From NCBI GenBank assembly GCA_028281325.1, contig JANQKC010000024.1, positions 79,474 through 143,473 of the forward strand: a stretch of DNA of 64,000 nt. Reading direction: 5' to 3'. A program made the translations under genes and the position numbers. The notes beneath the pieces were generated by a model, which worked only from the letters and a program-made list of their open reading frames with translations, did not search any database and had not been told where the DNA came from. This document shows, piece after piece, positions 1-64,000 of this stretch. Within the stretch, counting starts at the first letter, position 1, and every line of letters starts with the position of its first letter. Source of the DNA: Alphaproteobacteria bacterium. GTDB taxonomy: Bacteria > Pseudomonadota > Alphaproteobacteria > UBA8366.

Positions 1-2
1 CG

Positions 3-725
3 GTGAGGTCCGCGCATCGTCTCGCCGCGTCGATCCGCGCGCGGCTTCTGATCGTTTTCGGCATTCTCGTTGCGGCGGGGGCCGTGGCGGCGGACCCGTC
101 GGCGGCCATCGATGACGCCCTGAAACAAGCGGGCTGGACGCTCTTCAGCGATGATCGATGGCAGCCCGCGCAGTTCCGGCTCCGGCCCGACGGTGCGATC
201 GAGGTCCGCAGCGATAACAGCACGTCGCTGATCTGGAAGAAGGTCGACCAGAGGGACGTGCAGAAGACGCGGCTCGCCTGGGAATGGCGCGTCGACGAGA
301 TGATGCCGCCGACCGACATCACCGTGAAAGGCGGCGACGACCGACCCTTGGCATTGCATGTCTGGTTCATGAAGCCGCGCGATCAATTGAATTTCCTTGA
401 GCGCTTGCGGGCGGAATTCATAGAGCTTTGGGTCGGCCTGCCGGTGCATGGCCGCCTGCTGACCTATGTCTGGGGCGGCCGGGGGAAGATCGGCCATGCG
501 CAGCCGAACCCGCATGTCGGCGACGGCAGTTGGATGATCGTGCTGCGCGATGGCGACGCGCCGACCGGCGTCTGGTTCTCGGAAAGCCGCGATCTGGTGG
601 CGGATTACCGCGCCGCTTTCGGCGAGGACCCGCCGGACCGCGGCATCATCGCGCTGGCCGCCGATTCCGAGGATACGCAGACCCGCAGCCGCGCCGCTGT
701 CCGGGGCCTGCGGTTCCAACCCTGA
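3..725 (+). CDS. Secreted protein of unknown function (DUF3047-like); the N-terminus may be cut by the window edge
   Basis: 240-aa ORF with GTG start and N-terminal hydrophobic signal-like segment (LLIVFGILVAAGAVAA). Motifs WEWRV and LALHVWF resemble the DUF3047 family from memory. Confidence 0.4.
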   Translation: MRSAHRLAASIRARLLIVFGILVAAGAVAADPSAAIDDALKQAGWTLFSDDRWQPAQFRLRPDGAIEVRSDNSTSLIWKKVDQRDVQKTRLAWEWRVDEMMPPTDITVKGGDDRPLALHVWFMKPRDQLNFLERLRAEFIELWVGLPVHGRLLTYVWGGRGKIGHAQPNPHVGDGSWMIVLRDGDAPTGVWFSESRDLVADYRAAFGEDPPDRGIIALAADSEDTQTRSRAAVRGLRFQP

Positions 726-817
726 CTTTCCGTCCGGGCCGGTTTCCGCGCCTTGGGGTTGTTGGGGGCCGGCCGCATTTATGATACAAAACAGGCGTCT
801 AACCGAAGGGTTTTCGC

Positions 818-1771
818 ATGACTGACCATATGGATGGATTGGATTTCGCCGTCGCTCATGACGAGCCGATCCGATACCGCGATCGAATAAGTACCTATTA
901 TCAGACGCTTGGATACGGCAAGCCGTACCGCTGGGCGCAGTATGCCGACGTGCCGTTCACGCCGTTGCAACGGCCGCTGTCGGACAGCCGGGTCGCGCTG
1001 ATCACGACCGCCGCCCCCTACCAGCCCGACAAGGGCGATCAGGGGCCGGGCGCGCCGTATAACGCCGCCGCGAAGTTCTACCGCGTCTACTCGGACAGCA
1101 CCGACAGCGATCCGGACCTGCGGGTTTCCCATATCGGGATCGACCGCAAGCACACCACGGCCGAGGACATGAACACATGGTTCCCGCTCAAACAGCTTCG
1201 GCGGCTGGCGGCGGAAGGCCGGATCGGCGAGGTCGCGCCGCGCTTCCACGGCGCGCCGACCAACCGCAGCCAGAAGACGACGATCGAGCAGGATTGCGTC
1301 GATATCCTGGCGCGGGTGCGCGAGGACGAGGCCGACGTCGCGGTCATTGTCGCCAATTGACCGGTGTGTCACCAGACCGTGAGTCTGGTCGCACGGCATC
1401 TCGAAGCGAACGGCATCCCGACAATCGTCATGGGATGCGCCAAGGATATTGTCGAACACGCGGGCGTGCCGCGCTTCCTGTTCAGCGATTTTCCGCTCGG
1501 CAACGCCGCGGGGCGGCCGAACGACGTGGAGTCGCAGGCCTTCACGATGGAACTCGCCCTGACGGTGCTGGAAACCGCGCCGGGGCCGCGGACCACGGTG
1601 CAGTCGCCGCTGCGCTGGAGCGACAGTCCCGATTGGAAGCTGGATTTCAGCAACATCAGCCAGCTTTCCGACGAAGAGATCGCGCAGCGCAAGCGCGATT
1701 TCGACAAGGTCAAGGAAGTCGCCAAGGCGCGCCGCGCCGAAGACGGCTTGAAGGTCGACGCCGCCGAATAG
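818..1771 (+). CDS. Selenoprotein B family (glycine/sarcosine/betaine/D-proline reductase component B-like). In-frame TGA at 1358..1360 is read as selenocysteine (U-P-V-C)
   Basis: ORFs 818..1360 and 1364..1771 are in the same frame, separated only by TGA plus one codon. Both halves resemble GrdB/PrdB-family proteins (SRVALITTAAPY; GIPTIVMGCAKDIV). A hairpin follows the TGA immediately. Confidence 0.55.
1365..1395 (+). other. Putative bacterial SECIS hairpin. Stem is ACCAGAC/GTCTGGT (1371..1377 pairs 1383..1389) with loop CGTGA; it extends by a TGTGT/GCACG lower stem containing G-U pairs
   Basis: A perfect 7-bp inverted repeat with a 5-nt G/U-containing apical loop lies 18-22 nt downstream of the in-frame TGA. 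That distance is typical for SelB-binding elements. Confidence 0.4.
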
Positions 1772-1869
1772 CGGCGCATTTTACGTCATGAACCCGCCGC
1801 GCGCTTCCGATGGCGTGCGGCGGGTTTCCCCATCTCTGTAAACCTACCAAACGTAAAGAGACAAATGAC

Positions 1870-3078
1870 ATGAGTGCTGCGCTCCCCCTGGCTGGAATTC
1901 GGGTCCTCGATATCGGGCAGCTCATCGCGGGGCCGTTCGGCGCCACGATGCTCGGCGATTTCGGGGCCGAGGTGATCAAGGTGGAGCAGCCGGGCGTCGG
2001 CGACGCGTTGCGCGGCACGCCGGTGGACGGCAAGGCCAACCGCTCAACCAACTGGATGGTCGAAGGCCGCAACAAGAAATCGATCACTCTTAACCTGCGG
2101 GTCGATGCGGGGCAGGCGATCCTGAAGGAACTGGTGCGCGACGCCGACGTGCTGTTCGAGAATTTCACCCCCGGCACGCTGGAACGCTGGAACCTCGGGT
2201 GGGAAGACCTACGCGCCATCAATCCGAAACTGATCATGGTGCGCGTCTCCGGCTACGGGCAGGTCGGGCCGTATTCGAAACGCGCGGGCTATGACCGGAT
2301 CGCGCTCGGCTTCTCGGGCTACATGTATCCGACCGGCTTTCCCGACCGATTTCCGGTTCGGCCCGCTTTCCCGACGGCGGATTACAACACCGGCGCGTTC
2401 GGCGCGATGGCGGCGATGTTCGCGTTGTATCAGCGGGACGCCCAGCCGGACGGCGGCGAGGGGCAGATGATCGATCTGGCGCTGTACGAGCCGACCTTCC
2501 GCATCACCGCGAGCATGATGACCAACCACGCCAGGACCGGCGAGGTGCGCGAGCGCATCGGCAACCGCAACCCCACCTTCTCGCCCGCCGGCACCTTCGA
2601 AACCAAGGACGGCCGCTATGTGCAGATCGCCGCGGGCGGCGACAAGGTCTGGGCGCGCCTCGCCGAGGCGATCGGCCGGCCCGACCTAGTCGAGGACGAA
2701 CGCTACGCCCGCAGCCGCGCCCGGATCGAGCGCGCCGACGAATTGGAACAACTCCTGGCGGATTGGGTTGGGCAGCATGACTATTCGGAGGTCGAGGAGC
2801 GGCTGGTCCCCGCCAACGTGCCCTTCGGCGGGATCTACACGGCGGCGGACATCGCGGCCGATCCGCACTACGAGGCCCGCGACAACGTGATCACCGTGGC
2901 GGACGACGACGAAGGCGAGATCACCATGCCCGGCATCTTCCCGAAACTCGCCGCCACGCCGGGACGGGTGGACCATGCCGGCCCGCCGCTCGGCCAGCAC
3001 AACGCGGAAATCTATGGCGGCCTGCTGAAGAAGAGCGACGCCGAATTGGCCAAGCTGGCCGAGGACGGCGTGATCTGA
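1870..3078 (+). CDS. CoA-transferase family III (CaiB/BaiF-type)
   Basis: Strong family signature (GIRVLDIGQLIAGPFGATMLGDFGAEVIKVE ...). ATG at 1870 is preceded by aaagag. Confidence 0.8.
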   Translation: MSAALPLAGIRVLDIGQLIAGPFGATMLGDFGAEVIKVEQPGVGDALRGTPVDGKANRSTNWMVEGRNKKSITLNLRVDAGQAILKELVRDADVLFENFTPGTLERWNLGWEDLRAINPKLIMVRVSGYGQVGPYSKRAGYDRIALGFSGYMYPTGFPDRFPVRPAFPTADYNTGAFGAMAAMFALYQRDAQPDGGEGQMIDLALYEPTFRITASMMTNHARTGEVRERIGNRNPTFSPAGTFETKDGRYVQIAAGGDKVWARLAEAIGRPDLVEDERYARSRARIERADELEQLLADWVGQHDYSEVEERLVPANVPFGGIYTAADIAADPHYEARDNVITVADDDEGEITMPGIFPKLAATPGRVDHAGPPLGQHNAEIYGGLLKKSDAELAKLAEDGVI

Positions 3079-3098
3079 ACGGCCCGGCTATCGAAGGG

Positions 3099-3944
3099 AT
3101 GCCAACGATGAGCGAAGCGTCGGACATGGCCCTGCAGGCCGACCACGTCGAAGCGGAATTGAATTACATCGTGGACGATAGCATCCCGCCGGTCCGCTAT
3201 GTGGATTGGCCGGAAGAGGAACACAAGGCGCATATCCCGGAGTATGAGCCGCGCCGGGTCCGCATCCGTAACGGCCGCACGGCGGGCGAGGATTTCACCT
3301 TGCCGTCGCATGGGTTCCGGCTGGTGGACCATCCGACGAACGTAAAGAGTTTCCTCGACGAGGAGGAGATCAAGCGGGTGTACTACCCGGAGATCGAAGC
3401 GCTGATCCAAGCGGAGAGCGGGGCGCGCCGTGTTTTGGTATTCGACCACACGGTCCGCACGCCCGACACCGGCCAGCATGCGGAAGGGTGGGTGCGCGAC
3501 ACCGTCCGTTACGTTCACAACGACTATACCGAGACGTCAGCCCCGCAACGGGTGCGTGATTTCCTGCCGCCGGACGAAGCGGAAGAAGCATTGCGCCGCC
3601 GGTTCGCGATCATCCAGGTCTGGCGCTCGATCGCGCCGCGCGTGGAGTCCGAGCCGCTGGCCATGTGCGACGGGCGCACGATTCCCGAGGTCGGCTTCAT
3701 CCGCAACCAGCGGCGCTACCGCGACCGCACGGCGGAGACCTATCACATCGCCTACCACCCGGATCACCGCTGGTTCTACTTCCCGCTGATGACGCGGGAC
3801 GAGGCGATCGTGTTCAAGGTGTTCGACACGGACGCAAGCGCGGGCGTGCGCTTCACCGCGCACAGCGCCTTCGACGACCCAACCAGTCCGCCCGACGCCG
3901 CCATCCGGCAGAGCATCGAGATGCGGGCGCTGGCGTTCTTCTAG
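3099..3944 (+). CDS. CmcJ/NvfI-family oxidoreductase (7-alpha-cephem-methoxylase P8-chain-like)
   Basis: Motifs RVYYPE, VFDHTVR, HRWFYFP and ESIEMRALAFF match the CmcJ family as I recall it. An alternative start is at 3108. Confidence 0.55.
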   Translation: MPTMSEASDMALQADHVEAELNYIVDDSIPPVRYVDWPEEEHKAHIPEYEPRRVRIRNGRTAGEDFTLPSHGFRLVDHPTNVKSFLDEEEIKRVYYPEIEALIQAESGARRVLVFDHTVRTPDTGQHAEGWVRDTVRYVHNDYTETSAPQRVRDFLPPDEAEEALRRRFAIIQVWRSIAPRVESEPLAMCDGRTIPEVGFIRNQRRYRDRTAETYHIAYHPDHRWFYFPLMTRDEAIVFKVFDTDASAGVRFTAHSAFDDPTSPPDAAIRQSIEMRALAFF

Positions 3945-3947
3945 GGA

Positions 3948-4559
3948 TTACGCGCCCGAGGCGTTCGCCAGCGCGCGGTCGAGGAAGTCGAGCCGGTCCT
4001 GGCCCCAGAACAACTCGCCCTCGAAGACATAGGTCGGCGCGCCGAACACGCCGAGTTCTTCCACCTCGTCGGTGTTGCGCCGGTATTCCGCCACGACCGG
4101 GTCGCTCTTCTCGATGGCGATCAGCTCCGCGCCGTCCATGCCGTTCTCGTCGGCGATCGCCTTGCGGGTTTCCGGCAGCGCCACATTGCGTTCCTCCCAC
4201 CAGATGGCGCGCAGGATCGCATGCGACAGGCGCAGCGCGTCCAGCCCCAGCTGCTGCGCCGCGATCACCGTGTGGCCCGGCGTCTTGTTGTCCTTGGGCG
4301 GGTAGAAGCGTGGCTTCAGGTTCAGCGGCATGCCGAGATGTTTGCTCCAGCGCGCCAGCTCGACGCGGTGATAATCCTGGCGCGGCTGCGGCCTGGTCAG
4401 GATCGGGATGCCCCCGGTCTTCGGCGCGACCTCCTGGAAGTCATACGGCTTGAGGATGATCCGCGCGTGATGCCGCCGCGCGATCTCGACGATACGCGGC
4501 CCGGCGAAATACGCCCAGGGCGAGGAAAGGGAGTAGTAGCAGTCGACGGTGAGGGGCAT
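3948..4559 (-). CDS. 2-hydroxychromene-2-carboxylate isomerase family (DsbA-like thioredoxin fold)
   Basis: MPLTVDCYYSLSSPWAYF N-terminus and C-terminal GAPTYVFEGELFWGQDRLDFL match the family. The longer ORF to 4667 is probably an upstream extension. Confidence 0.7.
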   Translation of the reverse strand: MPLTVDCYYSLSSPWAYFAGPRIVEIARRHHARIILKPYDFQEVAPKTGGIPILTRPQPRQDYHRVELARWSKHLGMPLNLKPRFYPPKDNKTPGHTVIAAQQLGLDALRLSHAILRAIWWEERNVALPETRKAIADENGMDGAELIAIEKSDPVVAEYRRNTDEVEELGVFGAPTYVFEGELFWGQDRLDFLDRALANASGA

Positions 4560-4848
4560 AGTTGATCCGGAATTGGGTGGCGAGGATTTCATGATGGGGA
4601 AAAAGCGAATGAGAGGACAGTCGAATTTATTTGGCGCGCGCATGCGGGACGCCCCGATTACCTGCATCCCATGGCCACAGTTAGATGGTCTCCGGCACGC
4701 TATAATTTCGGCTGGTTGATGGCATTCGACCCAGTGCTTCCGGTGCGGCCATCGATGGCCAATACTCTGTTTACGTGTAAGGCTTTGGGTTTCAACTGGT
4801 TTTGGGCTTCGCTACGGTCACCATCCAAACTCCGCCGGGATTGGTAAA

Positions 4849-5889
4849 TTGAACGAAGAAATAACCGAAACATCACCGACAAGAACATCCAACGACCCGA
4901 TTTGGCCACCGCTGCCAGTCGGTCGAATAGACTGTTACTCTCGCTTGTGGCAACTAGAACTTTGGCTTCGCGAGCTTGTGTATGTGGAACTAAAGTCTCG
5001 ATACGGGGGTCAATGGACGCAGCAGATCGTTGGAGCCAGTATTTATGCCCAAAAGGCTGACAGAAGACTGACACATATGCCAACGCGAGAGCGGAGGCCG
5101 CTAAGTTACATCTCGTTTGATTCCCTGGTCAGGACAATAAGCAGACGTCGGCACCTATTTGCACCTTACCTCCCTATACGTTCGATCTGGGATGCCAAGC
5201 TAGATGAGGTGCGCCAAATCCGGAACCGTGTGGCCCACTTTCGACAGGGAAACGATGGGGATCTTCAGCGCGTCGATCAGCTATTAACTGATATTGACCC
5301 GGGGATTTGGCGCTTTTGCACCTCATACAATGATCATTTCCCAATTCTTCCTCCGAGTCGGGAGAAAGTTATAAAACAATTTATTGAACTGGATCCCTTC
5401 CCGTGGAGTCAGGTAGGTGACGGAGCATGGTCACGTGTCGGTATGGCCAGCCCCGATATGTTGTTAAGTGCGAATATTGAAGTGATTAGGCGACCGTGGC
5501 TTCGAGCGAAGTATCAAGGGCAAGTCGCCGGAAAATACGGATATCTTTTTGATATTAATATTCATGCAAGACAAAACAGGGTTTTCGAATATAAGAATTT
5601 TCTCAAAAACACTACTCATATTCACGATAGATGCTGCCATATTTTGCTCGATTCGTTCGGTACGACGATACGTGCGACATTGCCCTCCGTTTTGGGTGCT
5701 GCACAGATAACGGACACTGTTAACACGCTTATTGAGATGGGTAGGAGTGCGCTTAGACCGTCTCAAACTTTGCTGGAGATAAATAGGGTCGATTCATTAG
5801 CTAAAGACTGGCCCGAGTATGTCCTAGGTCCGGACCACCCGTTCTCTTTTCTCGGCCCAGATATGCCGTGCAAAATTTTCAGCATCTAA
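4849..5889 (+). CDS. HEPN-domain protein (Swt1-like, R-x4-H motif RNRVAH at 5221..5238) with an uncharacterised C-terminal half
   Basis: 346-aa ORF in the low-GC island with TTG start. It carries the canonical HEPN RNase motif R-N-R-V-A-H-F. The start codon is uncertain. Confidence 0.5.
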   Translation: MNEEITETSPTRTSNDPIWPPLPVGRIDCYSRLWQLELWLRELVYVELKSRYGGQWTQQIVGASIYAQKADRRLTHMPTRERRPLSYISFDSLVRTISRRRHLFAPYLPIRSIWDAKLDEVRQIRNRVAHFRQGNDGDLQRVDQLLTDIDPGIWRFCTSYNDHFPILPPSREKVIKQFIELDPFPWSQVGDGAWSRVGMASPDMLLSANIEVIRRPWLRAKYQGQVAGKYGYLFDINIHARQNRVFEYKNFLKNTTHIHDRCCHILLDSFGTTIRATLPSVLGAAQITDTVNTLIEMGRSALRPSQTLLEINRVDSLAKDWPEYVLGPDHPFSFLGPDMPCKIFSI

Positions 5890-6079
5890 GTGAATGCCGA
5901 TGTAATGATCAGCAGGCCGTTTTGGTGCTATTTCACTATGAAAAAATTGAATGCTGTAGCTGACCGAAAATTACGATGTCTTTGATAGTTGTTAGGACAA
6001 AGAAATTGTCTATTTGCAATAAGTTAAGGGTTGAGATGCAGTGTCATCCTGACTTGTATTGACCCGTAGATTCGACTGC

Positions 6080-6559
6080 TCACCTTAGGCCTGCCGCGTC
6101 CAACTGTCGTAGCAACAACGATGCGAGTGCTAGATGATCCAAGCAAGTGTCCGGATCGTCCGTCATTCCACTCGTATGCCCTCTCGGGTTTCGGATGCCC
6201 AGCATTGCGCCTGCGAACAAGAACTTGAAACCCTCTTGTTCATCCTTTTCAGACCTTGTCATCCCTGGATTTAGTGACACTTTTGGCGAACTTCCTCCGA
6301 GGGCGCTCATCATCAACTTGGTACCGTGGCTCGATGCTCCGGAGATACGCTGTATTTCTTCATCAACAAATTTGAAGGCCTCAAAAGTTGCTTGTGCACA
6401 GTGGCCATTATCAAATAGTCGCCTAACATCGTTCGGAAGGTCTGTATGGAGATTTCGCTCGTCAAAGGAATGTGCACTCGAGGGCCTGTCTACTCCCGCT
6501 TCAGTAAAGCGGTGCGCATTTCTTGCGATTCTTTCGAAGTCTTCGAAGTTACTCGCCAT
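6080..6559 (-). CDS. Hypoth_Ymh/TIGR02391-like HEPN protein (R-x4-H motif RNPRGH at 6176..6193)
   Basis: 159-aa ORF with the AMLGIRNPRGH motif. It overlaps the upstream gene by 11 nt, so they form an operon. Low GC. Confidence 0.5.
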   Translation of the reverse strand: MASNFEDFERIARNAHRFTEAGVDRPSSAHSFDERNLHTDLPNDVRRLFDNGHCAQATFEAFKFVDEEIQRISGASSHGTKLMMSALGGSSPKVSLNPGMTRSEKDEQEGFKFLFAGAMLGIRNPRGHTSGMTDDPDTCLDHLALASLLLRQLDAAGLR

Positions 6560-7226
6560 CGATTAGGTTTTTTCGAATACTTCGGAAGATCCTGTCATAT
6601 GTTTTTTGATCACCATCAGCCGGTAGGTTGACCTCTATACGAACAGTAAGTCCCACTCGGTGTTCTGGTTTCTCGGTTGTGCCAGTCGTATCTTTCTTTG
6701 ACTTCACAGATGCTGTGACCCGTTTCTTAGAGGATCTATCCGCACCCTTTTTCGATACCGGCCTGCGCTGATTGGTCTCTCGTGTTATTGGTACTTCCGC
6801 GTGACCTGAAAGTGCAGCGAGGTAGGTGAAAGTCCCAGCCTGTCTGGTTCCAACAATCTCGCTCGAATGATCTGAAGTGCGGAAGAACTGAGCTAAACTC
6901 GATCGATCCATATTCCACGCGTCGTCACCATGTAATTCAAATAGTTCCTCGTAAGCGGTCCGCACAATTTTCTCGAACTCTTTCTGAAACTCCTCGTCCT
7001 TGTGTTGAATGAAAGCGTTCGCGCATTCATCAACCTTCCTGCCTTCCTCATCAACAATGCCGAGGAATTTCAGCACATTGATGACGTAGCTTTCATTCTT
7101 CGGTGCCACGCCAAGCTTGCGAAGGGTTTCAGCTGTCACCTCTTGGGGAAAACTTCGACGCCGAAGGTGGTCGATCGTCTTTACCAGAGGGCCTGCGGAA
7201 GCTACGTACGGATACTTGTTTGCCAT
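6549..7226 (-). CDS. DUF5343-like protein, upstream partner of the HEPN gene
   Basis: N-terminus MANKYPYVASAGPLVKTI...FPQEVTAETLRKLG resembles DUF5343 from memory. The C-terminal half is a Lys/Ser/Thr-rich low-complexity tail. Confidence 0.45.
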   Translation of the reverse strand: MANKYPYVASAGPLVKTIDHLRRRSFPQEVTAETLRKLGVAPKNESYVINVLKFLGIVDEEGRKVDECANAFIQHKDEEFQKEFEKIVRTAYEELFELHGDDAWNMDRSSLAQFFRTSDHSSEIVGTRQAGTFTYLAALSGHAEVPITRETNQRRPVSKKGADRSSKKRVTASVKSKKDTTGTTEKPEHRVGLTVRIEVNLPADGDQKTYDRIFRSIRKNLIDGE

Positions 7227-7619
7227 TATACGCTTCGCCTCTATCTAGCACCCATGCTTCGTGTGTTTAGGCAGCCGAACATAGGTAGTATTGTAACATT
7301 ATAAGATTTACTCTCTTTTTGATTGCATAACTCAATTTTAGGCAGAGTGACAAATCCAATCTACTATTTTTAATGTGTAATCAAAGCTCTATGGACGATA
7401 CGGAAAATTAGTGTTGACGATCAGCATATTTGAATCGATAGAAATCTAATAATTACAATATGTTAATAGTAATTCTTAGTTGTATATTTGCTTATTTATC
7501 GGTCGACCTAGCAGATTTTGAAATCGCATTCTCCGAGATTCTCTGCACTATTTGCAGCGACACCGAATCACTAGAACGCTAAATTTCGCACAACAATAGA
7601 CACTTCTGGGTGGGGAAGA

Positions 7620-9218
7620 ATGCAGGCGGATTATGTGATCGTGGGGGCCGGGTCGGCGGGGTGCGTGTTGGCGAACCGGTTGAGCGCCGATGGCGCGCGG
7701 GTCGTGTTGCTGGAGGCGGGGCCGCCCGACCGCAACCCGATGATCCATATCCCGGCCGGGGTGCGCACGCTGATGCAGCATCCAGTGATCAACTGGAATT
7801 ACACGTCGGAGCCCGAGGAAGGCACCGCCGACCGGCGCGTCAACTGGCCGCGCGGCAAGACGCTGGGCGGCTCCAGCGCGATCAACGGCATGCTCTATGT
7901 GCGCGGCAACCCGGCGGATTACGACGGCTGGGCGCAGCGCGGCTGCCGTGGCTGGGCCTATGACGAGGTGTTGCCCTATTTCAAGAAATCCGAGGATTTT
8001 CGCGGCGACGGCGATGCCGCCTACCGCAGCCGGGGCGGCGTGCTGGCGGTCGAGAATTATCGGACGATCCTGCCGCTGACGCATAAGTTCGTCGAGGCGG
8101 CGCAGCAAGCGGGGTTCCCGCTGACGCCGGATTACAACGGCGCGCAGCAGGAAGGCGTCGCCTATTCGCAGATGACGCGGAACAAGCGCTTCCGGGCGTC
8201 GACCGCGCGCAGCTTCCTGGCCGAAGCGCGGCCGCGCGAAAACCTGGAGGTGGTGACCGAGGCCGTCGGCACGGGCTTGCTGTTCGACGGCACGCGTTGC
8301 GTCGGCGCGACCTACCGGCAGGGCGGTGAAGATAAAGAGGTGCGCGCCAATCGCGAGGTCATCGTCTCCGGCGGCGCGGTGAACTCGCCGCATCTTCTGC
8401 ACGTCTCGGGCATCGGCCCCGCCGACCATCTGCAATCCATCGGCGTGCCGGTGCGGCACGACCTGCCCGGTGTCGGCGGCAACCTGCAGGACCACTACGT
8501 GGTCCGTATCTCGCACCGGGTCGAAGGGCTGACGTCGATCAACGAGTTGGCGCGGGTTCCCCGCGTGCTGCCGGAGATCGCCCGGTATTTCCTGTTCGGG
8601 GACGGCGCGCTCACCTTCGGCGTGACGGCGGCGATGGTGTTCACCCGCAGCCGCGAGGGGCTGAGCAGCCCGGACCTGCAGCTCCTTTTCACCCCGGCGA
8701 GCTACGACGCGGTCGAGATCAAGTCCTTCGACAAGGAACCGGGCATGACCATCGCGGTCTGCCCCGTCCGGCCCGAGAGCCGGGGCACGATCATGGCGGC
8801 GAGCGCCGACCCGCTGCAGGCGCCGGCGATCCGGCCGAATTACCTGTCGGCGGAAAGCGACGCCCATGTCCTGCATGCGGGGCTGGAGAAATGCCGCAGC
8901 ATCTTCGCCGCCCCCGCGCTGGCCGAGGTGAGCAAGGGCGAACTCGCGCCGGGGCCGGAGGTGAATTCGGTGGAGACGGTGCGCGAATACACCCGCCACA
9001 AGGGCAACACGCTGTACCATCCGGTCGGCACCTGCAAGATGGGCGACGACCCGATGGCGGTGGTCGACGACCGGTTGCGGGTCCATGGCGTCCAAGGATT
9101 GCGGGTGATCGACGCCTCGATCATGCCGACCCTGACCACCGGCAACACCAACGCGCCCACCATCATGATCGCCGAGAAGGGCGCGGACATGATCCTGGAG
9201 GACAACACGGCGGCGTGA
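7620..9218 (+). CDS. GMC-family oxidoreductase (choline dehydrogenase-like)
   Basis: N-terminal FAD fold [19 protein letters not shown], full-length GMC architecture and a good SD (gggtggggaaga). Confidence 0.85.
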
Positions 9219-9382
9219 CGGCCTGGATTCCGGGCCTTTCCCTTACCCGAATGCGCCCATTCACCCGTATAAAAAGTTAATCGCCCCGCCGAAACCCGGA
9301 TGCTATCTTATCGCCGCGCGGGCCGGGGTCGGCCTGCGACTCCGACATTTCTGACTGTGATTTTGGACCGAGGAAACGCGTA

Positions 9383-10294
9383 ATGACGGCACCAGCGACC
9401 ATGACCGGGGTTTTGACACCCGTCGTGACCCCCTTCGATGACGATCTCAAGCCGGACGCGGCGCGCCTGCTGAAGCAGTGCCAATGGCTGCAGTCGAACA
9501 ACTGCGGCCTCGCGATCTTCGGCACCAACAGCGAAGGCAACTCTATGTCGACCGCCGAGCGCATCATGCTGATGGAAGCGCTGGTCGACGGCGGGATCGA
9601 CGCGGCGGAACTGATGCCAGGCACCGGCTGCTGCGCGCTGACCGATTCGGTCGAACTGTCGAAACGCGCGACCGACCTCGGCTGCGGCGGCGTGCTGATG
9701 CTGCCGCCCTTCTATTACAAGGGCGCGGACGACGACGCGCTCTATCGCAGTTATGCGGAGATCATCCAGCGGGTCGGCGACGACAAGTTGAAGATCTATC
9801 TCTATCACATCCCGCAGGTCTCGAATGTCCCGATCACGCTGACGTTGATCGAGAAGCTGGTGAAGGATTTTCCCGACACGGTGGTCGGCATCAAGGACAG
9901 CTCCGGCGACTGGAGCAACACCAAGGCGATGCTCGACAACTTCCCCGGCTTCGGCGTGTTCGCCGGGAGCGAGACCTTCCTGCTGCAGAATATGCGGAAC
10001 GGCGGAGTCGGCTGCATCTCGGCGACCGCAAACATCAATCCGGGCGCGATCCACGCGCTGTATGCGACATGGCAGAACGACGATGCCGACGATCAACAGG
10101 CCCGTCTCGATGAGGTCCGCGGCGTGTTCGAAGGGTTCCCGATGATCCCGGCGATGAAGGCGGCGATCGCCCATTTCGCCGGCGACGGCGTGTGGAAGAA
10201 CGTGCGCCCGCCGCTGATGAACCTGCCCGACGATGCGACCAACAAGCTGCTGGCGGAACTGGACCGCATTTCCTTCAAGATCGAAGGCGTTTAG
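9383..10294 (+). CDS. Dihydrodipicolinate synthase/N-acetylneuraminate lyase family (DapA-like aldolase)
   Basis: Class I aldolase features including the GIKDSSGD Schiff-base lysine region. SD is gaggaaacg. Confidence 0.8.
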   Translation: MTAPATMTGVLTPVVTPFDDDLKPDAARLLKQCQWLQSNNCGLAIFGTNSEGNSMSTAERIMLMEALVDGGIDAAELMPGTGCCALTDSVELSKRATDLGCGGVLMLPPFYYKGADDDALYRSYAEIIQRVGDDKLKIYLYHIPQVSNVPITLTLIEKLVKDFPDTVVGIKDSSGDWSNTKAMLDNFPGFGVFAGSETFLLQNMRNGGVGCISATANINPGAIHALYATWQNDDADDQQARLDEVRGVFEGFPMIPAMKAAIAHFAGDGVWKNVRPPLMNLPDDATNKLLAELDRISFKIEGV

Positions 10295-10308
10295 CCGCCC
10301 GCATCTTG

Positions 10309-10492
10309 TCATCCCCGTGAAAACGGGAATCCATGCGATCCGGTGCCTGGTTTCCCGCTTTCGCGGGAATGACGACGCATGGCGAAGGCAATATGGATTT
10401 GTGCGTAATCGGCATGCTTCGACAGGCTCAGCATGAGGGTTGAGCCAGCTAGAGGCAGAACACGATCCTCATCCTGAGCCCGTCGAAGGATG
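10309..10492. repeat. Mosaic palindromic intergenic repeat (REP/RIME-like), copy 1, with modules A' and A (cccgYgaaaRcggg hairpins) plus B (catgcttcgacaggctcagcatgaggg) and inverted B'
   Basis: The same modules recur at 45101..45212. It fills the whole gap between convergent genes and forms long hairpins. The minus-strand translation gives the spurious MLSLSKH ORF. Confidence 0.6.
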
Positions 10493-10499
10493 ACGGCGG

Positions 10500-11750
10500 T
10501 CAGGCGGCCATTGCCGCGCGCGGCCCGCGGGTCGTGCGCCACAGCAGCAACAGCATGATCATGATGTTGACCATGTTGAAGGCGATGCCGTTTATCAGCG
10601 CCGCCTGATACGACCCCGTCGCGTCGTAGATCCAGCCCGACAGCCAGCCGCCCAAGGCCATGCCCAGGATCGTCATCATCATCACGATGCCGACGCGTTG
10701 TCCCGCCTCGCGCGCGGGCAGGTATTCGCGCACGATGATCGCGTAGCTCGGCACGATGCCACCCTGCGACAGGCCGAAGATCACCGAAACGATGTAGAGC
10801 GAGGTCAAACCGTCGAACGGCAGGTATAAGCACAGCGCGATGCCCTGCAGGATCGAGCCCAGCAGCAGGGTGCGGATGCCGCCCATGTAGTCGGCGAGCA
10901 GGCCGAAGACGAGCCGGCTGACCACCCCGCCCGCCAGCATCAGCGACAGCATTTCCGCGCCGCGCGCGACGCCGTAGCCGAGGTCGACGCAATAGGCGAC
11001 GATATGAACCTGCGGCATCGACATGGCGACGCAACATCCGATCCCGGCGATTGCCAGCATGATCTGCAACATCCGCGGCGAGATATCGATGCTGTGGCCA
11101 GGCTGCGGTCCGACGGTGCCGTCCGCCCGCACCGGATGGTCCCGCGGCGGCGGCCGGCGCAGACACAGCGCCAGTGGCACCATCACGCAGATGCACAACA
11201 CGCCGATGCCCATATAGGTCGTGCGCCAGCCCTCGGTCCGGATGAAGCCTTCGATCAGGGTGGGCCAGATCGCGCCGGCGAGATAATTCCCGCTGGCGGT
11301 CGCCGCGACGGCGATGCCGCGTCGCCGGCTGAACCAATGCGAGACATCGGCGATCAGCGGCCCGAAACTGGCCGAGGTGCCGATGCCGATCAACAAGCCC
11401 TGGATCGCCGAGATCTGCCAGATCGCGTCGGCCATTCCGGCGAGGATGAACCCGAGCCCAAGCGCGGTCGCCGCGACGATGATCGGCAGGGTAATGCCGT
11501 ACCGGTCGACGAAACGCCCGACAATCGCGTTGCCGACCGCGAAGCCGACCATCGTCAGCGTATAGGGCAGTGACGCATCCGCGCGGTCGACGCCGAACTC
11601 GTCCTGTACCGCGGGCATGACGACCACCACCGCCCACATGCCGATGCTGCCCATGGTGGCCAGCAGGATCGACACGGCGAGACGGAACAGGGCGTAAGGC
11701 CCGTCGATGGCGCTCGCGCGCGCACCGGATGTGTCGCTGTGTGACGTCAC
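10500..11750 (-). CDS. MFS transporter
   Basis: 416 aa, about 12 TM helices, MFS-like. GTG start with GGAG SD. Confidence 0.8.
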   Translation of the reverse strand: MTSHSDTSGARASAIDGPYALFRLAVSILLATMGSIGMWAVVVVMPAVQDEFGVDRADASLPYTLTMVGFAVGNAIVGRFVDRYGITLPIIVAATALGLGFILAGMADAIWQISAIQGLLIGIGTSASFGPLIADVSHWFSRRRGIAVAATASGNYLAGAIWPTLIEGFIRTEGWRTTYMGIGVLCICVMVPLALCLRRPPPRDHPVRADGTVGPQPGHSIDISPRMLQIMLAIAGIGCCVAMSMPQVHIVAYCVDLGYGVARGAEMLSLMLAGGVVSRLVFGLLADYMGGIRTLLLGSILQGIALCLYLPFDGLTSLYIVSVIFGLSQGGIVPSYAIIVREYLPAREAGQRVGIVMMMTILGMALGGWLSGWIYDATGSYQAALINGIAFNMVNIMIMLLLLWRTTRGPRAAMAA

Positions 11751-12014
11751 GTTCGCTCCGTCTTTTCACGTATCGGAAAGGCTACCGCTCGAGGAACGTT
11801 AATTTAAAGCACGCCCTTTGCATGGGCGCCATGCCGAAAATGCCTCTTGTCGGTGGGGCGTTTTTCTGAATGTCGCAATTCTCCCGTGGCGGGTGGCGCC
11901 CTCCACAAAGCGGCAGTCGTCGTGCGGCGGCCCGTTGTCCCCGTCGCTTTCGCGGTTGCCTTCCCATGCAAACGATAAGAGTATGCCGATCATCCAGCAG
12001 ACGGGGCGGGGTCC

Positions 12015-13085
12015 TTGGCCAAAAAAGTCGCATTCATCACCGGGGTGACCGGGCAGGACGGCGCCTATCTTGCCGATCTGCTGTTGGGCAAAGGGTATGA
12101 GGTGCACGGCGTGAAACGCCGGTCGTCGTCCTTCAATACGGAACGGATCGACCATCTCTATCAGGACCCGCACGACGACGACATACGGTTCACCCTGCAC
12201 TACGGCGACATGACGGACGCCACGAACCTGCTGCGCCTGGTGCAACAGGTGCAGCCGACGGAAATCTATAACCTCGCCGCGCAATCGCATGTCATGGTGA
12301 GTTTCGAGACGCCGGAATACACCGCCAACGCCGATGCGCTCGGGACGCTTCGCATGCTGGAGGCGATCCGGATCCTCGGCCTTGAAGACAGCGTCCGCTT
12401 CTATCAGGCGTCCACGTCGGAACTCTATGGCAAGGCGCAGACCGCGCCGCAGAACGAAACCACGCCGTTCTATCCGCGCAGCCCGTATGGCGCCGCCAAA
12501 CTCTACGCCTATTGGATCACGGTGAACTACCGCGAAGCCTACGGCATGCACGCGAGCAACGGCATCAGCTTCAATCACGAAGGCCCGACGCGCGGCGAGA
12601 CCTTCGTCACCCGCAAGATCACCCGGGCGGTCGCCGCCATTGAGCAAGGGCTGCAGCCGCGCCTGTTTCTCGGCAACCTGGATGCGGAACGGGATTGGGG
12701 GCACGCGCGCGATTTCGCCGAGGGTATGTGGCGTGTGCTGCAGCAACCCGAACCGGACGACTACGTGCTGGCGACCGGTGAGAGCCATTCCGTTCGTGAA
12801 TTCGTCGAGCTGGCCTTTCAATGCGTCGACCGGACGATCGAATGGCGCGGCGCGGGCGTCGACGAGAAAGGCGTCGACGTGGCGACCGGCGACATCCTGG
12901 TCGAGATCGATCCCGTCTATTTCCGGCCGACCGAGGTCGGCAAATTGCTGGGCGATCCGGCGAAGGCGCGCGAGAAGCTCGGCTGGCAGGCGACCACGCC
13001 TTTCGGGAACATGGTGAGCGAAATGGTCGTCTCCGACATGGCGGTGGTCCGGGAAGAGACGGCCCGGAAGAACCGGCATGACTGA
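12015..13085 (+). CDS. gmd: GDP-mannose 4,6-dehydratase
   Basis: Near-canonical Gmd sequence ([18 protein letters not shown] ... [10 protein letters not shown]). TTG start. Confidence 0.9.
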
Positions 13086-14025
13086 GGCGGTTTTCGATCT
13101 TTCGGGCCGGCGCGTCTGGGTCGCCGGCCACGCGGGCATGGTCGGCGCGGCCTTGTGCCGCCGGCTGGACTCGGAGGATTGCGAGGTTATCACCGTCGAC
13201 CGCGCCACGGTCGATCTTCGCCGTCAGGCCGACGTGGAAGCGTGGATGGCGGAGACGCGCCCGGCGGTGGTGTTCCTGACCGCGGCGACCGTCGGCGGAA
13301 TCCTGGCGAACGACACGCGCCCGGCGGACTTCCTGTACGACAACCTGGCGATCGAGGCCAACGTCATCCATGCGGCGTATACGTCCGGTGTGGAAAAGCT
13401 GTTGCTGCTGGGCTCGTCCTGCATCTATCCGCGGGAAGCCCCGCAGCCGATGACCGAAGACGCCTTGTTGAGCGGCGCGCTGGAGCCGACGAACGAATGG
13501 TATGCGGTCGCCAAGATCGCCGGGATCAAGCTGTGCCAGGCGTATCGCCGGCAGCATGGCTGCGACTTTATCGCCGCGATGCCGACGAACCTGTATGGGC
13601 CGGGCGATACATTCGATCTTGCGGCCAGCCATGTGGTGCCCGCACTGATGGCGAAGGCGCACCAGGCGAAAACCGACGGCGCGTTGGAGATCGAAATCTG
13701 GGGCAGCGGCACACCGCGCCGCGAGTTCCTCTTTGTGGACGACGCGGCGGACGCCCTGGTGCATGTGATGCGATGCTATTCCAATGAGCAGCATATCAAT
13801 GTGGGCACCGGCGAAGACCTGACCATCGATGCGCTGGCGAAGATGATCTGCGAGGTCGTCGGATTCGAGGGCGATTGCCGCTACGACGCGTCGAAGCCGG
13901 ACGGGACGCCGCGGAAGCTTCTCGACGTGAGCCGACTCGCGGCGCTGGGGTGGACCGCCTCCACACCGTTGCGCACTGGATTGGCGCAGACCTACGACTG
14001 GTACAAAGCGCAATGTGCGGCATAG
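13078..14025 (+). CDS. fcl: GDP-L-fucose synthase
   Basis: Canonical Fcl/WcaG sequence. It overlaps gmd by 8 nt, indicating translational coupling. Confidence 0.9.
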
Positions 14026-15938
14026 CGGGCATTCTCGACGGGTCGGGCCGCCATGGCGATCCGGCGTCCCATGTCCAGGCGATGACCGATACCTTGGTGC
14101 ATCGCGGCCCGGACAGTAGCGGCATCTGGCAAGACCGCGATGCCGGCATCGCCTTCGGGCACCGGCGGCTGTCCATCGTCGATTTGTCCAATGCGGGTCA
14201 TCAACCGATGGCATCCGCGAACGGTCGCTGGACCGTCACCTATAACGGCGAAATCTATAACGCGCCGGAGTTACGCGCCGAGCTCGAGGCGGGCGGGGCG
14301 CGGTTTCGCGGACATTCGGATACCGAAGTCCTGGTCGAGGCCTGCGCGCAATGGGGCGTCGAGAAGACCCTGCCGAAACTGATCGGCATGTTCACCTTCG
14401 GTCTGTGGGATTCGGACACGCGCACGCTTTTCCTTGCGCGCGACCGGCTCGGGATCAAACCGCTGTACTGGGGCCGTTTCGGTGATCTGTTCCTGTTCGG
14501 TTCCGAACTGAAGGCGTTGCGGGCGCATCCCGGCTGGACCCCGGCGGTCGACCGCAACGCGCTGGCGTCCTTCATGCGGCATAACTACGTGCCGGGCCCG
14601 GGGTCGATCTATCAGGATGTCGGCAAGTTGGCGCCGGGCCATCTGCTGGTGGCGAAAGCGGGCATGGCGCCGAAGATCAGCGCGTTCTGGTCCCTGAAGG
14701 ATGTGGTTCGCGAGGCGCAGGCGCCCAGGTTGTCGTCGACGGAAGAGGCGGCGACCGACGAACTGGAGAAACTACTGAGCGATGCGATCACGCGGCGTAT
14801 GGTGGCCGACGTGCCGCTGGGTGCGTTCCTGTCCGGCGGGATCGATTCGTCGGTCGTGGTCGCCCTCATGCAAGCCAACGCGACCCAGCCGGTGCGGACC
14901 TTCTCCATCGGCTTCAACGAGCAGGGCTACAACGAGGCGCAGCACGCCAAGGAAGTGGCGGCGCATCTCGGGACCGACCATACGGAGCTGTATGTCGAGC
15001 CGCAGCATGCGATGGACACGATCCCGCGCATGGCTGAGATGTTCGACGAGCCGTTCGCCGACTCGTCGCAGATCCCGACTTTCCTGGTGTCGGAAATGAC
15101 CCGCAAGCATGTCACGGTCGCGCTGTCCGGCGACGGCGGCGACGAGTTGTTCGCCGGTTATGTCCGGTATTTCCAAGGGGTCAAGCTACTGCCGTTCATC
15201 GCCCGGGTGCCGCCGCCGGTGCGGGCGGCGATTGCCGGCGCGATACGATTGTTACCGCCGACCGCCTGGTCGACCCTGCTGCAGGTCCTGCCCGACCGCT
15301 GGCGGCCGCCGCAGCCCGGCGACAAGATGCATAAGCTGGCGGGGGTGCTGACCGAACCCGGCGACGCCTATTACCGCTACCTGGTCAGCCATTGGACCGA
15401 ACCGGACAAACTCGTTCTCGGGGGCGAGGAAATTCGGGGCCCGCTCTGGGACCCGTTGGTGCCAGACATCGTCCCGGACGCGATCGAACGGATGCAGTAT
15501 CTCGACACGATCACCTACATGCCGGACGACATCCTGACCAAGGTCGACCGCGCCTCGATGGCGGTGTCGCTGGAAGCGCGGGTGCCGCTGATCGATCACC
15601 GCGTGGTCGCCTTCGCGTGGTCCTTGCCGCCGCATCTGAAGGTGCGCGACGGCAGCGGGAAATGGCTGCTGCGCCAGGTCCTCGAACGACACGTGCCGCG
15701 AAAATTGATCGACCGGCCCAAGATGGGATTCGGCGTGCCCATCGACTCTTGGCTGCGCGGTCCCTTGCGCGATTGGGCGGAAGACCTGCTGTCGGAGAAG
15801 CGCTTGCGCGAAGACGGCTATTTCGATCCGCAGCCGATCCGCGAGAAATGGCAGGAACACCTGGGCGGAACCCGGAATTGGCACTACCTTTTGTGGGACG
15901 TGTTGATGTTCCAGCTTTGGAAGGAACGCTGGCTGTAA
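14013..15938 (+). CDS. Asparagine synthetase (glutamine-hydrolysing), polysaccharide-cluster type (WbpS-like)
   Basis: MCGIAG N-terminal nucleophile and SGGIDSS PP-loop. It overlaps the fcl stop by 13 nt. Confidence 0.85.
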   Translation: MCGIAGILDGSGRHGDPASHVQAMTDTLVHRGPDSSGIWQDRDAGIAFGHRRLSIVDLSNAGHQPMASANGRWTVTYNGEIYNAPELRAELEAGGARFRGHSDTEVLVEACAQWGVEKTLPKLIGMFTFGLWDSDTRTLFLARDRLGIKPLYWGRFGDLFLFGSELKALRAHPGWTPAVDRNALASFMRHNYVPGPGSIYQDVGKLAPGHLLVAKAGMAPKISAFWSLKDVVREAQAPRLSSTEEAATDELEKLLSDAITRRMVADVPLGAFLSGGIDSSVVVALMQANATQPVRTFSIGFNEQGYNEAQHAKEVAAHLGTDHTELYVEPQHAMDTIPRMAEMFDEPFADSSQIPTFLVSEMTRKHVTVALSGDGGDELFAGYVRYFQGVKLLPFIARVPPPVRAAIAGAIRLLPPTAWSTLLQVLPDRWRPPQPGDKMHKLAGVLTEPGDAYYRYLVSHWTEPDKLVLGGEEIRGPLWDPLVPDIVPDAIERMQYLDTITYMPDDILTKVDRASMAVSLEARVPLIDHRVVAFAWSLPPHLKVRDGSGKWLLRQVLERHVPRKLIDRPKMGFGVPIDSWLRGPLRDWAEDLLSEKRLREDGYFDPQPIREKWQEHLGGTRNWHYLLWDVLMFQLWKERWL

Positions 15939-15955
15939 GGGCGGCCGATGGGACG

Positions 15956-16666
15956 ATGGATCGAATAGAGCTATCCCAAGCCCTCGTGCTGTGCGCGCAT
16001 GGCGCCGGCGGCGGGAGTGCGGCCGCCGAGAAACTTGCGGGTATCCTTCGGGAACGGAAGCAATTCAGCCGCGTCGAGGTCTGCTGCCTCAAGGGCAGGC
16101 CCAGCGTGGCGGAGGCGTTGCAGGCCGTCGCCGGACAGGACGCCGTGCTGGTGCCGCTGCTGATGGCGGAAGGGTTTACCTACAAAACCTTGCTGCGCGG
16201 TGCGCTGTCGGATGCCGGCGCGATGGCGGATCGGGTTCGCTTGTCGCGCCCTGTCGGTGTGCATCCGCGTCTTGCCGATATCGCAGCGGCGCACGTTTGC
16301 CACGAATGCGCGCGGCACGGATGGGCAACGCCGGATGTTCATGTCCTGGTCGCGGCGCACGGCACGCCAAGGCACCGCGCCACCGGCGAGTCCGCGCGGG
16401 CGTTGGCCGCCGGGATTGAGGCGCAGGCGGTTTTTCACACCGCGCAGGTGGCGTTTCTGGAAAACCCGCCCTCCATCGAAGACGTGTTGCGCGCGATTGC
16501 GCCGGCCCCGTGCGTGGTCGTCGGGTTCTTCCTGGATGCCGGGGATCATGCGGATTCCGACGTGCCCGCGGCGATCATGCGGGCGCACCCCAAGGCGGGT
16601 TATACCGGTGCGATCGGCAACGATCCCGCGCTCGCCGATCTCATTCTAGATATAGCCCGCCAATAG
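15956..16666 (+). CDS. CbiX-like (sirohydrochlorin chelatase-type) domain protein
   Basis: ATG at 15956 with a gggacg SD. Includes VAAHGTPRH and an overall two-half CbiX-like layout. Confidence 0.55.
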   Translation: MDRIELSQALVLCAHGAGGGSAAAEKLAGILRERKQFSRVEVCCLKGRPSVAEALQAVAGQDAVLVPLLMAEGFTYKTLLRGALSDAGAMADRVRLSRPVGVHPRLADIAAAHVCHECARHGWATPDVHVLVAAHGTPRHRATGESARALAAGIEAQAVFHTAQVAFLENPPSIEDVLRAIAPAPCVVVGFFLDAGDHADSDVPAAIMRAHPKAGYTGAIGNDPALADLILDIARQ

Positions 16667-16686
16667 ACGGCATGGGTCGCCGCGCG

Positions 16687-17133
16687 CTACCGCAGGACCA
16701 GCACGGGGATCTTGCTGAGCGCCAGGACCTTCGCCGTCTGGCTGCCGAGCAGGGCGAGATTGATGCCGCGGCGGCCATGCGACGCCATCACGATGAGGTC
16801 GCATCCTTTCTCATCCGCGACCTCGATGATGCCGTCCGCCGGGGACCGGTCGCTCACATGATGCGTTTCGCTGGCCACGCCGGCGGCCTCCGCGGCGCTT
16901 TTCGCCTTGGCCAGCGTTTCTTGCGCGACGGCGGCGACCATATCCTCATAGCTCTTCATCGGGTTTTCGGTGCCCCGCATGGATTCCGACGCCATTTCCA
17001 CCGACGACCAAATTTCCGTGACGGTAACGAACAGAACCGAGGCGTCGATTCCCTTTGCCAACATCAGTCCATGATCCACGGCCCGGCCGGCCAGTTCCGA
17101 TCCGTCGGTGGCGATCAACATATGGCGGTACAT
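16687..17133 (-). CDS. Universal stress protein (UspA family)
   Basis: 148 aa with HMLIATDGSE and VMASHGRRG motifs. Confidence 0.8.
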   Translation of the reverse strand: MYRHMLIATDGSELAGRAVDHGLMLAKGIDASVLFVTVTEIWSSVEMASESMRGTENPMKSYEDMVAAVAQETLAKAKSAAEAAGVASETHHVSDRSPADGIIEVADEKGCDLIVMASHGRRGINLALLGSQTAKVLALSKIPVLVLR

Positions 17134-17253
17134 TTCACTCTCCTGTGGTTCGGCGAAAGTGGTCCGCCGGTAAGTTTTTTGGGTGAACGTCGGGCATCTT
17201 TTGCGTGTCCGTCATGACGTTCGTCAAGTGACGGAGTGTCGCGCGCCGTCGGT

Positions 17254-19068
17254 CTAAGCCGGCGCGGCGGATTGAATGGGGGGGAAATCGTCGGCTGTCA
17301 GGACTTCATTCTCCAAGAGCAGCGCCGCGCCCCGGTCGAGATCGGTTCGGCGTTTCTCCAGGATTCCCTTTGCGTCGGTAAGGGCTCGATCCACCAGGAC
17401 ACGAATCTCGCGGTCAATCAGTCTTGCGCTATCCTCGCTGTATACGCGCTGTTGCGAGATGCCGTAAACGGAATCGCCCAGAAAGGCTTGCCGCTGCGGC
17501 TCATAGACCATCTGCCCGGCTTCGTCGGACATGCCGAAGCGGGTCACCATGTTCCGGGCGATCTCGGTCGCCTTATCCAGGTCGTCATTGGCGCCGGTGG
17601 AGATTTCCCCGAAAATCAGCGCTTCGGCCGCGCGGCCGCCGAGTAGGACCGTCATCTTGTCCTTGAGTTCCCGGCGGGTCATGAGGAACCGGTCTTCGGT
17701 TGGGCGCTGCATCGTGTACCCCAACGCCCCGATGCCGCGGGGGATGATCGATACCTTGTGGATCGGATCCATGCCCGGCAGGGAGGCGGCGATCAGGGCG
17801 TGGCCCATTTCGTGATAAGCGACGGTCTTGCGCTCTTTCGGGTTAAGGACGCGGCTTTTCTTTTCCAGTCCGGCGACGATCCTTTCGATCGCAACGTTGA
17901 AGTCGTCCATGGTGACCGATTCGCTGGCGCGGCGGGTTGCCGCCAACGCGGCCTCGTTGACTAGGTTGGCAAGGTCCGCGCCCGAGAAGCCGGGCGTCAG
18001 CGCCGCGACTTGGTCGGGATCGACATCGTCGGCCAAGACGATCTTCCGCAGATGCACCTTGAGGATCGCGCTCCGCCCCAGCTTGTCGGGTCGGTCGACC
18101 AGCACTTGGCGGTCGAACCGGCCGGCGCGAAGCAGGGCCGGATCGAGAATTTCCGGACGGTTGGTGGCGGCCAGCAGCACGATGCCCTGGCTGGTGTCGA
18201 AGCCGTCGAGTTCGTTCAGGAGTTGGTTCAAGGTTTGCTCTTTCTCATCATAGCCGCCCATCGGCGTGACGCCGCGGGCGCGGCCGAGCGCGTCCAACTC
18301 GTCGATAAAGATGATGGAGGGGGCGGCTTTGCGGGCCTGTTCGAATAGGTCCCGGACCCGCGCCGCCCCGACGCCCACGAACATCTCGACGAATTCGGCA
18401 CCGGAGATCGAGTAGAACGGCACCCCTGCTTCGCCGGCCACGGCGCGGGCCAGCAACGTCTTGCCCGTTCCCGGGGGCCCGACCAACAGGACCCCCTTGG
18501 GAATCCGCGCGCCGAGCCGCCCATAGCTATCTGGATCGTTCAGAAAGTTCACCACTTCCTGCAGTTCCGCCTTCGCCTCGTCGACGCCGGCCACGTCCTC
18601 GAAGGTGACCTTCGTGTCGGTTTCTACATAGACCTTGGCCTTGGATTTGCCGATGGTGGTGAGACCGCCGAAACCTTGTTTCTCGGCCATCTTCCGGATC
18701 AGGAACATCCAGACGCCCAGAAAGAAGAGCACGGGAAGAACCCAGGACAGAATGTCCCGGAACCAGGTGTTCTGAATCGTGCCGGTGAACGTGACGCCGT
18801 GCTCGGAGAGCTGTTCGGCCATGTCCGGATCGACGCGCACGGTTACGAAATAGTGCTGGCCGTCCGGCAATGGGTTGCGCAGCTTGCCTTCCAGGTATTT
18901 TTCTTTGACCGAGACTTCCTCGATCTCGCCTTGCCGCAGAAGATCCTCGAACGTGCTGTAGGAAATCGGCTCGACCTGTTTGTGGGTCGTGTACCAACTC
19001 TGAAACAGGAAGATCAGAAAAAACGCCAACAGGGCGTAGTAGATATTGATCTGATTCTTCTTCTCCAT
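17254..19068 (-). CDS. ftsH: ATP-dependent zinc metalloprotease FtsH
   Basis: Walker [12 protein letters not shown] region and HEMGHA zinc site. SD is GGAAGG. Confidence 0.9.
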
Positions 19069-19093
19069 GGCGGTGCCTTCCGCGGATGACCGC

Positions 19094-19582
19094 CTAATCC
19101 TTGACGATGCGCCAGGTGCCGTCCGGCTGACGGCAGGCGACGCCGAAGCCCTGTTGGGTTTTTCCGGCGATGGTGACGCTTTGCTGGAACTCCCGGCAGT
19201 ATTGGCCGCTCGCCGAGGTGCCGTCGCGGGTGGGCGTGACCGTGCCGCTGTTGCCCGACTCGGGATTGTTCCAGGTGATGGTCTCGCCCAACGGGGCGTT
19301 GTGGGCCCTGCTGACCGCTCGATCTGCGCTCAGGCGGTCGGCCCTGTCGAGGCTCCGGCCGACCTCGCCGCCGGCAAGCGCGCCGATCAGAACCCCCACG
19401 GCGGTCGCCGCGAGCTTCCCCGTGCCGGACCCGAATTGTGCGCCGAGCAGGCCGCCGAGTGCGGCGCCGCCCAAGGTCCCGACGGTTTCCTTCTGGCCCG
19501 CCCGGTCGATGCCGGAACAGGCGCTGCCGATCAACGCCGTGGCCACCAAAACTGCGGTGAAACGGTTGGAAAGTCTCGCCAT
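19094..19582 (-). CDS. Outer-membrane lipoprotein, glycine-zipper/17-kDa surface antigen family
   Basis: Lipobox LIGSAC, GxxxG glycine-zipper repeats and a strong AAGGAG SD. Confidence 0.6.
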   Translation of the reverse strand: MARLSNRFTAVLVATALIGSACSGIDRAGQKETVGTLGGAALGGLLGAQFGSGTGKLAATAVGVLIGALAGGEVGRSLDRADRLSADRAVSRAHNAPLGETITWNNPESGNSGTVTPTRDGTSASGQYCREFQQSVTIAGKTQQGFGVACRQPDGTWRIVKD

Positions 19583-19804
19583 CGTCTAGCTCCTTTACGT
19601 CGTCGCATCCGATGTCCCTCTCGACGAGTCATGGATGCGAAGGTGTGGTTCAAGAATGATCGCGCGTGCTACGGATAGTTACAGCCTGTTTTGTCCGTCG
19701 GCCGCATTGACATCGCTCAAGCCGCTTGGTGCGTTCGCGGCGCACCGGTTGACCCAAATCAAGGCCCTGCATTCAGAGAAATGGCCGAGTCTCTTATGTA
19801 GACG

Positions 19805-20974
19805 ATGGAAATTCATTTTGTATTCCTCACCCTGGGCGGGCTCCTGTTGCTCGGCATGTTTGCCGATGAACTCGGCCGGCGTACCCGTCTGCCCCGGGTC
19901 AGCCTGATGATCCTGTTCGGTGTCGCCGTCGGCGCATCCGGGTTCGATCTGTTGCCGCGGGCGGTGCACGGATGGTTCGATTTTCTCGCGTCCGCCGCGT
20001 TGACGATGGTCGCCTTTCTGCTGGGCAGCCGGTTCACGCGGTCGAAGCTGCGCGATCAGGGCCGGGCGATCGTCATGATCTCGTTGATCGCGGTGCTTGT
20101 CACGGCGGCAATCGTCGGCGTCGGATTGATCGTCGCCGGCGCGCCGTTGATCGTTGCGCTGTTGCTGGGCGGGATCGCCACGGCGACCGCGCCCGCCGCG
20201 ACGCAAGACATCGTAAAGCAGGCCGGCGCGAACGGCCCGTTCACGGATACCTTGCTGGGCGTCGTCGCCATCGACGACGCTTGGGGATTGATTCTGTTCA
20301 GTGTCTTGCTGATTACGGCGAAGGCGATCATTGGCGACGGCGGCGCGGACATCCTGGCCCAAAGCCTATGGGAGCTTGGCGGGGCCGTCGCCGTCGGGAC
20401 CGTCGTCGGCGTTCCGGCCGCGTTTCTAACCGGCCGCCTGCATCCGGGAGAGCCCATTCAGGCGGAAGCGATCGGCGTCGTGTTCCTGTGCGCCGGGCTT
20501 GCGTTGTGGCTCGAGGTCTCGTTCCTGTTGAGCGGCATGGTCGCCGGTGCGCTGATCGTCAACCTGGCGCGGCATCACACGCGGACATTTCACGAGATCG
20601 AGCGTATCGAATGGCCCTTCATGGTGCTGTTCTTCGTGCTTGCCGGTGCGTCGCTCGATCTGAACGCTTTGACCGATATCGGCATCATCGGCCTTGCCTA
20701 TCTGGGGCTCCGCGTTGTCGGCCGGGTCGTTGGGGGATGGTCCGGCGCGGCGGTTTCAGGAATTCCGATGCTTCATCGGTACTGGATCGGGTTCGCGCTG
20801 CTGCCGCAGGCCGGCGTCGCGCTCGGCATGGCCCTGGTCGCCGTGGTTCATTTTCCCGAACTCGGGAAAACGTTGCTTGCCGTGACGATTGGTTCGACCA
20901 TTGTGTTCGAACTCTTCGGCCCGCTGTTCACGCAGGCGGCGCTTCGCAAGGTCGGCGAGGCGCGGGCGCGTTAG
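19805..20974 (+). CDS. Cation:proton antiporter (CPA/Na+-H+ exchanger family)
   Basis: 389-aa polytopic membrane protein with a CPA-like pattern. Confidence 0.75.
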   Translation: MEIHFVFLTLGGLLLLGMFADELGRRTRLPRVSLMILFGVAVGASGFDLLPRAVHGWFDFLASAALTMVAFLLGSRFTRSKLRDQGRAIVMISLIAVLVTAAIVGVGLIVAGAPLIVALLLGGIATATAPAATQDIVKQAGANGPFTDTLLGVVAIDDAWGLILFSVLLITAKAIIGDGGADILAQSLWELGGAVAVGTVVGVPAAFLTGRLHPGEPIQAEAIGVVFLCAGLALWLEVSFLLSGMVAGALIVNLARHHTRTFHEIERIEWPFMVLFFVLAGASLDLNALTDIGIIGLAYLGLRVVGRVVGGWSGAAVSGIPMLHRYWIGFALLPQAGVALGMALVAVVHFPELGKTLLAVTIGSTIVFELFGPLFTQAALRKVGEARAR

Positions 20975-21666
20975 TCGAGCATGTCGGTAATGCCCGGCGA
21001 TACCTGCAAGTGGTTTTGCAGCGCGCTGACCGCCGGGATGTTTTCGACCGCGACCTGCAACGCTGCCTTATGCTCCGGCGATTGCGCCAGGCCCCAAAGG
21101 TGCACGACTCCGTCTTTGACGAGCGTGTTGATATAGGCGCTGGACCCGCTGTCGACCTCGCGGATCGCGGCCATCACTGCCTCGCGCAGGGTCAGGTCGT
21201 CCTCCGCCGGCGCCGCAACCGGGATATGCCGCACGGCGAGCGCGCGGATGATATCGGCCCTGCTGACGATGCCGACAAGCCGGTCGCCGCGCAGAACGGG
21301 AACCCGTTTGATCCGGTTTTCCTCCAGAAGTTCGGCGATGTCCGCGACCGGGGTGTCTTCGTCGATCGTCAAGACCTCTTTCGTCATGACGTCGCGGACG
21401 TGGACCGCGTGGCTCTTCAGGAAATCGCGCGCTTTCTCCTCGTTCGACACCAGCATGTCCAGCCACCAGGATTGTTTTCGCTCCGTCCCGGTTTCGACGC
21501 GCCGCAGCAGGTCGCCTTCGCTGATGACGCCGATGAGATGGCCGTCGTCATCGACCACCGGTAGGGCGCTGACCGAGCGCTCCAGCAGAAGCTGTGCGAC
21601 GTCATGGATCGTTTGGTCCGCGCGCGCGCACGCGACATGAGTCGTCATGATTTCTTTTGCCAGCAT
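20971..21666 (-). CDS. CBS-pair plus BON domain protein
   Basis: Two CBS motifs followed by a C-terminal BON-like segment. An ATG at 21666 sits directly after a GTG. Confidence 0.65.
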   Translation of the reverse strand: MLAKEIMTTHVACARADQTIHDVAQLLLERSVSALPVVDDDGHLIGVISEGDLLRRVETGTERKQSWWLDMLVSNEEKARDFLKSHAVHVRDVMTKEVLTIDEDTPVADIAELLEENRIKRVPVLRGDRLVGIVSRADIIRALAVRHIPVAAPAEDDLTLREAVMAAIREVDSGSSAYINTLVKDGVVHLWGLAQSPEHKAALQVAVENIPAVSALQNHLQVSPGITDMLD

Positions 21667-21688
21667 CACGCTCTCGCTCGCCGTTCAG

Positions 21689-21955
21689 TTACAAGGGATA
21701 GTCTTTCTCCGGGTCGATGCCCGCGCCCTCCAGGAATTTGCGCATCTGTCGAACATGCGGCGGCGCCAGAGAATGAGAATCGTGGGAAAACTCCGCGAAG
21801 TGGCCGTTCAACCGTACGCCTAGCCGACCGCCATGCCGCTGCTCGATTTCGCCGCCCAACTCTTTCAGCACCGCTTCGACGGACCGGCTGGAAATGTTTG
21901 CGCTGACCGGGTGGGCGAACAGCGCGTGGAGGGTCTTACGGTGCTTGTGATTCAT
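21689..21955 (-). CDS. HicA-family toxin-like protein (type II TA mRNA interferase family); no partner seen
   Basis: MNHKHRKTLHALFAHPV ... HFAEFSHDSHS...VRQMRKFLEGAGI matches the long-form HicA family from memory. Confidence 0.45.
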   Translation of the reverse strand: MNHKHRKTLHALFAHPVSANISSRSVEAVLKELGGEIEQRHGGRLGVRLNGHFAEFSHDSHSLAPPHVRQMRKFLEGAGIDPEKDYPL

Positions 21956-22108
21956 CGGGTCTGCGATTCCCTGTCTCGTTGTGCCTAGCGGGGCGGATTA
22001 TGCCCTCCATACATTATGCGTAACGGCGCCTGACGCAGCGTTGACGTGGATCAACAATCAATACGTTCGGGCGTTCCGTTTCGGCAGCGATAGGATTGTC
22101 CGCGGCGG

Positions 22109-23083
22109 TCAGGGGGTCAAGATCGCCCGGCCGATGAGATTGCGGTCCATGATCGACTGCAGCAGGCGCGGCGCCTGGTTCAGCGGCGCTGTCTCCGCGA
22201 TGCGCGGTCGTATCTTGTTCTGCCGCCGCCATGCGAACAGCGTGTCGACCGTTTGGCGCACCATGTCCGGTTTATGGAATCGGTAGTAGCGCATGACCAT
22301 GCCGAGCGCGCGCCGGTTCTTCACCAGCAACCGGTTGGAGGGGATTTGCGGAATATCGCCGCCGGCAAAGCCGACAATAACATGCCGGCCGCCCCAACCG
22401 AGGCCGCTCAGGACGTCGGGATAAAGGCTTCCCATGACCGGGTCCAACGCGACATCGACGCCCTTGCCGTCCGTCAGGTCCATGATCGCCGCCTTCAGCC
22501 CGCCGCCCGTATAGTCGATGCCGTCGTCCGCGCCATGCTCGGCGGCAATGCGCAACCGCTCATCAGAACTTGCCACGGCGATGACCCGCGCGCCCAGCGC
22601 CTTGGCGACTTCGACCGCCGCCAGTCCGACGCCGCCGGCGGCGCCGGTCACCAGGACCGTCTCCCCCGGGTTGACGCCGGCCTCCCAATACAGGCCGCAA
22701 TGCGCCGTCGTATAGGCCATGCAAAGCGCCGCGCCATCGTGGAAGCCGATATCGTCGGGCATCGGCCAGACTTGGCTGGCGTCGACCGTCGCGAAATCCG
22801 CCCAGCCGCCCTCGTCGTTAAGCGCAATCACCGGCGTCCCGACGGCGGGACCTGCAACGGTCTCGCCCAGCGCGGCAACCGTTCCCGCGATCTCCATGCC
22901 GGGGACATAGGGCATGTCGTGTTTGATTTGGTGCTTGCCGGCGAGTTGCAGCCCATCGTGATAGGCGACGCCAGCGGCCTTGACCGCGATCTTGATCTGT
23001 CCGGGCGACGGCGTCGGTTCGGGAAAGTCGCCGACGATCAGGCTATCGGAGGCGCCGTAGGCACGGGCGAATACTGCGTGCAT
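22109..23083 (-). CDS. Zinc-binding dehydrogenase/quinone oxidoreductase (MDR superfamily)
   Basis: 324 aa from MHAVFARAYG with a GAAGGVG NAD(P) motif. The upstream 268 codons of the ORF are Arg-rich frame noise. Confidence 0.75.
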   Translation of the reverse strand: MHAVFARAYGASDSLIVGDFPEPTPSPGQIKIAVKAAGVAYHDGLQLAGKHQIKHDMPYVPGMEIAGTVAALGETVAGPAVGTPVIALNDEGGWADFATVDASQVWPMPDDIGFHDGAALCMAYTTAHCGLYWEAGVNPGETVLVTGAAGGVGLAAVEVAKALGARVIAVASSDERLRIAAEHGADDGIDYTGGGLKAAIMDLTDGKGVDVALDPVMGSLYPDVLSGLGWGGRHVIVGFAGGDIPQIPSNRLLVKNRRALGMVMRYYRFHKPDMVRQTVDTLFAWRRQNKIRPRIAETAPLNQAPRLLQSIMDRNLIGRAILTP

Positions 23084-23176
23084 GTTCTTCTCGATCAGAG
23101 GTTTAGATTTGCGGAGCGGAATGTCGCGCAGTGTAAAGAATTTTTGCCGACGGCGCTCGGATCGGCTTTTTCCCGC

Positions 23177-24445
23177 ATGAAACAGTTCGTCATGCGTCCG
23201 CAGATTTTCGGCCAAACCGAAAAGCTGCTGATTTACGCCGAGGCGTTCTATACTGGTCGCGGAACGTTGGTTTGCGTTGGGGGGACTGTGGTTTTGCTGC
23301 GCGAGGGATTTCGCCCGTTCTTTCTCGGCGCGGGGCTCTTTGCCGCGTTGGCAATGATCCTGTGGTTCGGCTATTTCCAGTTCGGATGGTCCTTGCCGGT
23401 CGCCACATCGCCCGCCTTGTGGCACGGCCACGAAATGATCTTCGGATTCGTCGCGGCGGCCATTGCCGGGTTTATCCTGACCGCCTTGCCCAATTGGACC
23501 GGAACCGAGCCGGTCGCCGGCCGGTGGCTTGCGGCGTTGGTGGCGCTGTGGGTCGCGGGGCGTCTCCTGTTGGCGACAAGCGCGATATGGCCCGCCGGCT
23601 TGGTGGCCATTGTCGATACGGCCTTCCTGGTGAGCTTGGCCGGTTACGTCGGGTGGGCGCTGATCGAATCGCAAAACTGGCGCAATCTGGTGTTCCTGGC
23701 CGCGATCGCGACGGTTATCGGCGGCAATCTGTTGTTCCATGCCGAGCAGCTTGGCCTCGCCGATGACGTCGGTTCCGACGGATTGCGTCTCGCCCTCAAC
23801 GGAATCGTGCTCTTGATCGCGATCATCGGTGGGCGGATCATCCCGGCCTTCACGCGAAACGCGCTCGATCGCGAGGGAATTACCCATGACATCGAGCCGC
23901 GGGCTTGGCTCGACGTGGCGGCGATTATCGCGGTCTTTGCGATCATCCCGGCGGACCTGTTCGGGCGCGATACCCTCGCGGCGGCGGCGGTCACGCTGGT
24001 CGCGGCGATCCTCAATACTTTACGGTTCCTGACCTGGCAGAGCGAGCGGACCCTTGGCATGCCGATCGTGTGGTCGCTTCATCTTGGCTATTTCTGGTTG
24101 ATCGTTGGCTTGTTCATGAAAGGACTCGCCGCGTCGTTGCCATCATTGGCGGGGATCGTGTGGATTCACGCGATCACGATCGGTGCGGTCGGAACCATGG
24201 TCATGGCCGTGATGACGCGCGCCACGCTGGGTCATACCGGGGGCGTCCTCGTCGCAAGCCGGACGACGGCGATCGCCTATGGCGCGGTCTCGCTCAGCGC
24301 GGTTAGCCGTATCATCGCGCCGGAGGTGCCGGACGTCCTGTACCTATTTCTCCTCGGCCTGTCGGCCGTCGCGTGGATCGCCGTCTTCGCGGTCTTCGTC
24401 GTGGAATTTTGGCCCCGGCTGACGGGCCCGACGTCCAGCGAATAG
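23177..24445 (+). CDS. nnrS: NnrS-family membrane protein (haem-copper, NO-stress associated)
   Basis: About 420-aa polytopic protein with conserved His residues, NnrS-like. The upstream 300 codons of the ORF are an antisense artefact of the MDR gene. Confidence 0.7.
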   Translation: MKQFVMRPQIFGQTEKLLIYAEAFYTGRGTLVCVGGTVVLLREGFRPFFLGAGLFAALAMILWFGYFQFGWSLPVATSPALWHGHEMIFGFVAAAIAGFILTALPNWTGTEPVAGRWLAALVALWVAGRLLLATSAIWPAGLVAIVDTAFLVSLAGYVGWALIESQNWRNLVFLAAIATVIGGNLLFHAEQLGLADDVGSDGLRLALNGIVLLIAIIGGRIIPAFTRNALDREGITHDIEPRAWLDVAAIIAVFAIIPADLFGRDTLAAAAVTLVAAILNTLRFLTWQSERTLGMPIVWSLHLGYFWLIVGLFMKGLAASLPSLAGIVWIHAITIGAVGTMVMAVMTRATLGHTGGVLVASRTTAIAYGAVSLSAVSRIIAPEVPDVLYLFLLGLSAVAWIAVFAVFVVEFWPRLTGPTSSE

Positions 24446-25183
24446 CGAATTCTCGTTCGCGGCCGCCCTGGCGGTCGTCCGGATTCCCGTTGGACACAGG
24501 GTGCGAAGCGGACAACGCTGGCAGATCGGCGTGTGGTGTCGGCACCGCCGTTGCCCGTGATGCTTCATCAGCGTGTGGTGAACATCGAAGTCGGTCGCCG
24601 TCCAGTCGTCGGGCAGTTGTCGCGTCAGTTGACGCGCCGCGGCCGGGATGGTGGCGTCCGGCGGCACGATCCCCAGCCGCCGGGCCACCCGCAAATGATG
24701 CGTATCGACGACAAGCGCCCGCATTTGCAGTCGGCTGAAGTTCAGCACGGCGGCGCTGACCTTGGCGCCCACGCCGGGCAGGTCCTCAAGCCATGACAAG
24801 GCGTCTTCCACCGGCCAATCCCGGAGGAAATCCAAATCCAGACTGCCGCGGCGGGCATGGATCTGCCGGAGCGCGGCCGGCAGGTGTACCGCTTTCCGTT
24901 CGGCGAACGTGAGCGGTGTCAGGATTGGCGCCAGATCCTCCGGCGTTGCGACGCGAACGGCCTCCCAACTCCGGTACCGCCGGAAAACCGCCTCGAAGAC
25001 ACGCTTCGACACTTCGGTCTGCGTTCGCGTGCCCAAGAGCGCCAAGACGAGCTGGCTCAACGGCGGCGGACGCAACCATGCGGGCGGCGGTCCATAATGA
25101 GTCAACAAGTGCCGATGAATTTCGGCGATCCGCGTCGGCGGTAGGGTCGGCAGCGAGTATTGCATCTCGCCATTTTCGAACAA
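24344..25183 (-). CDS. HhH-GPD base-excision glycosylase (endonuclease III-like) with a Cys cluster
   Basis: LPGVGAKVSAAVL HhH motif and C-x7-C-x2-C-x5-C. The C-terminal tail is low-complexity. Confidence 0.7.
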   Translation of the reverse strand: MFENGEMQYSLPTLPPTRIAEIHRHLLTHYGPPPAWLRPPPLSQLVLALLGTRTQTEVSKRVFEAVFRRYRSWEAVRVATPEDLAPILTPLTFAERKAVHLPAALRQIHARRGSLDLDFLRDWPVEDALSWLEDLPGVGAKVSAAVLNFSRLQMRALVVDTHHLRVARRLGIVPPDATIPAAARQLTRQLPDDWTATDFDVHHTLMKHHGQRRCRHHTPICQRCPLRTLCPTGIRTTARAAANENSLFAGRRARQPGPKFHDEDREDGDPRDGRQAEEK

Positions 25184-25464
25184 AACAAGAACATATCAAG
25201 TGCTCATTGAACCGAATGATCGAAAAATTGCGTGTATTTTCAATATTATACACTCTTATAGATAATTCAAATAAAACACACAAATTATAATTGTTTAAAC
25301 TTATTATTATCATCTTCAGATGGTGAATACATTGGCGAAGCCGGCTGATCGGGTTCCGTGGTGATCATCAAATTCTTCCTTGTTCGCGCTTGATCGGCAC
25401 CGGATGATGGTGCGGTTGGCCGAATCCCGGCGCGTAGAAAATCAGCATTCAGGAGAGAATCGTC

Positions 25465-26922
25465 ATGCCTGCACGTGCGTTCGATGGCGCGGTGACCCTT
25501 GCGTCGGCGATCCGGAACAAGGAAATCGGGTGTCTTGAATTGCTCGATCTCTATCTCGACCGTGTCGAGCGGCATAATCCGGCGCTGAACGCCGTCGTCG
25601 TCATGGACGCCGACTCTGCGCGGAATCGCGCGCGGGAGCTTGATTCGGCGCTCGCTGCCGGAACGGTCATCGGGCCGTTGCACGGGGTGCCGATGACGGT
25701 GAAGGAGTCGTTCGACATCGCCGGCATGCCGACGACCTGGGGGGCACCGTGGCTGAAGGACAACGTCGCGGCGTCGGATGCGTTGGCGGTCGAGCGGTAT
25801 CGATCGGCGGGCGCGGTGATTTTCGGCAAGACGAACGTCCCCTACATGCTGGCGGATTGGCAGACCTATAACGCGGTCTACGGAACGACGAACAATCCCT
25901 GGGATCTGTCGCTCGCACCGGGCGGATCGTCGGGCGGCGGCGCGACGGCAATGGCGGCCGGGCTGAGCGGTTTGGAGACCGGCAGTGATATCGGGGCGTC
26001 GATCCGCAATCCCGCACATTATTGCGGCGTGTTCGGGCACAAGCCGAGCTATGGGATCGCGTCGCCGCGTGGGCATGCCTTGCCGGATACCCTGACGCCT
26101 GCCGATATCTCGGTGATCGGCCCCTTGGCGCGCAGCGCCGAGGATCTTGAGGTGGCGCTTGACGTCATCACCGCCCCCGACCCCTTCGACGCGCCTGGCT
26201 GGCGGATCGACCTGCCGGCGGCGAAGAAGACGCGCCTCGCCGATTTCAAGGTCGGCGTCATGCTGTCCGATCCCAACACCGAGGTGGATGACGAACTGAG
26301 CGAGACGCTGCAGGCATTGGTCGACAGGATCGCCGCCGCAGGCGCGACGGTCAGCGATACCGTGCGTCCGGACATCGATACCCGCCGGTCGCACGCGGTC
26401 TATGTGGCGTTGCTGCGGGCGGCGACCTCGGGCCGGCAGACCGATGAGGAAAAGGCGCGGGCGCGCGAAGCGGTCGCGGGTCTCGATCCCGATGACGACA
26501 GCTACTATGCGCAGTTGATGCGCGCCAACACGATGTCGCACGCCGACTGGCTGTCGGTCCGGGAAGAGCGCAGCCATCTGCGGCTGCGCTGGCAGGAATT
26601 CTTCGGGGACTATGATCTTCTGCTCTGTCCCGCGGCGTCCTCGGCCGCGCAACCGCATGACCACGACGGCGAACGGTATCAGCGCACGATCCGCATCAAC
26701 GGGCATGACGTGCCGACGACTGACCAGTTGTTCTGGGCGGGATATAGCGGCGTGGTCTATCTGCCGTCGACGGTGGCGCCGGCTGGCCTGACGCGGTCGG
26801 GCCTGCCGGCCGGCCTGCAGATCATCGGACCCTATCTCGGCGACCGAACCTGCATCGCGTTCGCGCGCTTGATCGAGGAATCCTTCGGAGGATTCCAGCC
26901 GCCGCCGGATTTCGCGGATTGA
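25465..26922 (+). CDS. Amidase (amidase-signature family)
   Basis: GGSSGG signature and Ser-cisSer-Lys triad context. Confidence 0.85.
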   Translation: MPARAFDGAVTLASAIRNKEIGCLELLDLYLDRVERHNPALNAVVVMDADSARNRARELDSALAAGTVIGPLHGVPMTVKESFDIAGMPTTWGAPWLKDNVAASDALAVERYRSAGAVIFGKTNVPYMLADWQTYNAVYGTTNNPWDLSLAPGGSSGGGATAMAAGLSGLETGSDIGASIRNPAHYCGVFGHKPSYGIASPRGHALPDTLTPADISVIGPLARSAEDLEVALDVITAPDPFDAPGWRIDLPAAKKTRLADFKVGVMLSDPNTEVDDELSETLQALVDRIAAAGATVSDTVRPDIDTRRSHAVYVALLRAATSGRQTDEEKARAREAVAGLDPDDDSYYAQLMRANTMSHADWLSVREERSHLRLRWQEFFGDYDLLLCPAASSAAQPHDHDGERYQRTIRINGHDVPTTDQLFWAGYSGVVYLPSTVAPAGLTRSGLPAGLQIIGPYLGDRTCIAFARLIEESFGGFQPPPDFAD

Positions 26923-26960
26923 GGGCGGGAATCCCTGGTTAGGGGCGCGTGCCTGACGGC

Positions 26961-28787
26961 CTAGCGCCGCACGGTGTAGATTCGGAAGCCGCCCGTCGCG
27001 TCGCGGTCGACCGGAACCGGCGTAAGCCAGGCCGGCGGATTGTCCGCAAGCAATCGGCCGTAAAGCCGGTCGGGCTCATCGTCGTCGAGGTAGTGGCGGC
27101 GCTCCGCCGCCGATGGGCAGATCACGATGACGCCGATGTCGCGGCGTTGCGCAATCGCTTGGCTCTCCGCATCGTCCGTCGCCGCCAGCAGCCGGTAGCT
27201 GTCCCAGATGCCGTCGCCGTTGCGGTGATAGGGCGCGCCGACCACCGAATGCGCCGTGCGGTAGAGTATTTCCGGCCCGTAGTCGAGCAATCCCCCGATC
27301 ACGGTCGGCGTTGCGCCCAATCCGTCGCGGTCGTTCAGAAGGTCGGCGATGTTGGCGACCTCGCAGTCGGGGTGTTTTTGATCGATCGTCTTGTCCGGCG
27401 TGACCGCCATGACGAAGGTTCCGGACATCAGCGCACCTAGCATGATGACGAAGGTCGCGCCGCATTTCACGGCGAACTGGCGGGCGCCTTTCAAGGCGTG
27501 TTCGCTCCACGCCATCAGCCGTCCGACGATCTCGGCAAGCGCCCAGACGCTGGCGATCTCGGCGAAGGGGGCGAAGCGTAAGTGTTTCAGCGAGAGCGCG
27601 AAATAGATGCCGAGTACGATGGTCAGAAAGACCCAGCGAAGCGTCGCCGGACGCTTCCGTTCATGCCACAGGACGAATCCCAAGAAGACCAGGCAAGGCA
27701 GGCACGCGCCGACGAAGAAGAGGAACCGGCCGAACGATTTCATGTCCGTTGGCGCCAGCGGTTTCAGCTCGGCGACTTGGTCGTGCCAGATCGGCAGGAT
27801 CCGGGGGTCGACCGTGGCGAAGGGACCGGCGAAGAAATCCGGGAACAGGATGCCGAAGACGCCTAGGCTGGCGACGCCCGCGATGCCCGCGACGGCCATG
27901 CGCGCGCGCAGCGTCGCATCGGCGTGGCGGTGTCCGTTCCGGTACAGCGTCACCCAGAAGCCGGTCGCGATCGCGGCTAGGGCGACATGTACGATGGAAA
28001 GGCGGTCGTATTCGATCTCGAACCAGCCGGTGATCGGTCGTTCGATGATCAGGGACACGACTGTCGTCGCCAGGAACGCGCCGGCCACGACGATCTGATT
28101 TCGGGTGAATGCGCGATCGCGCCAAAGCCAAAGGACTGCGAGCGTCGCTTGGCACACGCCGACCAGCAGCAGCAGTTCGATACTGACCCAAAGCGCGCCG
28201 CCATAGGCGATGCCGGCGCCAACCGCCGTCCGGACCGATCGACGGTCGGTCATCAGGCGCAGCGTCGCGCCCATGCACAGGATGAAGGCGACGAACTGCA
28301 AGCCATGATGATCGGCGCGGCCCATCATGGTGTAGCTGAGAACGCCCGGCTGCAGCAGAAAGATGAAGACCGCGAGGATGGCGCGGTCGCGGCCGAGGAC
28401 CGGCCGGGCCGCCCAGGCCATCGCGATACAGGCGAAGAAAGCGATGATCGGCGACGTCACGACCCCCGCGATGAACAACGCCTGGGCATCGTCCGTGAAC
28501 GGGGAGACCAAGGCCATGACCGTCAGGATGATCACGTCCATCGGCCGCGTCCAATGCAGTACGTCGCCATAAGGGGCGTTGCTGCGCGCGATCAGCGATT
28601 CGTACCAGCCGGCGCCGGCCAGCAGTTCCTTGATGCGGACCAGCCGCATGTAACCGTCCGGACCGAGCAATTCACCGTCGAACACGGGTGCGGCCACGGT
28701 CTGTCCCAGCATGGCATGCAGAACCGCCCATAAGCCGAGAATGATCAGCCATGGTATAAAGACACTGGTTTTGCCTGAAGCGGCCAT
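26961..28787 (-). CDS. Large polytopic membrane protein with a C-terminal soluble domain (possible GT-C-fold glycosyltransferase)
   Basis: More than 12 TM helices followed by an approximately 150-aa hydrophilic C-terminus. The start (ATG 28787 or TTG 28838) is uncertain. Confidence 0.5.
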   Translation of the reverse strand: MAASGKTSVFIPWLIILGLWAVLHAMLGQTVAAPVFDGELLGPDGYMRLVRIKELLAGAGWYESLIARSNAPYGDVLHWTRPMDVIILTVMALVSPFTDDAQALFIAGVVTSPIIAFFACIAMAWAARPVLGRDRAILAVFIFLLQPGVLSYTMMGRADHHGLQFVAFILCMGATLRLMTDRRSVRTAVGAGIAYGGALWVSIELLLLVGVCQATLAVLWLWRDRAFTRNQIVVAGAFLATTVVSLIIERPITGWFEIEYDRLSIVHVALAAIATGFWVTLYRNGHRHADATLRARMAVAGIAGVASLGVFGILFPDFFAGPFATVDPRILPIWHDQVAELKPLAPTDMKSFGRFLFFVGACLPCLVFLGFVLWHERKRPATLRWVFLTIVLGIYFALSLKHLRFAPFAEIASVWALAEIVGRLMAWSEHALKGARQFAVKCGATFVIMLGALMSGTFVMAVTPDKTIDQKHPDCEVANIADLLNDRDGLGATPTVIGGLLDYGPEILYRTAHSVVGAPYHRNGDGIWDSYRLLAATDDAESQAIAQRRDIGVIVICPSAAERRHYLDDDEPDRLYGRLLADNPPAWLTPVPVDRDATGGFRIYTVRR

Positions 28788-28907
28788 GAATGCGCGGTCC
28801 GTTGTGGATTGAGGGCCGCTGCAAGTCTTAATTAACAATGGTTACCAAAAGGTTGCCCGCGGCCCGATGAGAGCCCGCCGGCCCGCACAGAAGAAGGAGC
28901 GCGAAGA

Positions 28908-29960
28908 ATGCCGACAGTACCTGCCGACCGATTGGAGAAGATTGCCGCGACGCTGTTACAGGGCGCGGGCGCGAGCGCGGAAGAGGCGGCAATCGTCGCG
29001 CGGCACAGCATCGGGGCCAATCTGGCCGGTCATGATTCGCACGGAATCATCCAGATTCCGGTCTATATCGACCGGGTGAACAAGGAGCATATCGTTCCCG
29101 GCGCGCCGTTCGACATCACCCGTGAAACGCCGACCACGACCGTGATCGACGGTCATTGGGGCTTCGGCTACGTGGTATCGGAGCGGGCGATGCAGATCAC
29201 CATCGACAAGGCCAAGAAGAACGGTGTCGCCGCGACCACCGTTTTCCGGCAAAGCCATGTCGGCCGTGTCGCGGATTATCCGATCATGGCGGCCAACGAA
29301 GGCCTGATCGGCATGATGACCGCCGATTCCGGCCGTTCGCCGAAATCCGTCGTACCCTTCGGCGGTCGCGAGCCCCGCCTCGGCACGAACCCGATCAGCA
29401 TCGCCATGCCGTCCGACCTGGATGGTCCCTTCTTCATCGACATGGCGACGTCGGCGGCGGCGGCTGGCAAGCTCAAGGTCGCGCAGTCCCGCGGCACGTC
29501 GATCCCCGAGGGATGGGTGCTCGACAAGGACGGCAATCCGTCCACGGACCCTTTCGCGTTGACCAAAGGCGGCTCGGTGTTGCCGCTCGGCGGCCCGGAG
29601 GGGCACAAGGGATACGGTCTCTCCGCGATGATTGAAATCTTCTCCGGCATCCTGACCGGGCTCGGGTTCGGGGTGGAACCCAGCGGTCGGCATAACGACG
29701 GCGTCTTCATGGCGGCGTTCCAGGTCGACGCCTTCAAGGATTTGGCGGAGTTCAAACAGGAAGTGGCCGACTTCGCCGCCTATCTCAAGGATACGCCGAA
29801 GGCCGCGGGCTTCGATGAAATCTTCTATCCCGGTGAGTTGGAGCACCTGCGGACACAGAAGGGGTTGGACGAGGGCGTCGCCGTCGAGGACGCGACGTGG
29901 GAGAAGCTGGTCGGGCTCGCCAAGGAATACGGCGTCGCCGATCAGTTGCAGATGAGCTAA
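28908..29960 (+). CDS. Ldh_2-family oxidoreductase (malate/L-lactate/ureidoglycolate dehydrogenase type 2)
   Basis: HDSHGI motif and family-typical length. Confidence 0.8.
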   Translation: MPTVPADRLEKIAATLLQGAGASAEEAAIVARHSIGANLAGHDSHGIIQIPVYIDRVNKEHIVPGAPFDITRETPTTTVIDGHWGFGYVVSERAMQITIDKAKKNGVAATTVFRQSHVGRVADYPIMAANEGLIGMMTADSGRSPKSVVPFGGREPRLGTNPISIAMPSDLDGPFFIDMATSAAAAGKLKVAQSRGTSIPEGWVLDKDGNPSTDPFALTKGGSVLPLGGPEGHKGYGLSAMIEIFSGILTGLGFGVEPSGRHNDGVFMAAFQVDAFKDLAEFKQEVADFAAYLKDTPKAAGFDEIFYPGELEHLRTQKGLDEGVAVEDATWEKLVGLAKEYGVADQLQMS

Positions 29961-29986
29961 CGCGCCCGGGAAAAGGAGATTTTGCA

Positions 29987-30151
29987 TGACGGAGAAAGAG
30001 AGCCGCTACGTCTTCCGCGCAAGTGCGGCGCCGCTCACCGAGATCGGCCCGGGGGACATGGCGCATATTCCCGCCGGATACGAGCATCGTCACCGCACGA
30101 GCGCGATCGGTGACGAGCCGGTGCGATACTTTATTACCGAATTCGAGTGAT
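29987..30151 (+). CDS. Small (54 aa) cupin-like fragment ORF
   Basis: Strong SD (aaaggag) 7 nt upstream. GPGDMAHIPAGYEHRH resembles a cupin metal-site strand. Confidence 0.3.
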
Positions 30152-30334
30152 CGCGCCGGGCATGACCGCCCGTCGATACAATTGAAACAAAGCCGGCCCG
30201 GATCTGACATCGGGCCGAAAAGCCGACTGACTAAAACCCGGCGCTATGGGAACACCATGGCGCCGGGATCGTTTTGCCTCTTCCCAATGCCGCCATGGCG
30301 CATTGTCCAGGCAAAGAATTTTTTGGGAATAGGA

Positions 30335-31360
30335 ATGATCGCTATGAAATTCGTCATTTTCGGCGCAACCGTCTTGATAACCGCCTTGGCCAGCGCGGCG
30401 GAAGCGCGCAATCATCTGCACATCGTCAGTTCGCCCGGCGATTTCGTCTTCACGTCGAAGGTTGCGGAAAGCTTCGCCCGCGAATACCGTCAACCGACGC
30501 CGGTCGTCCGGCGCACCGGGTCGCGAACGACGGTTAGGAAATTCTGCGCCGGTATCGGCGTCGACCATCCCGACATCGTCAGCCTGCCGCGCCCGATGCA
30601 GCAAGCGGAAATCGACGAATGCCGGCGCAACGGCGTCAAGCGCATCACGCAGATCAAAGTGGGCTACGAAGCCATCGTCTTGGCACGACAGCGCGGCGCC
30701 TTCCGCTTCGACGTGAACAAGGCACATCTGTTCAAAGCCTTGGCGAAAGAGGTGCCCGTCGACGGCCGCATGGTGTCGAACCCGTATCGGAAGTGGAGTG
30801 ATATCGACCCCCTCCTGCCGCCGATTCCCATTCGCGTGATCGGGCCGCGGTCGGATTCCGAAATCCGCCATGCCTTCGTGAAACTGGTGATGGTCGAGGC
30901 CTGTCGGACCGTACCGGAATTGGCGGCTCTCGATGCGCCCCTCCGCGATAAGGTCTGCACCACCTTTCGAGACGATGGGGCGTTTCGGGCGGTGGCGCGG
31001 ACCTATCGCGATACGGCCCGGTTTCTGGAACGCGATTCCGCACGGATCGCGATCATGCCCTACTCTGTCTATGAGGAATGGGACGAGGCGTTGACAACCG
31101 TGCGGGTCGACAGTGTCGCGCCGACTCCGGCGACAGTCGCGCGCAGCGAATATCCGATCGTCTGCCCATTCTTCGTCTACGTAAAGACGCAGCATTACGA
31201 TCGGGTGCCGGGACTTCTCGAATTCGTGGTGGAGTACACGAGCGACCGGGCCTGGGGGCCGGACGGATATCTGATCGATGACGGTCTTATCCCGATGACC
31301 GAACGGGACCGCCGGTGGCACCGCGCCAACGCGATCGGCTTCACGCCGATGCCGCAGTAG
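30335..31360 (+). CDS. Periplasmic PBP-superfamily protein (PstS/PBP_like_2-type phosphate-binding domain)
   Basis: Signal peptide MIAMKFVIFGATVLITALASAAEA and a gggaatagga SD. The family assignment is by eye. Confidence 0.5.
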   Translation: MIAMKFVIFGATVLITALASAAEARNHLHIVSSPGDFVFTSKVAESFAREYRQPTPVVRRTGSRTTVRKFCAGIGVDHPDIVSLPRPMQQAEIDECRRNGVKRITQIKVGYEAIVLARQRGAFRFDVNKAHLFKALAKEVPVDGRMVSNPYRKWSDIDPLLPPIPIRVIGPRSDSEIRHAFVKLVMVEACRTVPELAALDAPLRDKVCTTFRDDGAFRAVARTYRDTARFLERDSARIAIMPYSVYEEWDEALTTVRVDSVAPTPATVARSEYPIVCPFFVYVKTQHYDRVPGLLEFVVEYTSDRAWGPDGYLIDDGLIPMTERDRRWHRANAIGFTPMPQ

Positions 31361-31430
31361 GGCGCTGTGGTAAGCCGACAAAACGAAAGAGCCGGAATCC
31401 CGGGACGTGCCTGGGAATTCCGACTCTTCG

Positions 31431-32570
31431 CTAGACCTCCTTTCGGTCGCGCGGCTTGATCCGCACGAGGTCGTCGAGCACGCCGTCCATGCCGTTGCCG
31501 ACAATGACGTTCCCGACCTTTTCGGACACCTTCTCAAGCGCCTCCAACTCCTTCAGCCGCAGGAGGATCGGGTTGTCCTCCATCAGCTTCGCGGTGTTCA
31601 GGAGGGACCGCGTCGCCGCCGTCTCCTCCCGGCGCTTGATCACGTTCGCCTGCGCGGTCTTTTCCGCCTCGATGACGCGGTTCATCAGCTCCCGCACGTC
31701 GCCGGGCAGGACGATGTCCTTGACCCCGGTCGCGGTCACCTCAAGACCGTTCGCCTCGAGCTTCGGCACCAACCGCTCGGCGATCGCCGCGTTGATCCCC
31801 TGCTTGTCGCCCAGCACCTCTTCGAGGGTCCGGGTTCCGACCACCTGACGCAGAGCGAACTGAAGCTCCTTGTACAGGTAGTCCCGCAGGTCGGCCGTGA
31901 CCGTCACCGCCGCCATCGGGTCGGCGATGCGGTAGACCGCGGTCACGTTGGCGCGGACGCCGATGCGGTCCTTGGTCAGCACGTCCTGACCCGTGACCTC
32001 GAGGGTCTGCAGACGCAGGTCGAGGGTCACCGCATCGACACGCTTAGCCGCCCGGATGAAGGCGTAGCGTCCCGGCGTCAGCTGCCGATCGATCACGCCG
32101 TCCACGTACAACAGCGCGACATATCCGGCCGGCACGTCGACGACCTTGATCAGGTCGGCGGCGTTGAGCCGGGCGAGCGGCGCCACGAGCGCCTGCGGCA
32201 CGTCGATCTCCGCCTCGACGTCGAGGGTCTGGATCTCGATTTCCCGCAGCGTCTTGGCGTAGAACGTCCGTTCGCCCGGGCCGACCGCGTCGACCAGCTT
32301 GCCGCCGGCGAAGACGAGGCCGAGCGTGTTGTCGGCCATATCGGCGACGGCGAAGTGCTCGCGCACGACCGCCGGCCGCGTCAGGTACAACGCCTCCAAC
32401 GCCGCGTCGCGGACCGGCATCTGCCGCAGGTCCAGCTTGCGGACCTCGGTGTGGCCGGACACGGTCTGCATCCGGCGATAGGTTCCGGGTCCCAGAACCT
32501 TCTGGAAGACCCGGTCGCGGTACAGGAGCCCCAGCTCCGTCTCCGCGATCATATCCGTACGAAAAACCAT
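31431..32570 (-). CDS. SPFH/band-7 domain protein (slipin-like)
   Basis: SPFH core followed by a coiled-coil tail. Confidence 0.75.
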   Translation of the reverse strand: MVFRTDMIAETELGLLYRDRVFQKVLGPGTYRRMQTVSGHTEVRKLDLRQMPVRDAALEALYLTRPAVVREHFAVADMADNTLGLVFAGGKLVDAVGPGERTFYAKTLREIEIQTLDVEAEIDVPQALVAPLARLNAADLIKVVDVPAGYVALLYVDGVIDRQLTPGRYAFIRAAKRVDAVTLDLRLQTLEVTGQDVLTKDRIGVRANVTAVYRIADPMAAVTVTADLRDYLYKELQFALRQVVGTRTLEEVLGDKQGINAAIAERLVPKLEANGLEVTATGVKDIVLPGDVRELMNRVIEAEKTAQANVIKRREETAATRSLLNTAKLMEDNPILLRLKELEALEKVSEKVGNVIVGNGMDGVLDDLVRIKPRDRKEV

Positions 32571-32920
32571 CGGTCTTCTCCTTTACTTCTTTCGCACTCG
32601 GTGGAACGGAAAAGTTCCTAATGAATGGAGTGTCGAGGCAACCGGACGGAACCCGGCGGTCGGCCGTGGACCGTGCGATCGCGGGGCCGTCTTCCGGCGG
32701 CGCGCGGGCGGGGGTTCCGGCCGGTTCCGAAACCCGAAGGCTTCATCGTCGGTCCGGCGTGCCCGCCCGCGGTCCGCTGGAATCGGGACGCGCGAGCAGC
32801 GCGGCTCAAAGCGGCGTCATGCCTGGCTTCGGCGCGGCGAGACACACGTCCCGCCGATCCGAAACCTGGCTTCCGTCCGGCACCCCAGAAATCAATTTGG
32901 CTTCTGCTAATGGCGCAGTT

Positions 32921-32994
32921 TCTGGATGGGAGGACTCGAACCTCCAACAGCTGAGTTAAAAGCTCAGAACTCTAACCAATTGAGCTACATCATG
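32921..32994 (-). tRNA. tRNA-Lys(UUU)-like sequence with a defective acceptor stem (possible pseudo-tRNA)
   Basis: T arm GGAGG-TTCGAGT-CCTCC, anticodon arm CTGAG-CTTTTAA-CTCAG and D arm GCTC...GAGT are all present. Acceptor pairs 2-71 and 3-70 mismatch. The 5' end overlaps the CCA of the adjacent tRNA-Met. Confidence 0.4.
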
Positions 32995-33067
32995 GAGCCG
33001 ATGACGGGAGTCGAACCCGCGGCCTGCGGATTATGATCCGCCGCTCTACCATCTGAGCTACATCGGC
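32993..33067 (-). tRNA. tRNA-Met(CAT), elongator-like
   Basis: Reads GCCGATG-TA-GCTC-AGATGGTA-GAGC ... GCGGG-TTCGACT-CCCGT-CATCGGC-T-CCA, with a perfect acceptor stem. By my reading the anticodon loop is 6 nt (TCATAA) rather than 7. Confidence 0.6.
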
Positions 33068-33467
33068 GGGCTATCCGTCGTCGCGACACACGCGGGGCGC
33101 ATTACGGGCGCCGGGCGCGCCGGCCGGGTATACGGAACCCGGACCATAGGACGCGGATGATCCTGCTAAAGGACCTAACGAATAACGCCTGACAGCCTAA
33201 ACGCTGGGTGCCGGCTTTCGCCTATGTTTGGAAAGAATGTTTCATCGGTCTTGCCCTTTCTGATCTGCGCGTCGCGGCGGGCAAGACGCGTCTGGAAACG
33301 GCGCGTCAGGCCCGTAGGCGGCCTCGCTCTATTGAGTTGTTTGGTTTTAATGACGGACAGGTCATTGTGATTCCCAAATGTTTTCGGTTTCCAAGACATC
33401 CGCCCGGTTGCGAGCGGACGGGGCTTGTACGCCGGTTCCTGATTCCGATCAACCCGGATTCAGCGTC

Positions 33468-33527
33468 TCGGGCGAAAAAGAAACGAACCGGTCGCGACGG
33501 ACGCCGGACCGGTTCGTTTCTTGTCGG
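33468..33527. terminator. Bidirectional rho-independent terminator (14-bp stem GAAACGAACCGGTC/GACCGGTTCGTTTC with A-run and T-run flanks)
   Basis: Perfect inverted repeat 25 nt downstream of the minus-strand enoyl-CoA hydratase stop. A T-tract follows on the minus strand (TTTCTTTTTC). Confidence 0.55.
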
Positions 33528-33551
33528 ATGCCGGCTTATCGGGTCAGGTTG

Positions 33552-34325
33552 TTACCGGCCCTTGCGTTTGATGAAATCGGGGAAGGCGTCCTCGGCCTTG
33601 GCGCCCGGCAGCACATGCTTTGCGTAGTCCTTCTCAATGGTCCATTGATCGACCAGGCTGCGGCCCTTCTGTTGCAGCAACAGCGATTTGATCCCCATGA
33701 CCGATTTGCGGTCGTTGCCTGCGATCTGCTTGGCCAGTTCCATGGTCTTGTCGCGCAGCTCGGCGCTCGGCACCAGATGGTTCAGCAGGCCGATGCGGTA
33801 GGCCTCCTCGGCCTTGACCACGCGGGCGCTGAACAGCAGTTCCTTGGCCATCGGCCAGCCGACCTGATTCGGCAGCGTCCAGGTGCTGTTGATCCGGCCG
33901 TAGGCGGCGGCGAGGAAGCGGAACTGGGTCCGCTCGCAACCGATCCGCATGTCGACCGACGACGCCAGCACCGCACCGCCGCCGTAGGCCAGCCCGTTCA
34001 TCATGCCGATGGTCGGCTTCAGGCAGGCGCTGACCTCGTAGCCGCTGAGGGTCCGCACCGTGGCGCTGCGGTCGAGCTTGCCCTCCTTCTCCAGCCGGTC
34101 GTTCTCGCGCTGTTCGTGGATGTCGCCGCCGGCGGTGAAGGCGCGTTCGCCGGATCCGGTGATGACGATGCAGCCGACGTCGTCGTCCTCTTCGGCGCGC
34201 AGAACCGCCTTCTGCAGTTCGGCGGTGAGTTTGTTGTTCATGGCGTTCAGGACTTCGGGCCGGTTCAGCGTCACGATCGCCACGCCGTCCTCCTTGTCCA
34301 CCAGGATATGCTCGTAGTCGCTCAT
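33552..34325 (-). CDS. Enoyl-CoA hydratase/isomerase (crotonase family)
   Basis: Crotonase fold motifs; the ATG at 34325 has an AAGGAAG SD. Confidence 0.85.
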   Translation of the reverse strand: MSDYEHILVDKEDGVAIVTLNRPEVLNAMNNKLTAELQKAVLRAEEDDDVGCIVITGSGERAFTAGGDIHEQRENDRLEKEGKLDRSATVRTLSGYEVSACLKPTIGMMNGLAYGGGAVLASSVDMRIGCERTQFRFLAAAYGRINSTWTLPNQVGWPMAKELLFSARVVKAEEAYRIGLLNHLVPSAELRDKTMELAKQIAGNDRKSVMGIKSLLLQQKGRSLVDQWTIEKDYAKHVLPGAKAEDAFPDFIKRKGR

Positions 34326-34429
34326 CGGCGGCGCTTCCTTTCGTAAAAGATCAGGGGGCCCGTCAGGCGCGGGCGATTTCTTCAATCATACTGTATGGGG
34401 CCGGACGAGATCGATTCGAGGCCGCCAAC

Positions 34430-35296
34430 TCAAACCTCGAAACGATAGACCTTGCCGTCGCGGCGGATATGGCCGGCGGTCGGCGTGGCGAAGTGGGTGC
34501 CGATGACCAGCACCGGCGTGTCCGCATAGCGGTCGAGCAGGTTTTCCCGCGTCGCGCGCGCGGCGTTCGAATCCACGTCCGCGCTGCTGACCCAGTCCGG
34601 CCGCGCCATCTGGCAGGGGTGATGCATCACGTCCCCGGTGATCAGCGCTTCCTCGCCCTTCGAAGAGATGCGCACGCTGACATGCCCCGGCGTGTGACCG
34701 GGCGTCGGTTCCAGACGCACTTCGTCGCAAATTTGTTCGTCCGACGCGACGAAGTCGACCAACCCCGCGTCGAACACCGGCTTGACCGAGTCCCCAAAGC
34801 AATCGTCCCCGCGCCCGTTGGGGCCGCTATGGGCCTGCCAGTGGTCCCATTCGGTCTGCCCGATCAGGTAACGCGCGTTGGGGAAGGTCGGGACCCACTT
34901 GCCGTCGACCAGCATGGTGTTCCAGCCCACGTGATCCACGTGCAGATGGGTGCACAGGACCGTATCGATCGACTCGCGCGGATAGCCCGCTTCGGCGATG
35001 TCGTCTAGGAAAGGGCCGGTGCGCATGTGCCAGCCGGGGATGGCGCGCTGCTTGTCGTTGCCGAGGCAGGTGTCGACCATGATGCGCCGCGCGCCCGTAT
35101 CGACGATCAGCGCATGGATGCTCATAATCAGCCGCCCGTCCGGGTCCATGAAATGCGGCTTCAGCCAGTCGATATCCACCACGTTCTCCCGCGTCGCGTC
35201 GGGCAGGATGAACTTCGTGCCGCCGGTCACCTGTATCTCGATGACCCGGGTGACTTTGACGTCGCCGATCTGCCATGGAGCGCTAACTTGTGTCAT
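34430..35296 (-). CDS. MBL-fold metallo-hydrolase (lactonase-like)
   Basis: THLHVDHVGWN (HxHxDH) motif; start 35296 with GGGGAG SD. Confidence 0.75.
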   Translation of the reverse strand: MTQVSAPWQIGDVKVTRVIEIQVTGGTKFILPDATRENVVDIDWLKPHFMDPDGRLIMSIHALIVDTGARRIMVDTCLGNDKQRAIPGWHMRTGPFLDDIAEAGYPRESIDTVLCTHLHVDHVGWNTMLVDGKWVPTFPNARYLIGQTEWDHWQAHSGPNGRGDDCFGDSVKPVFDAGLVDFVASDEQICDEVRLEPTPGHTPGHVSVRISSKGEEALITGDVMHHPCQMARPDWVSSADVDSNAARATRENLLDRYADTPVLVIGTHFATPTAGHIRRDGKVYRFEV

Positions 35297-35352
35297 CGAA
35301 CTCCCCGATTTGAGTGTGCGTTGCGCTACCCTGCCACAACGGTGTCGTCGGG

Positions 35353-36261
35353 TCATAGTCGGGCCTGCAGCCGCGCGACGATGGCCACTGCGGTTTCGGA
35401 AACCGTGCGGACGAATTGCTCGGCGGTCCGGGTCGGTCGGGCATCCTTCGGTGACAGGACGCCGTAGGGGATGGAGACGGCGGGGTCGACCCGGCGGATT
35501 GTCAATTGGTCCGGCGGAAAAAGGTCGAGAATGAAGGGATCGGCGAGCGTCGCGCCAAGCCCTTTGGTGACCAGCTGACAGGCGGAAAAGACGTTCGACG
35601 TCTCGGTCTGAATCAGCGGCGGTTTTGCTTGCGACGCAAAAAAGGCATCGAACCGCTGCCGCATCGGACGGCCGCGCGTCAGCCGAATGAACGGCGCTTC
35701 GGCCAGGTCTTTGGCGCGCAGCGGGGATTGGTGCTTCAGAGCGGAATTCGGCGGCAGGGCCGCCAGCAACGGCACCTCGATGAGCGGCTTCACCGAGATC
35801 ATCGGATGGTCCATCGGGAGAGGCGCGAACCCGAGGTCGAACTGATGACCCGCGATCCAGTCCGCGAGGTCGTCGCGGGACCGGATTTCCAAGGCGTGCG
35901 CGACGGCGGGGTGTTCCGCTGTGAAGGCCGAGATGGCCTCCGGCATGAGCGTGTAGGCCAGATGCGGTTGCGCCAAAAGGCGCAGCCGTTCGCGGTACGG
36001 CCCGCGAATGTCTTCGGCGACCAGGTCCAAATGGTCCATGCCGCTCAAGATACGCTCGACCTCGCGGTAAAACCGCTTGCCCTCGGCGGTCGGAAAGAGG
36101 CGCTGTCGCCGCCGCGTGAACAGCGGGAACCCCAAATCCGCTTCGAGGTCCGCGATCATGCGGCTGACTTGCGGTTGCGTGCGGCCCATTTGCCGCGCGG
36201 CCGCTGTCACCGTGCGCGATTCCATCACGGTGTGGAAGGCGCGCAACGCCTGTAGTTTCAT
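35353..36261 (-). CDS. LysR-family transcriptional regulator
   Basis: N-terminal HTH (TVTAAARQMGRTQPQVSRMIADLE) plus a LysR substrate-binding domain. Confidence 0.85.
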   Translation of the reverse strand: MKLQALRAFHTVMESRTVTAAARQMGRTQPQVSRMIADLEADLGFPLFTRRRQRLFPTAEGKRFYREVERILSGMDHLDLVAEDIRGPYRERLRLLAQPHLAYTLMPEAISAFTAEHPAVAHALEIRSRDDLADWIAGHQFDLGFAPLPMDHPMISVKPLIEVPLLAALPPNSALKHQSPLRAKDLAEAPFIRLTRGRPMRQRFDAFFASQAKPPLIQTETSNVFSACQLVTKGLGATLADPFILDLFPPDQLTIRRVDPAVSIPYGVLSPKDARPTRTAEQFVRTVSETAVAIVARLQARL

Positions 36262-36303
36262 CTGATCCTCGCCAGTTTATGCGAATTAAGCATTAACTTG
36301 GAA

Positions 36304-36324
36304 AATAATACATTATCAATTATT
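36304..36324. promoter_or_regulatory. Candidate LysR operator: inverted repeat AATAAT-N9-ATTATT in the AT-rich divergent intergenic region
   Basis: A 6-bp inverted repeat sits inside an AT-rich patch between the divergent LysR and sulfatase genes. Confidence 0.3.
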
Positions 36325-36406
36325 AACTTTGCCGGTTACCGTTCGGAACGCTGCCGTCCCAAGGCGGACGACGCTCCTCGACAGGCTTGAGAGAGAAACC
36401 GCACCG

Positions 36407-37951
36407 ATGTCGCAACGGCCCAATATTCTTCTCATCACGTCCGACCAGCAGCGGTGGGACACGTTCGGCCTGGAATCGCGCCGCTGCAAGACGCCGCATT
36501 TGGACCGGCTTGCCCGAAACGGGACCCGCTTCTCGTCCTGCATTACGCCCAATGTGGTCTGTCAGCCGTCGCGCGCGTCGATGCTGACTGGCCTCTTGCC
36601 GTTGTCGCATGGCGTGGCGGACAATGGGATCAATCTGGAGCCGGCTGTCGGGAAGCAGGGGTTTTCCGGACAATTGGCCGGCAACGGCTATGACACGGCG
36701 TTCATCGGGAAGGCCCATTTCGCGTCCAAAGGATGCTTCGAGCCGAGCGGCACGCCGGAATGCAAACATAGCTCCGCGGATTACGGCGAGGACTGGAACG
36801 GTCCCTATATGGGGTTCGACCATGTGGAATTGATGGTGCACGGTCATTTCGACCGGATTAAGGAACCCTTGCGGCCGCCGCTGGGACAGCATTTCGAACG
36901 GTGGTTTTTCAGCCGCGGCACCGACGACGAAGCATGGCAGCTTTGGTCGGAAGAATTGCAGCCGCCGACGGACACACCGCAGACGTGGCATTCCGCCTTG
37001 CCGGTGCAGTGGCACAGCAGCACGTGGATGACGGACCGAGCGATCGATTGGATCGCGCGGCGCAAGGGGGACGAGCCGTTCTGCGCCTGGGTATCGTTGC
37101 CGGACCCGCATCATCCGTTCGACTGCCCCGAACCGTGGAGCCGCTTGCATCATCCGGACGAGGTCGACTTGCCGGCTCATCGCACCCGCGATCTGGACCG
37201 CAGACCATGGTGGCACAAGGCGACCTTGGAAGGGGAACCCGCGATGCCGGATCCGGAGGCCGTGGCGTGGCGAAAACACGGATCGCGCGTCCCGCCGCTG
37301 TCCGATGCTCAGTTGCGCAGGATGACGGCGAACTATTTCGGCATGATCTCGTTGGTCGATCATAGCGTGGGGCGCATCCTGGACGCGCTCGATGCGCAGG
37401 GCGTCGCGGACAACACCATCGTCGTCTTCACCACCGACCATGGCGATCTTTTGGGCGATCACGGCCTCTACCTCAAAGGGCCGACCATGTATGAAGCCTT
37501 GTTGCGGATCGGCTTGATCGTTGCCGGGCCGGGCGTGCCGGCGGATCGAGTCGTGCAGGACCCGGTCTCGACCGTCGATTTGGCCGCCACCTTTCTCGAC
37601 TACGGCAACACGGAATGCCCGGCGCATTGGCAGAGCGAGTCGCTTCGTCCGTTGATCGAGGCTCGTGCCGGCGCGTCGCGGGACGTCGCGTATAACGAAT
37701 GGCGGCTGCACGAGGCGCGCTGCGGCGTGCCGCTCGAATTGCGCACGATCCGAACCAAGATCCACAAATGCACCTTCGAGTTGGACAGCGGCGCGGGGGA
37801 ACTCTACGACCTCGCCAACGACCCCATGGAGATGAACAATCTCTATGACGACAGCGGCTATCGGGCCGTTCGCAATGAACTCGAAGACATGATGCGCGCC
37901 CGTCCGGGACCGCTGCTGAACAAGATTCCCGACCCTGTCGGGTCGGCCTGA
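36407..37951 (+). CDS. Sulfatase (Cys-type, formylglycine motif C-Q-P-S-R)
   Basis: VCQPSRASMLTG signature; start 36407 with GAGAGAGA upstream. Confidence 0.85.
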   Translation: MSQRPNILLITSDQQRWDTFGLESRRCKTPHLDRLARNGTRFSSCITPNVVCQPSRASMLTGLLPLSHGVADNGINLEPAVGKQGFSGQLAGNGYDTAFIGKAHFASKGCFEPSGTPECKHSSADYGEDWNGPYMGFDHVELMVHGHFDRIKEPLRPPLGQHFERWFFSRGTDDEAWQLWSEELQPPTDTPQTWHSALPVQWHSSTWMTDRAIDWIARRKGDEPFCAWVSLPDPHHPFDCPEPWSRLHHPDEVDLPAHRTRDLDRRPWWHKATLEGEPAMPDPEAVAWRKHGSRVPPLSDAQLRRMTANYFGMISLVDHSVGRILDALDAQGVADNTIVVFTTDHGDLLGDHGLYLKGPTMYEALLRIGLIVAGPGVPADRVVQDPVSTVDLAATFLDYGNTECPAHWQSESLRPLIEARAGASRDVAYNEWRLHEARCGVPLELRTIRTKIHKCTFELDSGAGELYDLANDPMEMNNLYDDSGYRAVRNELEDMMRARPGPLLNKIPDPVGSA

Positions 37952-37954
37952 CGG

Positions 37955-39502
37955 TCAGGCGCGATAGGGAAAGGACGTGGGGCCGAGTAGGCCCGGCAGC
38001 AACGGCTGCGTCCACTCGATCCAGCGGCACAGCATCGGTCGCGTCTCGCGCGGGTCGATCAGATCGTGCATCGAAAAGGACTCGGCGCGCGCGGCGGGCG
38101 ATTGCTTGCGGGCGAGCATGTCTTCCAACTCCTGCCGCCGGGCCTCCGGGTCCGGGGCGGCGGCGATCTCGCGTCCGTAGGCGACGGCGACGCCGCCCTC
38201 GACCGGCAAGGCGCCCATTTCCGCCGACGGCCAGGCCAGGACATAAGCGTCGGGTCCGTAATGCGCCGCCTGCGCCACGCCGAAGGATTTCCGCACCACC
38301 ACCGAGGCCCAGGGCACCGAACAGTCGGCGACCGCCAGGACCGCGGCGGTACCGTAGCGGATCGTTCCCGCGCGTTCGGACTCGCTGCCGATCATGAAGC
38401 CCGGTTCGTCGACGAAGCTGACGATCGGCAGATGGAAGGTTTCGCAAATCTCGACGAAACGGCGCACCTTCATCGCGCCGTTCGCGCTCATCGCGCCGGC
38501 GTAGTACCGGCAGTCGTTGCCGATGACGCCGACGGGCTGGCCGTTCAGCCGGGCAAAGCCGGTGATCTGGCCGCGGCCGAACGCGCGCGTCATCTCGAAG
38601 AAGCTGTGCCGGTCCACGACATGGGCGATGACCTTCCGCATGTCGAAGACCTTGCGCCGGTCGCGCGGCACGATCCCGGCCAGTTCCTCGTCCTTTCGGT
38701 TCGGATCGTCGTCACTCTCGGCGACGGGCGGCAAGTCCCAGACGTTGGACGGCAGGTAGCTCAGGAAACGCCGGATTTGATCGAAGGCGTCCGCGTCGTC
38801 CTTGGCGACGTTGTCGGCCACGCTGTTGCGGCCATGGACCTGCGCGCCGCCCAGTTCTTCCTTCGTGACCTTCTCCCGCAGCGCGCGCTCGACGACCGCC
38901 GGTCCGGCGATGAGTATCTGCGCCGTTTCCTTGGTCATGACGGAAAAATGCGCCGCGACGAAGCGGGAGGCGGGGAGCCCGGCGACCGGGCCGAGTGCGG
39001 CGGTCACGACCGGCACACTGGCCAGCGCGCGGGCGACGGAGCGAAACCGCGGCGGCGAGTAGGGCGGCGTGCCCACCGTCTTGGACCCGGTTCCGGCGAC
39101 GCTGCCGCCGCCGCCCTCGTGCAGGCGGATCAGCGGCACCTTGTACCGGCAGGCCAGTTCCTCGGCGTAGATGCTCTTGCGCAAGCCGGCCTCGTTCGGC
39201 GACCCACCGCGTAGGGTGAAGTCCTCGCCGCCGATGATGCAGCGGCGGTCATCGACCATGCCGAATCCGAGCACGAAATTCGCGGGGGAGAAGGAGTCGA
39301 GCGATCCGTCGTCGTTCCGTTCCGCGGCCCCGGACGCGCCGCCGATTTCGTCGAAACTATCGGCATCCAGCAGGCCGTCGATCCGTTCGCGGACGGTCTG
39401 GCGGCCTTGCGCATGCTGCCGGGCGACGCCCTCCGTGCCGCCAAGTTCCTTGGCGAGCGTGCGTTTCCGTTCGATGTCCGCGATTTCCTTGTCCCAACTC
39501 AT
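37955..39502 (-). CDS. Acyl-CoA carboxylase carboxyltransferase (beta) subunit
   Basis: Carboxyl_trans domain pair; ATG at 39502 with GAAGGAA SD. Confidence 0.8.
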   Translation of the reverse strand: MSWDKEIADIERKRTLAKELGGTEGVARQHAQGRQTVRERIDGLLDADSFDEIGGASGAAERNDDGSLDSFSPANFVLGFGMVDDRRCIIGGEDFTLRGGSPNEAGLRKSIYAEELACRYKVPLIRLHEGGGGSVAGTGSKTVGTPPYSPPRFRSVARALASVPVVTAALGPVAGLPASRFVAAHFSVMTKETAQILIAGPAVVERALREKVTKEELGGAQVHGRNSVADNVAKDDADAFDQIRRFLSYLPSNVWDLPPVAESDDDPNRKDEELAGIVPRDRRKVFDMRKVIAHVVDRHSFFEMTRAFGRGQITGFARLNGQPVGVIGNDCRYYAGAMSANGAMKVRRFVEICETFHLPIVSFVDEPGFMIGSESERAGTIRYGTAAVLAVADCSVPWASVVVRKSFGVAQAAHYGPDAYVLAWPSAEMGALPVEGGVAVAYGREIAAAPDPEARRQELEDMLARKQSPAARAESFSMHDLIDPRETRPMLCRWIEWTQPLLPGLLGPTSFPYRA

Positions 39503-39784
39503 GCAGAGTTCCTTCGGTCGAAAATTAGCGGTTGCAAATGGCAATTCGGAATCACCGCCCTAGTTTTTTTGTCCAGGGGAGGACTATTATGGTCCGGACG
39601 ACTTTCCGATTGCACTGTCTATAAGCATTGGTTCGGTCAATTGCACGGGCGAACCGCTCCGGGCGCAAGGCCATGCGCGCGCATTCCTACAGTTGAGGCG
39701 CGCTGGTTTTGTATTGGCCGCCTCTGCTGCTATAGAGATTCCAATTGAAGCATGAAGCACAACCGACGAGGGAGAGTACCAACG

Positions 39785-40642
39785 ATGCTTAAGAGATTCT
39801 TCGCCGCAATGATCCTGATCTTCGGGTTCGGGTCCGCCGTCGCGGCCGAAACATTCGTCTTTACCGCGATCCCCGATCAGGACGAAACGCGCTTGAAAGA
39901 GCGTTTCGGAAAGATCGCGGACTATCTGTCCAAGGAATTGGATACGACGGTCAAATACGTGCCGGTGAAAAGCTATGCGGCGGCGGTGACGGCCTTCAAG
40001 AACAACCAGGTGCAGCTCGCCTGGTTCGGCGGCCTGTCCGGCGTGCGCGCGCGGGCGTCGGTGCCGGGCTCGGTGGCGATCGCGCAAGGCTATGAAGACC
40101 AGTTCTTCGAAACCTATTTCATCGCGAACGAAAAGGCGGGGCTCTCCCTGACCAAGGAGTTTCCGAAGGAAATTGCCGGCAAGACCTTCACCTTCGGGTC
40201 GAAGGGGTCCACGTCCGGCCGTTTGATGCCCGAGTTCCATATCCGCCGAAACTTCGGCAAGACGCCCGACAAGGTGTTTGAGCGCGTCGGTTTCAGCGGC
40301 GATCACTCGCGCACGATCGCGTTGGTGCAGTCCGGCGCCTATCAGGTCGGCGCGGTGAATTACAAGGTTTGGAAAAAGGAATTGGATGCCGGCAAGATCG
40401 ATCCCAAAAAGGTTTCGATCATCTGGCGGACGCCGCCTTATCCCGACTATCAGTGGAGCATTCGCGGCGACGTGGATCAGAAATTCGGCGCGGGCTTTCA
40501 GAAGAAGGTGACGGACGCCTTATTGAATATGAAGGACCCGGCGCTGCTCGAGTCCTTTCCGCGCAGCAAGTTCATTCCGGCGACCAACGACGACTACAAG
40601 ATGATCGTGGATACCGGAAAGGAAATCGGTCTGATCGACTGA
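39785..40642 (+). CDS. ABC transporter substrate-binding protein, PhnD/SsuA-like (putative selenium oxyanion-binding)
   Basis: Signal peptide and PhnD-like fold; GAGGGAGAG SD. It heads an operon that ends in the selD fusion. Confidence 0.7.
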   Translation: MLKRFFAAMILIFGFGSAVAAETFVFTAIPDQDETRLKERFGKIADYLSKELDTTVKYVPVKSYAAAVTAFKNNQVQLAWFGGLSGVRARASVPGSVAIAQGYEDQFFETYFIANEKAGLSLTKEFPKEIAGKTFTFGSKGSTSGRLMPEFHIRRNFGKTPDKVFERVGFSGDHSRTIALVQSGAYQVGAVNYKVWKKELDAGKIDPKKVSIIWRTPPYPDYQWSIRGDVDQKFGAGFQKKVTDALLNMKDPALLESFPRSKFIPATNDDYKMIVDTGKEIGLID

Positions 40643-41298
40643 TGGCGCTTGTCGACCTCACCCTCGCGTCCGCGGGCTATAACGGCGCGAACGTCCTGCA
40701 CGACGTGTCGTTGTCGATCGAACGGGGCGAGAAGGTCGCACTGGTCGGGCGGAGCGGGGCTGGCAAGTCCACCCTGCTTCGGCTGATCTACGAGCGTATC
40801 GACGGCGAGGCCGCGATGGTTCCGCAGGAACTCGGCCTCGTCCGTGCGCTCACCGTGTTTCACAACATCTATATGGGGCAGCTCAACTGCCACAGCACCT
40901 GGCGCAACGTGATGAACCTCGTGCGCCCGATGCAGCAGGAAGTCGAAAACATTGGCGGCATCGTGAAGACGCTTGGCCTGGAGAACGAGATGTTCTCCGC
41001 TGTCGGCGCGTTGTCCGGCGGACAGCAGCAACGGACGGCCGTGGGCCGGGCCCTGTATCAGCGGGCAGACATTCTGCTCGGCGACGAGCCCGTCTCGGCG
41101 GTGGACGAGCATCAATCCCGGTCAATTCTGGAAAGCATCGCCGACGCGAAACCCACGGTCATTCTGGCGATGCATGACATCGATCTCGCGCTCGCCTATT
41201 CCAACCGCGTCATCGGGTTGGATGCCGGGCGCATCGTGATGGACGAGTCGACCGCCGGCATGAAGGCGTCCGACCTCGACCTTCTCTATCGAGGCTGA
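40642..41298 (+). CDS. ABC transporter ATP-binding protein (PhnC-like)
   Basis: Walker A GRSGAGKST and LSGGQQQR signature. Its start overlaps the SBP stop by 1 nt (TGATG). Confidence 0.8.
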   Translation: MALVDLTLASAGYNGANVLHDVSLSIERGEKVALVGRSGAGKSTLLRLIYERIDGEAAMVPQELGLVRALTVFHNIYMGQLNCHSTWRNVMNLVRPMQQEVENIGGIVKTLGLENEMFSAVGALSGGQQQRTAVGRALYQRADILLGDEPVSAVDEHQSRSILESIADAKPTVILAMHDIDLALAYSNRVIGLDAGRIVMDESTAGMKASDLDLLYRG

Positions 41299-41303
41299 GC
41301 GGC

Positions 41304-42800
41304 ATGCAGGCGGTTTGGCGTTACTCTCCGGCGGTTCGGACCAGCCTGATATTCGTCGGTATCGCCTTTCTCTGCCTGATCTTCGCCGACATTTCGATTT
41401 CGACGGTGAACCCGTGGACCGAGATGGGTCGTTTGCTGCTGGGAGTCGTGACCCCGGACTTCCTGGCCACGGAAAGTCTGGTCAACGCCCTGGTGCAGAC
41501 CGTCGCTTTCGCCATCCTGGGCGTCGTCGTTGGAAATATCGCCGGGTTTTTCCTGGCGCTGATTTTTCATTATCGCGCGGTGCGCGTCGGCTGCGCCTTC
41601 GTGCGCGCGATCCATGAGCTGTTCTGGGCGCTGATCTTTTTGCAGATTTTCGGCCTGTCGCCGATCACCGGCATCCTCGCCATCGGGATTCCCTATGCGG
41701 GGATCATCGCGAAGGTCTATGCCGAGATTTTGGAGGAAGCCGACACCACGCCGCTGAAGGCGGTGCCGCCGGGCAGCACGGCGACCTCCGTCTTTATCTT
41801 CGTGCGGTTGCCGGACGTCTGGGCGCATTTCAAGACTTACTCGCTCTACCGGCTGGAATGCGGCTTGCGGTCGAGCGCGGTGCTCGGGTTCGTCGGCCTG
41901 CCGACGTTGGGCTACTACCTCGAAACGGCGTTCCGCCAAGGCCATTATTCCGAAGTCTCCGCGCTGCTGATCCTGTTCTATATTGTGATCGCGAGCATGC
42001 GGGTGTGGATGCGCCGCAACCTGCTGCCGCTCTATATCCTGGGCGCAATCCTGCTGTTGCCGTGGGGCGGACACGAAATCTACGCGGACAACATCGTCCG
42101 GTTCTTCACCCAGGACATCGTCCCGCAGCCGTTGCGCGACGGCGTGTTCGAGCCGGGCGCGCTGTCCGGGTTCGGCGACTGGCTGTCGGTATTGTTCGTC
42201 GAACAGGCGTTGCCCGGTGCGGTCGACACGCTGCAACTGACGATGATCGCGCTGGTCGCGACCGGCGTCCTGGCGCTGGTCTTTTTTCCGCTGCTGTCGC
42301 CGCTGTTCTTCGGCCGCGGCGGCCGTCTCGGCGGGCATGTGTTTTTGGTGGTCGTGCGATCGACGCCGGAATACATCCTGGCCTATGTCTGCCTGCAGCT
42401 TTGGGGGCCGTCGATGTTGCCCGCGATCATCGCGTTGTCGCTGCACAACGGCGCGATCATCGCGCATCTGATTGGCCGCTACACCGAACATATGAAGGTG
42501 CGGGTCGATGCGCCGCGTGGGCTCAATCTTTACTTTTACGAATCGGTGCCGCGTGTCTATGGGCAGCTCCTGGCGTTCCTTTTCTATCGCTGGGAAGTGA
42601 TTTTACGTGAGACCGCAATTCTCGGCATGTTGGGCATCGCGACGCTCGGCTTCTATGTGGACAGCGCCTTTGCGGATATCCGGCTGGACCGCGCGCTGGT
42701 GCTGATCCTGTTCACGGCGGCGCTGAATATCTGCGTCGATGCGTTGTCGCGGCATATCCGGGCGCGGCTCCGTCTCAAGACGACCATCGAACATGGGTGA
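41304..42800 (+). CDS. ABC transporter permease, duplicated PhnE-like (two permease domains in one 498-aa chain)
   Basis: Two consecutive six-helix PhnE-like halves. Confidence 0.75.
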   Translation: MQAVWRYSPAVRTSLIFVGIAFLCLIFADISISTVNPWTEMGRLLLGVVTPDFLATESLVNALVQTVAFAILGVVVGNIAGFFLALIFHYRAVRVGCAFVRAIHELFWALIFLQIFGLSPITGILAIGIPYAGIIAKVYAEILEEADTTPLKAVPPGSTATSVFIFVRLPDVWAHFKTYSLYRLECGLRSSAVLGFVGLPTLGYYLETAFRQGHYSEVSALLILFYIVIASMRVWMRRNLLPLYILGAILLLPWGGHEIYADNIVRFFTQDIVPQPLRDGVFEPGALSGFGDWLSVLFVEQALPGAVDTLQLTMIALVATGVLALVFFPLLSPLFFGRGGRLGGHVFLVVVRSTPEYILAYVCLQLWGPSMLPAIIALSLHNGAIIAHLIGRYTEHMKVRVDAPRGLNLYFYESVPRVYGQLLAFLFYRWEVILRETAILGMLGIATLGFYVDSAFADIRLDRALVLILFTAALNICVDALSRHIRARLRLKTTIEHG

Positions 42801-45070
42801 TCCTCGTGCAATCGACCACACCGATCCTTAAAGACCTCGTTCTCGTCGGCGGCGGACACAGCCATGTCGGCGTGCTGCGGTCCTTCGGCATGAAGCCGAT
42901 CCCGGGCGTCCGCCTGACGGTCCTCTGCCGCGACGTGGACACGCCCTATTCGGGGATGTTGCCAGGGTTGGTCGCGGGGCATTACACCTTCGAGGAGACC
43001 CATATCGATCTCGGCCCGTTGGCCCGCTTCGCCAAGGCGCGCTTCTACAACGACGATGTGATCGGCATCGACCCGCGTCAGCGGTTGGTGATCTGCAAGG
43101 ACCGCCCGCCGGTCTCCTACGACATGCTGTCGATCAACGTCGGGTCCGCGCCCGCGACCTGGGAGACGCCGGGCGCCGACGGCAACGTAGTGCCGGTCAA
43201 GCCGATCAACCGGTTCGTCGCGCATTGGGAACGCCTGCGCGAACGCATCCTGTTGCGCGAGGACCCGGTGCGGATCGGTATCGTCGGCGGCGGCGCGGGC
43301 GGCGTCGAACTGCTGCTCGCCATCCAGTACCGGTTGAAGAGTCTATTGGCCGGGCAAGGGCGCACCGACGCGCATTTGGAGTATCACCTGATCAGCGAAG
43401 AGTCGGACATCCTGACCACGCATAACCCGCTGGTCCGGTCCAAGTTCCGGCGCATCTTCGCCGAGCGCAGCATCAACTTCCACGCGGATACGCAGGTCGA
43501 GTCCGTGACGCCGGGTAAGGTCCAGGCCGCGAACGGCGACACCATTGCGTTGGACGAAATCCTGTGGGTGACCCGGGCGGGCGCCGCGCCGTGGATCAAG
43601 GAATCCGGACTGGCGGTTGACGAATACGGTTTTATGCAGGTCGGCGACACGCTGCAATCGACCTCGCATCCGGAAATCTTCGGCGCGGGCGATATCGCGG
43701 CGATGGTCAATCATCCGCGCCCGAAAGCGGGCGTCTTCGCGGTGAGGCAAGGGCCGCCACTGACCCGAAACCTGCGGCGTATGCTGGTCGGCAAGTCCGC
43801 GCGGCCGTTCACGCCGCAGCGGGAATGGCTTAGCCTGATCAGTACCGGCGATAAATACGCGGTTGCCTCGCGATCCAAATGGTCGGTCGAGGGCAAGCTG
43901 GTCTGGCGCTGGAAGGACTGGATCGACCAGCGCTTCATGAAGAAGTTCAACGAATTGCCCGAAATGGAGACGGAGGAAAAATCGGACGTGCCGCGCGGCC
44001 TGGCGGGCGACGAGGTGATCAAGGAAATCTCCGCCGTCGCCATGCGCTGCGGCGGCTGTGGCGCGAAGGTGGGTGCCACGGTGTTGCAGCGCGCGCTGTC
44101 GCAGCTAAAGCCGGTGGCGCGCGACGACGTGTTGATCGGCCTGCACGAACCGGACGACGCCGCGGTGGTCGAGGTGCCGCCCGGCAAGGTGATGGTGCAT
44201 TCGGTCGATTCGTTCCGCGCCATCGTCGACGACCCGTATCTGTTCGGCCGCATCGCCGCCAACCACAGCCTCGGCGATATCTATGCGATGGGCGCGGACC
44301 CGCAGACCGCGCTCGCCATCGCCACCGTGCCCTACGGACTGGAGGAGAAGGTGGAGGACGTGTTGTCCCAGATGCTGACCGGCGCGATGGAGGTCTTGCA
44401 GGAATCGAACACCTCGTTGGTCGGCGGTCATACCAGCGAAGGCGCGGAGCTGTCGCTGGGCTTTTCCGTGAACGGCCTGATCGACCGAGAGAAGGTCTTG
44501 CGCAAGGGCGGCATGCAGTCGGGCGACCGGCTGGTGCTGACCAAGGCGATCGGAACCGGCACGCTGTTCGCTGCCGACATGCGGCTGAAGGCGAAAGGCC
44601 AGTGGATCAAGGGGGCGCTCGCCTCGATGCTGCTGTCGAACTACGAGGGCGCGCACTGCCTGTCCGACCACGGCGCAAATGCATGCACCGACGTGACCGG
44701 CTTCGGGTTGTTGGGGCATCTGGTCGAGATGACCAAACCGTCCGGCGTCGACGTGGAACTCGATCTCGGCGCGATCCCGTATCTGGACGGCGCGCGGGAG
44801 ACGGTGGCGGCCGGCATCACCAGCACCTTGCAACCGCAGAACCTGCGGCTCCGCCGCGCCATTTCCAATATCGCAGAGGTCGGCGACGACCCGCGTTTTC
44901 CGTTGATCTTCGATCCGCAGACTGCCGGCGGCTTGCTGGCCAGCGTGCCGCAGGACCGGGCCGAGGATTGCGTCGGCGCGTTGCGCGATCTGGGATATGA
45001 CCGGACGGCGATCATCGGCACCGTGTTGCCCGAGGGCAACCGGTTGGAACCGATTACGGTGCGGGCGTAG
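42797..45070 (+). CDS. selD: Fusion of a pyridine-nucleotide-disulfide oxidoreductase ('N-terminal to SelD' domain) with selenide,water dikinase SelD (Cys-type); the senC equivalent
   Basis: N-terminal LVLVGGGHSHVGVL FAD/NAD fold. The C-terminal half from about 43980 is canonical SelD (AMRCGGCGAK at 44042..44068, with TGC/TGT and no TGA). It overlaps the permease stop by 4 nt (ATGA). Confidence 0.8.
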   Translation: MILVQSTTPILKDLVLVGGGHSHVGVLRSFGMKPIPGVRLTVLCRDVDTPYSGMLPGLVAGHYTFEETHIDLGPLARFAKARFYNDDVIGIDPRQRLVICKDRPPVSYDMLSINVGSAPATWETPGADGNVVPVKPINRFVAHWERLRERILLREDPVRIGIVGGGAGGVELLLAIQYRLKSLLAGQGRTDAHLEYHLISEESDILTTHNPLVRSKFRRIFAERSINFHADTQVESVTPGKVQAANGDTIALDEILWVTRAGAAPWIKESGLAVDEYGFMQVGDTLQSTSHPEIFGAGDIAAMVNHPRPKAGVFAVRQGPPLTRNLRRMLVGKSARPFTPQREWLSLISTGDKYAVASRSKWSVEGKLVWRWKDWIDQRFMKKFNELPEMETEEKSDVPRGLAGDEVIKEISAVAMRCGGCGAKVGATVLQRALSQLKPVARDDVLIGLHEPDDAAVVEVPPGKVMVHSVDSFRAIVDDPYLFGRIAANHSLGDIYAMGADPQTALAIATVPYGLEEKVEDVLSQMLTGAMEVLQESNTSLVGGHTSEGAELSLGFSVNGLIDREKVLRKGGMQSGDRLVLTKAIGTGTLFAADMRLKAKGQWIKGALASMLLSNYEGAHCLSDHGANACTDVTGFGLLGHLVEMTKPSGVDVELDLGAIPYLDGARETVAAGITSTLQPQNLRLRRAISNIAEVGDDPRFPLIFDPQTAGGLLASVPQDRAEDCVGALRDLGYDRTAIIGTVLPEGNRLEPITVRA

Positions 45071-45100
45071 GAACCTCGTTCCGTTATTGCCGTTTGTATT

Positions 45101-45212
45101 GACCTCACCCTGAGCGTGTCGAAGGGCCTTCGGAGCGTGGCATGCTTCGACAGGCTCAGCATGAGGGTGGTGCATGCCTAGCTAAGTTATTACCGCGAAA
45201 GCGGGAATCCAG
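45101..45212. repeat. Mosaic palindromic intergenic repeat (REP/RIME-like), copy 2, with B' inverted module, B module (catgcttcgacaggctcagcatgaggg at 45141..45167) and A-type hairpin (ccgcgaaagcggg)
   Basis: Shares modules with 10309..10492. It lies between convergent selD-fusion and senB-like genes. Confidence 0.6.
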
Positions 45213-45218
45213 TATTCG

Positions 45219-46184
45219 CTACCCAAGAATGTGCAACAAATCCCGCCACGCCGCTTCTTCCCGCTCCGGCTTGAACAGGTCGGCGCGCGCGCGGCATTGG
45301 CGCGTTAGCGTCTTCAGGAAATTCCGATCGTGTTCGACCCTGTCCAGGCAGGCCGCCAGGGCGGCGGTGTCGCCGACCGGGAAAAATCCGGCATAGTCGT
45401 CGCCCAGCAGCCCGACCGATCCTGAAATGTCCGATGCGATGACCGGGACGTCCGCGGCGACCGCTTCGGACAGCACGTTCGCGCCGCCCTCCATGATCGA
45501 ACTCAACACCATCGCGTGGGACGAATCGAAAAGCCGGCGTACCTGCCATCCTTGCGCTTCGCCGCGCCAGTCGTATCGGAGATTGGCGGCCATCTCCTGC
45601 CGCGCGCGCTCGGCCCAGTTCCCGTCATGCGCCTTGCCCAGATGCACGATCCGGACCCGCGAATCGCTCGGCAGCAACCGCGCGGCCTCGGCGGCACGCA
45701 ACGGATCCTTCTCGTCGCGTAGATGACCGATCACACAAATATCGACGGTGCGCCGCGACGGGCGGCGGGTCCGGTTGAGCGGCAAGGCCGATTGGTGGAT
45801 GACATGAAGCTTTTCGTGGAACCGATCCGGTATCTCCCGGTGCACGAGGCCGTGCAGGCACACCAGCGCGTCGGCGAGTTCCATGGAGCGATGGGTCTCG
45901 TCCGGATGGCTGCGTTGAAACTTGTAGATGTCGGTTCCCGCCAGCAGGACGATCAGCGGGCGATCGGGGTACCGCTCGTGGAAACGGATGATCGATCCGG
46001 CGCTGCGCCAGGCATGGACGGCGATCATCGCGTCGACCGATTCGTTCTCGTACTCGGTCGCGACGATCACCTCATGACCGAGACGGCGCAGGATATCCTG
46101 CCACCGCACCGCCGTCCTTCTGTTGCCGTCGCGCGACTGTTTGCCTGCGGGCGTGACAAGGCTAATCTTCAAGCCGGTCCGCAT
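45219..46184 (-). CDS. senB: Small glycosyltransferase of the selD-associated family (selenosugar synthase SenB-like)
   Basis: About 320-aa GT-B-like protein (MRTGLKISLVTPAG...). Genomic context is SelD on one side and an EgtB-like gene on the other. The start is uncertain, with a TTG at 46172 possible. Confidence 0.55.
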   Translation of the reverse strand: MRTGLKISLVTPAGKQSRDGNRRTAVRWQDILRRLGHEVIVATEYENESVDAMIAVHAWRSAGSIIRFHERYPDRPLIVLLAGTDIYKFQRSHPDETHRSMELADALVCLHGLVHREIPDRFHEKLHVIHQSALPLNRTRRPSRRTVDICVIGHLRDEKDPLRAAEAARLLPSDSRVRIVHLGKAHDGNWAERARQEMAANLRYDWRGEAQGWQVRRLFDSSHAMVLSSIMEGGANVLSEAVAADVPVIASDISGSVGLLGDDYAGFFPVGDTAALAACLDRVEHDRNFLKTLTRQCRARADLFKPEREEAAWRDLLHILG

Positions 46185-46198
46185 TAGGTGGTTTGCCC

Positions 46199-47512
46199 AT
46201 GACTGAACCCGTCCCCACGTCCCGCTTGATCGACATGATGACGAGCGCGCGCCGCCGCACGCTGGAATTGGTTCAAGGGCTGACGCCGGACCAGTTCATT
46301 GGCCCGAAACTGCCGACGCTTAATCCGTTGATCTGGGAAATCGGGCATGTCGGCTGGTTCTATGAAAATTTCATCTTGCGGCGATTGTACAACCAAGAGC
46401 CGATGCTCGCGACCGGAGATTCGCTTTATGACTCGATCGCAATCGCGCATGAAACGCGGTGGGATTTGCCGGTCCTGCCGTTGAACGAAATCCTTGCCTA
46501 TATGCAGGACGTGCAGGACGCGTTGATCGACCGCTTGGGCGACAAGGATATGGCGGACGAACGGCACAGTTATCTCTACCAGTTCACCGTCTTTCACGAA
46601 GACATGCACACCGAGGCCTTTACCTGGGCGCGGCAGACATTGGGATATCAGACGCCGGTCTTCGAGGGCGGCCCGGTCGATCGCGCTGCGCCGCAGACCG
46701 GGTCATTGTCCGGCGATGTGGCGATCATGGGCGGCACCTTTCGGATGGGTGCGGAGAAGAGCGCGCCGTTTCTGTTCGACAACGAGAAATGGGCGCGTCC
46801 CGTAACCGTCGCACCGTTCAAGATGGCGCGGGCGCCGGTTACCAACCGCGCATTTGCCGAATTTGTCGCGGAGGGCGGTTACCGAACCGAATCCTTCTGG
46901 GACGCCGATGGCTGGGCCTGGCGGCAAGACGCGGTGGTGGAACATCCGGTCTATTGGGTGCCGGACGAGCATGGCGGTTGGGGCGTTCGGCAATTCGATC
47001 GCGTCGTCGACCTGCCGCTCGACCAGCCGGTCATCCACGTCTGCTGGCATGAAGCGAACGCCTACTGCCGCTGGGCGGGCCGGCGCTTGCCGACGGAAGC
47101 GGAATGGGAGTTGGCGGCGACGACGGTGCCGGAAACCACCGACGGCGTTTTGCAGAAGCGCCGGTATCCGTGGGGCGACGAGGCGCCGACGCCGGACCGT
47201 GCCAATCTCGATGGGTTCGCGCTTGGCTGCGTCGATGTCGCGGCATATCCGGCGGGCGACAGCGCCTATGGCTGCCGTCAGATGATCGGCAATGTCTGGG
47301 AATGGACGCAGGACGTCTTCAAGCCGTTTCCGGGTTTCGCGCCCGACGATTACAAGGAATACTCCCAGCCGCTGTTCGATACGACACGGGTCTTGCGGGG
47401 CGGTGCGTGGACGACGCGGGGGCGGATGATCACGTCCCTTTATCGCAACTATTTCGGGCCGGACCGGCGCGACGTTTTCGCCGGGTTCCGGACCTGCGCG
47501 TTGTCCGACTAA
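46199..47512 (+). CDS. senA: EgtB-like C-Se/C-S bond-forming enzyme (DinB_2 N-terminal domain plus FGE-sulfatase domain); selenoneine synthase SenA-like
   Basis: WEIGHVGWFYENFIL and FHEDMHTEAF (DinB_2 His triad), then GGTFRMG, TEAEWELAA, GNVWEWT and RGGAW (FGE-sulfatase fold). AGGTGG SD sits 8 nt before ATG 46199. Confidence 0.65.
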   Translation: MTEPVPTSRLIDMMTSARRRTLELVQGLTPDQFIGPKLPTLNPLIWEIGHVGWFYENFILRRLYNQEPMLATGDSLYDSIAIAHETRWDLPVLPLNEILAYMQDVQDALIDRLGDKDMADERHSYLYQFTVFHEDMHTEAFTWARQTLGYQTPVFEGGPVDRAAPQTGSLSGDVAIMGGTFRMGAEKSAPFLFDNEKWARPVTVAPFKMARAPVTNRAFAEFVAEGGYRTESFWDADGWAWRQDAVVEHPVYWVPDEHGGWGVRQFDRVVDLPLDQPVIHVCWHEANAYCRWAGRRLPTEAEWELAATTVPETTDGVLQKRRYPWGDEAPTPDRANLDGFALGCVDVAAYPAGDSAYGCRQMIGNVWEWTQDVFKPFPGFAPDDYKEYSQPLFDTTRVLRGGAWTTRGRMITSLYRNYFGPDRRDVFAGFRTCALSD

Positions 47513-49674
47513 CCCGCGTCGCGTTTCACGATCAGGGCGTCGACGATCGACACGCCCTCGCCGGCCGGATGAACCAGCACGGGGTTCAGGTCGATCTCCG
47601 CGATGGTGTCCGCGTGATCGGCGGCGAGTTGCGACAGTTTCACGATCAGGTCGATCAACGCGTCGATGTCGGCGGCGGGCGCGCCGCGCACCCCGTCCAG
47701 TAACTTCCGGCCTTTCAGCCGGTCCAGCACCTGCGCCGCCGCGTCGGCGGTCAGCGGTACCGGCGAGAAGGCGACGTCGCGCAGCACCTCGACATGGATG
47801 CCGCCGAGCCCGACCATGAGCATGGGGCCGAAGGCGTCGTCATGATTGATGCCGAGGATGATCTCCTGACCTCGCTTCGCCATCGGCTGCACCAGCACGC
47901 CGTGAATGTCCGGGTCGTCGACACCGGAATTCTTGTGATAGGCGATTGCGTTTTCGATCAGCGACGAAAAAGCGTCTTCGACGGCCGCCGGATCGTCCAA
48001 GCCGAGGGCGACCGCGCCTGCGTCGGTCTTGTGTAAGACGTCGGGCGATTGGACCTTGAGGGCGACCGGGCCGCCGATTTCACCGAGCGCCATGGCCGCG
48101 TCCTCCGGGGATTTCGCCAAACGGCCGACCGGAACGGGTATGCCATAGGCGGCGAGGGCCGGCACGGCCTGGTATTCGCAGAGCACGGGGCCCGCGTCGG
48201 CCAACAATGGCGCGGCAGCCTCCTTGGCATTGCCGGACAGTGTCGTGACCGCCGGCGTTTTGAGGAACCGGTCGCGGAAGGCGTGGTAGTCGGCCATCGC
48301 CGCCATGGTGCGGGCGCAGTTCCGCATGTTGGTATAGAGCGGATAGCCGGCGCGGTTCAGCAGTTCCATCGCCGTGCCGCGGGTCAGTGTGTAGCTGCAG
48401 AACAGGATCGGTTTCTCGCACTCGGCGGCGACCCGTTTCAGGTTTTCCTCTTCCCGCTCGTAGCCGGCGGCGTTGCGGGCCGACGTCACCACGATCACCG
48501 AATCCACTTCCGGGGATTGCGCGACCATCCCCGCGAAATTTCCATAGCCGACTTCCCGGATCGCCTGCGCGGTGCCGTCCACCGGATTCTGCGACGTGCC
48601 GTAGGGCGGCAGATATTCGTCGATCACCGCGCGGGTCTCGGCGTCCAAGGGCGGCACCACGAGGCCGGCCGCTTCGCAACTGTCGGCCATCCATCCGCCG
48701 CCGCCGCCCGATCCAGTGGCGATGCCGACCCGCTTGCCCATCGGCAGTTTGTTGCGGTAACGCGAGAACCCGGCTGCGACGTCGACGATATCCTCGATGT
48801 CGTAGCCTTCGATCACGCCGTACCGGTCGAACATCGCCTTATAGGCCGTGTAGGCGCCGGTCATGGCCGCCGTGTGCGAGGCGGCGGCGCGTTGTCCGGC
48901 TTCCGACCGGCCGATCTTGGTCAGGATGATCGGCTTACCGGCGCGCAGAGCCTTCTCGGCGATGGGGGCGAAGCGTTCCGGGTTCTTGATGTCCTCCATG
49001 AACATCAGGATCACCTCGGTCTTGCCGTCGTCGAGCATGTAGTCGACAAAATCCAAACCCGAGAGGCAGGCTTCGTTTCCGGTGGTCATCACATAGCTGA
49101 ACGGCAGTTCCTTGGGACGGCCCCGATCGTAGAAGGAGAAACCGATGCCGCCGCTTTGCGCCGTGACGCCGATATAGCCGTCGGACCGGTGCGGCGGCAC
49201 GAGCGGCAGGTCGGGGTCGTCGACCGTGGCGCTGAAGGTGGCGCAGAGCGGCGCCAGCATGTTGGCGAAGCCTTCGGAATTGGGGCCGCCGATGGCGAGG
49301 TCGTATTTCTCGGCGATCGCCCGGATTTCATCCTGCAGGGCATCGCCCGCGTCGCCGGATTCCTCCGCGAAGCCGGAACTGATGATCATGGCCGCGCGCA
49401 CGCCCGCTTCGCCGCAGTCGGTCAACGCGTCCGCGACATTTTCTGCCGGGATCACCAGGACCGCCAGATCGACGCGTTCGGGGATGTCGGCGATCGTCCG
49501 GTAGGTTTTCAGGCCGTTGATCTCATCGTTGCTGCGGCTGACGGGATAGATGTTGCCGGGAAATTCGTGGCAGCCGAGGACATGCATGATGCGACCGCGG
49601 ATGATATGCGCGTTCGGCGAGGCGCCGATGACCGCCACGGATTTCGGGGACATGAGCGCGGAGATGTCGGGCAT
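47509..49674 (-). CDS. ADP-forming acyl-CoA synthetase (CoA-binding plus ATP-grasp; acetate--CoA ligase [ADP] family)
   Basis: N-terminal CoA-binding SVAVIGAS and C-terminal ATP-grasp; 721 aa. Confidence 0.8.
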   Translation of the reverse strand: MPDISALMSPKSVAVIGASPNAHIIRGRIMHVLGCHEFPGNIYPVSRSNDEINGLKTYRTIADIPERVDLAVLVIPAENVADALTDCGEAGVRAAMIISSGFAEESGDAGDALQDEIRAIAEKYDLAIGGPNSEGFANMLAPLCATFSATVDDPDLPLVPPHRSDGYIGVTAQSGGIGFSFYDRGRPKELPFSYVMTTGNEACLSGLDFVDYMLDDGKTEVILMFMEDIKNPERFAPIAEKALRAGKPIILTKIGRSEAGQRAAASHTAAMTGAYTAYKAMFDRYGVIEGYDIEDIVDVAAGFSRYRNKLPMGKRVGIATGSGGGGGWMADSCEAAGLVVPPLDAETRAVIDEYLPPYGTSQNPVDGTAQAIREVGYGNFAGMVAQSPEVDSVIVVTSARNAAGYEREEENLKRVAAECEKPILFCSYTLTRGTAMELLNRAGYPLYTNMRNCARTMAAMADYHAFRDRFLKTPAVTTLSGNAKEAAAPLLADAGPVLCEYQAVPALAAYGIPVPVGRLAKSPEDAAMALGEIGGPVALKVQSPDVLHKTDAGAVALGLDDPAAVEDAFSSLIENAIAYHKNSGVDDPDIHGVLVQPMAKRGQEIILGINHDDAFGPMLMVGLGGIHVEVLRDVAFSPVPLTADAAAQVLDRLKGRKLLDGVRGAPAADIDALIDLIVKLSQLAADHADTIAEIDLNPVLVHPAGEGVSIVDALIVKRDAG

Positions 49675-49737
49675 GGTGTCGGGTGTCCTGTGTGGACCTC
49701 TTGTTGTTCCAAACGATGAGCGGCCGGTGCTAGCGGG

Positions 49738-50898
49738 TCAGCGAAGCCCCAGGCCACGGGCGATGATGCCACGCAGGATTTCCCGCGTGCCGCCCTGGAT
49801 GGTGAGTTTCGGTGCGATCAACGTCGCAAAGCGCATCAACTCGTCGAAATCCGCGCGGTTGCCGGGATCAGATCGCGCGAAAGCCGACAGCTCGCGCGCC
49901 TTCGCCGGCAGGTCCTGCTCCCAGTTCGTACCGAGATCCTTCACCACCGAGCTTTCGAGCACCGGTTCCTTGCCCGCTGCGAGCATGCCGTTGACCGAAA
50001 TCGACATGCGGCGCAGCGTGTGCAACTGCGCGACGAGCCGGCCGATGCCTTCGGCGCCGCGCGCGTCCGGTTCCTTGCCGAGCACGTTGACCAATTCCGG
50101 CAGGATATAGATCGTTTCGAGGAATCGTTCCGGTCCGCTCCGCTCGTAGGCGAGTTCGCTGGTCGCCTGTTTCCAGGCGGAATCGATCTCGCCCAGGACG
50201 GCGTTTTCCGGCAGCACCGCATCCTCGAAGATCACTTCGTTGAATTCGTGATTGCCGGTCAGGTGCAGCAGCGGCCGCACCGTGATGCCCGGCGTGCTCA
50301 TATCCACCAGGAACTGGGTCAGGCCATGCCGGCGGTTGTCCTCGGTCGCGGGCGACGTGCGGAACAGGCCGATCATGTAGTGCGAGCGGTGCGCGTTGCT
50401 GGTCCAGACCTTACGGCCGTTGATGCGCCAGCCGTCGGCGGTCTTCTCCGCCTTCGTCTTGGCGGCGAACAGGTCGGAGCCGGAATCGGGCTCGCTCATG
50501 CCGATGCAGAAATAGCATTCGCCGCGGGCGATGCGCGGCACGATGTCTTGCTTGACCTCTTCCGGCGCGTATTTCAGCAGGATCGGGCCGCTTTGCCGGT
50601 CGGCGGTGAAATGCGCCCGGGTCGGCGCGCCGGCGACCCGGAATTCCTCGGTCACCACGTAGCGTTCCAGGAAGCTGCGCTCGTGGCCGCCGTACTCCTT
50701 CGGCCACGTGAGGCCGATCCATCCGCGGTCGCCGACCTTCCGGCTGAAGTCGGGATTGAAGGCCTTGCCGAGATGCGCGGACTGCGGGTCGAAGGTGCCG
50801 GCCGCGATTTCCTCTTTGAGGAAGGCGCGGACTTCCGTGCGAAGTTCCTCGGCTTCGGGCGGAAGGCGGATCGGGTCGAATTCGATTGTGCTCGACAT
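49738..50898 (-). CDS. Acyl-CoA dehydrogenase
   Basis: ACAD N, middle and C domains; start 50898 with GGAGA SD. Confidence 0.85.
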   Translation of the reverse strand: MSSTIEFDPIRLPPEAEELRTEVRAFLKEEIAAGTFDPQSAHLGKAFNPDFSRKVGDRGWIGLTWPKEYGGHERSFLERYVVTEEFRVAGAPTRAHFTADRQSGPILLKYAPEEVKQDIVPRIARGECYFCIGMSEPDSGSDLFAAKTKAEKTADGWRINGRKVWTSNAHRSHYMIGLFRTSPATEDNRRHGLTQFLVDMSTPGITVRPLLHLTGNHEFNEVIFEDAVLPENAVLGEIDSAWKQATSELAYERSGPERFLETIYILPELVNVLGKEPDARGAEGIGRLVAQLHTLRRMSISVNGMLAAGKEPVLESSVVKDLGTNWEQDLPAKARELSAFARSDPGNRADFDELMRFATLIAPKLTIQGGTREILRGIIARGLGLR

Positions 50899-51074
50899 GG
50901 CGGCGCGCGTCTCCGTTGGCTCGATCGGCCCGGCGTCATTTGCAGGCAGGACGCCGAAGGCGGTAAGTGTAGATCGAGAAAGTGTCGACCCGCTGCTCGC
51001 GGGATCGCCCCGCATAATATCCGTAGCCCGGCAGCTTTGTCACATCGGCCGCGATTCCAAAGGACTAGGAGCCC

Positions 51075-52139
51075 ATGAGCGATACCGACACCATCATCGT
51101 CGATACCACGACGAAGATCTTCCAGGACCTTTGCGATCCGCAGACCGTGAACAACGCGGAAGACGAGTCATGGCGTCGGCCGCTCTGGACAGCGCTGCAG
51201 GAGTCGGGTCTGACGCTGACCTGGGTGCCGGATACGCTGGGCGGCGCCGGCGCGGAATTGCAGGACGGGTTCGATGTGCTGCGCGTCGCCGGGTCCTATG
51301 CGGTGCCGGTCCCCTTGGCGGAAACGTTGCTGGCCGGTTGGCTGTTGTCGCAGGCCGGTCTCGAATCGCCCATGGAGGCGATGACCGTCGCGCCGGTGCG
51401 CAAGGGCGACGGCCTGACCATCGGCGATTACGGCACGCTCTCTGGCACGGCGCATCAGGTGCCCTTCGCCCGTGACGCCGGGCACGTTGCCGTCGTCGCG
51501 CGGCAGGGCGATGCGGTCAAGGTCGCGTTGGTCGAACGGTCGCAGGGCACCGTCGCGGAAGGGCGCAGTCTCGCGGACGAGCCGAAGGACGACATTACCT
51601 TCGACGGCGCGGGGCTCGTTGCCGTCGCCGATGCGCCGGACGGTATCGACGAAGACGCCGTCTTTCTGATGGGCGCGGCGGTGCGGTCGGTGCAGATGGC
51701 GGGCGCGTTGCAGGCGATCCTGGATGTGTCGGTGGAGTATTCCAAGGACCGCACCGCGTTCGGGCGGGCGATCTCCAAGTTCCAGGCGGTCCAGCACAAT
51801 CTCGCCAAGCTTGCGAGCGAGGTGTCCGCCGCGATTGCCGTCTCGGCGTCGGCCGCGGATGCGATCCAACGACGCGACGGGTTCGACGAACATCTGGTGC
51901 TGGAGGTGGCGTCGGCAAAGATTCGCGTCGGCGAGGCGGCCGGCGAGGGCGCGGCCATCGGTCATCAGGTGCACGGCGCGATCGGCTTCACCATCGAACA
52001 CATCCTGCACCGTTATTCGCGCCGGCTTTGGTCCTGGCGTGACGACTTCGGCAGCGAGAGCGAATGGGCCGTTCGGCTCGGGACGATGATCGCGGCCAAG
52101 GGTGGCGACGAGCTGTGGCCGACCTTGACGGCGGGTTAG
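51075..52139 (+). CDS. Acyl-CoA dehydrogenase family protein (divergent; probable partner subunit)
   Basis: ACAD C-terminal-like helical domain (FGRAISKFQAVQHNLA). Confidence 0.7.
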   Translation: MSDTDTIIVDTTTKIFQDLCDPQTVNNAEDESWRRPLWTALQESGLTLTWVPDTLGGAGAELQDGFDVLRVAGSYAVPVPLAETLLAGWLLSQAGLESPMEAMTVAPVRKGDGLTIGDYGTLSGTAHQVPFARDAGHVAVVARQGDAVKVALVERSQGTVAEGRSLADEPKDDITFDGAGLVAVADAPDGIDEDAVFLMGAAVRSVQMAGALQAILDVSVEYSKDRTAFGRAISKFQAVQHNLAKLASEVSAAIAVSASAADAIQRRDGFDEHLVLEVASAKIRVGEAAGEGAAIGHQVHGAIGFTIEHILHRYSRRLWSWRDDFGSESEWAVRLGTMIAAKGGDELWPTLTAG

Positions 52140-52513
52140 CCGAGCGCTTCGAAGTCGTCCTCGCGCAGCAAGGCGGTGCCGTCCGGCTGCAGCACCCAGA
52201 GTTCCTTGGTGATCACGCCATGCGCATTATTCATTCGCCAGTCGGATGAGAGGATCGCGGATCGCGCATCGACGATCTCGATTTTCGGGTCGACATACTC
52301 GACGCCGGTAAATCCGCTTTCGATCAGCTTCGTCCAAAATGCGTGGATTTGTTTATGCCCCGTAAAAGTGCCGAACGGCTCGGCGTTCATCACGGCGTCC
52401 TTTTCGTAAGCCGCCGTGCAGCCGTCGGCGTCGCCCGCATTGAAGGCGGCGATCCATTTCGCGCTGGCGGCTTTGACGGTGGCGATCAGCGCCTCATGGT
52501 TATCGTCGGTCAT
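52136..52513 (-). CDS. SnoaL/NTF2-like small protein
   Basis: About 125 aa with an NTF2-like pattern; start 52513 with GGAG SD. Confidence 0.5.
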   Translation of the reverse strand: MTDDNHEALIATVKAASAKWIAAFNAGDADGCTAAYEKDAVMNAEPFGTFTGHKQIHAFWTKLIESGFTGVEYVDPKIEIVDARSAILSSDWRMNNAHGVITKELWVLQPDGTALLREDDFEALG

Positions 52514-52558
52514 GGCGGTGACTCCGGTCGTTTGGTTTGAGGGGCAGGATGGCGTCAA

Positions 52559-54199
52559 TCAGCCGAGTTTGAAATCCTTCATCGCGTGGTCGACGAGGCT
52601 GGCCTTACGCACCTTGTTGCTGCCGGTCAGGCCGTAGCGTTCGAACCCGTCGACGATCTTTACATAGCGCGGCACCTTGAAGTTGGCGATCCGCTCGCGG
52701 CACCACCCGATGACATCGTCATCGCTCAGGGCCGCGCCGTCGTTCGGCACGACATAGGCTGCCGGCACCTCGACGAGACGGGCGTCCGGCACGCCGATCA
52801 CCTGCGCCTGGCTGACCGCCGGATGCTGGTTGATGCACTCCTCGACTTCCGCGGGGGCGAGGTTCTCGCCGCCGACGCGGATGATCTCTTTCTTGCGGCC
52901 GATGAAGACCAGCCGGTTGTCGCCGCTCAACCGCCCGAGGTCGCCGGTGTGCAGCCAGCCGTCGGCGTCGATCGTCTCCGCGGTCGCCTCGGGCATGTTG
53001 TAATAGCCCTTCATCACCGCCCAGCCGCGGGTCAGGATTTCGCCGTCCCGCCCTGCGGGAAGGTCTTGGCCGTCGTCGTCGACGATCCGCACCTCGAGAC
53101 CGTCATGGATACGCGCCAAGCCGTCGATACGGTCTTTCAGCGGATCGTTGCAGTTCGACATGGCGATATTGGGCGATGCCTCGGACAAGCCGTAGGCGAC
53201 CACCATGTGCCGTGCGCCGAACCGCTCGGCGAGGTCGCGCATGACGCTGGGCGACACGGCGGCGATGCCTGTCCGCAGGTGATAGGTCCGCTTGTCGAAA
53301 TCGGGATGTCCCATCAGCATCTGGAACATCGTGTCGTTGCCGCTGGTCATCGTGCAGCGCTCCTCGCTCAGGATGCGCAAGGCCTCGGCGGGATCGAACC
53401 TGGCGGTTGTGATCAGGCAGGCGCCGCCCAACAGGGCGACGAGCAAGCCCATTGTGGTGCCGCCCACATGGAAAAACGGTCGGCCGACATAATACCGGTC
53501 GCCGGGTCGTACGCCGGCGCGCGCCGCCATCCAGGCCGCGTTGTGCAGCATGTTGCGATGCCGCAGCATCGCCCCCTTGGGAAAAGACGTGGTGCCGGAT
53601 GTGTATTGGATCAGGGCGATATCTTCCGTCGAGACATCGGCTTTCGCCGTCGCCAACGCCTCTGCCGCCGCTGCGTCGGCGAGGAAATCGTCAAAGGTCA
53701 TCGCGGCCGCCGGCACCGTGTCCCCGACCACCACGATTTTTTCGAGTTTGGGCAGGGCGGCATGCGGCGGGGCCGTGTCGATCGACGGGCAAATCTCGCG
53801 CAGCATGTCGATGAAGTCGATGTCGAGGAAACGGTCGGCGACGAAGAGCACCCGGGCGTCCGACTGCTCGAGCGCGTAGCGGATCTCTCCGGCCTTGAAC
53901 CGGGTGTTGATCGGCACGGCCACCGCGCCGATCGCGGCGATGGCGTAGAACAACCGAACCCATGCGATGCCATTGCCGAGGCAGAGCGCGACATGGTCGC
54001 CTCTCTTCACGCCGAGAGCGAGCAGCGAGCGGGCGGTATCGTCCGCCAGCCGGGCGAGGTCGGCATAGGTCAGCCGGGAGTCACCGTAAACCACGGCTTC
54101 CGCGTCCGGCCAGCGGTCGGATGCGGCGGACAGCGCGGCGGCGAATGTCGGGGGGCTGATGACGTCGATTTCGGGTTCTGGCGTTTTCGTGTTTGGCAT
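52559..54199 (-). CDS. AMP-dependent acyl-CoA synthetase/ligase
   Basis: YTSGTTSFPKGA AMP-binding motif, with full length matching the family. Confidence 0.85.
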   Translation of the reverse strand: MPNTKTPEPEIDVISPPTFAAALSAASDRWPDAEAVVYGDSRLTYADLARLADDTARSLLALGVKRGDHVALCLGNGIAWVRLFYAIAAIGAVAVPINTRFKAGEIRYALEQSDARVLFVADRFLDIDFIDMLREICPSIDTAPPHAALPKLEKIVVVGDTVPAAAMTFDDFLADAAAAEALATAKADVSTEDIALIQYTSGTTSFPKGAMLRHRNMLHNAAWMAARAGVRPGDRYYVGRPFFHVGGTTMGLLVALLGGACLITTARFDPAEALRILSEERCTMTSGNDTMFQMLMGHPDFDKRTYHLRTGIAAVSPSVMRDLAERFGARHMVVAYGLSEASPNIAMSNCNDPLKDRIDGLARIHDGLEVRIVDDDGQDLPAGRDGEILTRGWAVMKGYYNMPEATAETIDADGWLHTGDLGRLSGDNRLVFIGRKKEIIRVGGENLAPAEVEECINQHPAVSQAQVIGVPDARLVEVPAAYVVPNDGAALSDDDVIGWCRERIANFKVPRYVKIVDGFERYGLTGSNKVRKASLVDHAMKDFKLG

Positions 54200-54587
54200 A
54201 GGGACCCGACCCTATGGAATGGCCGCGTTCGCCGCAAGCGGCGCGCGGCGGCCCTACGTCGGTAGGAATACGGGCATATCAACTTGCGTCGCAGCGAGAT
54301 ATGCATTGAAATGCGCGTTGACCCGGTTTGGATGCCGGTTTCCAATTTAGACGTGCCGAGTTCGTAACTCGACACAGCTTTCCCGAGCTCGGTGGATTCC
54401 CACCGGGAGCCGTTTTCTACCTTTGGTGTGTCGACGTAATGCGGACATTCAGCAGGACGCGACCGGAGCCGTTTGAAACCGTCGGCGCCCGTGTCGACTG
54501 TCGATTGGTCCTGCGCCGCGTTGAAACAGATGGGCCGACGCGCCAAAATCCGATTGGTCGGTCGAACAACCTGCAGGAGCGATAGCG

Positions 54588-56009
54588 ATGGATGTCACGA
54601 AAATTTTGGGCGAATGGGCTGCGGAGTCACCGGCAACAACATCGGACGTTGCGTTGCGGCGCGCCCGGCACGCCATCCATGACGTGATCGCCTGCATGGT
54701 CGCGGGCGCGGGCGATGAAGGATCGGCGCGCGTGCGCGCGACGATCGCACCCTATGGCGGCGGGGGTTGCACGGTCTTCGGTTCGACCGCGAAGGCGGCG
54801 GCCCCTTGGGCGGCGCTGGCCAACGGCATGGCCGCGCATGCGCTGGACTTCGACGACAACTACCTGCCGGGGCTGACCCATGCGAGCGCGGTGCTCATTC
54901 CGGCCTTGCTGCCGCTGGCCGAGGAAATCGACGCGACCGGTCAGCAGTTGATCGACGCCTACATCGTCGGCCTCGAGATGCATGCCGCCATCGGACGCGG
55001 CGTCAACCGGGCGCATTACGATATGGGATGGCATGGCACCTCGACGGTCGGGTGCGTCGGCACCGCCGCGGCCTGCGGGCGGCTTCTCGGTCTCGATCGG
55101 GATGCGATGATCAACGCGATCAGCTTGGGCGTCAGCATGGCGTCGGGCCCGAAGGTGCAGTTCGGGACGATGGGTAAGCCGTATCACGCGGGCATGGCCG
55201 CAAAGAACGCGGTGCTTGCGGCGCAGCTCGCGGCGAACGGGTTCCAGGCCCGTGACGTGGCGCTCGAAGGCGCGCTTGGATTTCGCGATCTCTATGCCGG
55301 ACCGGACGAGAACGCTTGGGAACACTTGGCTCATCCGCTGGGCGATCCGCTGGCGATCGAAGAGTTCGGCCTGGCGCCGAAGCTGTATCCGTGTTGCGGG
55401 TCGGCGCACCGGGCGCTCGATGTCGTTTTGGCGCTCCGGGCCGATCATGGTTTCGAGCCCGAGGATGTGGCCAGGGTCGATACCTTGGTCGGCTTCGGCA
55501 ACAAACGGAACCTGATGTACGAAAACCCGCAGCAGGAAATGGAAGCGCGCTTTTCCATGAATTATTGCATCGCGCTCGCCTTGAAGTTCGGCCGTCTGTC
55601 GCTGTCCGACTTCACGCCCGACGCGGTGCAGCGGCCCGAAGTGCGCGACCTGATGCCATTGGTCACGATGGACGCCTATGACAAGGATGCCGAAGGCGAC
55701 GATCCGACCTTCCGGTTGCCGCACAAGGTGAAGATCGAACTCAAGGACGGCCGCGTGATCGAGGACCAATCCCTTTGGGCGCGCGGCACCATCCACAATC
55801 CGTTCGATGAGGCGGACCTGTCGGCGAAGTTCCGCGATTGCTGCGAGGGTTTCCTCGCGCCGGATGATTACGACGCGGCGGAGCGTATTCTGTTGGACCT
55901 GGAGTCGCTCGGCTCGGCGCGCGGGTTGACGCAACATCTTGTCTTCGAGGCGGGCTCGGATCATGGCGAACGGTTCGCCGAACGGTATGACACGATGGCG
56001 GCCGAATAG
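54588..56009 (+). CDS. MmgE/PrpD-family protein (2-methylcitrate dehydratase-like)
   Basis: Family-typical N-terminus and length. Confidence 0.85.
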   Translation: MDVTKILGEWAAESPATTSDVALRRARHAIHDVIACMVAGAGDEGSARVRATIAPYGGGGCTVFGSTAKAAAPWAALANGMAAHALDFDDNYLPGLTHASAVLIPALLPLAEEIDATGQQLIDAYIVGLEMHAAIGRGVNRAHYDMGWHGTSTVGCVGTAAACGRLLGLDRDAMINAISLGVSMASGPKVQFGTMGKPYHAGMAAKNAVLAAQLAANGFQARDVALEGALGFRDLYAGPDENAWEHLAHPLGDPLAIEEFGLAPKLYPCCGSAHRALDVVLALRADHGFEPEDVARVDTLVGFGNKRNLMYENPQQEMEARFSMNYCIALALKFGRLSLSDFTPDAVQRPEVRDLMPLVTMDAYDKDAEGDDPTFRLPHKVKIELKDGRVIEDQSLWARGTIHNPFDEADLSAKFRDCCEGFLAPDDYDAAERILLDLESLGSARGLTQHLVFEAGSDHGERFAERYDTMAAE

Positions 56010-56028
56010 CGGCCGCAGAGGGGAGTAA

Positions 56029-57435
56029 GTGACGATGACGCGTGAAGACGCCGTCGAAACGGCGCTGACGTACTACGACGACGGCAAGTATTTCGACGAC
56101 CTACGACGCCGGGTGGCGATCCCGACCGAATGTCAGGATCCGAAACAGGTTCCCGAACTCTACCGGTATCTGCGGGACGAGATGACACCGGCCTTCGAGG
56201 CGATGGGATACAACTGCCGTGTTTTCGACAACCCGATTCCAGGGCAAGGCCCGTTCTTCCTGGCGCATCGCTTCGAGAGCGAGAGCCTGCCCACGATTCT
56301 CGGCTACGGCCATGGCGATGTCGTGTTGGGTCAGGAGGGGCAGTGGCTCGACGGCTTGTCGCCCTGGGAACTGACCGAGCGGGGCGACAAGGTCTATGGC
56401 CGCGGTACCGCCGACAACAAGGGCCAGCACACGCTGCACATGAACGCCCTGGAAGCGATTATCGAAACGCGCGGCAAGCTCGGTTTCAACCACAAATTCC
56501 TGGTGGAGACCGGCGAGGAAAATGGATCGAAAGGCCTCGACGAGTTCGTCGCCGCCAACAAGGACGCCCTGGCGGCGGATGTCTTTTTGGCGTCCGACGG
56601 GCCGCGCGTCGACATGGACAGCCCGAACCTGGTGCTCGGCAACCGCGGTATCTTCGGCTTCGAACTGGTCTGCGAATTACGCGACGGCGGCCATCACTCG
56701 GGCAACTGGGGCGGGCTGCTGGCCAACCCGGCGATCATCCTGTCGCACGCGGTTGCCAGCCTGATCAACGCCAAGGGCAAGATTCTCGCGCCGGACCTGC
56801 TGCCCGAGCCGATCCCCAACTCGGTGCGCGTCGCGCTCAAGGACGTCAAACGCAACGGCGGTGGCGAAGCGCCGGAAATCGACGAGGATTGGGGCGAGCC
56901 GGGCTTAACCGTCGCCGAACAGGTGTATGGCTGGAACAGCCTGGATATCCTGGCGATGAAGACGGGCAATCCCGACAACCCGGTCAACGCCATTCCGCCG
57001 AAAGCCTCGGCGTTGTGTCAAATCCGCTATGTGGTCGGGTCCAAGGACGACGACTTTATGACGACCATCCGCAAGCATCTGGATGCGAACGGGTTCGATA
57101 TGGTCGAGATCAAGAAGCCGTCGGGCAGCAACACGCCCGAATTCAAGGCGGCGCGGACCGACCCGGACAATCCATGGGCGCGGTGGGCGGCGCAGGCGTT
57201 GGGGAAAGGCTGGGGCAGTAAGGTCGCAGTCCTGCCCAATTCGGGCGGGTCGATCTGCAACCACACTTTCCAGAACCATCTCGGCACACCGACGATCTGG
57301 ATTCCATTGTCCTATTCGGCATGCTCGCAGCATGCGCCGAACGAACACATCCTCAAGAGCCTGACCCGTCAGGGCATGGAATTGGTGACCAACGTCTACT
57401 GGGACCTCGGCGAGAACGCCCCTGCCAAATCCTGA
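56029..57435 (+). CDS. M20-family metallopeptidase (dipeptidase-like), paralogue 1
   Basis: HGDVV and GTADNKGQ metal-site motifs. Confidence 0.8.
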   Translation: MTMTREDAVETALTYYDDGKYFDDLRRRVAIPTECQDPKQVPELYRYLRDEMTPAFEAMGYNCRVFDNPIPGQGPFFLAHRFESESLPTILGYGHGDVVLGQEGQWLDGLSPWELTERGDKVYGRGTADNKGQHTLHMNALEAIIETRGKLGFNHKFLVETGEENGSKGLDEFVAANKDALAADVFLASDGPRVDMDSPNLVLGNRGIFGFELVCELRDGGHHSGNWGGLLANPAIILSHAVASLINAKGKILAPDLLPEPIPNSVRVALKDVKRNGGGEAPEIDEDWGEPGLTVAEQVYGWNSLDILAMKTGNPDNPVNAIPPKASALCQIRYVVGSKDDDFMTTIRKHLDANGFDMVEIKKPSGSNTPEFKAARTDPDNPWARWAAQALGKGWGSKVAVLPNSGGSICNHTFQNHLGTPTIWIPLSYSACSQHAPNEHILKSLTRQGMELVTNVYWDLGENAPAKS

Positions 57436-57445
57436 TCACCGAAAC

Positions 57446-58876
57446 ATGTCCAACTCAAAGAGCGATAGAGCAATGAACAGGGAAGATGCCGTCGCGGCGG
57501 CGACCGCCTATTTCGATCAAGGCGACTTCGAGGCCGAACTGGCCCGACGCGTGGCGATCAAGTCCGAAAGCCAGAACCCGGATGCCGGGGAGGATATCGA
57601 CCGCTACCTCTCGGACGAGATGGAGCCGTCGCTGAAGGCGCTCGGGTTCACCTGCCAGATTCTGGAAAACCCGATGGAGGGCGGCTGGCCGATGCTGGTG
57701 GCCGAGCGGATCGAAGATCCGGCCTTGCCGACGTTGCTCACCTACGGTCATGGCGACGTGGTGCTGGGGCTTCCGGAGGAATGGCGCGAAGGCCTGGACC
57801 CTTGGGAGTTGAAACGCGAGGGCGACCGCATTTACGGGCGGGGCACCGCGGATAACAAGGGGCAGCACACGATCAACATGGCCGCGCTGCGGGCAGTGTT
57901 GGAGACGCGCGGCAAGCTCGGCTTCAATTGCCGTTACCTGATCGAGATGGGCGAGGAGACTGGATCGCCCGGCCTCGGCGAATTCTGTCAAAAGCATAAG
58001 GACCTGCTTGAGGCCGATGTGCTGATCGCCTCGGACGGTCCGCGCTCCAGTTTCGAACGGCCGACCTTGTTCCTGGGCGCGCGTGGCGGTTTCAACTTCA
58101 ACATGGACGTGGATCTGCGCGAGGGCGGGCACCATTCCGGCAACTGGGGCGGCCTGCTGGCCAACCCGGCGGTGATTCTGCTGAACGCGATTTCGACCAT
58201 CACCACGGCGAAGGGCAAGATATTGATCCCCGAGTTGCTGCCGCCCGGTATTCCGGATTCGGTGAAACGCGCCCTCGAAGACATCGAACATGACGGCGGC
58301 GACGACGCGCCGGAGATCGATGCCGATTGGGGTGAGCCGGGGCTGAGCACCGCGGAGCAGGTGCATGCCTGGAACAGTTTCGAGGTGCTCGCCTTCAGCG
58401 CGGGCAATCCCGACCGTCCGGTCAACGCCGTCCCGCCGAAAGCGCGGGCGACCTGCCAGATCCGCTTCACGGTCGGCGTCGATCCGACCACCTTCCTGGA
58501 CACGCTGCGCAAGCATTTGGACGACAACGGGTTCCCGATGATCGAGCTCAGCATGGCGCGGAAGAACTACGCCAACGCGACGCGGCTCGATCCCGATCAT
58601 CCTTGGGTGCGGTTCTGCGAATCGTCGCTGGCGCGGACGACCAACAAGAAGACCGCGGTGTTGCCGAGCCTCGGCGGCACCTTGCCGAACGACGTCTTCG
58701 CGGATGGATTGGACCTGCCCACGGTCTGGGTGCCGCATTCCTACACCGGCTGCTGCCAGCATGCGCCCGACGAGCATATGCTGGTGCCGGTGGCGCGCGA
58801 GGCGCTGCGCCTGATGGCCGGGCTGTTCTGGGACATGGGCGACCCCGACATCGCCGACAAACCTGGAAAGGGGTAG
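57446..58876 (+). CDS. M20-family metallopeptidase, paralogue 2 (tandem duplicate)
   Basis: Collinear with 56029..57435 (same motifs: HGDVVLG, GTADNKGQHT, HHSGNWGGLLANPA). Confidence 0.8.
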   Translation: MSNSKSDRAMNREDAVAAATAYFDQGDFEAELARRVAIKSESQNPDAGEDIDRYLSDEMEPSLKALGFTCQILENPMEGGWPMLVAERIEDPALPTLLTYGHGDVVLGLPEEWREGLDPWELKREGDRIYGRGTADNKGQHTINMAALRAVLETRGKLGFNCRYLIEMGEETGSPGLGEFCQKHKDLLEADVLIASDGPRSSFERPTLFLGARGGFNFNMDVDLREGGHHSGNWGGLLANPAVILLNAISTITTAKGKILIPELLPPGIPDSVKRALEDIEHDGGDDAPEIDADWGEPGLSTAEQVHAWNSFEVLAFSAGNPDRPVNAVPPKARATCQIRFTVGVDPTTFLDTLRKHLDDNGFPMIELSMARKNYANATRLDPDHPWVRFCESSLARTTNKKTAVLPSLGGTLPNDVFADGLDLPTVWVPHSYTGCCQHAPDEHMLVPVAREALRLMAGLFWDMGDPDIADKPGKG

Positions 58877-58880
58877 CGTC

Positions 58881-60383
58881 ATGGCGCGGATCGCGGTCGG
58901 CGGGATGCAGCATGAAACCAATACCTTCATGCCGGCGCTGACCGATTACGCGTATTTCCGCCAGCATCGGGACCGGCCGCCGTTGGTGCGTGGGGCCGAT
59001 GTGATGGAATGGCTCGACGGCGGCAGTTTCGGGTTGTCGGGTTTTCTGACCGAAATGGCGGACCGGCACGACCTTGTACCGCTGGTGTGGGCCGGTGGCG
59101 GCGCCGGCGGCATGGTCACGGAGGACGCCTTCGAGCGGATCGCCGGCGAGTTGATCGCCGCCCTGTCGCAGGCGCTGCCGGTCGATGCGGTTTATTTGGA
59201 CCAGCATGGCGCGATGGTGACCGCCGGCTATCAGGACGCGGACGGGGAGTTGTTGCGGCGCGTGCGCGCCTGTGTCGGTCCCGACGTACCCATCGTCGCC
59301 AGTTTGGATTATCACGCCAATATCTCGCCCGAGATGGTGACGCATGCCGACGCGCTGGTCGCCTATCGGACCTATCCGCATGTGGACCGGCGCGAGACCG
59401 GGGCGCGGGCTGCGGCGGCGATCGAATTGATGCTGGACCGCGGGCGTCCCGCCGGCCGGGCGTTTCGCAGCTTGGGCTTCGTCGTGCCGTCGCATCAGCA
59501 GCCGACCGCGATGGAGCCGACCAAGAGTTTCGTCGACGCATGCATCGCTGGGGAAATCGGCGACGTCTTCAACCTGTCCTATCTCGGCGGGTTCCGTTTG
59601 TCGGACATTTATCATTGCGGTGTCTCGGTGGTGGCGAGCGCCTGGACGCAATCGGCGGCCGATGCGGCGGTGGATGCCGTGGCCGAGGAGATCCTGCGGC
59701 GCGAAGCGGAATTCGACGAGCCCATGCTCGAACCGGACGATTGCGCGCAACACGCCATGGCGATCGCCGCGACGGCATCCAAGCCCGTGCTGATCTGCGA
59801 CCCGCAGGATAATCCCGGTGGCGGCGGCAGCGGCGACACGACCGGCATGCTGGCGGCCTTGGTGCGGAACGGGGCGACGGATGCGGTCGTCGGCACGCTG
59901 CACGACGCGGATGCGGCGCTGGCAGCGCACGCGGCCGGAGTCGGCGCGGAACTGACGCTTGACCTCGGCGGCAAGGCGGACCTGCCGGACAACGACCCCT
60001 TTCACGGTGCCTTTACGGTCCTCGCCCTTGGCGACGGAAAAATGCGGACGACCGGACCGGTGGTCGGCGGGCGGGACATCGACATCGGCGCGACGGCGTT
60101 GCTGCGCATCGGCGGCGTGAAGGTGCTGGTGACGGAGAAACGGGTGCAGGCCTACGATCAATCTCTGTTCCGGCATGTCGGCGTCGAGCCGAAGGACCAG
60201 AAAATCCTGGGATTGAAGAGTGCCGTGCATTTCCGCGGTGATTTCGAACCGCTCGCCGAAAGAGTTTTGGTCATCAAGGCGCCCGGCGGGTGTCCGGCCG
60301 ATCCGCGTGACCTTCCTTACAAAAATTTAAGGCGGGGCACCCGGCTCGGCCCAAAAGGACCGCCGTTTCTGCCCAATCGGTGA
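58881..60383 (+). CDS. M81-family metallopeptidase (MlrC/microcystinase C-like; DUF1485 plus DUF1284)
   Basis: MARIAVGGMQHETNTF N-terminus is typical of the MlrC family. Confidence 0.7.
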   Translation: MARIAVGGMQHETNTFMPALTDYAYFRQHRDRPPLVRGADVMEWLDGGSFGLSGFLTEMADRHDLVPLVWAGGGAGGMVTEDAFERIAGELIAALSQALPVDAVYLDQHGAMVTAGYQDADGELLRRVRACVGPDVPIVASLDYHANISPEMVTHADALVAYRTYPHVDRRETGARAAAAIELMLDRGRPAGRAFRSLGFVVPSHQQPTAMEPTKSFVDACIAGEIGDVFNLSYLGGFRLSDIYHCGVSVVASAWTQSAADAAVDAVAEEILRREAEFDEPMLEPDDCAQHAMAIAATASKPVLICDPQDNPGGGGSGDTTGMLAALVRNGATDAVVGTLHDADAALAAHAAGVGAELTLDLGGKADLPDNDPFHGAFTVLALGDGKMRTTGPVVGGRDIDIGATALLRIGGVKVLVTEKRVQAYDQSLFRHVGVEPKDQKILGLKSAVHFRGDFEPLAERVLVIKAPGGCPADPRDLPYKNLRRGTRLGPKGPPFLPNR

Positions 60384-60524
60384 CGCGCAATTTGCCGCAC
60401 CGGGGATTGGCAAAAGCGTCCAAGGATTGCCATATTCTCTGCATATAGGGGCGCTACCATTGAACCCGTCCATCGTTGATTCGGTGATAAACAGCCGGAC
60501 GGCGTTTGGCGGAGTGGAGGTATT

Positions 60525-62015
60525 ATGAAATACGACCGCAGGCATTTTTTGGCCGGCGCCATGGCCAGTACGGCGCTCATCGGGTTGTCCGGGTGCACCA
60601 CCGTCAACCCGGCCACCGGCCGGTCCAGTTTCACCGGGCTGTATTCCGTCGAGGACGACATCAAGCTTGGCCGTCAGGAGCATCCGAAACTGGTCGAGCA
60701 ATTCGGCGGCGAATACGAGAATCCGCGGCTGAAGCGCTATGTCGTCGAGACCGGCAACAAACTGGCGCGCGGCACCGAGTACCAGCAATTCCCCTATCAG
60801 TTCACCTTGCTCAACACGCCCATCGTGAACGCGTTCGCGTTGCCCGGCGGCTATGTTTACATGTCCCGTGGCTTGTTGGCGCTTGCCAGCAACGAGGCGG
60901 AAATGGCCGGCGTCCTGGCGCATGAGCTGGGCCATGTGAATGCGCGGCATTCCGCGGAACGGATCAGCGCGGCGCAGATGGCGCAACTAGGTATGCTGTT
61001 GGGCGCGGTCGGCGGGTCCGCGCTTGGATTGGGGTCGGAAGCGCTCCAGATCGGCCAACAGATCGCCATGCTGTCGATCCAGAGCTATTCCCGCCAACAG
61101 GAATTCGAAGCGGATACGCTGGGTGTCCGATATATGAGCCGGGCCGGCTATGAACCCGACGCGATGGTAACTTTCCTCAGCACCTTGCGGGAACAGAGCA
61201 TTGTCGACGCCGAGATGCGCGGCCTGCCGCCGGGCAGCGTCGACCAGTTCAATATGATGTCGACGCACCCCCGCACCAAGGACCGCGTCGAGGCGGCGAT
61301 CAAGGCCGCCGCCGTGTCCCGGCCCGATAACCCGCGGATCGGCCGCGATACCTATCTCGCCAAGATCGACGGCATGCTGTTTGGCGACGATCCGAGCCAG
61401 GGCTACGTCAAGGGCCGGTTGTTCCAGCATCCCGAGTTGCGGTTCCAGTTCCAGGTGCCGGAAGGGTTCCGTTTGATGAACGGCCGGGATCAGATCGTTG
61501 CGCAAAATCAAAGCGGGGCGGCGATCATCTTCGACACCGGCAAGGTCCAGCGCAGCCGGGACATGGCCTCGTACCTGCAGAACGAGTGGACGCCGAACAC
61601 GCCGCTCAGGGATGTCGAGCGTATCACCATCAACGGCCAGGAAGCCGCGACCGGCTGGGTGCGGGGTCAGGATCGGCGTGGCGGTACGGTCGACCTGCGC
61701 GGGGTCGCCATTCGGCGCAATGCGCAATCCGTCTACCGCATGCTGTTTGTCAATCCGGCGAAGGATTCGCCGCGTTTGGCGCGAGGTTTCCGGGAGACGA
61801 CCTATAGCTTCCGGCGCTTAAGCCAGGCCGAAGCAAGCAAGATCAAGCCGTTACGCCTATTGCTGGTGCCGGCTAGGAAGTCGGACTCGATCGGCGGACT
61901 GTCGAAAACCTTGCCATACGGCAAATACAATGAGAGCTGGTTCCGCGTGCTCAATGACTTGAAGCCGAATGAGGCGCTGCCGCAAAATCGCCGGCTGAAG
62001 GTGGTCGCGGCATAG
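60525..62015 (+). CDS. M48-family zinc metalloprotease lipoprotein
   Basis: Lipobox LIGLSGC and HELGHV ... E zinc site. Confidence 0.75.
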   Translation: MKYDRRHFLAGAMASTALIGLSGCTTVNPATGRSSFTGLYSVEDDIKLGRQEHPKLVEQFGGEYENPRLKRYVVETGNKLARGTEYQQFPYQFTLLNTPIVNAFALPGGYVYMSRGLLALASNEAEMAGVLAHELGHVNARHSAERISAAQMAQLGMLLGAVGGSALGLGSEALQIGQQIAMLSIQSYSRQQEFEADTLGVRYMSRAGYEPDAMVTFLSTLREQSIVDAEMRGLPPGSVDQFNMMSTHPRTKDRVEAAIKAAAVSRPDNPRIGRDTYLAKIDGMLFGDDPSQGYVKGRLFQHPELRFQFQVPEGFRLMNGRDQIVAQNQSGAAIIFDTGKVQRSRDMASYLQNEWTPNTPLRDVERITINGQEAATGWVRGQDRRGGTVDLRGVAIRRNAQSVYRMLFVNPAKDSPRLARGFRETTYSFRRLSQAEASKIKPLRLLLVPARKSDSIGGLSKTLPYGKYNESWFRVLNDLKPNEALPQNRRLKVVAA

Positions 62016-62030
62016 ACCGGCAAGCGCCGA

Positions 62031-62735
62031 TCAGTCGTAGGTCAGCCAATCGCGCATCAAGGCGGTGACGGCTTCCGGTTGTTCGATCGTCGACAGATGG
62101 CCGCAATCCTCCACCACGCAAAGCCGCGCGTTGGGGATGGCTTCCGCCATTTCCTCGCTGACCTCCAGCGGGGTGCCCTGGTCCTGCCGGCCGCAGATTA
62201 CCATCGTCGGCGTAGCGATATCGCCCAGGACGGGCCGGCTGTCGCGCCGGTTCATGATCGCGGTCATCTGCTGGATGAAGACCTTGGGGCCGATCCGATC
62301 CGCCATGCCGTAGGCAATGTCGACATAGGCGGGATCGGTCACGCGGTCCGGGTGCAGCAGGATCGGCAGCGAGTTGCGTTTGACCGCATCGTAGTCGCCC
62401 GCTTCGGCGAGTCCGATCATTTCCTTGCGGATGGAGGTGCGCTCCGGCGGGTCGTCGCGCGCCGACGTGTCGAGCAGCGCCAGCTTGGTGACGCGCTCCG
62501 GCGCCAGCCGCATCATCTCGAAGGCCATATACCCGCCCATCGATAGCCCGGCATAGGCGAATTCGGGCGGGGCGGCCTTCAGCATGCGCTTCGCCATGTC
62601 GACCAGCGAATCGTCCTGGGTCGTGTCCACCATCGTCATGTCGGCGATGTCGGCGAGATGGACGAATTGATGTTCCCAAAGCCGTTTGTCGTTCATGAGG
62701 CCGGGGCCGAGGACGAGAGGGATGCGGTCGGGCAT
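62031..62735 (-). CDS. Alpha/beta-hydrolase fold protein
   Basis: GLSMGG nucleophile elbow; start 62735. Confidence 0.75.
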   Translation of the reverse strand: MPDRIPLVLGPGLMNDKRLWEHQFVHLADIADMTMVDTTQDDSLVDMAKRMLKAAPPEFAYAGLSMGGYMAFEMMRLAPERVTKLALLDTSARDDPPERTSIRKEMIGLAEAGDYDAVKRNSLPILLHPDRVTDPAYVDIAYGMADRIGPKVFIQQMTAIMNRRDSRPVLGDIATPTMVICGRQDQGTPLEVSEEMAEAIPNARLCVVEDCGHLSTIEQPEAVTALMRDWLTYD

Positions 62736-62829
62736 GGAGTTTCCGCCTAAGGGGGTTGCAGTTGCCGTTAGTGTACCTTGTGTGCGAAGACACGAGTCAA
62801 ATGAGCACCGAACGAAGAGGCGACGATCG

Positions 62830-63666
62830 ATGAGCAGTTTGAAGGAATTGGTGGCGGGACGGTACGGGATCGAGCTGGATTGCGGCGTGGACATGGCGGC
62901 GGAAGGTGCCTTGGCGGGAATCCTGAGCCGGGGCTCGCAGCGGCACTACACCGACGAGCCGGTCACCGACGAGTTGCTGCAGGTCCTGCTCGCCTGCGCG
63001 CAGTCGGCGCCTACGAAATCCGACCTGCAGCAGTATTCGATCATCGTCGTCAAGGACGCGGCGCTGCGCCAGAAGTTGAGCGATCAGGGCGGCGGTATGG
63101 ATTGGCCGCCGAAGGCCCCGGTCTTCCTGGTTTTTTGTGCCGATATCCACCGGATTCGCAAACTCGCCGGCATTCGCGGCCACGATCATCAGAACGACAA
63201 TGTCGACACCTTCATGAACGGGATCATCGATGCCGCGGTCGCGATGCAGTGTTTCATCAACGCGGCCGAAGCGGCGGGGCTCGGCACCTGCCCGATCAGC
63301 CAGATCCGTAACAAGATCGATGAGACCTGCGACTTGTTGGGCTTGCCCGAAGGGGTGTTCCCGATCGCCGGATTGGCCGTCGGCTGGCCTCAATTCCCGA
63401 CGCCGCGTATTTCGCTGCGCCTGCCGCAGTCGGTCGTCGTCCATACCGACCGCTACGACGAAAGCAATATGCCGGCGGATGTGGAGTCCTACGATCAACG
63501 GCGGCACGCCCATACGCCGCTGCCGGAAGCCAAGCAGCGCCATGTGGACAAATACGGCGCCCTCGACTACTGCCCGTGGTCGGAGAACGTGACCCGCCAG
63601 CTTTCCCTGCCGGAACGGCCCGGGTTCCGCGAGTTCCTCAATAAGCACGGGTTCAAGCTGGATTAG
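62830..63666 (+). CDS. Nitroreductase-family protein
   Basis: Nitroreductase-like fold by eye, with a GAAGAGG SD. Confidence 0.65.
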   Translation: MSSLKELVAGRYGIELDCGVDMAAEGALAGILSRGSQRHYTDEPVTDELLQVLLACAQSAPTKSDLQQYSIIVVKDAALRQKLSDQGGGMDWPPKAPVFLVFCADIHRIRKLAGIRGHDHQNDNVDTFMNGIIDAAVAMQCFINAAEAAGLGTCPISQIRNKIDETCDLLGLPEGVFPIAGLAVGWPQFPTPRISLRLPQSVVVHTDRYDESNMPADVESYDQRRHAHTPLPEAKQRHVDKYGALDYCPWSENVTRQLSLPERPGFREFLNKHGFKLD

Positions 63667-63898
63667 CAGACCGCCGAAAATGTCTTTTGTATCCTTCGAG
63701 ACGGGCCTACCGGCCCTCCTCAGGATGAGGAAATCAAGCAAAACCCTCATGGTGAGGAGGCGCGATAGCGCCGTCTCGAACCATGGAGACCTAACATCAT
63801 GACTTTTTCAGCAGCTTGCTGGGGGCGCTGGACCCGACGGCGGGAGACCGCTAGAAATCGTTGCCGACGATCAACACCAATGCGCGGGAGTAAATCGA

Positions 63899-64000
63899 CG
63901 TGACGGATAAGATGCTGGCGGAGAAATCACCGCCGGTCGCCACCATGACCTTCAACAATCCGGCCCGTCACAACGCGGTCTCCAGCGACATGTGGGCCGC
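63899..64000 (+). CDS. Enoyl-CoA hydratase/isomerase family protein, 5' fragment (continues past the window)
   Basis: GTG start after GGGAG; MTFNNPARHNAVS crotonase N-terminus. Confidence 0.5.

What the first reader, a model, noticed from the sequence alone, without database searches (positions are those of the whole stretch)
39785..45070. Four-gene operon coupling a PhnDCE-type ABC importer to a SelD fusion protein: candidate selenium uptake-activation module
The SBP, ATPase, double-PhnE permease and the oxidoreductase::SelD fusion are co-directional. They have a 1-nt overlap (40642), a 5-nt gap and a 4-nt overlap (42797..42800). Phosphonate-type ABC systems linked to selD have been flagged in comparative genomics as putative selenate/selenite importers but remain uncharacterised biochemically. 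The N-terminal FAD/NAD(P) oxidoreductase domain fused to SelD could be the reductase that delivers selenide. The whole cassette then feeds the senB/senA genes immediately downstream.
Basis: partly seen in the sequence, partly recalled or inferred. Interest (0 to 1): 0.7.

Follow-up and report, generated by a model that had tools for sequence, protein, structure and literature searches.

The report
Selenium uptake-activation operon beside selenoneine genes
This is a real four-gene operon (a PhnDCE-type ABC importer plus a reductase::SelD fusion) beside the selenoneine genes senB and senA; the layout is widespread and already annotated, but relatives of its binding protein are known only as phosphite and phosphate binders and have never been tested with selenium.

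Summary
They encode a binding protein (TIGR04553, "putative selenate ABC transporter"), an ATPase, a double-PhnE permease, and an NDH-2-like flavoprotein fused to an intact SelD carrying the CxxC motif. senB (minus strand) and senA follow.

The layout is not new. It recurs in at least 14 complete loci from other species. Of 44 loci with full flanks, 35 have SelD, SenA/B or MnmH within 10 kb. Kayrouz et al. (2022) noted this transporter next to sen clusters, and Zhang et al. (2008) proposed that the fused domain reduces selenium.

The new point concerns the binding protein. Picocyanobacterial PhnD1 proteins (PDB 7S6G, 5LQ5) fall in the same NCBIfam family and share every ligand-contacting residue. 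They bind phosphite at 0.05-4 µM and phosphate at 7-180 µM, yet their hosts cannot use phosphite. No selenium compound appears in the text of either PhnD1 study.

Best reading: a selenite (not selenate) importer feeding reduction, selenophosphate synthesis and selenoneine. The substrate remains unproven.

The parts
39709..39736 (+). Possible promoter: TTGTAT, a 16-nt spacer, then an extended -10 (TGcTATAGA)
   Evidence: Read by eye. The blocks are conserved in the relatives L001 and L002. The consensus scan did not call it, so this is inference only.
39785..40642 (+). Periplasmic substrate-binding protein, 285 aa. Signal peptide ends ...SAVA|AE. Pocket residues: D31, Y64, F108, S142-T143-S144, H174, N192, D221, Y222.
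   Evidence: TIGR04553 388.8 bits (cut-off 250); Pfam Phosphonate-bd 1.8e-62. 45% identical to 7S6G and 41% to 5LQ5, with all ligand residues shared. The start codon is supported.
40642..41298 (+). ABC ATPase, 218 aa, PhnC-like
   Evidence: PF00005 3.4e-23. TIGR02315 PhnC scores 163 bits, below its 266-bit cut-off. 1-nt overlap with the binding-protein gene.
41304..42800 (+). Fused double PhnE-type permease, 498 aa
   Evidence: TIGR01097 PhnE matched in 2 stretches, 208 bits against a 216.7-bit cut-off. 5-nt gap after the ATPase gene.
42797..45070 (+). NDH-2-like flavoprotein::SelD fusion, 757 aa, GTG start
   Evidence: TIGR03169 498 bits (cut-off 310); TIGR00476 selD 300.8 bits (cut-off 125); TIGR04369 'fusion_not_SelD' 478 bits, below its 700-bit cut-off. 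GTGA overlap with the permease gene.
42833..43948 (+). N-terminal FAD/NAD(P)H oxidoreductase domain (residues 13-384). Two GxGxxG motifs: GGGHSH and GGGAGG. W/K-rich C-terminal helix at residues 366-385.
   Evidence: Pfam Pyr_redox_2. The AF2 N-domain has pLDDT 75-93. Foldseek best matches are type II NADH dehydrogenases (TM 0.83, about 390 columns), then sulfide:quinone reductases (TM 0.72).
44042..44959 (+). SelD domain (residues 416-721)
   Evidence: Aligned to E. coli SelD 3U0O. The Cys17 and Lys20 equivalents are C421 and K424. The DDAAV, VDSF, GDIYAMG and TDVTGFGL motifs are kept.
44048..44059 (+). CxxC motif (C418-G-G-C421) in the SelD glycine-rich loop
   Evidence: Read from the translation. 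Invariant in 33 fusion proteins. Reported as the hallmark of Ndh-SelD fusions in PMC2398784.
45071..45218 (.). Convergent intergenic spacer that folds into a long hairpin; a possible bidirectional terminator or REP-like insert
   Evidence: Minimum free energy -55.6 kcal/mol, z = -3.1. Most other genomes have only 2-57 bp here.
45219..46184 (-). senB, selenosugar synthase
   Evidence: TIGR04348 414.2 bits (cut-off 300).
46193..47512 (+). senA, selenoneine synthase. TTG at 46193 or ATG at 46199.
   Evidence: NF041186 486.3 bits (cut-off 420); DinB_2 + FGE-sulfatase domains.

Best explanation
The four genes form one operon that takes up a selenium oxyanion and converts it into selenophosphate. 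The adjacent senB and senA genes then use selenophosphate to make selenoneine.

1. A secreted PhnD1-type binding protein captures the oxyanion, most likely selenite as HSeO3-. This is inferred.
2. The PhnC-like ATPase and the fused double PhnE permease import it. This rests on homology.
3. The NDH-2-like flavoprotein half of the fusion uses NAD(P)H to reduce the selenium. The selenium is probably held as a selenotrisulfide or perselenide on the C418/C421 loop. This is inferred and matches the 2008 hypothesis of Zhang et al.
4. The SelD half makes selenophosphate. Its catalytic Cys, Lys and Asp residues are all present, so the homology is strong.
5. SenB makes a selenosugar, and SenA couples it to hercynine. 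This pathway was shown for orthologues by Kayrouz et al.
For: **Gene order and family membership**
- Gene order and junctions were verified.
- The binding protein, N-terminal domain, SelD, SenB and SenA all exceed their curated NCBIfam cut-offs.

**Selenium linkage of the transporter family**
- Of 44 genome loci with at least 5 kb on both sides, 34 have SelD and/or SenA/B within 10 kb. Adding MnmH raises this to 35.
- The linkage occurs in three separate layouts:
  - transporter > Ndh::SelD > <senB senA>: 14 complete loci;
  - transporter directly followed by <senB senA>;
  - selD-mnmH immediately upstream of the binding protein. MnmH was confirmed at 519.9 bits (cut-off 361) in L020; 11 loci carry it.
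- Linkage to both selenoneine and selenouridine genes points to a general selenium supply role.

**Active sites**
- The SelD active site is intact, and the CxxC motif is invariant.
- The N-domain has the fold of a type II NADH dehydrogenase.

**Pocket chemistry**
- In the relatives 5LQ5 and 7S6G a tyrosine cap admits only a very small fourth substituent. An Asp carboxylate accepts a hydrogen bond from a protonated ligand oxygen (PMC5700983).
- These residues are identical here and in all or 79 of the 80 related loci.
- This geometry fits pyramidal HSeO3-. That step is my inference from general chemistry.

**Literature**
- Kayrouz et al. note a putative selenate transporter beside many sen clusters (bioRxiv 10.1101/2022.04.13.486033).
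Against: - There is no direct evidence that any member of this family binds or transports selenium.
- The only biochemistry on the family shows phosphite (0.05-4 µM), phosphate (7-180 µM) and methylphosphonate binding (PMC10284923 Table 1; PMC5700983 Table 1). The pocket here is the same.
- In Synechococcus CC9311 the orthologous transporter has no selD within 10 kb.
- Nine of the 44 full-flank loci show no selenium gene nearby (after adding MnmH).
- No promoter or terminator call supports or delimits the operon.
- The AF2 model gives no usable geometry between the two domains (pTM 0.49; the SelD half has pLDDT below 50). Coupling between reductase and SelD is therefore not shown.
- No egtD (hercynine supply) was found among the window ORFs tested.
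Confidence: 0.6

Rival explanations
1. The transporter is physiologically a phosphite or medium-affinity phosphate importer, as proposed for picocyanobacterial PhnD1C1E1. On this reading its position next to selD and sen genes has no bearing on substrate.
For: - Members of the same NCBIfam family bind phosphite at 0.05-4 µM and phosphate at 7-180 µM (PMC10284923, PMC5700983).
- All ligand-contacting residues are identical here.
- The TIGR01098 phosphate/phosphite/phosphonate subfamily model is also passed (162.5 bits against a 112-bit cut-off).
Against: - 35 of 44 loci carry selenium genes, in three unrelated layouts.
- No ptxD, phnY/Z or C-P lyase matches were seen among neighbouring genes.
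- The cyanobacterial hosts cannot grow on phosphite, and their genes are not induced by phosphorus starvation (PMC10284923).
- Position G141 is invariant in all 80 proteobacterial loci, but is Ser in 7S6G and Asn in 5LQ5.
Confidence: 0.22
2. The substrate is selenate, as the NCBI product name says.
For: The name of TIGR04553 and its use by Kayrouz et al.. From general knowledge, selenate is a major dissolved selenium form in oxic seawater.
Against: - The capped pocket disfavours a fourth oxygen. Phosphate binds roughly 10- to 3500-fold more weakly than phosphite in 7S6G and 5LQ5 relatives (PMC10284923, PMC5700983).
- The ligand-contacting Asp needs a protonated ligand oxygen. Selenate lacks one at neutral pH (inference).
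Confidence: 0.1
3. The N-terminal NDH-2-like domain is not a selenium reductase. It might instead tether SelD to the membrane, pass electrons to or from quinone, or handle selenide or sulfide in the manner of a sulfide:quinone reductase.
For: - The whole NDH-2 fold is matched, including its C-terminal region (about 390 columns, TM 0.83). Sulfide:quinone reductases come next.
- A W/K-rich helix at residues 366-385 resembles a membrane anchor (read by eye).
- TIGR03169 is annotated only as an oxidoreductase family protein.
Against: - The fusion always carries the extra Cys that makes the CxxC motif (PMC2398784), which suggests redox coupling to the SelD loop.
- The fusion is conserved at 66-80% identity across classes.
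Confidence: 0.3

Closest known systems
sen biosynthetic gene cluster (senA/senB/senC) with co-located 'putative selenate transporter' (Kayrouz et al. 2022)
   Same: SenA, SenB and a SelD (SenC role) lie adjacent, and a TIGR04553 transporter sits next to them, as the authors noted for a subset of clusters.
   Different: Here SenC is the 757-aa Ndh::SelD fusion. It is transcribed with the transporter, while senB is inverted and head-to-head with senA. No egtD was found in the ORFs tested.
Picocyanobacterial PhnD1C1E1 transporter (Prochlorococcus MIT9301 PhnD, PDB 5LQ5/5LQ8; Synechococcus MITS9220 PhnD1, PDB 7S6G)
   Same: Same NCBIfam family. The binding protein is 41-45% identical, with identical ligand residues (Tyr, S-T-S, His, Asp, Tyr cap, Phe90 equivalent). 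The permease is also a double PhnE of about 500 aa.
   Different: The cyanobacterial operon is flanked by tesA and an aminotransferase, not by selD. The ATPase and permease are only 27-30% identical. Second-shell residue 141 is Gly here but Ser or Asn there.
Ndh-SelD fusion proteins (Zhang et al. 2008; Mariotti et al. 2015)
   Same: An N-terminal COG1252/NDH-2-like domain, a Cys-type SelD and a CxxC motif. These fusions are abundant in marine bacteria.
   Different: None of substance; this is a typical member.
PtxABC phosphite transporter (PtxB, PDB 5O2J/5JVB/5LV1)
   Same: Same fold, with the S-T-S, His and Tyr-cap ligand residues.
   Different: PtxB has Tyr where this protein has F108, and Gln where it has D221 (PMC5700983). 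No ptxD is nearby. Sequence similarity is only about 100 bits.

Membership tests
TIGR04553 putative selenate ABC transporter substrate-binding protein | Whole-protein score at or above the curated cut-off (250 bits) | tested here: met
   388.8 bits
TIGR04553 putative selenate ABC transporter substrate-binding protein | Genomic association with selenium-donor (SelD) pathways | tested here: met
   Adjacent to Ndh::SelD in the window. 35 of 44 related loci with full flanks carry SelD, SenA/B or MnmH.
TIGR04553 putative selenate ABC transporter substrate-binding protein | Binds or transports a selenium oxyanion | not testable with these tools
   No report was found in the searched library: 'selen' occurs 0 times in the main text of PMC10284923 and PMC5700983, and the selenite + phnD search returned only irrelevant papers.
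PhnD1-type phosphite/phosphate-binding proteins (5LQ5, 7S6G) | Pocket residues Tyr46, Ser-Thr-Ser 126-128, His158, Asp205, Tyr206 cap, Phe90, Asp13, Asn176 (5LQ5 numbering) | tested here: met
   Y64, S142-T143-S144, H174, D221, Y222, F108, D31 and N192 are all present.
PhnD1-type phosphite/phosphate-binding proteins (5LQ5, 7S6G) | Conserved tesA (GDSL lipase) neighbour | tested here: not met
   tesA is present in CC9311. In the window the downstream gene is Ndh::SelD.
PhnD phosphonate-binding protein (TIGR03431) / C-P lyase system | Score at or above 261.1 bits, with phosphonate catabolism genes nearby | tested here: not met
   130.5 bits. No phn catabolic genes among the neighbours.
PtxB phosphite-binding protein | Tyr100-type pocket without the Asp ligand, and an adjacent ptxD | tested here: not met
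   F108 and D221 occupy the positions of Tyr and Gln. No ptxD was found.
SelD selenide, water dikinase (TIGR00476) | Score at or above 125 bits; catalytic Cys/Sec17 and Lys20; ATP/Mg-binding Asp residues | tested here: met
   300.8 bits. C421, K424 and the DDAAV, VDSF, GDIYAMG and TDVTGFGL motifs align to 3U0O.
Ndh-SelD fusion (TIGR03169 N-terminal domain) | N-terminal domain at or above 310 bits, fused to SelD, with a CxxC motif in the SelD loop | tested here: met
   498.1 bits. C418-x-x-C421 is invariant in 33 homologues.
TIGR04369 oxidoreductase/SelD-related fusion (not SelD) | Score at or above 700 bits | tested here: not met
   478.3 bits
Type II NADH:quinone oxidoreductase (NDH-2) | Fold with two dinucleotide-binding domains plus a C-terminal membrane-anchor domain | tested here: met
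   Foldseek TM 0.83 to 4NWZ, 5KMP and 9A63 over about 390 columns. The N-domain has pLDDT 75-93.
Type II NADH:quinone oxidoreductase (NDH-2) | NADH:quinone activity and a quinone-binding site | not testable with these tools
   Only 17-23% identity. The quinone-site residues were not assessed rigorously.
sen selenoneine gene cluster | SenA (NF041186, at or above 420 bits), SenB (TIGR04348, at or above 300 bits) and a SelD co-located | tested here: met
   486.3 and 414.2 bits, with SelD 148 bp from senB.
sen selenoneine gene cluster | Hercynine supply (egtD) in or near the cluster; only a subset of clusters have it | tested here: not met
   No EgtD match among 29 window ORFs scanned against NCBIfam. 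The scan was not exhaustive.

The most novel reading that the evidence does not exclude
The whole TIGR04553/PhnD1 family may be the long-sought high-affinity bacterial selenite importer. That would include the PhnD1C1E1 transporter found in all 97 picocyanobacterial genomes surveyed in PMC10284923, whose tight phosphite binding has been a puzzle because the hosts cannot use phosphite. On this reading, phosphite binding is molecular mimicry of pyramidal HSeO3-. The fused NDH-2-like::SelD enzyme would sit at the membrane and reduce and activate the imported selenium directly.
Probability: 0.35. Interest if true: 0.75.

Novelty: already known. Interest (0 to 1): 0.4.

Why it matters
A 2022 review states that no high-affinity selenium transport system has been identified in prokaryotes (PMC9312934). 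This operon family is the best genomic candidate. It is abundant in marine Alpha- and Gammaproteobacteria, and more than 8000 close homologues each were found for the binding protein and for the fusion.

The link made here is to the structurally solved picocyanobacterial PhnD1 proteins. The physiological substrate of PhnD1 is openly described as unknown or paradoxical. That link makes the question cheap to test: titrate selenite against proteins that have already been expressed and crystallised. A positive result would change how the PhnD1C1E1 genes of the picocyanobacteria are read in ocean phosphorus and selenium budgets.

Tried and rejected
- **Promoter and terminator scan**. No sigma-70 match, and terminator-like sites were at chance level. 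It says nothing for or against the operon.
- **Rfam scan of the whole window**. Only two tRNAs were found, and no riboswitch lies upstream of the operon.
- **AlphaFold2 model of the fusion**. The aim was to see whether the CxxC loop docks on the flavin site. The SelD half had pLDDT below 50 and pTM was 0.49, so the inter-domain geometry was discarded. Only the N-domain fold was used.
- **Cyanobacterial context**. I looked for selD next to phnD1 in Synechococcus CC9311 and found none within 10 kb. The selenium reading for cyanobacterial PhnD1 therefore has no support from gene neighbourhood.
- **Literature searches**. Nothing was found on biochemical characterisation of the transporter with selenium, or of the Ndh::SelD fusion.
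- **TIGR04369 'fusion_not_SelD'.** Considered and rejected: the score is below the cut-off and the catalytic Cys and Lys are present.
- **E. coli-type PhnD and PtxB.** Considered and rejected on score, pocket residues and gene context.
- **The LysR gene at 35353..36261 as a selenium regulator.** It scores only 99.8 bits against the selenium-associated LysR model (cut-off 250), so it was not accepted.


Full report
**1. Observation**

The ORF list and the sequence at each junction confirm the finding exactly.
- The binding-protein gene runs 39785..40642.
- The ATPase gene starts at 40642, with its ATG sharing one base with the preceding TGA. It ends at 41298.
- After 5 nt the permease gene runs 41304..42800.
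- The 757-codon fusion gene starts with the GTG at 42797, inside a GTGA overlap, and ends at 45070.

The longer binding-protein ORF from 39752 is unlikely to be real. In the close relative L002 that codon is ACG. The ATG at 39785 is preceded by a conserved GGGAGAG.

The window is about 64% G+C. The nearest public genome is an uncultured alphaproteobacterial MAG, OZ245815.1. Its binding protein is 95% identical, and its locus has the same six-gene layout.

**2. What the genes are**

Pfam and NCBIfam scans give the following:

| Gene | Best family match | Score vs curated cut-off |
|---|---|---|
| Binding protein | TIGR04553, 'putative selenate ABC transporter substrate-binding protein' | 388.8 vs 250 |
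| ATPase | PhnC-like (TIGR02315) | 163 vs 266 (below) |
| Permease | PhnE (TIGR01097), two stretches | 208 vs 216.7 (below) |
| Fusion, N-terminal domain | TIGR03169, 'Nterm_to_SelD' | 498 vs 310 |
| Fusion, SelD domain | TIGR00476, selD | 300.8 vs 125 |
| Fusion, whole protein | TIGR04369, 'fusion_not_SelD' look-alike | 478 vs 700 (below) |

Alignment to E. coli SelD (3U0O) shows the catalytic Cys17 and Lys20 equivalents (C421, K424) and the Asp-containing motifs. C418 adds the CxxC motif that Zhang et al. reported as universal in Ndh-SelD fusions (PMC2398784).

The N-terminal domain has two GxGxxG motifs. Its AlphaFold model (pLDDT 75-93 for this half) matches type II NADH dehydrogenases at TM 0.83 over about 390 columns. 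Sulfide:quinone reductases come next at TM 0.72.

Downstream lie two sen genes:
- senB, 45219..46184 on the minus strand (TIGR04348, 414 vs 300 bits);
- senA, 46193..47512 on the plus strand (NF041186, 486 vs 420 bits).

The other neighbours are unrelated to selenium: CoA-ester metabolism genes, a sulfatase and a LysR regulator.

**3. Conservation and linkage**

A genome-collection scan with an alignment of the binding protein returned 80 loci. They come from Alpha- and Gammaproteobacteria, plus one from Nitrospinaceae. I searched them with the window's proteins.

Among the 44 loci with at least 5 kb on both sides:

| Layout near the transporter | Loci |
|---|---|
| Ndh::SelD plus senB and senA | 14 |
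| Ndh::SelD only | 7 |
| Plain SelD upstream | 6 |
| Ndh::SelD plus senB | 2 |
| senB and senA without SelD | 2 |
| senB only | 2 |
| N-terminal domain plus senB and senA | 1 |
| No SelD, SenA or SenB | 9 |
| No transporter genes and no selenium genes | 1 |

In the plain-SelD loci the gene between selD and the binding protein is mnmH, the tRNA 2-selenouridine synthase. It scores 519.9 bits against a 361-bit cut-off in L020. mnmH sits directly upstream of the binding protein in 11 loci. One of these had been counted as unlinked, which brings the total to 35 of 44.

A single-copy gene found in roughly a quarter to a third of genomes would land in a 20-kb window far less than once in 44 loci by chance. 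This is my estimate, using the SelD frequencies given in PMC4561486 and in the Haft preprint. The loci are not phylogenetically independent. However, the three distinct architectures make a functional tie to selenophosphate pathways in general the simplest reading.

**4. What was already known**

- The Ndh-SelD fusion and its CxxC motif were described in 2008. [quoted passage not shown]
- Mariotti et al. found this to be the commonest SelD fusion (PMC4561486).
- Kayrouz et al., who discovered the sen pathway, wrote that a putative selenate transporter gene lies close to many sen clusters (bioRxiv 10.1101/2022.04.13.486033).
- NCBI's annotation pipeline already names these proteins accordingly.

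The module is therefore a known bioinformatic prediction, not a discovery.

**5.

The closest solved structures to the binding protein are two picocyanobacterial PhnD1 proteins:
- Synechococcus MITS9220 PhnD1 (7S6G, 45% identity);
- Prochlorococcus MIT9301 PhnD (5LQ5, 41% identity).

Both score above the TIGR04553 cut-off, at 334 and 297 bits. NCBI calls the Synechococcus CC9311 orthologue a putative selenate-binding protein.

These proteins have been characterised. They bind phosphite at 0.05-4 µM, phosphate at 7-180 µM and methylphosphonate at 17-109 µM (PMC10284923 Table 1; PMC5700983 Table 1).

Both papers stress a paradox. The hosts cannot grow on phosphite, the genes are not induced by phosphorus starvation, and the in vivo function 'is unknown'. 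The string 'selen' does not occur in the main text of either paper. As far as those texts show, selenium oxyanions were not tested.

Every ligand-contacting residue of the two structures is present in the window protein, and in all (or 79) of the 80 related loci. These are the Tyr, the Ser-Thr-Ser motif, the His, the Asp, the capping Tyr, its Asp and Asn partners, and the Phe that replaces the Tyr of PtxB. The one consistent second-shell difference is G141. It is invariant in the 80 loci but is Ser in 7S6G and Asn in 5LQ5.

**6. Mechanistic reading**

In 5LQ5 the tyrosine cap packs against the P-H of phosphite and excludes larger fourth substituents. The Asp carboxylate implies that a mono-protonated ligand is bound (PMC5700983).

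Selenite is a pyramidal XO3 species with a lone pair where phosphite has H. From general chemistry, its second pKa is near 8, so HSeO3- is abundant at seawater pH, whereas phosphite is mostly dianionic there.

I therefore infer that selenite fits this pocket better than tetrahedral, unprotonated selenate. The product name 'selenate' is probably wrong in detail. This is inference, not a result.

The full NDH-2 fold is matched through its C-terminal region, and a Trp/Lys-rich helix lies at residues 366-385. This suggests the fusion may sit on the inner face of the membrane, close to the importer (also inference). The CxxC loop is the obvious place for a selenotrisulfide or perselenide that the flavin could reduce. 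The AF2 model was too poor in the SelD half to test this.

**7. Rivals**

- The main rival is that the transporter really carries phosphite or phosphate. It has the only direct biochemistry on its side. It does not explain the selenium-gene linkage or the absence of phosphite-oxidising genes.
- In Synechococcus CC9311 the orthologous operon has no selD within 10 kb. The selenium reading is thus well supported for the proteobacterial clade and open for cyanobacteria.
- Selenate as the substrate, and a non-reductase role for the N-domain, remain possible.

**8. Verdict**

The value added here has three parts:
- a correction on strand and on substrate chemistry;
- a quantified linkage to selenium genes;
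- the bridge to the PhnD1 literature, which turns an annotation into a one-afternoon binding experiment.

Noticed in passing
window 46182..46201 (senB start, minus strand, and senA start, plus strand): senB and senA are head-to-head with only 8-14 nt between their start codons, so each promoter must lie inside the other gene. The same head-to-head layout (12-39 nt between aligned starts) holds in 19 of 20 loci examined, L001 and L002 included; the exception is L073 at 740 nt.
   Followed up: partly
window 45071..45218: The convergent gap between selD and senB folds into a long hairpin (-55.6 kcal/mol, z = -3.1). L001 and L002 have similar-sized gaps (153-167 bp). Most other genomes have only 2-57 bp here, which suggests a lineage-specific inserted element or a bidirectional terminator.
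   Followed up: partly
L020 7703..10804; also L044, L053, L059, L066, L071, L077, L031, L058, L070, L078: In Gammaproteobacteria the same transporter family sits directly downstream of selD-mnmH (selenouridine synthase). In four of these loci Ndh::SelD is also present downstream. This is a second selenium trait linked to the transporter.
   Followed up: yes
window 32921..33067 (minus strand): Two tRNA genes abut with no spacer. One is tRNA-Lys(TTT). ARAGORN cannot assign the other; by eye its anticodon loop reads CAT (Met or Ile2 type).
   Followed up: partly
window about 4700..7500: A low-GC islet (0.50-0.53 against 0.64) holds three ORFs: a weak Swt1-like HEPN protein (4849..5889), a Hypoth_Ymh/HEPN-like protein (6080..6559, 2.7e-31) and a DUF5343 protein (6549..7226). 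It looks like a small acquired defence or toxin-antitoxin-like cassette.
   Followed up: partly
window 35353..36261 (minus strand): This LysR-family regulator, 3.5 kb upstream of the operon, has sub-threshold similarity to the selenium-metabolism-associated LysR model (99.8 bits against a 250-bit cut-off). It is probably unrelated.
   Followed up: no
window 39545..39784: The 240-bp divergent intergenic region upstream of the operon has several blocks conserved with L001 and L002, for example GGTCNCGGCGACTTTCCGA, TTCGGTCGATTACACGGACGAACC and CTGCTGTTATAGAG. These may be operator or promoter sites. No Rfam family matches the region.
   Followed up: partly
fusion protein residues 44 and 100 (window 42926..42928 and 43094..43096): Both cysteines of the NDH-2-like domain (C44, C100) are invariant in 33 fusion homologues, as is C725. 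The alignment is shallow (66-81% identity), so the significance is unclear.
   Followed up: no

What the first reader, a model, noticed from the sequence alone, without database searches (positions are those of the whole stretch)
45219..47512. Selenoneine-type gene pair (senB-like glycosyltransferase and EgtB-like senA) arranged divergently with only about 14 bp between start codons
The selenoneine pathway reported in 2022 uses SelD-like SenC, a small glycosyltransferase SenB making a selenosugar, and EgtB-like SenA making the C-Se bond on hercynine. Those genes are normally co-directional. Here senB is on the opposite strand from senA, and the start codons lie at 46184 and 46199. Each promoter must therefore lie inside the other gene. 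Alternatively the true senB start is the TTG at 46172, which gives about 27 bp. senA has a textbook SD (AGGTGG) while senB has none. This is an unusual regulatory geometry for a biosynthetic pair.
Basis: partly seen in the sequence, partly recalled or inferred. Interest (0 to 1): 0.7.

Follow-up and report, generated by a model that had tools for sequence, protein, structure and literature searches.

The report
Ordinary selenoneine gene cluster, canonical head-to-head layout
The two genes are real selenoneine-pathway genes (senB and senA) placed back to back with 14 bases between their start codons, but this layout is the normal one for the pathway in every related bacterium sampled, so the finding is a correctly identified, already known system and not an oddity.

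Summary
senB (45219-46184, minus strand) and senA (46199-47512, plus strand) are divergent, with 14 bp between ATG start codons. AGGTGG lies 7 nt before the senA ATG, and senB has no Shine-Dalgarno sequence. Both proteins pass NCBIfam's curated cut-offs (SenB 414/300 bits, SenA 486/420). SenA carries the selenosugar and hercynine active-site motif, not the EgtB or OvsA motif.

The cluster is larger than reported. A selenate-type ABC transporter and a SenC (an oxidoreductase-SelD fusion) form a plus-strand operon at 39752-45070 that converges on senB.

In 69 of 69 related genome loci senA and senB are divergent, with a median spacer of 26 bp. The same holds in three RefSeq/GenBank plasmids and in three loci of the Variovorax-type clade (14 bp or overlapping starts). 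The geometry is canonical, not unusual.

One modest new point: senB codons 2-4 (AAG ATT AGY) are conserved at synonymous sites only where senA sits head-to-head. Their complement, TAATCT (46163-46168), is a candidate senA -10 box embedded in senB. This is inferred, not shown.

Overall: a known system and low interest.

The parts
39752..40642 (+). Periplasmic substrate-binding protein of a putative selenate ABC transporter; first gene of the transporter-senC operon
   Evidence: TIGR04553 scores 388.6 bits against a cut-off of 250. The same gene is present in most related loci.
40642..41298 (+). ABC transporter ATP-binding subunit (PhnC-like)
   Evidence: ABC_phnC and other ABC ATPase models hit this ORF. 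The start is set at the ATG overlapping the SBP stop (TGATG) and matches the 218-aa gene call in relative L081.
41304..42800 (+). ABC transporter permease (PhnE-like, two repeats)
   Evidence: TIGR01097 matches in two stretches, E=1.2e-61, just below the cut-off. The gene call is identical in L081.
42797..45070 (+). SenC-type selenophosphate synthetase, with an N-terminal pyridine nucleotide-disulfide oxidoreductase domain fused to SelD. Its GTG start overlaps the permease stop by 4 bp.
   Evidence: TIGR03169 scores 498 bits (cut-off 310) and TIGR00476 selD scores 300.8 (cut-off 125). The Cys and Lys of the E. coli SelD GCGCK loop are kept, as CGGCGAK. Public gene calls give 757 aa.
45103..45167 (.). 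Imperfect palindrome (REP-like element) in the 148-bp gap between the convergent senC and senB stops; probably a bidirectional transcript end
   Evidence: Fold z-scores are -3.1 on the plus strand and -2.6 on the minus strand. A second copy lies in another convergent gap at 10418-10487.
45219..46184 (-). senB, selenosugar synthase; the only gene of its transcription unit
   Evidence: TIGR04348 scores 414.2 bits (cut-off 300). The PDB match to V. paradoxus SenB has E=7e-54. The equivalents of N20, T23, K158, E231 and E239 are conserved.
46163..46168 (+). TAATCT, a candidate -10 element for senA lying inside senB codons 2-4 counted from the ancestral start (inferred)
   Evidence: Synonymous-site conservation of AAG-ATT-AGY is tied to the head-to-head arrangement. 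No consensus -35 was found.
46185..46198 (.). 14-bp spacer between the two start codons; contains the senA Shine-Dalgarno AGGTGG (46186-46191)
   Evidence: Read directly from the sequence. The spacer is identical in length in relatives L001, L002 and L081.
46199..47512 (+). senA, a non-haem-iron selenoxide synthase (selenoneine synthase). Its stop overlaps the stop of a convergent acyl-CoA synthetase gene by 4 bp.
   Evidence: NF041186 scores 486.3 bits (cut-off 420), while EgtB TIGR03440 scores 335.3, below its cut-off of 360. The composite active-site motif is H-H-H-H-Y-Y-N-Y-F.

Best explanation
This is a standard selenoneine (sen) biosynthetic locus of an alphaproteobacterium.

Pathway. 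An ABC transporter of the putative selenate type imports selenium. SenC, here fused to a flavoprotein-type oxidoreductase domain and co-transcribed with the transporter, makes selenophosphate. SenB transfers the selenium to a UDP-sugar to give a selenosugar. SenA uses iron and O2 to join that selenosugar to C2 of hercynine, and the selenoxide product collapses to selenoneine. The enzyme steps are inferred from membership in characterised families, not shown here.

Gene layout. senA and senB face away from each other with 14 bp between start codons. This head-to-head layout with a 14-45 bp spacer is the conserved, canonical architecture of sen clusters in Proteobacteria. It is not a peculiarity of this locus.

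Promoters. Because the spacer is so short, the promoter elements must overlap the 5' coding ends of the partner genes. The best candidate is a senA -10 box, TAATCT at 46163-46168, written on the opposite strand of senB codons K-I-S. It would give a senA leader of about 24 nt carrying AGGTGG. This promoter assignment is an inference.
For: Family membership above curated cut-offs: SenB 414/300, SenA 486/420, SelD domain 301/125, TIGR03169 498/310, selenate SBP 389/250.

SenA-specific residues: His at the EgtB Arg87 site and Phe at the Asp416 site, Tyr/Asn/Tyr at the hercynine-binding triad, three iron-binding His residues and the catalytic Tyr (criteria from 10.1101/2022.04.13.486033 and PMC11030361).

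SenB catalytic and donor-binding residues are conserved (PMC10891094). The SelD Cys and Lys are conserved.

Architecture. 69/69 related loci are divergent, with a median spacer of 26 bp. The same holds in RefSeq-annotated Methylorubrum populi pMPOP01 (27 bp), Burkholderia SFA1 (overlapping starts) and Hydrogenophaga (84 bp). It also holds in three loci 68-84% identical to V. paradoxus SenB (14 bp or overlapping).

Embedded signal. 38/42 K-I-S N-termini next to a divergent senA read AGATTA, against 3.3% expected from codon usage in the same genes. Only 2/8 do where senA is not adjacent.
Against: No chemistry or transcription data exist for this locus.

No egtD (hercynine supply) was found among the 20 window ORFs tested, so hercynine must come from elsewhere in the genome.

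By whole-sequence score the nearest solved structure is OvsA (291-300 bits), not V. paradoxus SenA (218 bits).

For the promoter model, the consensus scan finds no sigma-70 promoter. TAATCT matches only 3/6 of TATAAT, and no conserved -35 sits at the right spacing. The codon statistics are not corrected for shared ancestry. Actinobacterial sen clusters were not sampled.
Confidence: 0.88

Rival explanations
1. One reading: the divergent 14-bp arrangement is an unusual, locus-specific regulatory geometry that departs from normally co-directional sen genes.
For: In the Variovorax-type clade senB and senC are co-directional and overlap. The pathway is described as a 'three-gene cassette'. Together these may suggest a single operon.
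Against: senA is divergent from senB in every locus examined that holds both. That covers 69 MAG loci, 3 plasmids and 3 Variovorax-type loci, with spacers mostly 14-45 bp.
Confidence: 0.03
2. The EgtB-like enzyme is an OvsA-type enzyme acting on histidine, so the locus makes ovoselenol (or 5-selenohistidine) rather than selenoneine.
For: The best PDB sequence matches are OvsA-YNF (299.6 bits) and wild-type OvsA (291.3 bits), ahead of V. paradoxus SenA (218 bits). No egtD was found in the window.
Against: The three residues that switch OvsA to SenA chemistry (M401/Q430/A431 to Y/N/F, PMC11030361) read Y/N/Y here. The engineered YNF variant scores higher than wild-type OvsA. No methyltransferase (OvsM) is in or next to the cluster. 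NF041186 SenA scores above its cut-off.
Confidence: 0.04
3. The enzyme is a sulfur-specific EgtB and the locus contributes to ergothioneine.
For: TIGR03440 EgtB gives 335 bits, and M. thermoresistibile EgtB gives 267 bits in the PDB search.
Against: The EgtB score is below its curated cut-off of 360. The thiol-binding Arg87/Asp416 pair is replaced by His/Phe, as in all SenA proteins. The gene sits with senB, a SelD fusion and a selenate transporter.
Confidence: 0.02
4. The synonymous conservation of senB codons 2-4 (AAG ATT AGY) serves senB's own translation initiation or mRNA 5' structure. Alternatively it is a regulator-binding site. In either case it is not the senA -10 box.
For: senB lacks an SD in this lineage, so its 5' coding sequence may matter for initiation. 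No -35 partner was found and TAATCT is a weak -10. Loci without an adjacent senA also changed start codon (TTG) and gained an upstream SD, so the senB initiation context changed at the same time.
Against: AAG is preferred over AAA, and AGY over TCN. A simple A/T-rich or low-structure rule does not predict this. The motif is relaxed where senA is not head-to-head. Its distance to the senA ATG is tightly kept.
Confidence: 0.4
5. The true senB start is the TTG at 46172, giving a 317-aa protein like most homologues and a 26-bp spacer.
For: Most homologues are 317 aa and begin MKISL at this position. In 55 of 70 loci this codon is ATG.
Against: The closest relatives L001 and L002 have CTG there and conserve the ATG four codons upstream. 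Public gene calls give 321 aa.
Confidence: 0.2

Closest known systems
Variovorax paradoxus sen cluster (senA, senB, senC; Kayrouz et al. 2022, 10.1101/2022.04.13.486033) and its close relatives
   Same: It has the same three enzyme families and an associated selenate-type ABC transporter. senA and senB are head-to-head with about 14 bp or overlapping starts. The SenA and SenB active-site residues are the same.
   Different: In the Variovorax-type loci senC is a stand-alone 356-aa SelD homologue, co-directional with senB and overlapping it, and the transporter lies downstream of senA. Here SenC is a 757-aa oxidoreductase-SelD fusion. It is co-transcribed with the transporter and converges on senB. 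SenB is about 40% identical to the Variovorax enzyme by eye in the alignment (186 bits). SenA has Tyr instead of Phe396.
Methylorubrum populi BJ001 plasmid pMPOP01 senA/senB (RefSeq annotation)
   Same: It is alphaproteobacterial, is annotated by PGAP as senA and senB, and has the two genes divergent with 27 bp between them. SenB is 54.5% identical.
   Different: There is no senC or transporter next to the pair on that plasmid, and it is flanked by IS elements.
ovs (ovoselenol) cluster, OvsA of Halomonas utahensis (PMC11030361)
   Same: OvsA is the closest solved structure by sequence score. The cluster uses the same senBC-type selenosugar cassette.
   Different: OvsA has M/Q/A at the substrate triad and works with the methyltransferase OvsM. 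The window enzyme has Y/N/Y, and no methyltransferase was found.
EgtB type I (Mycolicibacterium thermoresistibile, PDB 4x8b)
   Same: It has the same DinB + FGE-like fold family, the iron triad and the catalytic Tyr.
   Different: Its thiol-binding Arg87/Asp416 pair is replaced here by His/Phe, and the window protein scores below the EgtB cut-off.

Membership tests
SenB (TIGR04348 selenosugar synthase) | Whole-protein score above NCBIfam's curated cut-off | tested here: met
   414.2 bits against a cut-off of 300, with full-length match 7-318 to 1-309/310
SenB (TIGR04348 selenosugar synthase) | Catalytic Lys158 and sugar-donor residues N20/T23/E231 plus E239 of V. paradoxus SenB (PMC10891094) | tested here: met
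   The window has K159, N21, T24, E232 and E240, all invariant in alignment A1. The EGGAHV motif reads EGGANV. V157 is E158 and T83 is A82.
SenB (TIGR04348 selenosugar synthase) | Genomic association with a SelD homologue and an EgtB-like NHISS | tested here: met
   The SelD fusion ends 148 bp from the senB stop, and senA starts 14 bp from the senB start
SenB (TIGR04348 selenosugar synthase) | Makes a selenosugar from selenophosphate and a UDP-sugar | not testable with these tools
   Needs an enzyme assay
SenA (NF041186 selenoneine synthase) | Whole-protein score above the curated cut-off, and higher than for EgtB | tested here: met
   SenA 486.3 bits against 420; EgtB TIGR03440 335.3 bits against 360
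SenA (NF041186 selenoneine synthase) | Three-His iron triad and catalytic Tyr | tested here: met
   The motif columns read H..H.H and Y
SenA (NF041186 selenoneine synthase) | EgtB Arg87/Asp416 replaced by His and Phe/Tyr (selenosugar rather than thiol donor) | tested here: met
   His and Phe at these columns. The criterion is quoted.
SenA (NF041186 selenoneine synthase) | Hercynine-binding triad Tyr366/Asn395/Phe396 | tested here: met
   The triad is Tyr/Asn/Tyr, an aromatic kept in place of Phe. The same state occurs in 30 of 71 related loci.
SenA (NF041186 selenoneine synthase) | Hercynine available (egtD in the genome) | tested here: inconclusive
   No Methyltransf_33/EgtD among the 20 window ORFs scanned. 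The rest of the genome was not available. Most sen clusters lack a local egtD.
OvsA (ovoselenol selenoxide synthase) | Met401/Gln430/Ala431 histidine-binding motif | tested here: not met
   The window reads Tyr/Asn/Tyr
OvsA (ovoselenol selenoxide synthase) | Associated N-pi-methyltransferase OvsM | tested here: inconclusive
   None in the cluster or among the ORFs scanned, but OvsM can be encoded elsewhere
EgtB type I | Arg87/Asp416 thiol-binding pair and score above the TIGR03440 cut-off | tested here: not met
   His/Phe at these sites, and 335.3 bits below the cut-off of 360
SenC / SelD selenophosphate synthetase | SelD model above cut-off, with the N-terminal-loop Cys and Lys | tested here: met
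   TIGR00476 scores 300.8 bits against 125. CGGCGAK aligns with E. coli GCGCK.
TIGR04369 oxidoreductase/SelD-related fusion ('not SelD') | Score above the curated cut-off | tested here: not met
   478.3 bits against 700. The protein is instead TIGR03169 N-terminal domain plus a bona fide SelD domain.

The most novel reading that the evidence does not exclude
The head-to-head senA/senB junction is a conserved, ultra-compact bidirectional control region in which the senA -10 element (TAATCT) is dual-coded inside senB codons 2-4. This would explain why AAG-ATT-AGY is frozen at synonymous sites across alpha- and gammaproteobacteria only when senA is adjacent. It would couple expression of the selenosugar maker to that of its consumer.
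Probability: 0.35. Interest if true: 0.35.

Novelty: already known. Interest (0 to 1): 0.15.

Why it matters
It matters little beyond correct annotation. The locus adds one more alphaproteobacterial selenoneine cluster to the more than 800 already reported, and its layout is the standard one.

Two points may be useful to specialists. First, the head-to-head senA/senB junction with a 14-45 bp spacer is a constant of proteobacterial sen clusters. It could therefore serve as a mining signature and as a natural compact bidirectional promoter. Second, this clade couples SenC, fused to a flavoprotein-like reductase domain, to the selenate transporter in one operon. That arrangement hints at channelled uptake, reduction and activation of selenium.

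Tried and rejected
- The sigma-70 consensus scan of 44900-47700 found no promoter-like site, against about 0.5 expected.
- The Rfam gathering scan of the whole window found only two tRNAs, so no riboswitch or sRNA lies at the junction.
- Folding of the junction on either strand is no better than shuffles (z -1.0 and -0.1), so there is no structured leader.
- I considered a leaderless senB. Several gammaproteobacterial relatives show TAAAGT-like hexamers at -12 to -7 of the senB ATG (by eye). The window has GCAAAC there, and many relatives have an SD-like stretch instead, so I did not pursue this for the window.
- The search for a conserved -35 at 16-18 nt from TAATCT gave a mean of 1.3-2.7 matches of 6, no better than other offsets.
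- The repeat finder reported no inverted repeat in 45000-45300, although folding shows an imperfect palindrome.
- One literature query failed on a short search term. Another, on sen regulation, returned only irrelevant papers. The SenC engineering paper gave no domain information.
More distant clades were reached only through plasmids and three context look-ups. Actinobacteria were not sampled.
Full report
**1. What is in the sequence**

The first is 45219-46184 on the minus strand (321 aa, ATG). The second is 46199-47512 on the plus strand; the mechanical ORF begins at a TTG at 46193. The junction reads ...CAT TAGGTGGTTTGCCC ATG.... The senB ATG occupies 46184-46182 on the minus strand, the senA ATG is at 46199, and 14 bases lie between them. 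AGGTGG (46186-46191) sits 7 nt before the senA ATG. There is no purine-rich Shine-Dalgarno sequence before the senB ATG. An in-frame TTG at 46172 is a possible alternative senB start.

**2. Gene identities**

The minus-strand protein matches NCBIfam TIGR04348, 'selenoneine biosynthesis selenosugar synthase SenB'. It scores 414 bits against a curated cut-off of 300, over the full length of the model. It aligns with the crystallised V. paradoxus SenB at E=7e-54.

The residues shown by mutagenesis to matter in that enzyme are N20, T23, K158, E231 and E239 (PMC10891094). Their equivalents here are N21, T24, K159, E232 and E240, and all are invariant among 19 homologues.

The plus-strand protein matches NF041186, 'selenoneine synthase SenA', at 486 bits (cut-off 420). 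The EgtB model TIGR03440 scores 335 bits, below its cut-off of 360.

One result needed care. Among solved structures the best sequence matches are the ovoselenol enzyme OvsA (300 and 291 bits) and the type I EgtB (267 bits). V. paradoxus SenA scores only 218 bits. I therefore applied the active-site criteria published for this enzyme class:

- **Selenium donor.** SenA replaces EgtB's thiol-binding Arg87/Asp416 with His and Phe/Tyr (10.1101/2022.04.13.486033).
- **Histidine versus hercynine.** OvsA differs from SenA at three residues: M401/Q430/A431 in OvsA against Y/N/F in SenA. Swapping these residues converts OvsA to SenA chemistry (PMC11030361).

In a MAFFT alignment the window protein reads His-His-His (iron), His (Arg87 site), Tyr (catalytic), Tyr/Asn/Tyr (triad) and Phe (Asp416 site). 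The Variovorax-type proteins read the same with Phe in the triad. OvsA reads M/Q/A and EgtB reads R...W/D. The engineered OvsA-YNF variant scores higher against the window protein than wild-type OvsA does. The enzyme is thus a SenA by every sequence criterion available. None of 71 related loci carries the OvsA motif.

**3. The rest of the locus**

It contains:

- a substrate-binding protein of the 'putative selenate ABC transporter' family, 39752-40642 (TIGR04553, 389 bits against 250);
- an ATPase, 40642-41298, whose start overlaps the preceding stop;
- a permease, 41304-42800;
- a 757-aa protein, 42797-45070, overlapping the permease stop by 4 bp.

In the 757-aa protein the N-terminal half is the TIGR03169 pyridine nucleotide-disulfide oxidoreductase domain (498 bits against 310). 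The C-terminal half is SelD (301 bits against 125). The SelD half keeps the Cys and Lys of the E. coli catalytic loop.

This plus-strand operon converges on senB. The 148-bp gap between the two stops holds an imperfect palindrome at 45103-45167 (z = -3.1 and -2.6). A second copy of the palindrome lies in another convergent gap at 10418-10487. The senA stop overlaps the stop of a convergent ADP-forming acyl-CoA synthetase gene by 4 bp.

senB is therefore a lone gene on its strand, with senA at its head and senC at its tail. No egtD or methyltransferase was found among the 20 further ORFs scanned. [quoted passage not shown]

**4. Is the geometry unusual?**

It is not. A scan of one genome per species with a SenB alignment returned 594 confirmed hits, and the best 80 loci were kept. 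I located SenA, SenB, SenC and the binding protein in each locus by tblastn. In all 69 loci that hold both N-termini, senA is divergent from senB. Measured to the common MKISL start, the median spacer is 26 bp. The range is 17-730 bp, but nearly all spacers fall in 17-45 bp. In almost all of these loci senC converges on senB, as it does here.

The arrangement extends beyond this clade:

- **Plasmids.** RefSeq annotates divergent senA and senB 27 bp apart on Methylorubrum populi pMPOP01. A Burkholderia plasmid has overlapping starts. A Hydrogenophaga plasmid has an 84-bp gap.
- **Variovorax-type clade.** I searched with the V. paradoxus SenB sequence and looked up three relatives that are 68-84% identical to it. 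In all three senA is again divergent from senB, by 14 bp or with overlapping calls. In two of them senB and a stand-alone senC are co-directional and overlap by 4 bp.

The head-to-head junction is the canonical form. The closest relative, at 87% identity, has the identical 14-bp spacer.

**5. Which senB start?**

Most homologues are 317 aa and start at the position of the window's TTG. In the two closest genomes, however, that codon is CTG and the ATG four codons upstream is conserved. Public gene calls also give 321 aa. The ATG at 46184 is the more likely start (about 0.8). This lineage shortened an ancestral spacer of about 26 bp to 14 bp by a four-codon N-terminal extension.

**6. How the junction may work (inferred)**

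With 14-26 bp between starts, and an SD for senA inside that spacer, promoter elements must overlap the partner's coding sequence.

Consensus scanning finds no sigma-70 promoter. No Rfam family matches the junction, and neither strand folds better than shuffled controls.

Comparative data give one lead. senB codons 2-4 are AAG-ATT-AGY far more often than codon usage predicts:

- ATT is used in 66 of 80 Ile codons at that position, against 26% of Ile codons elsewhere in the same genes.
- AGY is used in 58 of 58 Ser codons at that position, against 27% elsewhere.

Among K-I-S N-termini next to a divergent senA, 38 of 42 read AGATTA, where 3.3% would be expected. Where senA is absent or more than 60 bp away, only 2 of 8 do (Fisher p = 3e-4, not corrected for shared ancestry).

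On the senA strand this motif reads TAATCT (window 46163-46168), at a near-constant distance from the senA ATG. A start about 7 nt downstream would give a leader of about 24 nt carrying AGGTGG. I therefore propose that the senA -10 box is written inside the first codons of senB.

The support is partial. TAATCT is a weak match to the -10 consensus and no conserved -35 was found. The alternative, that the motif serves senB's own initiation, is not excluded, because the loci that lost the motif also changed start codon and upstream context.

**7. Comparison with what is known, and verdict**

This is a member of the sen system described in 2022, and it passes every sequence-level membership test I could run.

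It differs from the V. paradoxus type in three ways. SenC is fused to an oxidoreductase domain. senC is co-transcribed with the transporter and converges on senB. SenA is globally nearer to OvsA than to the type enzyme. All three features are shared by dozens of alpha- and gammaproteobacterial genomes, and curated models already cover the domains.

The specific claim that made the finding interesting, an unusual divergent geometry, does not hold. I rate the system as already known, with low interest (0.15). The only potentially new element is the dual-coded junction motif, which needs transcript mapping to test.

Noticed in passing
window 45103-45167 and 10418-10487: A REP-like imperfect palindrome (core TTCGACAGGCTCAGCATGAGGG and its near-complement) occurs in two convergent intergenic gaps. 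Three arm matches were found where none is expected by chance. It is probably a dispersed intergenic repeat that acts as a transcript end.
   Followed up: partly
window 4001-8000: A low-GC stretch (0.50-0.53 against about 0.64 elsewhere). Its ORFs have GC3 below 0.5: 4849-5889 has no Pfam match and 6549-7226 is DUF5343. It looks like a horizontally acquired insert.
   Followed up: no
L037 5702-7957, L050 5626-7963 (also L042, L057, L069, L075): A marine Rhodospirillaceae-like subclade has senB directly downstream of, and co-directional with, an amidohydrolase/deacetylase-family metallohydrolase (NF006689, 404-410 bits). senC is nearby but no senA lies within 7 kb. This could be a selenosugar-only pathway or a different selenometabolite pathway.
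   Followed up: partly
L004 2432-2436 and other related loci: In several relatives the convergent senB and senC coding regions overlap tail-to-tail by a few bases. The 2022 mining criterion 'genes that overlap selD by one or more bp' may therefore have captured convergent overlaps as well as co-directional ones.
   Followed up: no
window 46199-47512: By whole-sequence score this alphaproteobacterial SenA is closer to Halomonas OvsA (291-300 bits) and to type I EgtB (267 bits) than to V. paradoxus SenA (218 bits). The SenA family is evidently broad, and OvsA nests near this branch.
   Followed up: partly
window 47509-47512: The senA stop and the stop of the convergent ADP-forming acyl-CoA synthetase gene (47509-49674, minus strand) overlap by 4 bp, leaving no room for a terminator between them. 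The same arrangement is seen in relative L081.
   Followed up: no
L078 (JAIVTC010000119.1): A contig labelled 'Candidatus Bathyarchaeota archaeon' carries a proteobacterial-type senA/senB/senC cluster, with SenB 56% identical to the window's. This is probably a binning contaminant rather than an archaeal sen cluster.
   Followed up: no
window 32921-33067 (-): Two adjacent tRNA genes are the only Rfam matches in the window.
   Followed up: no
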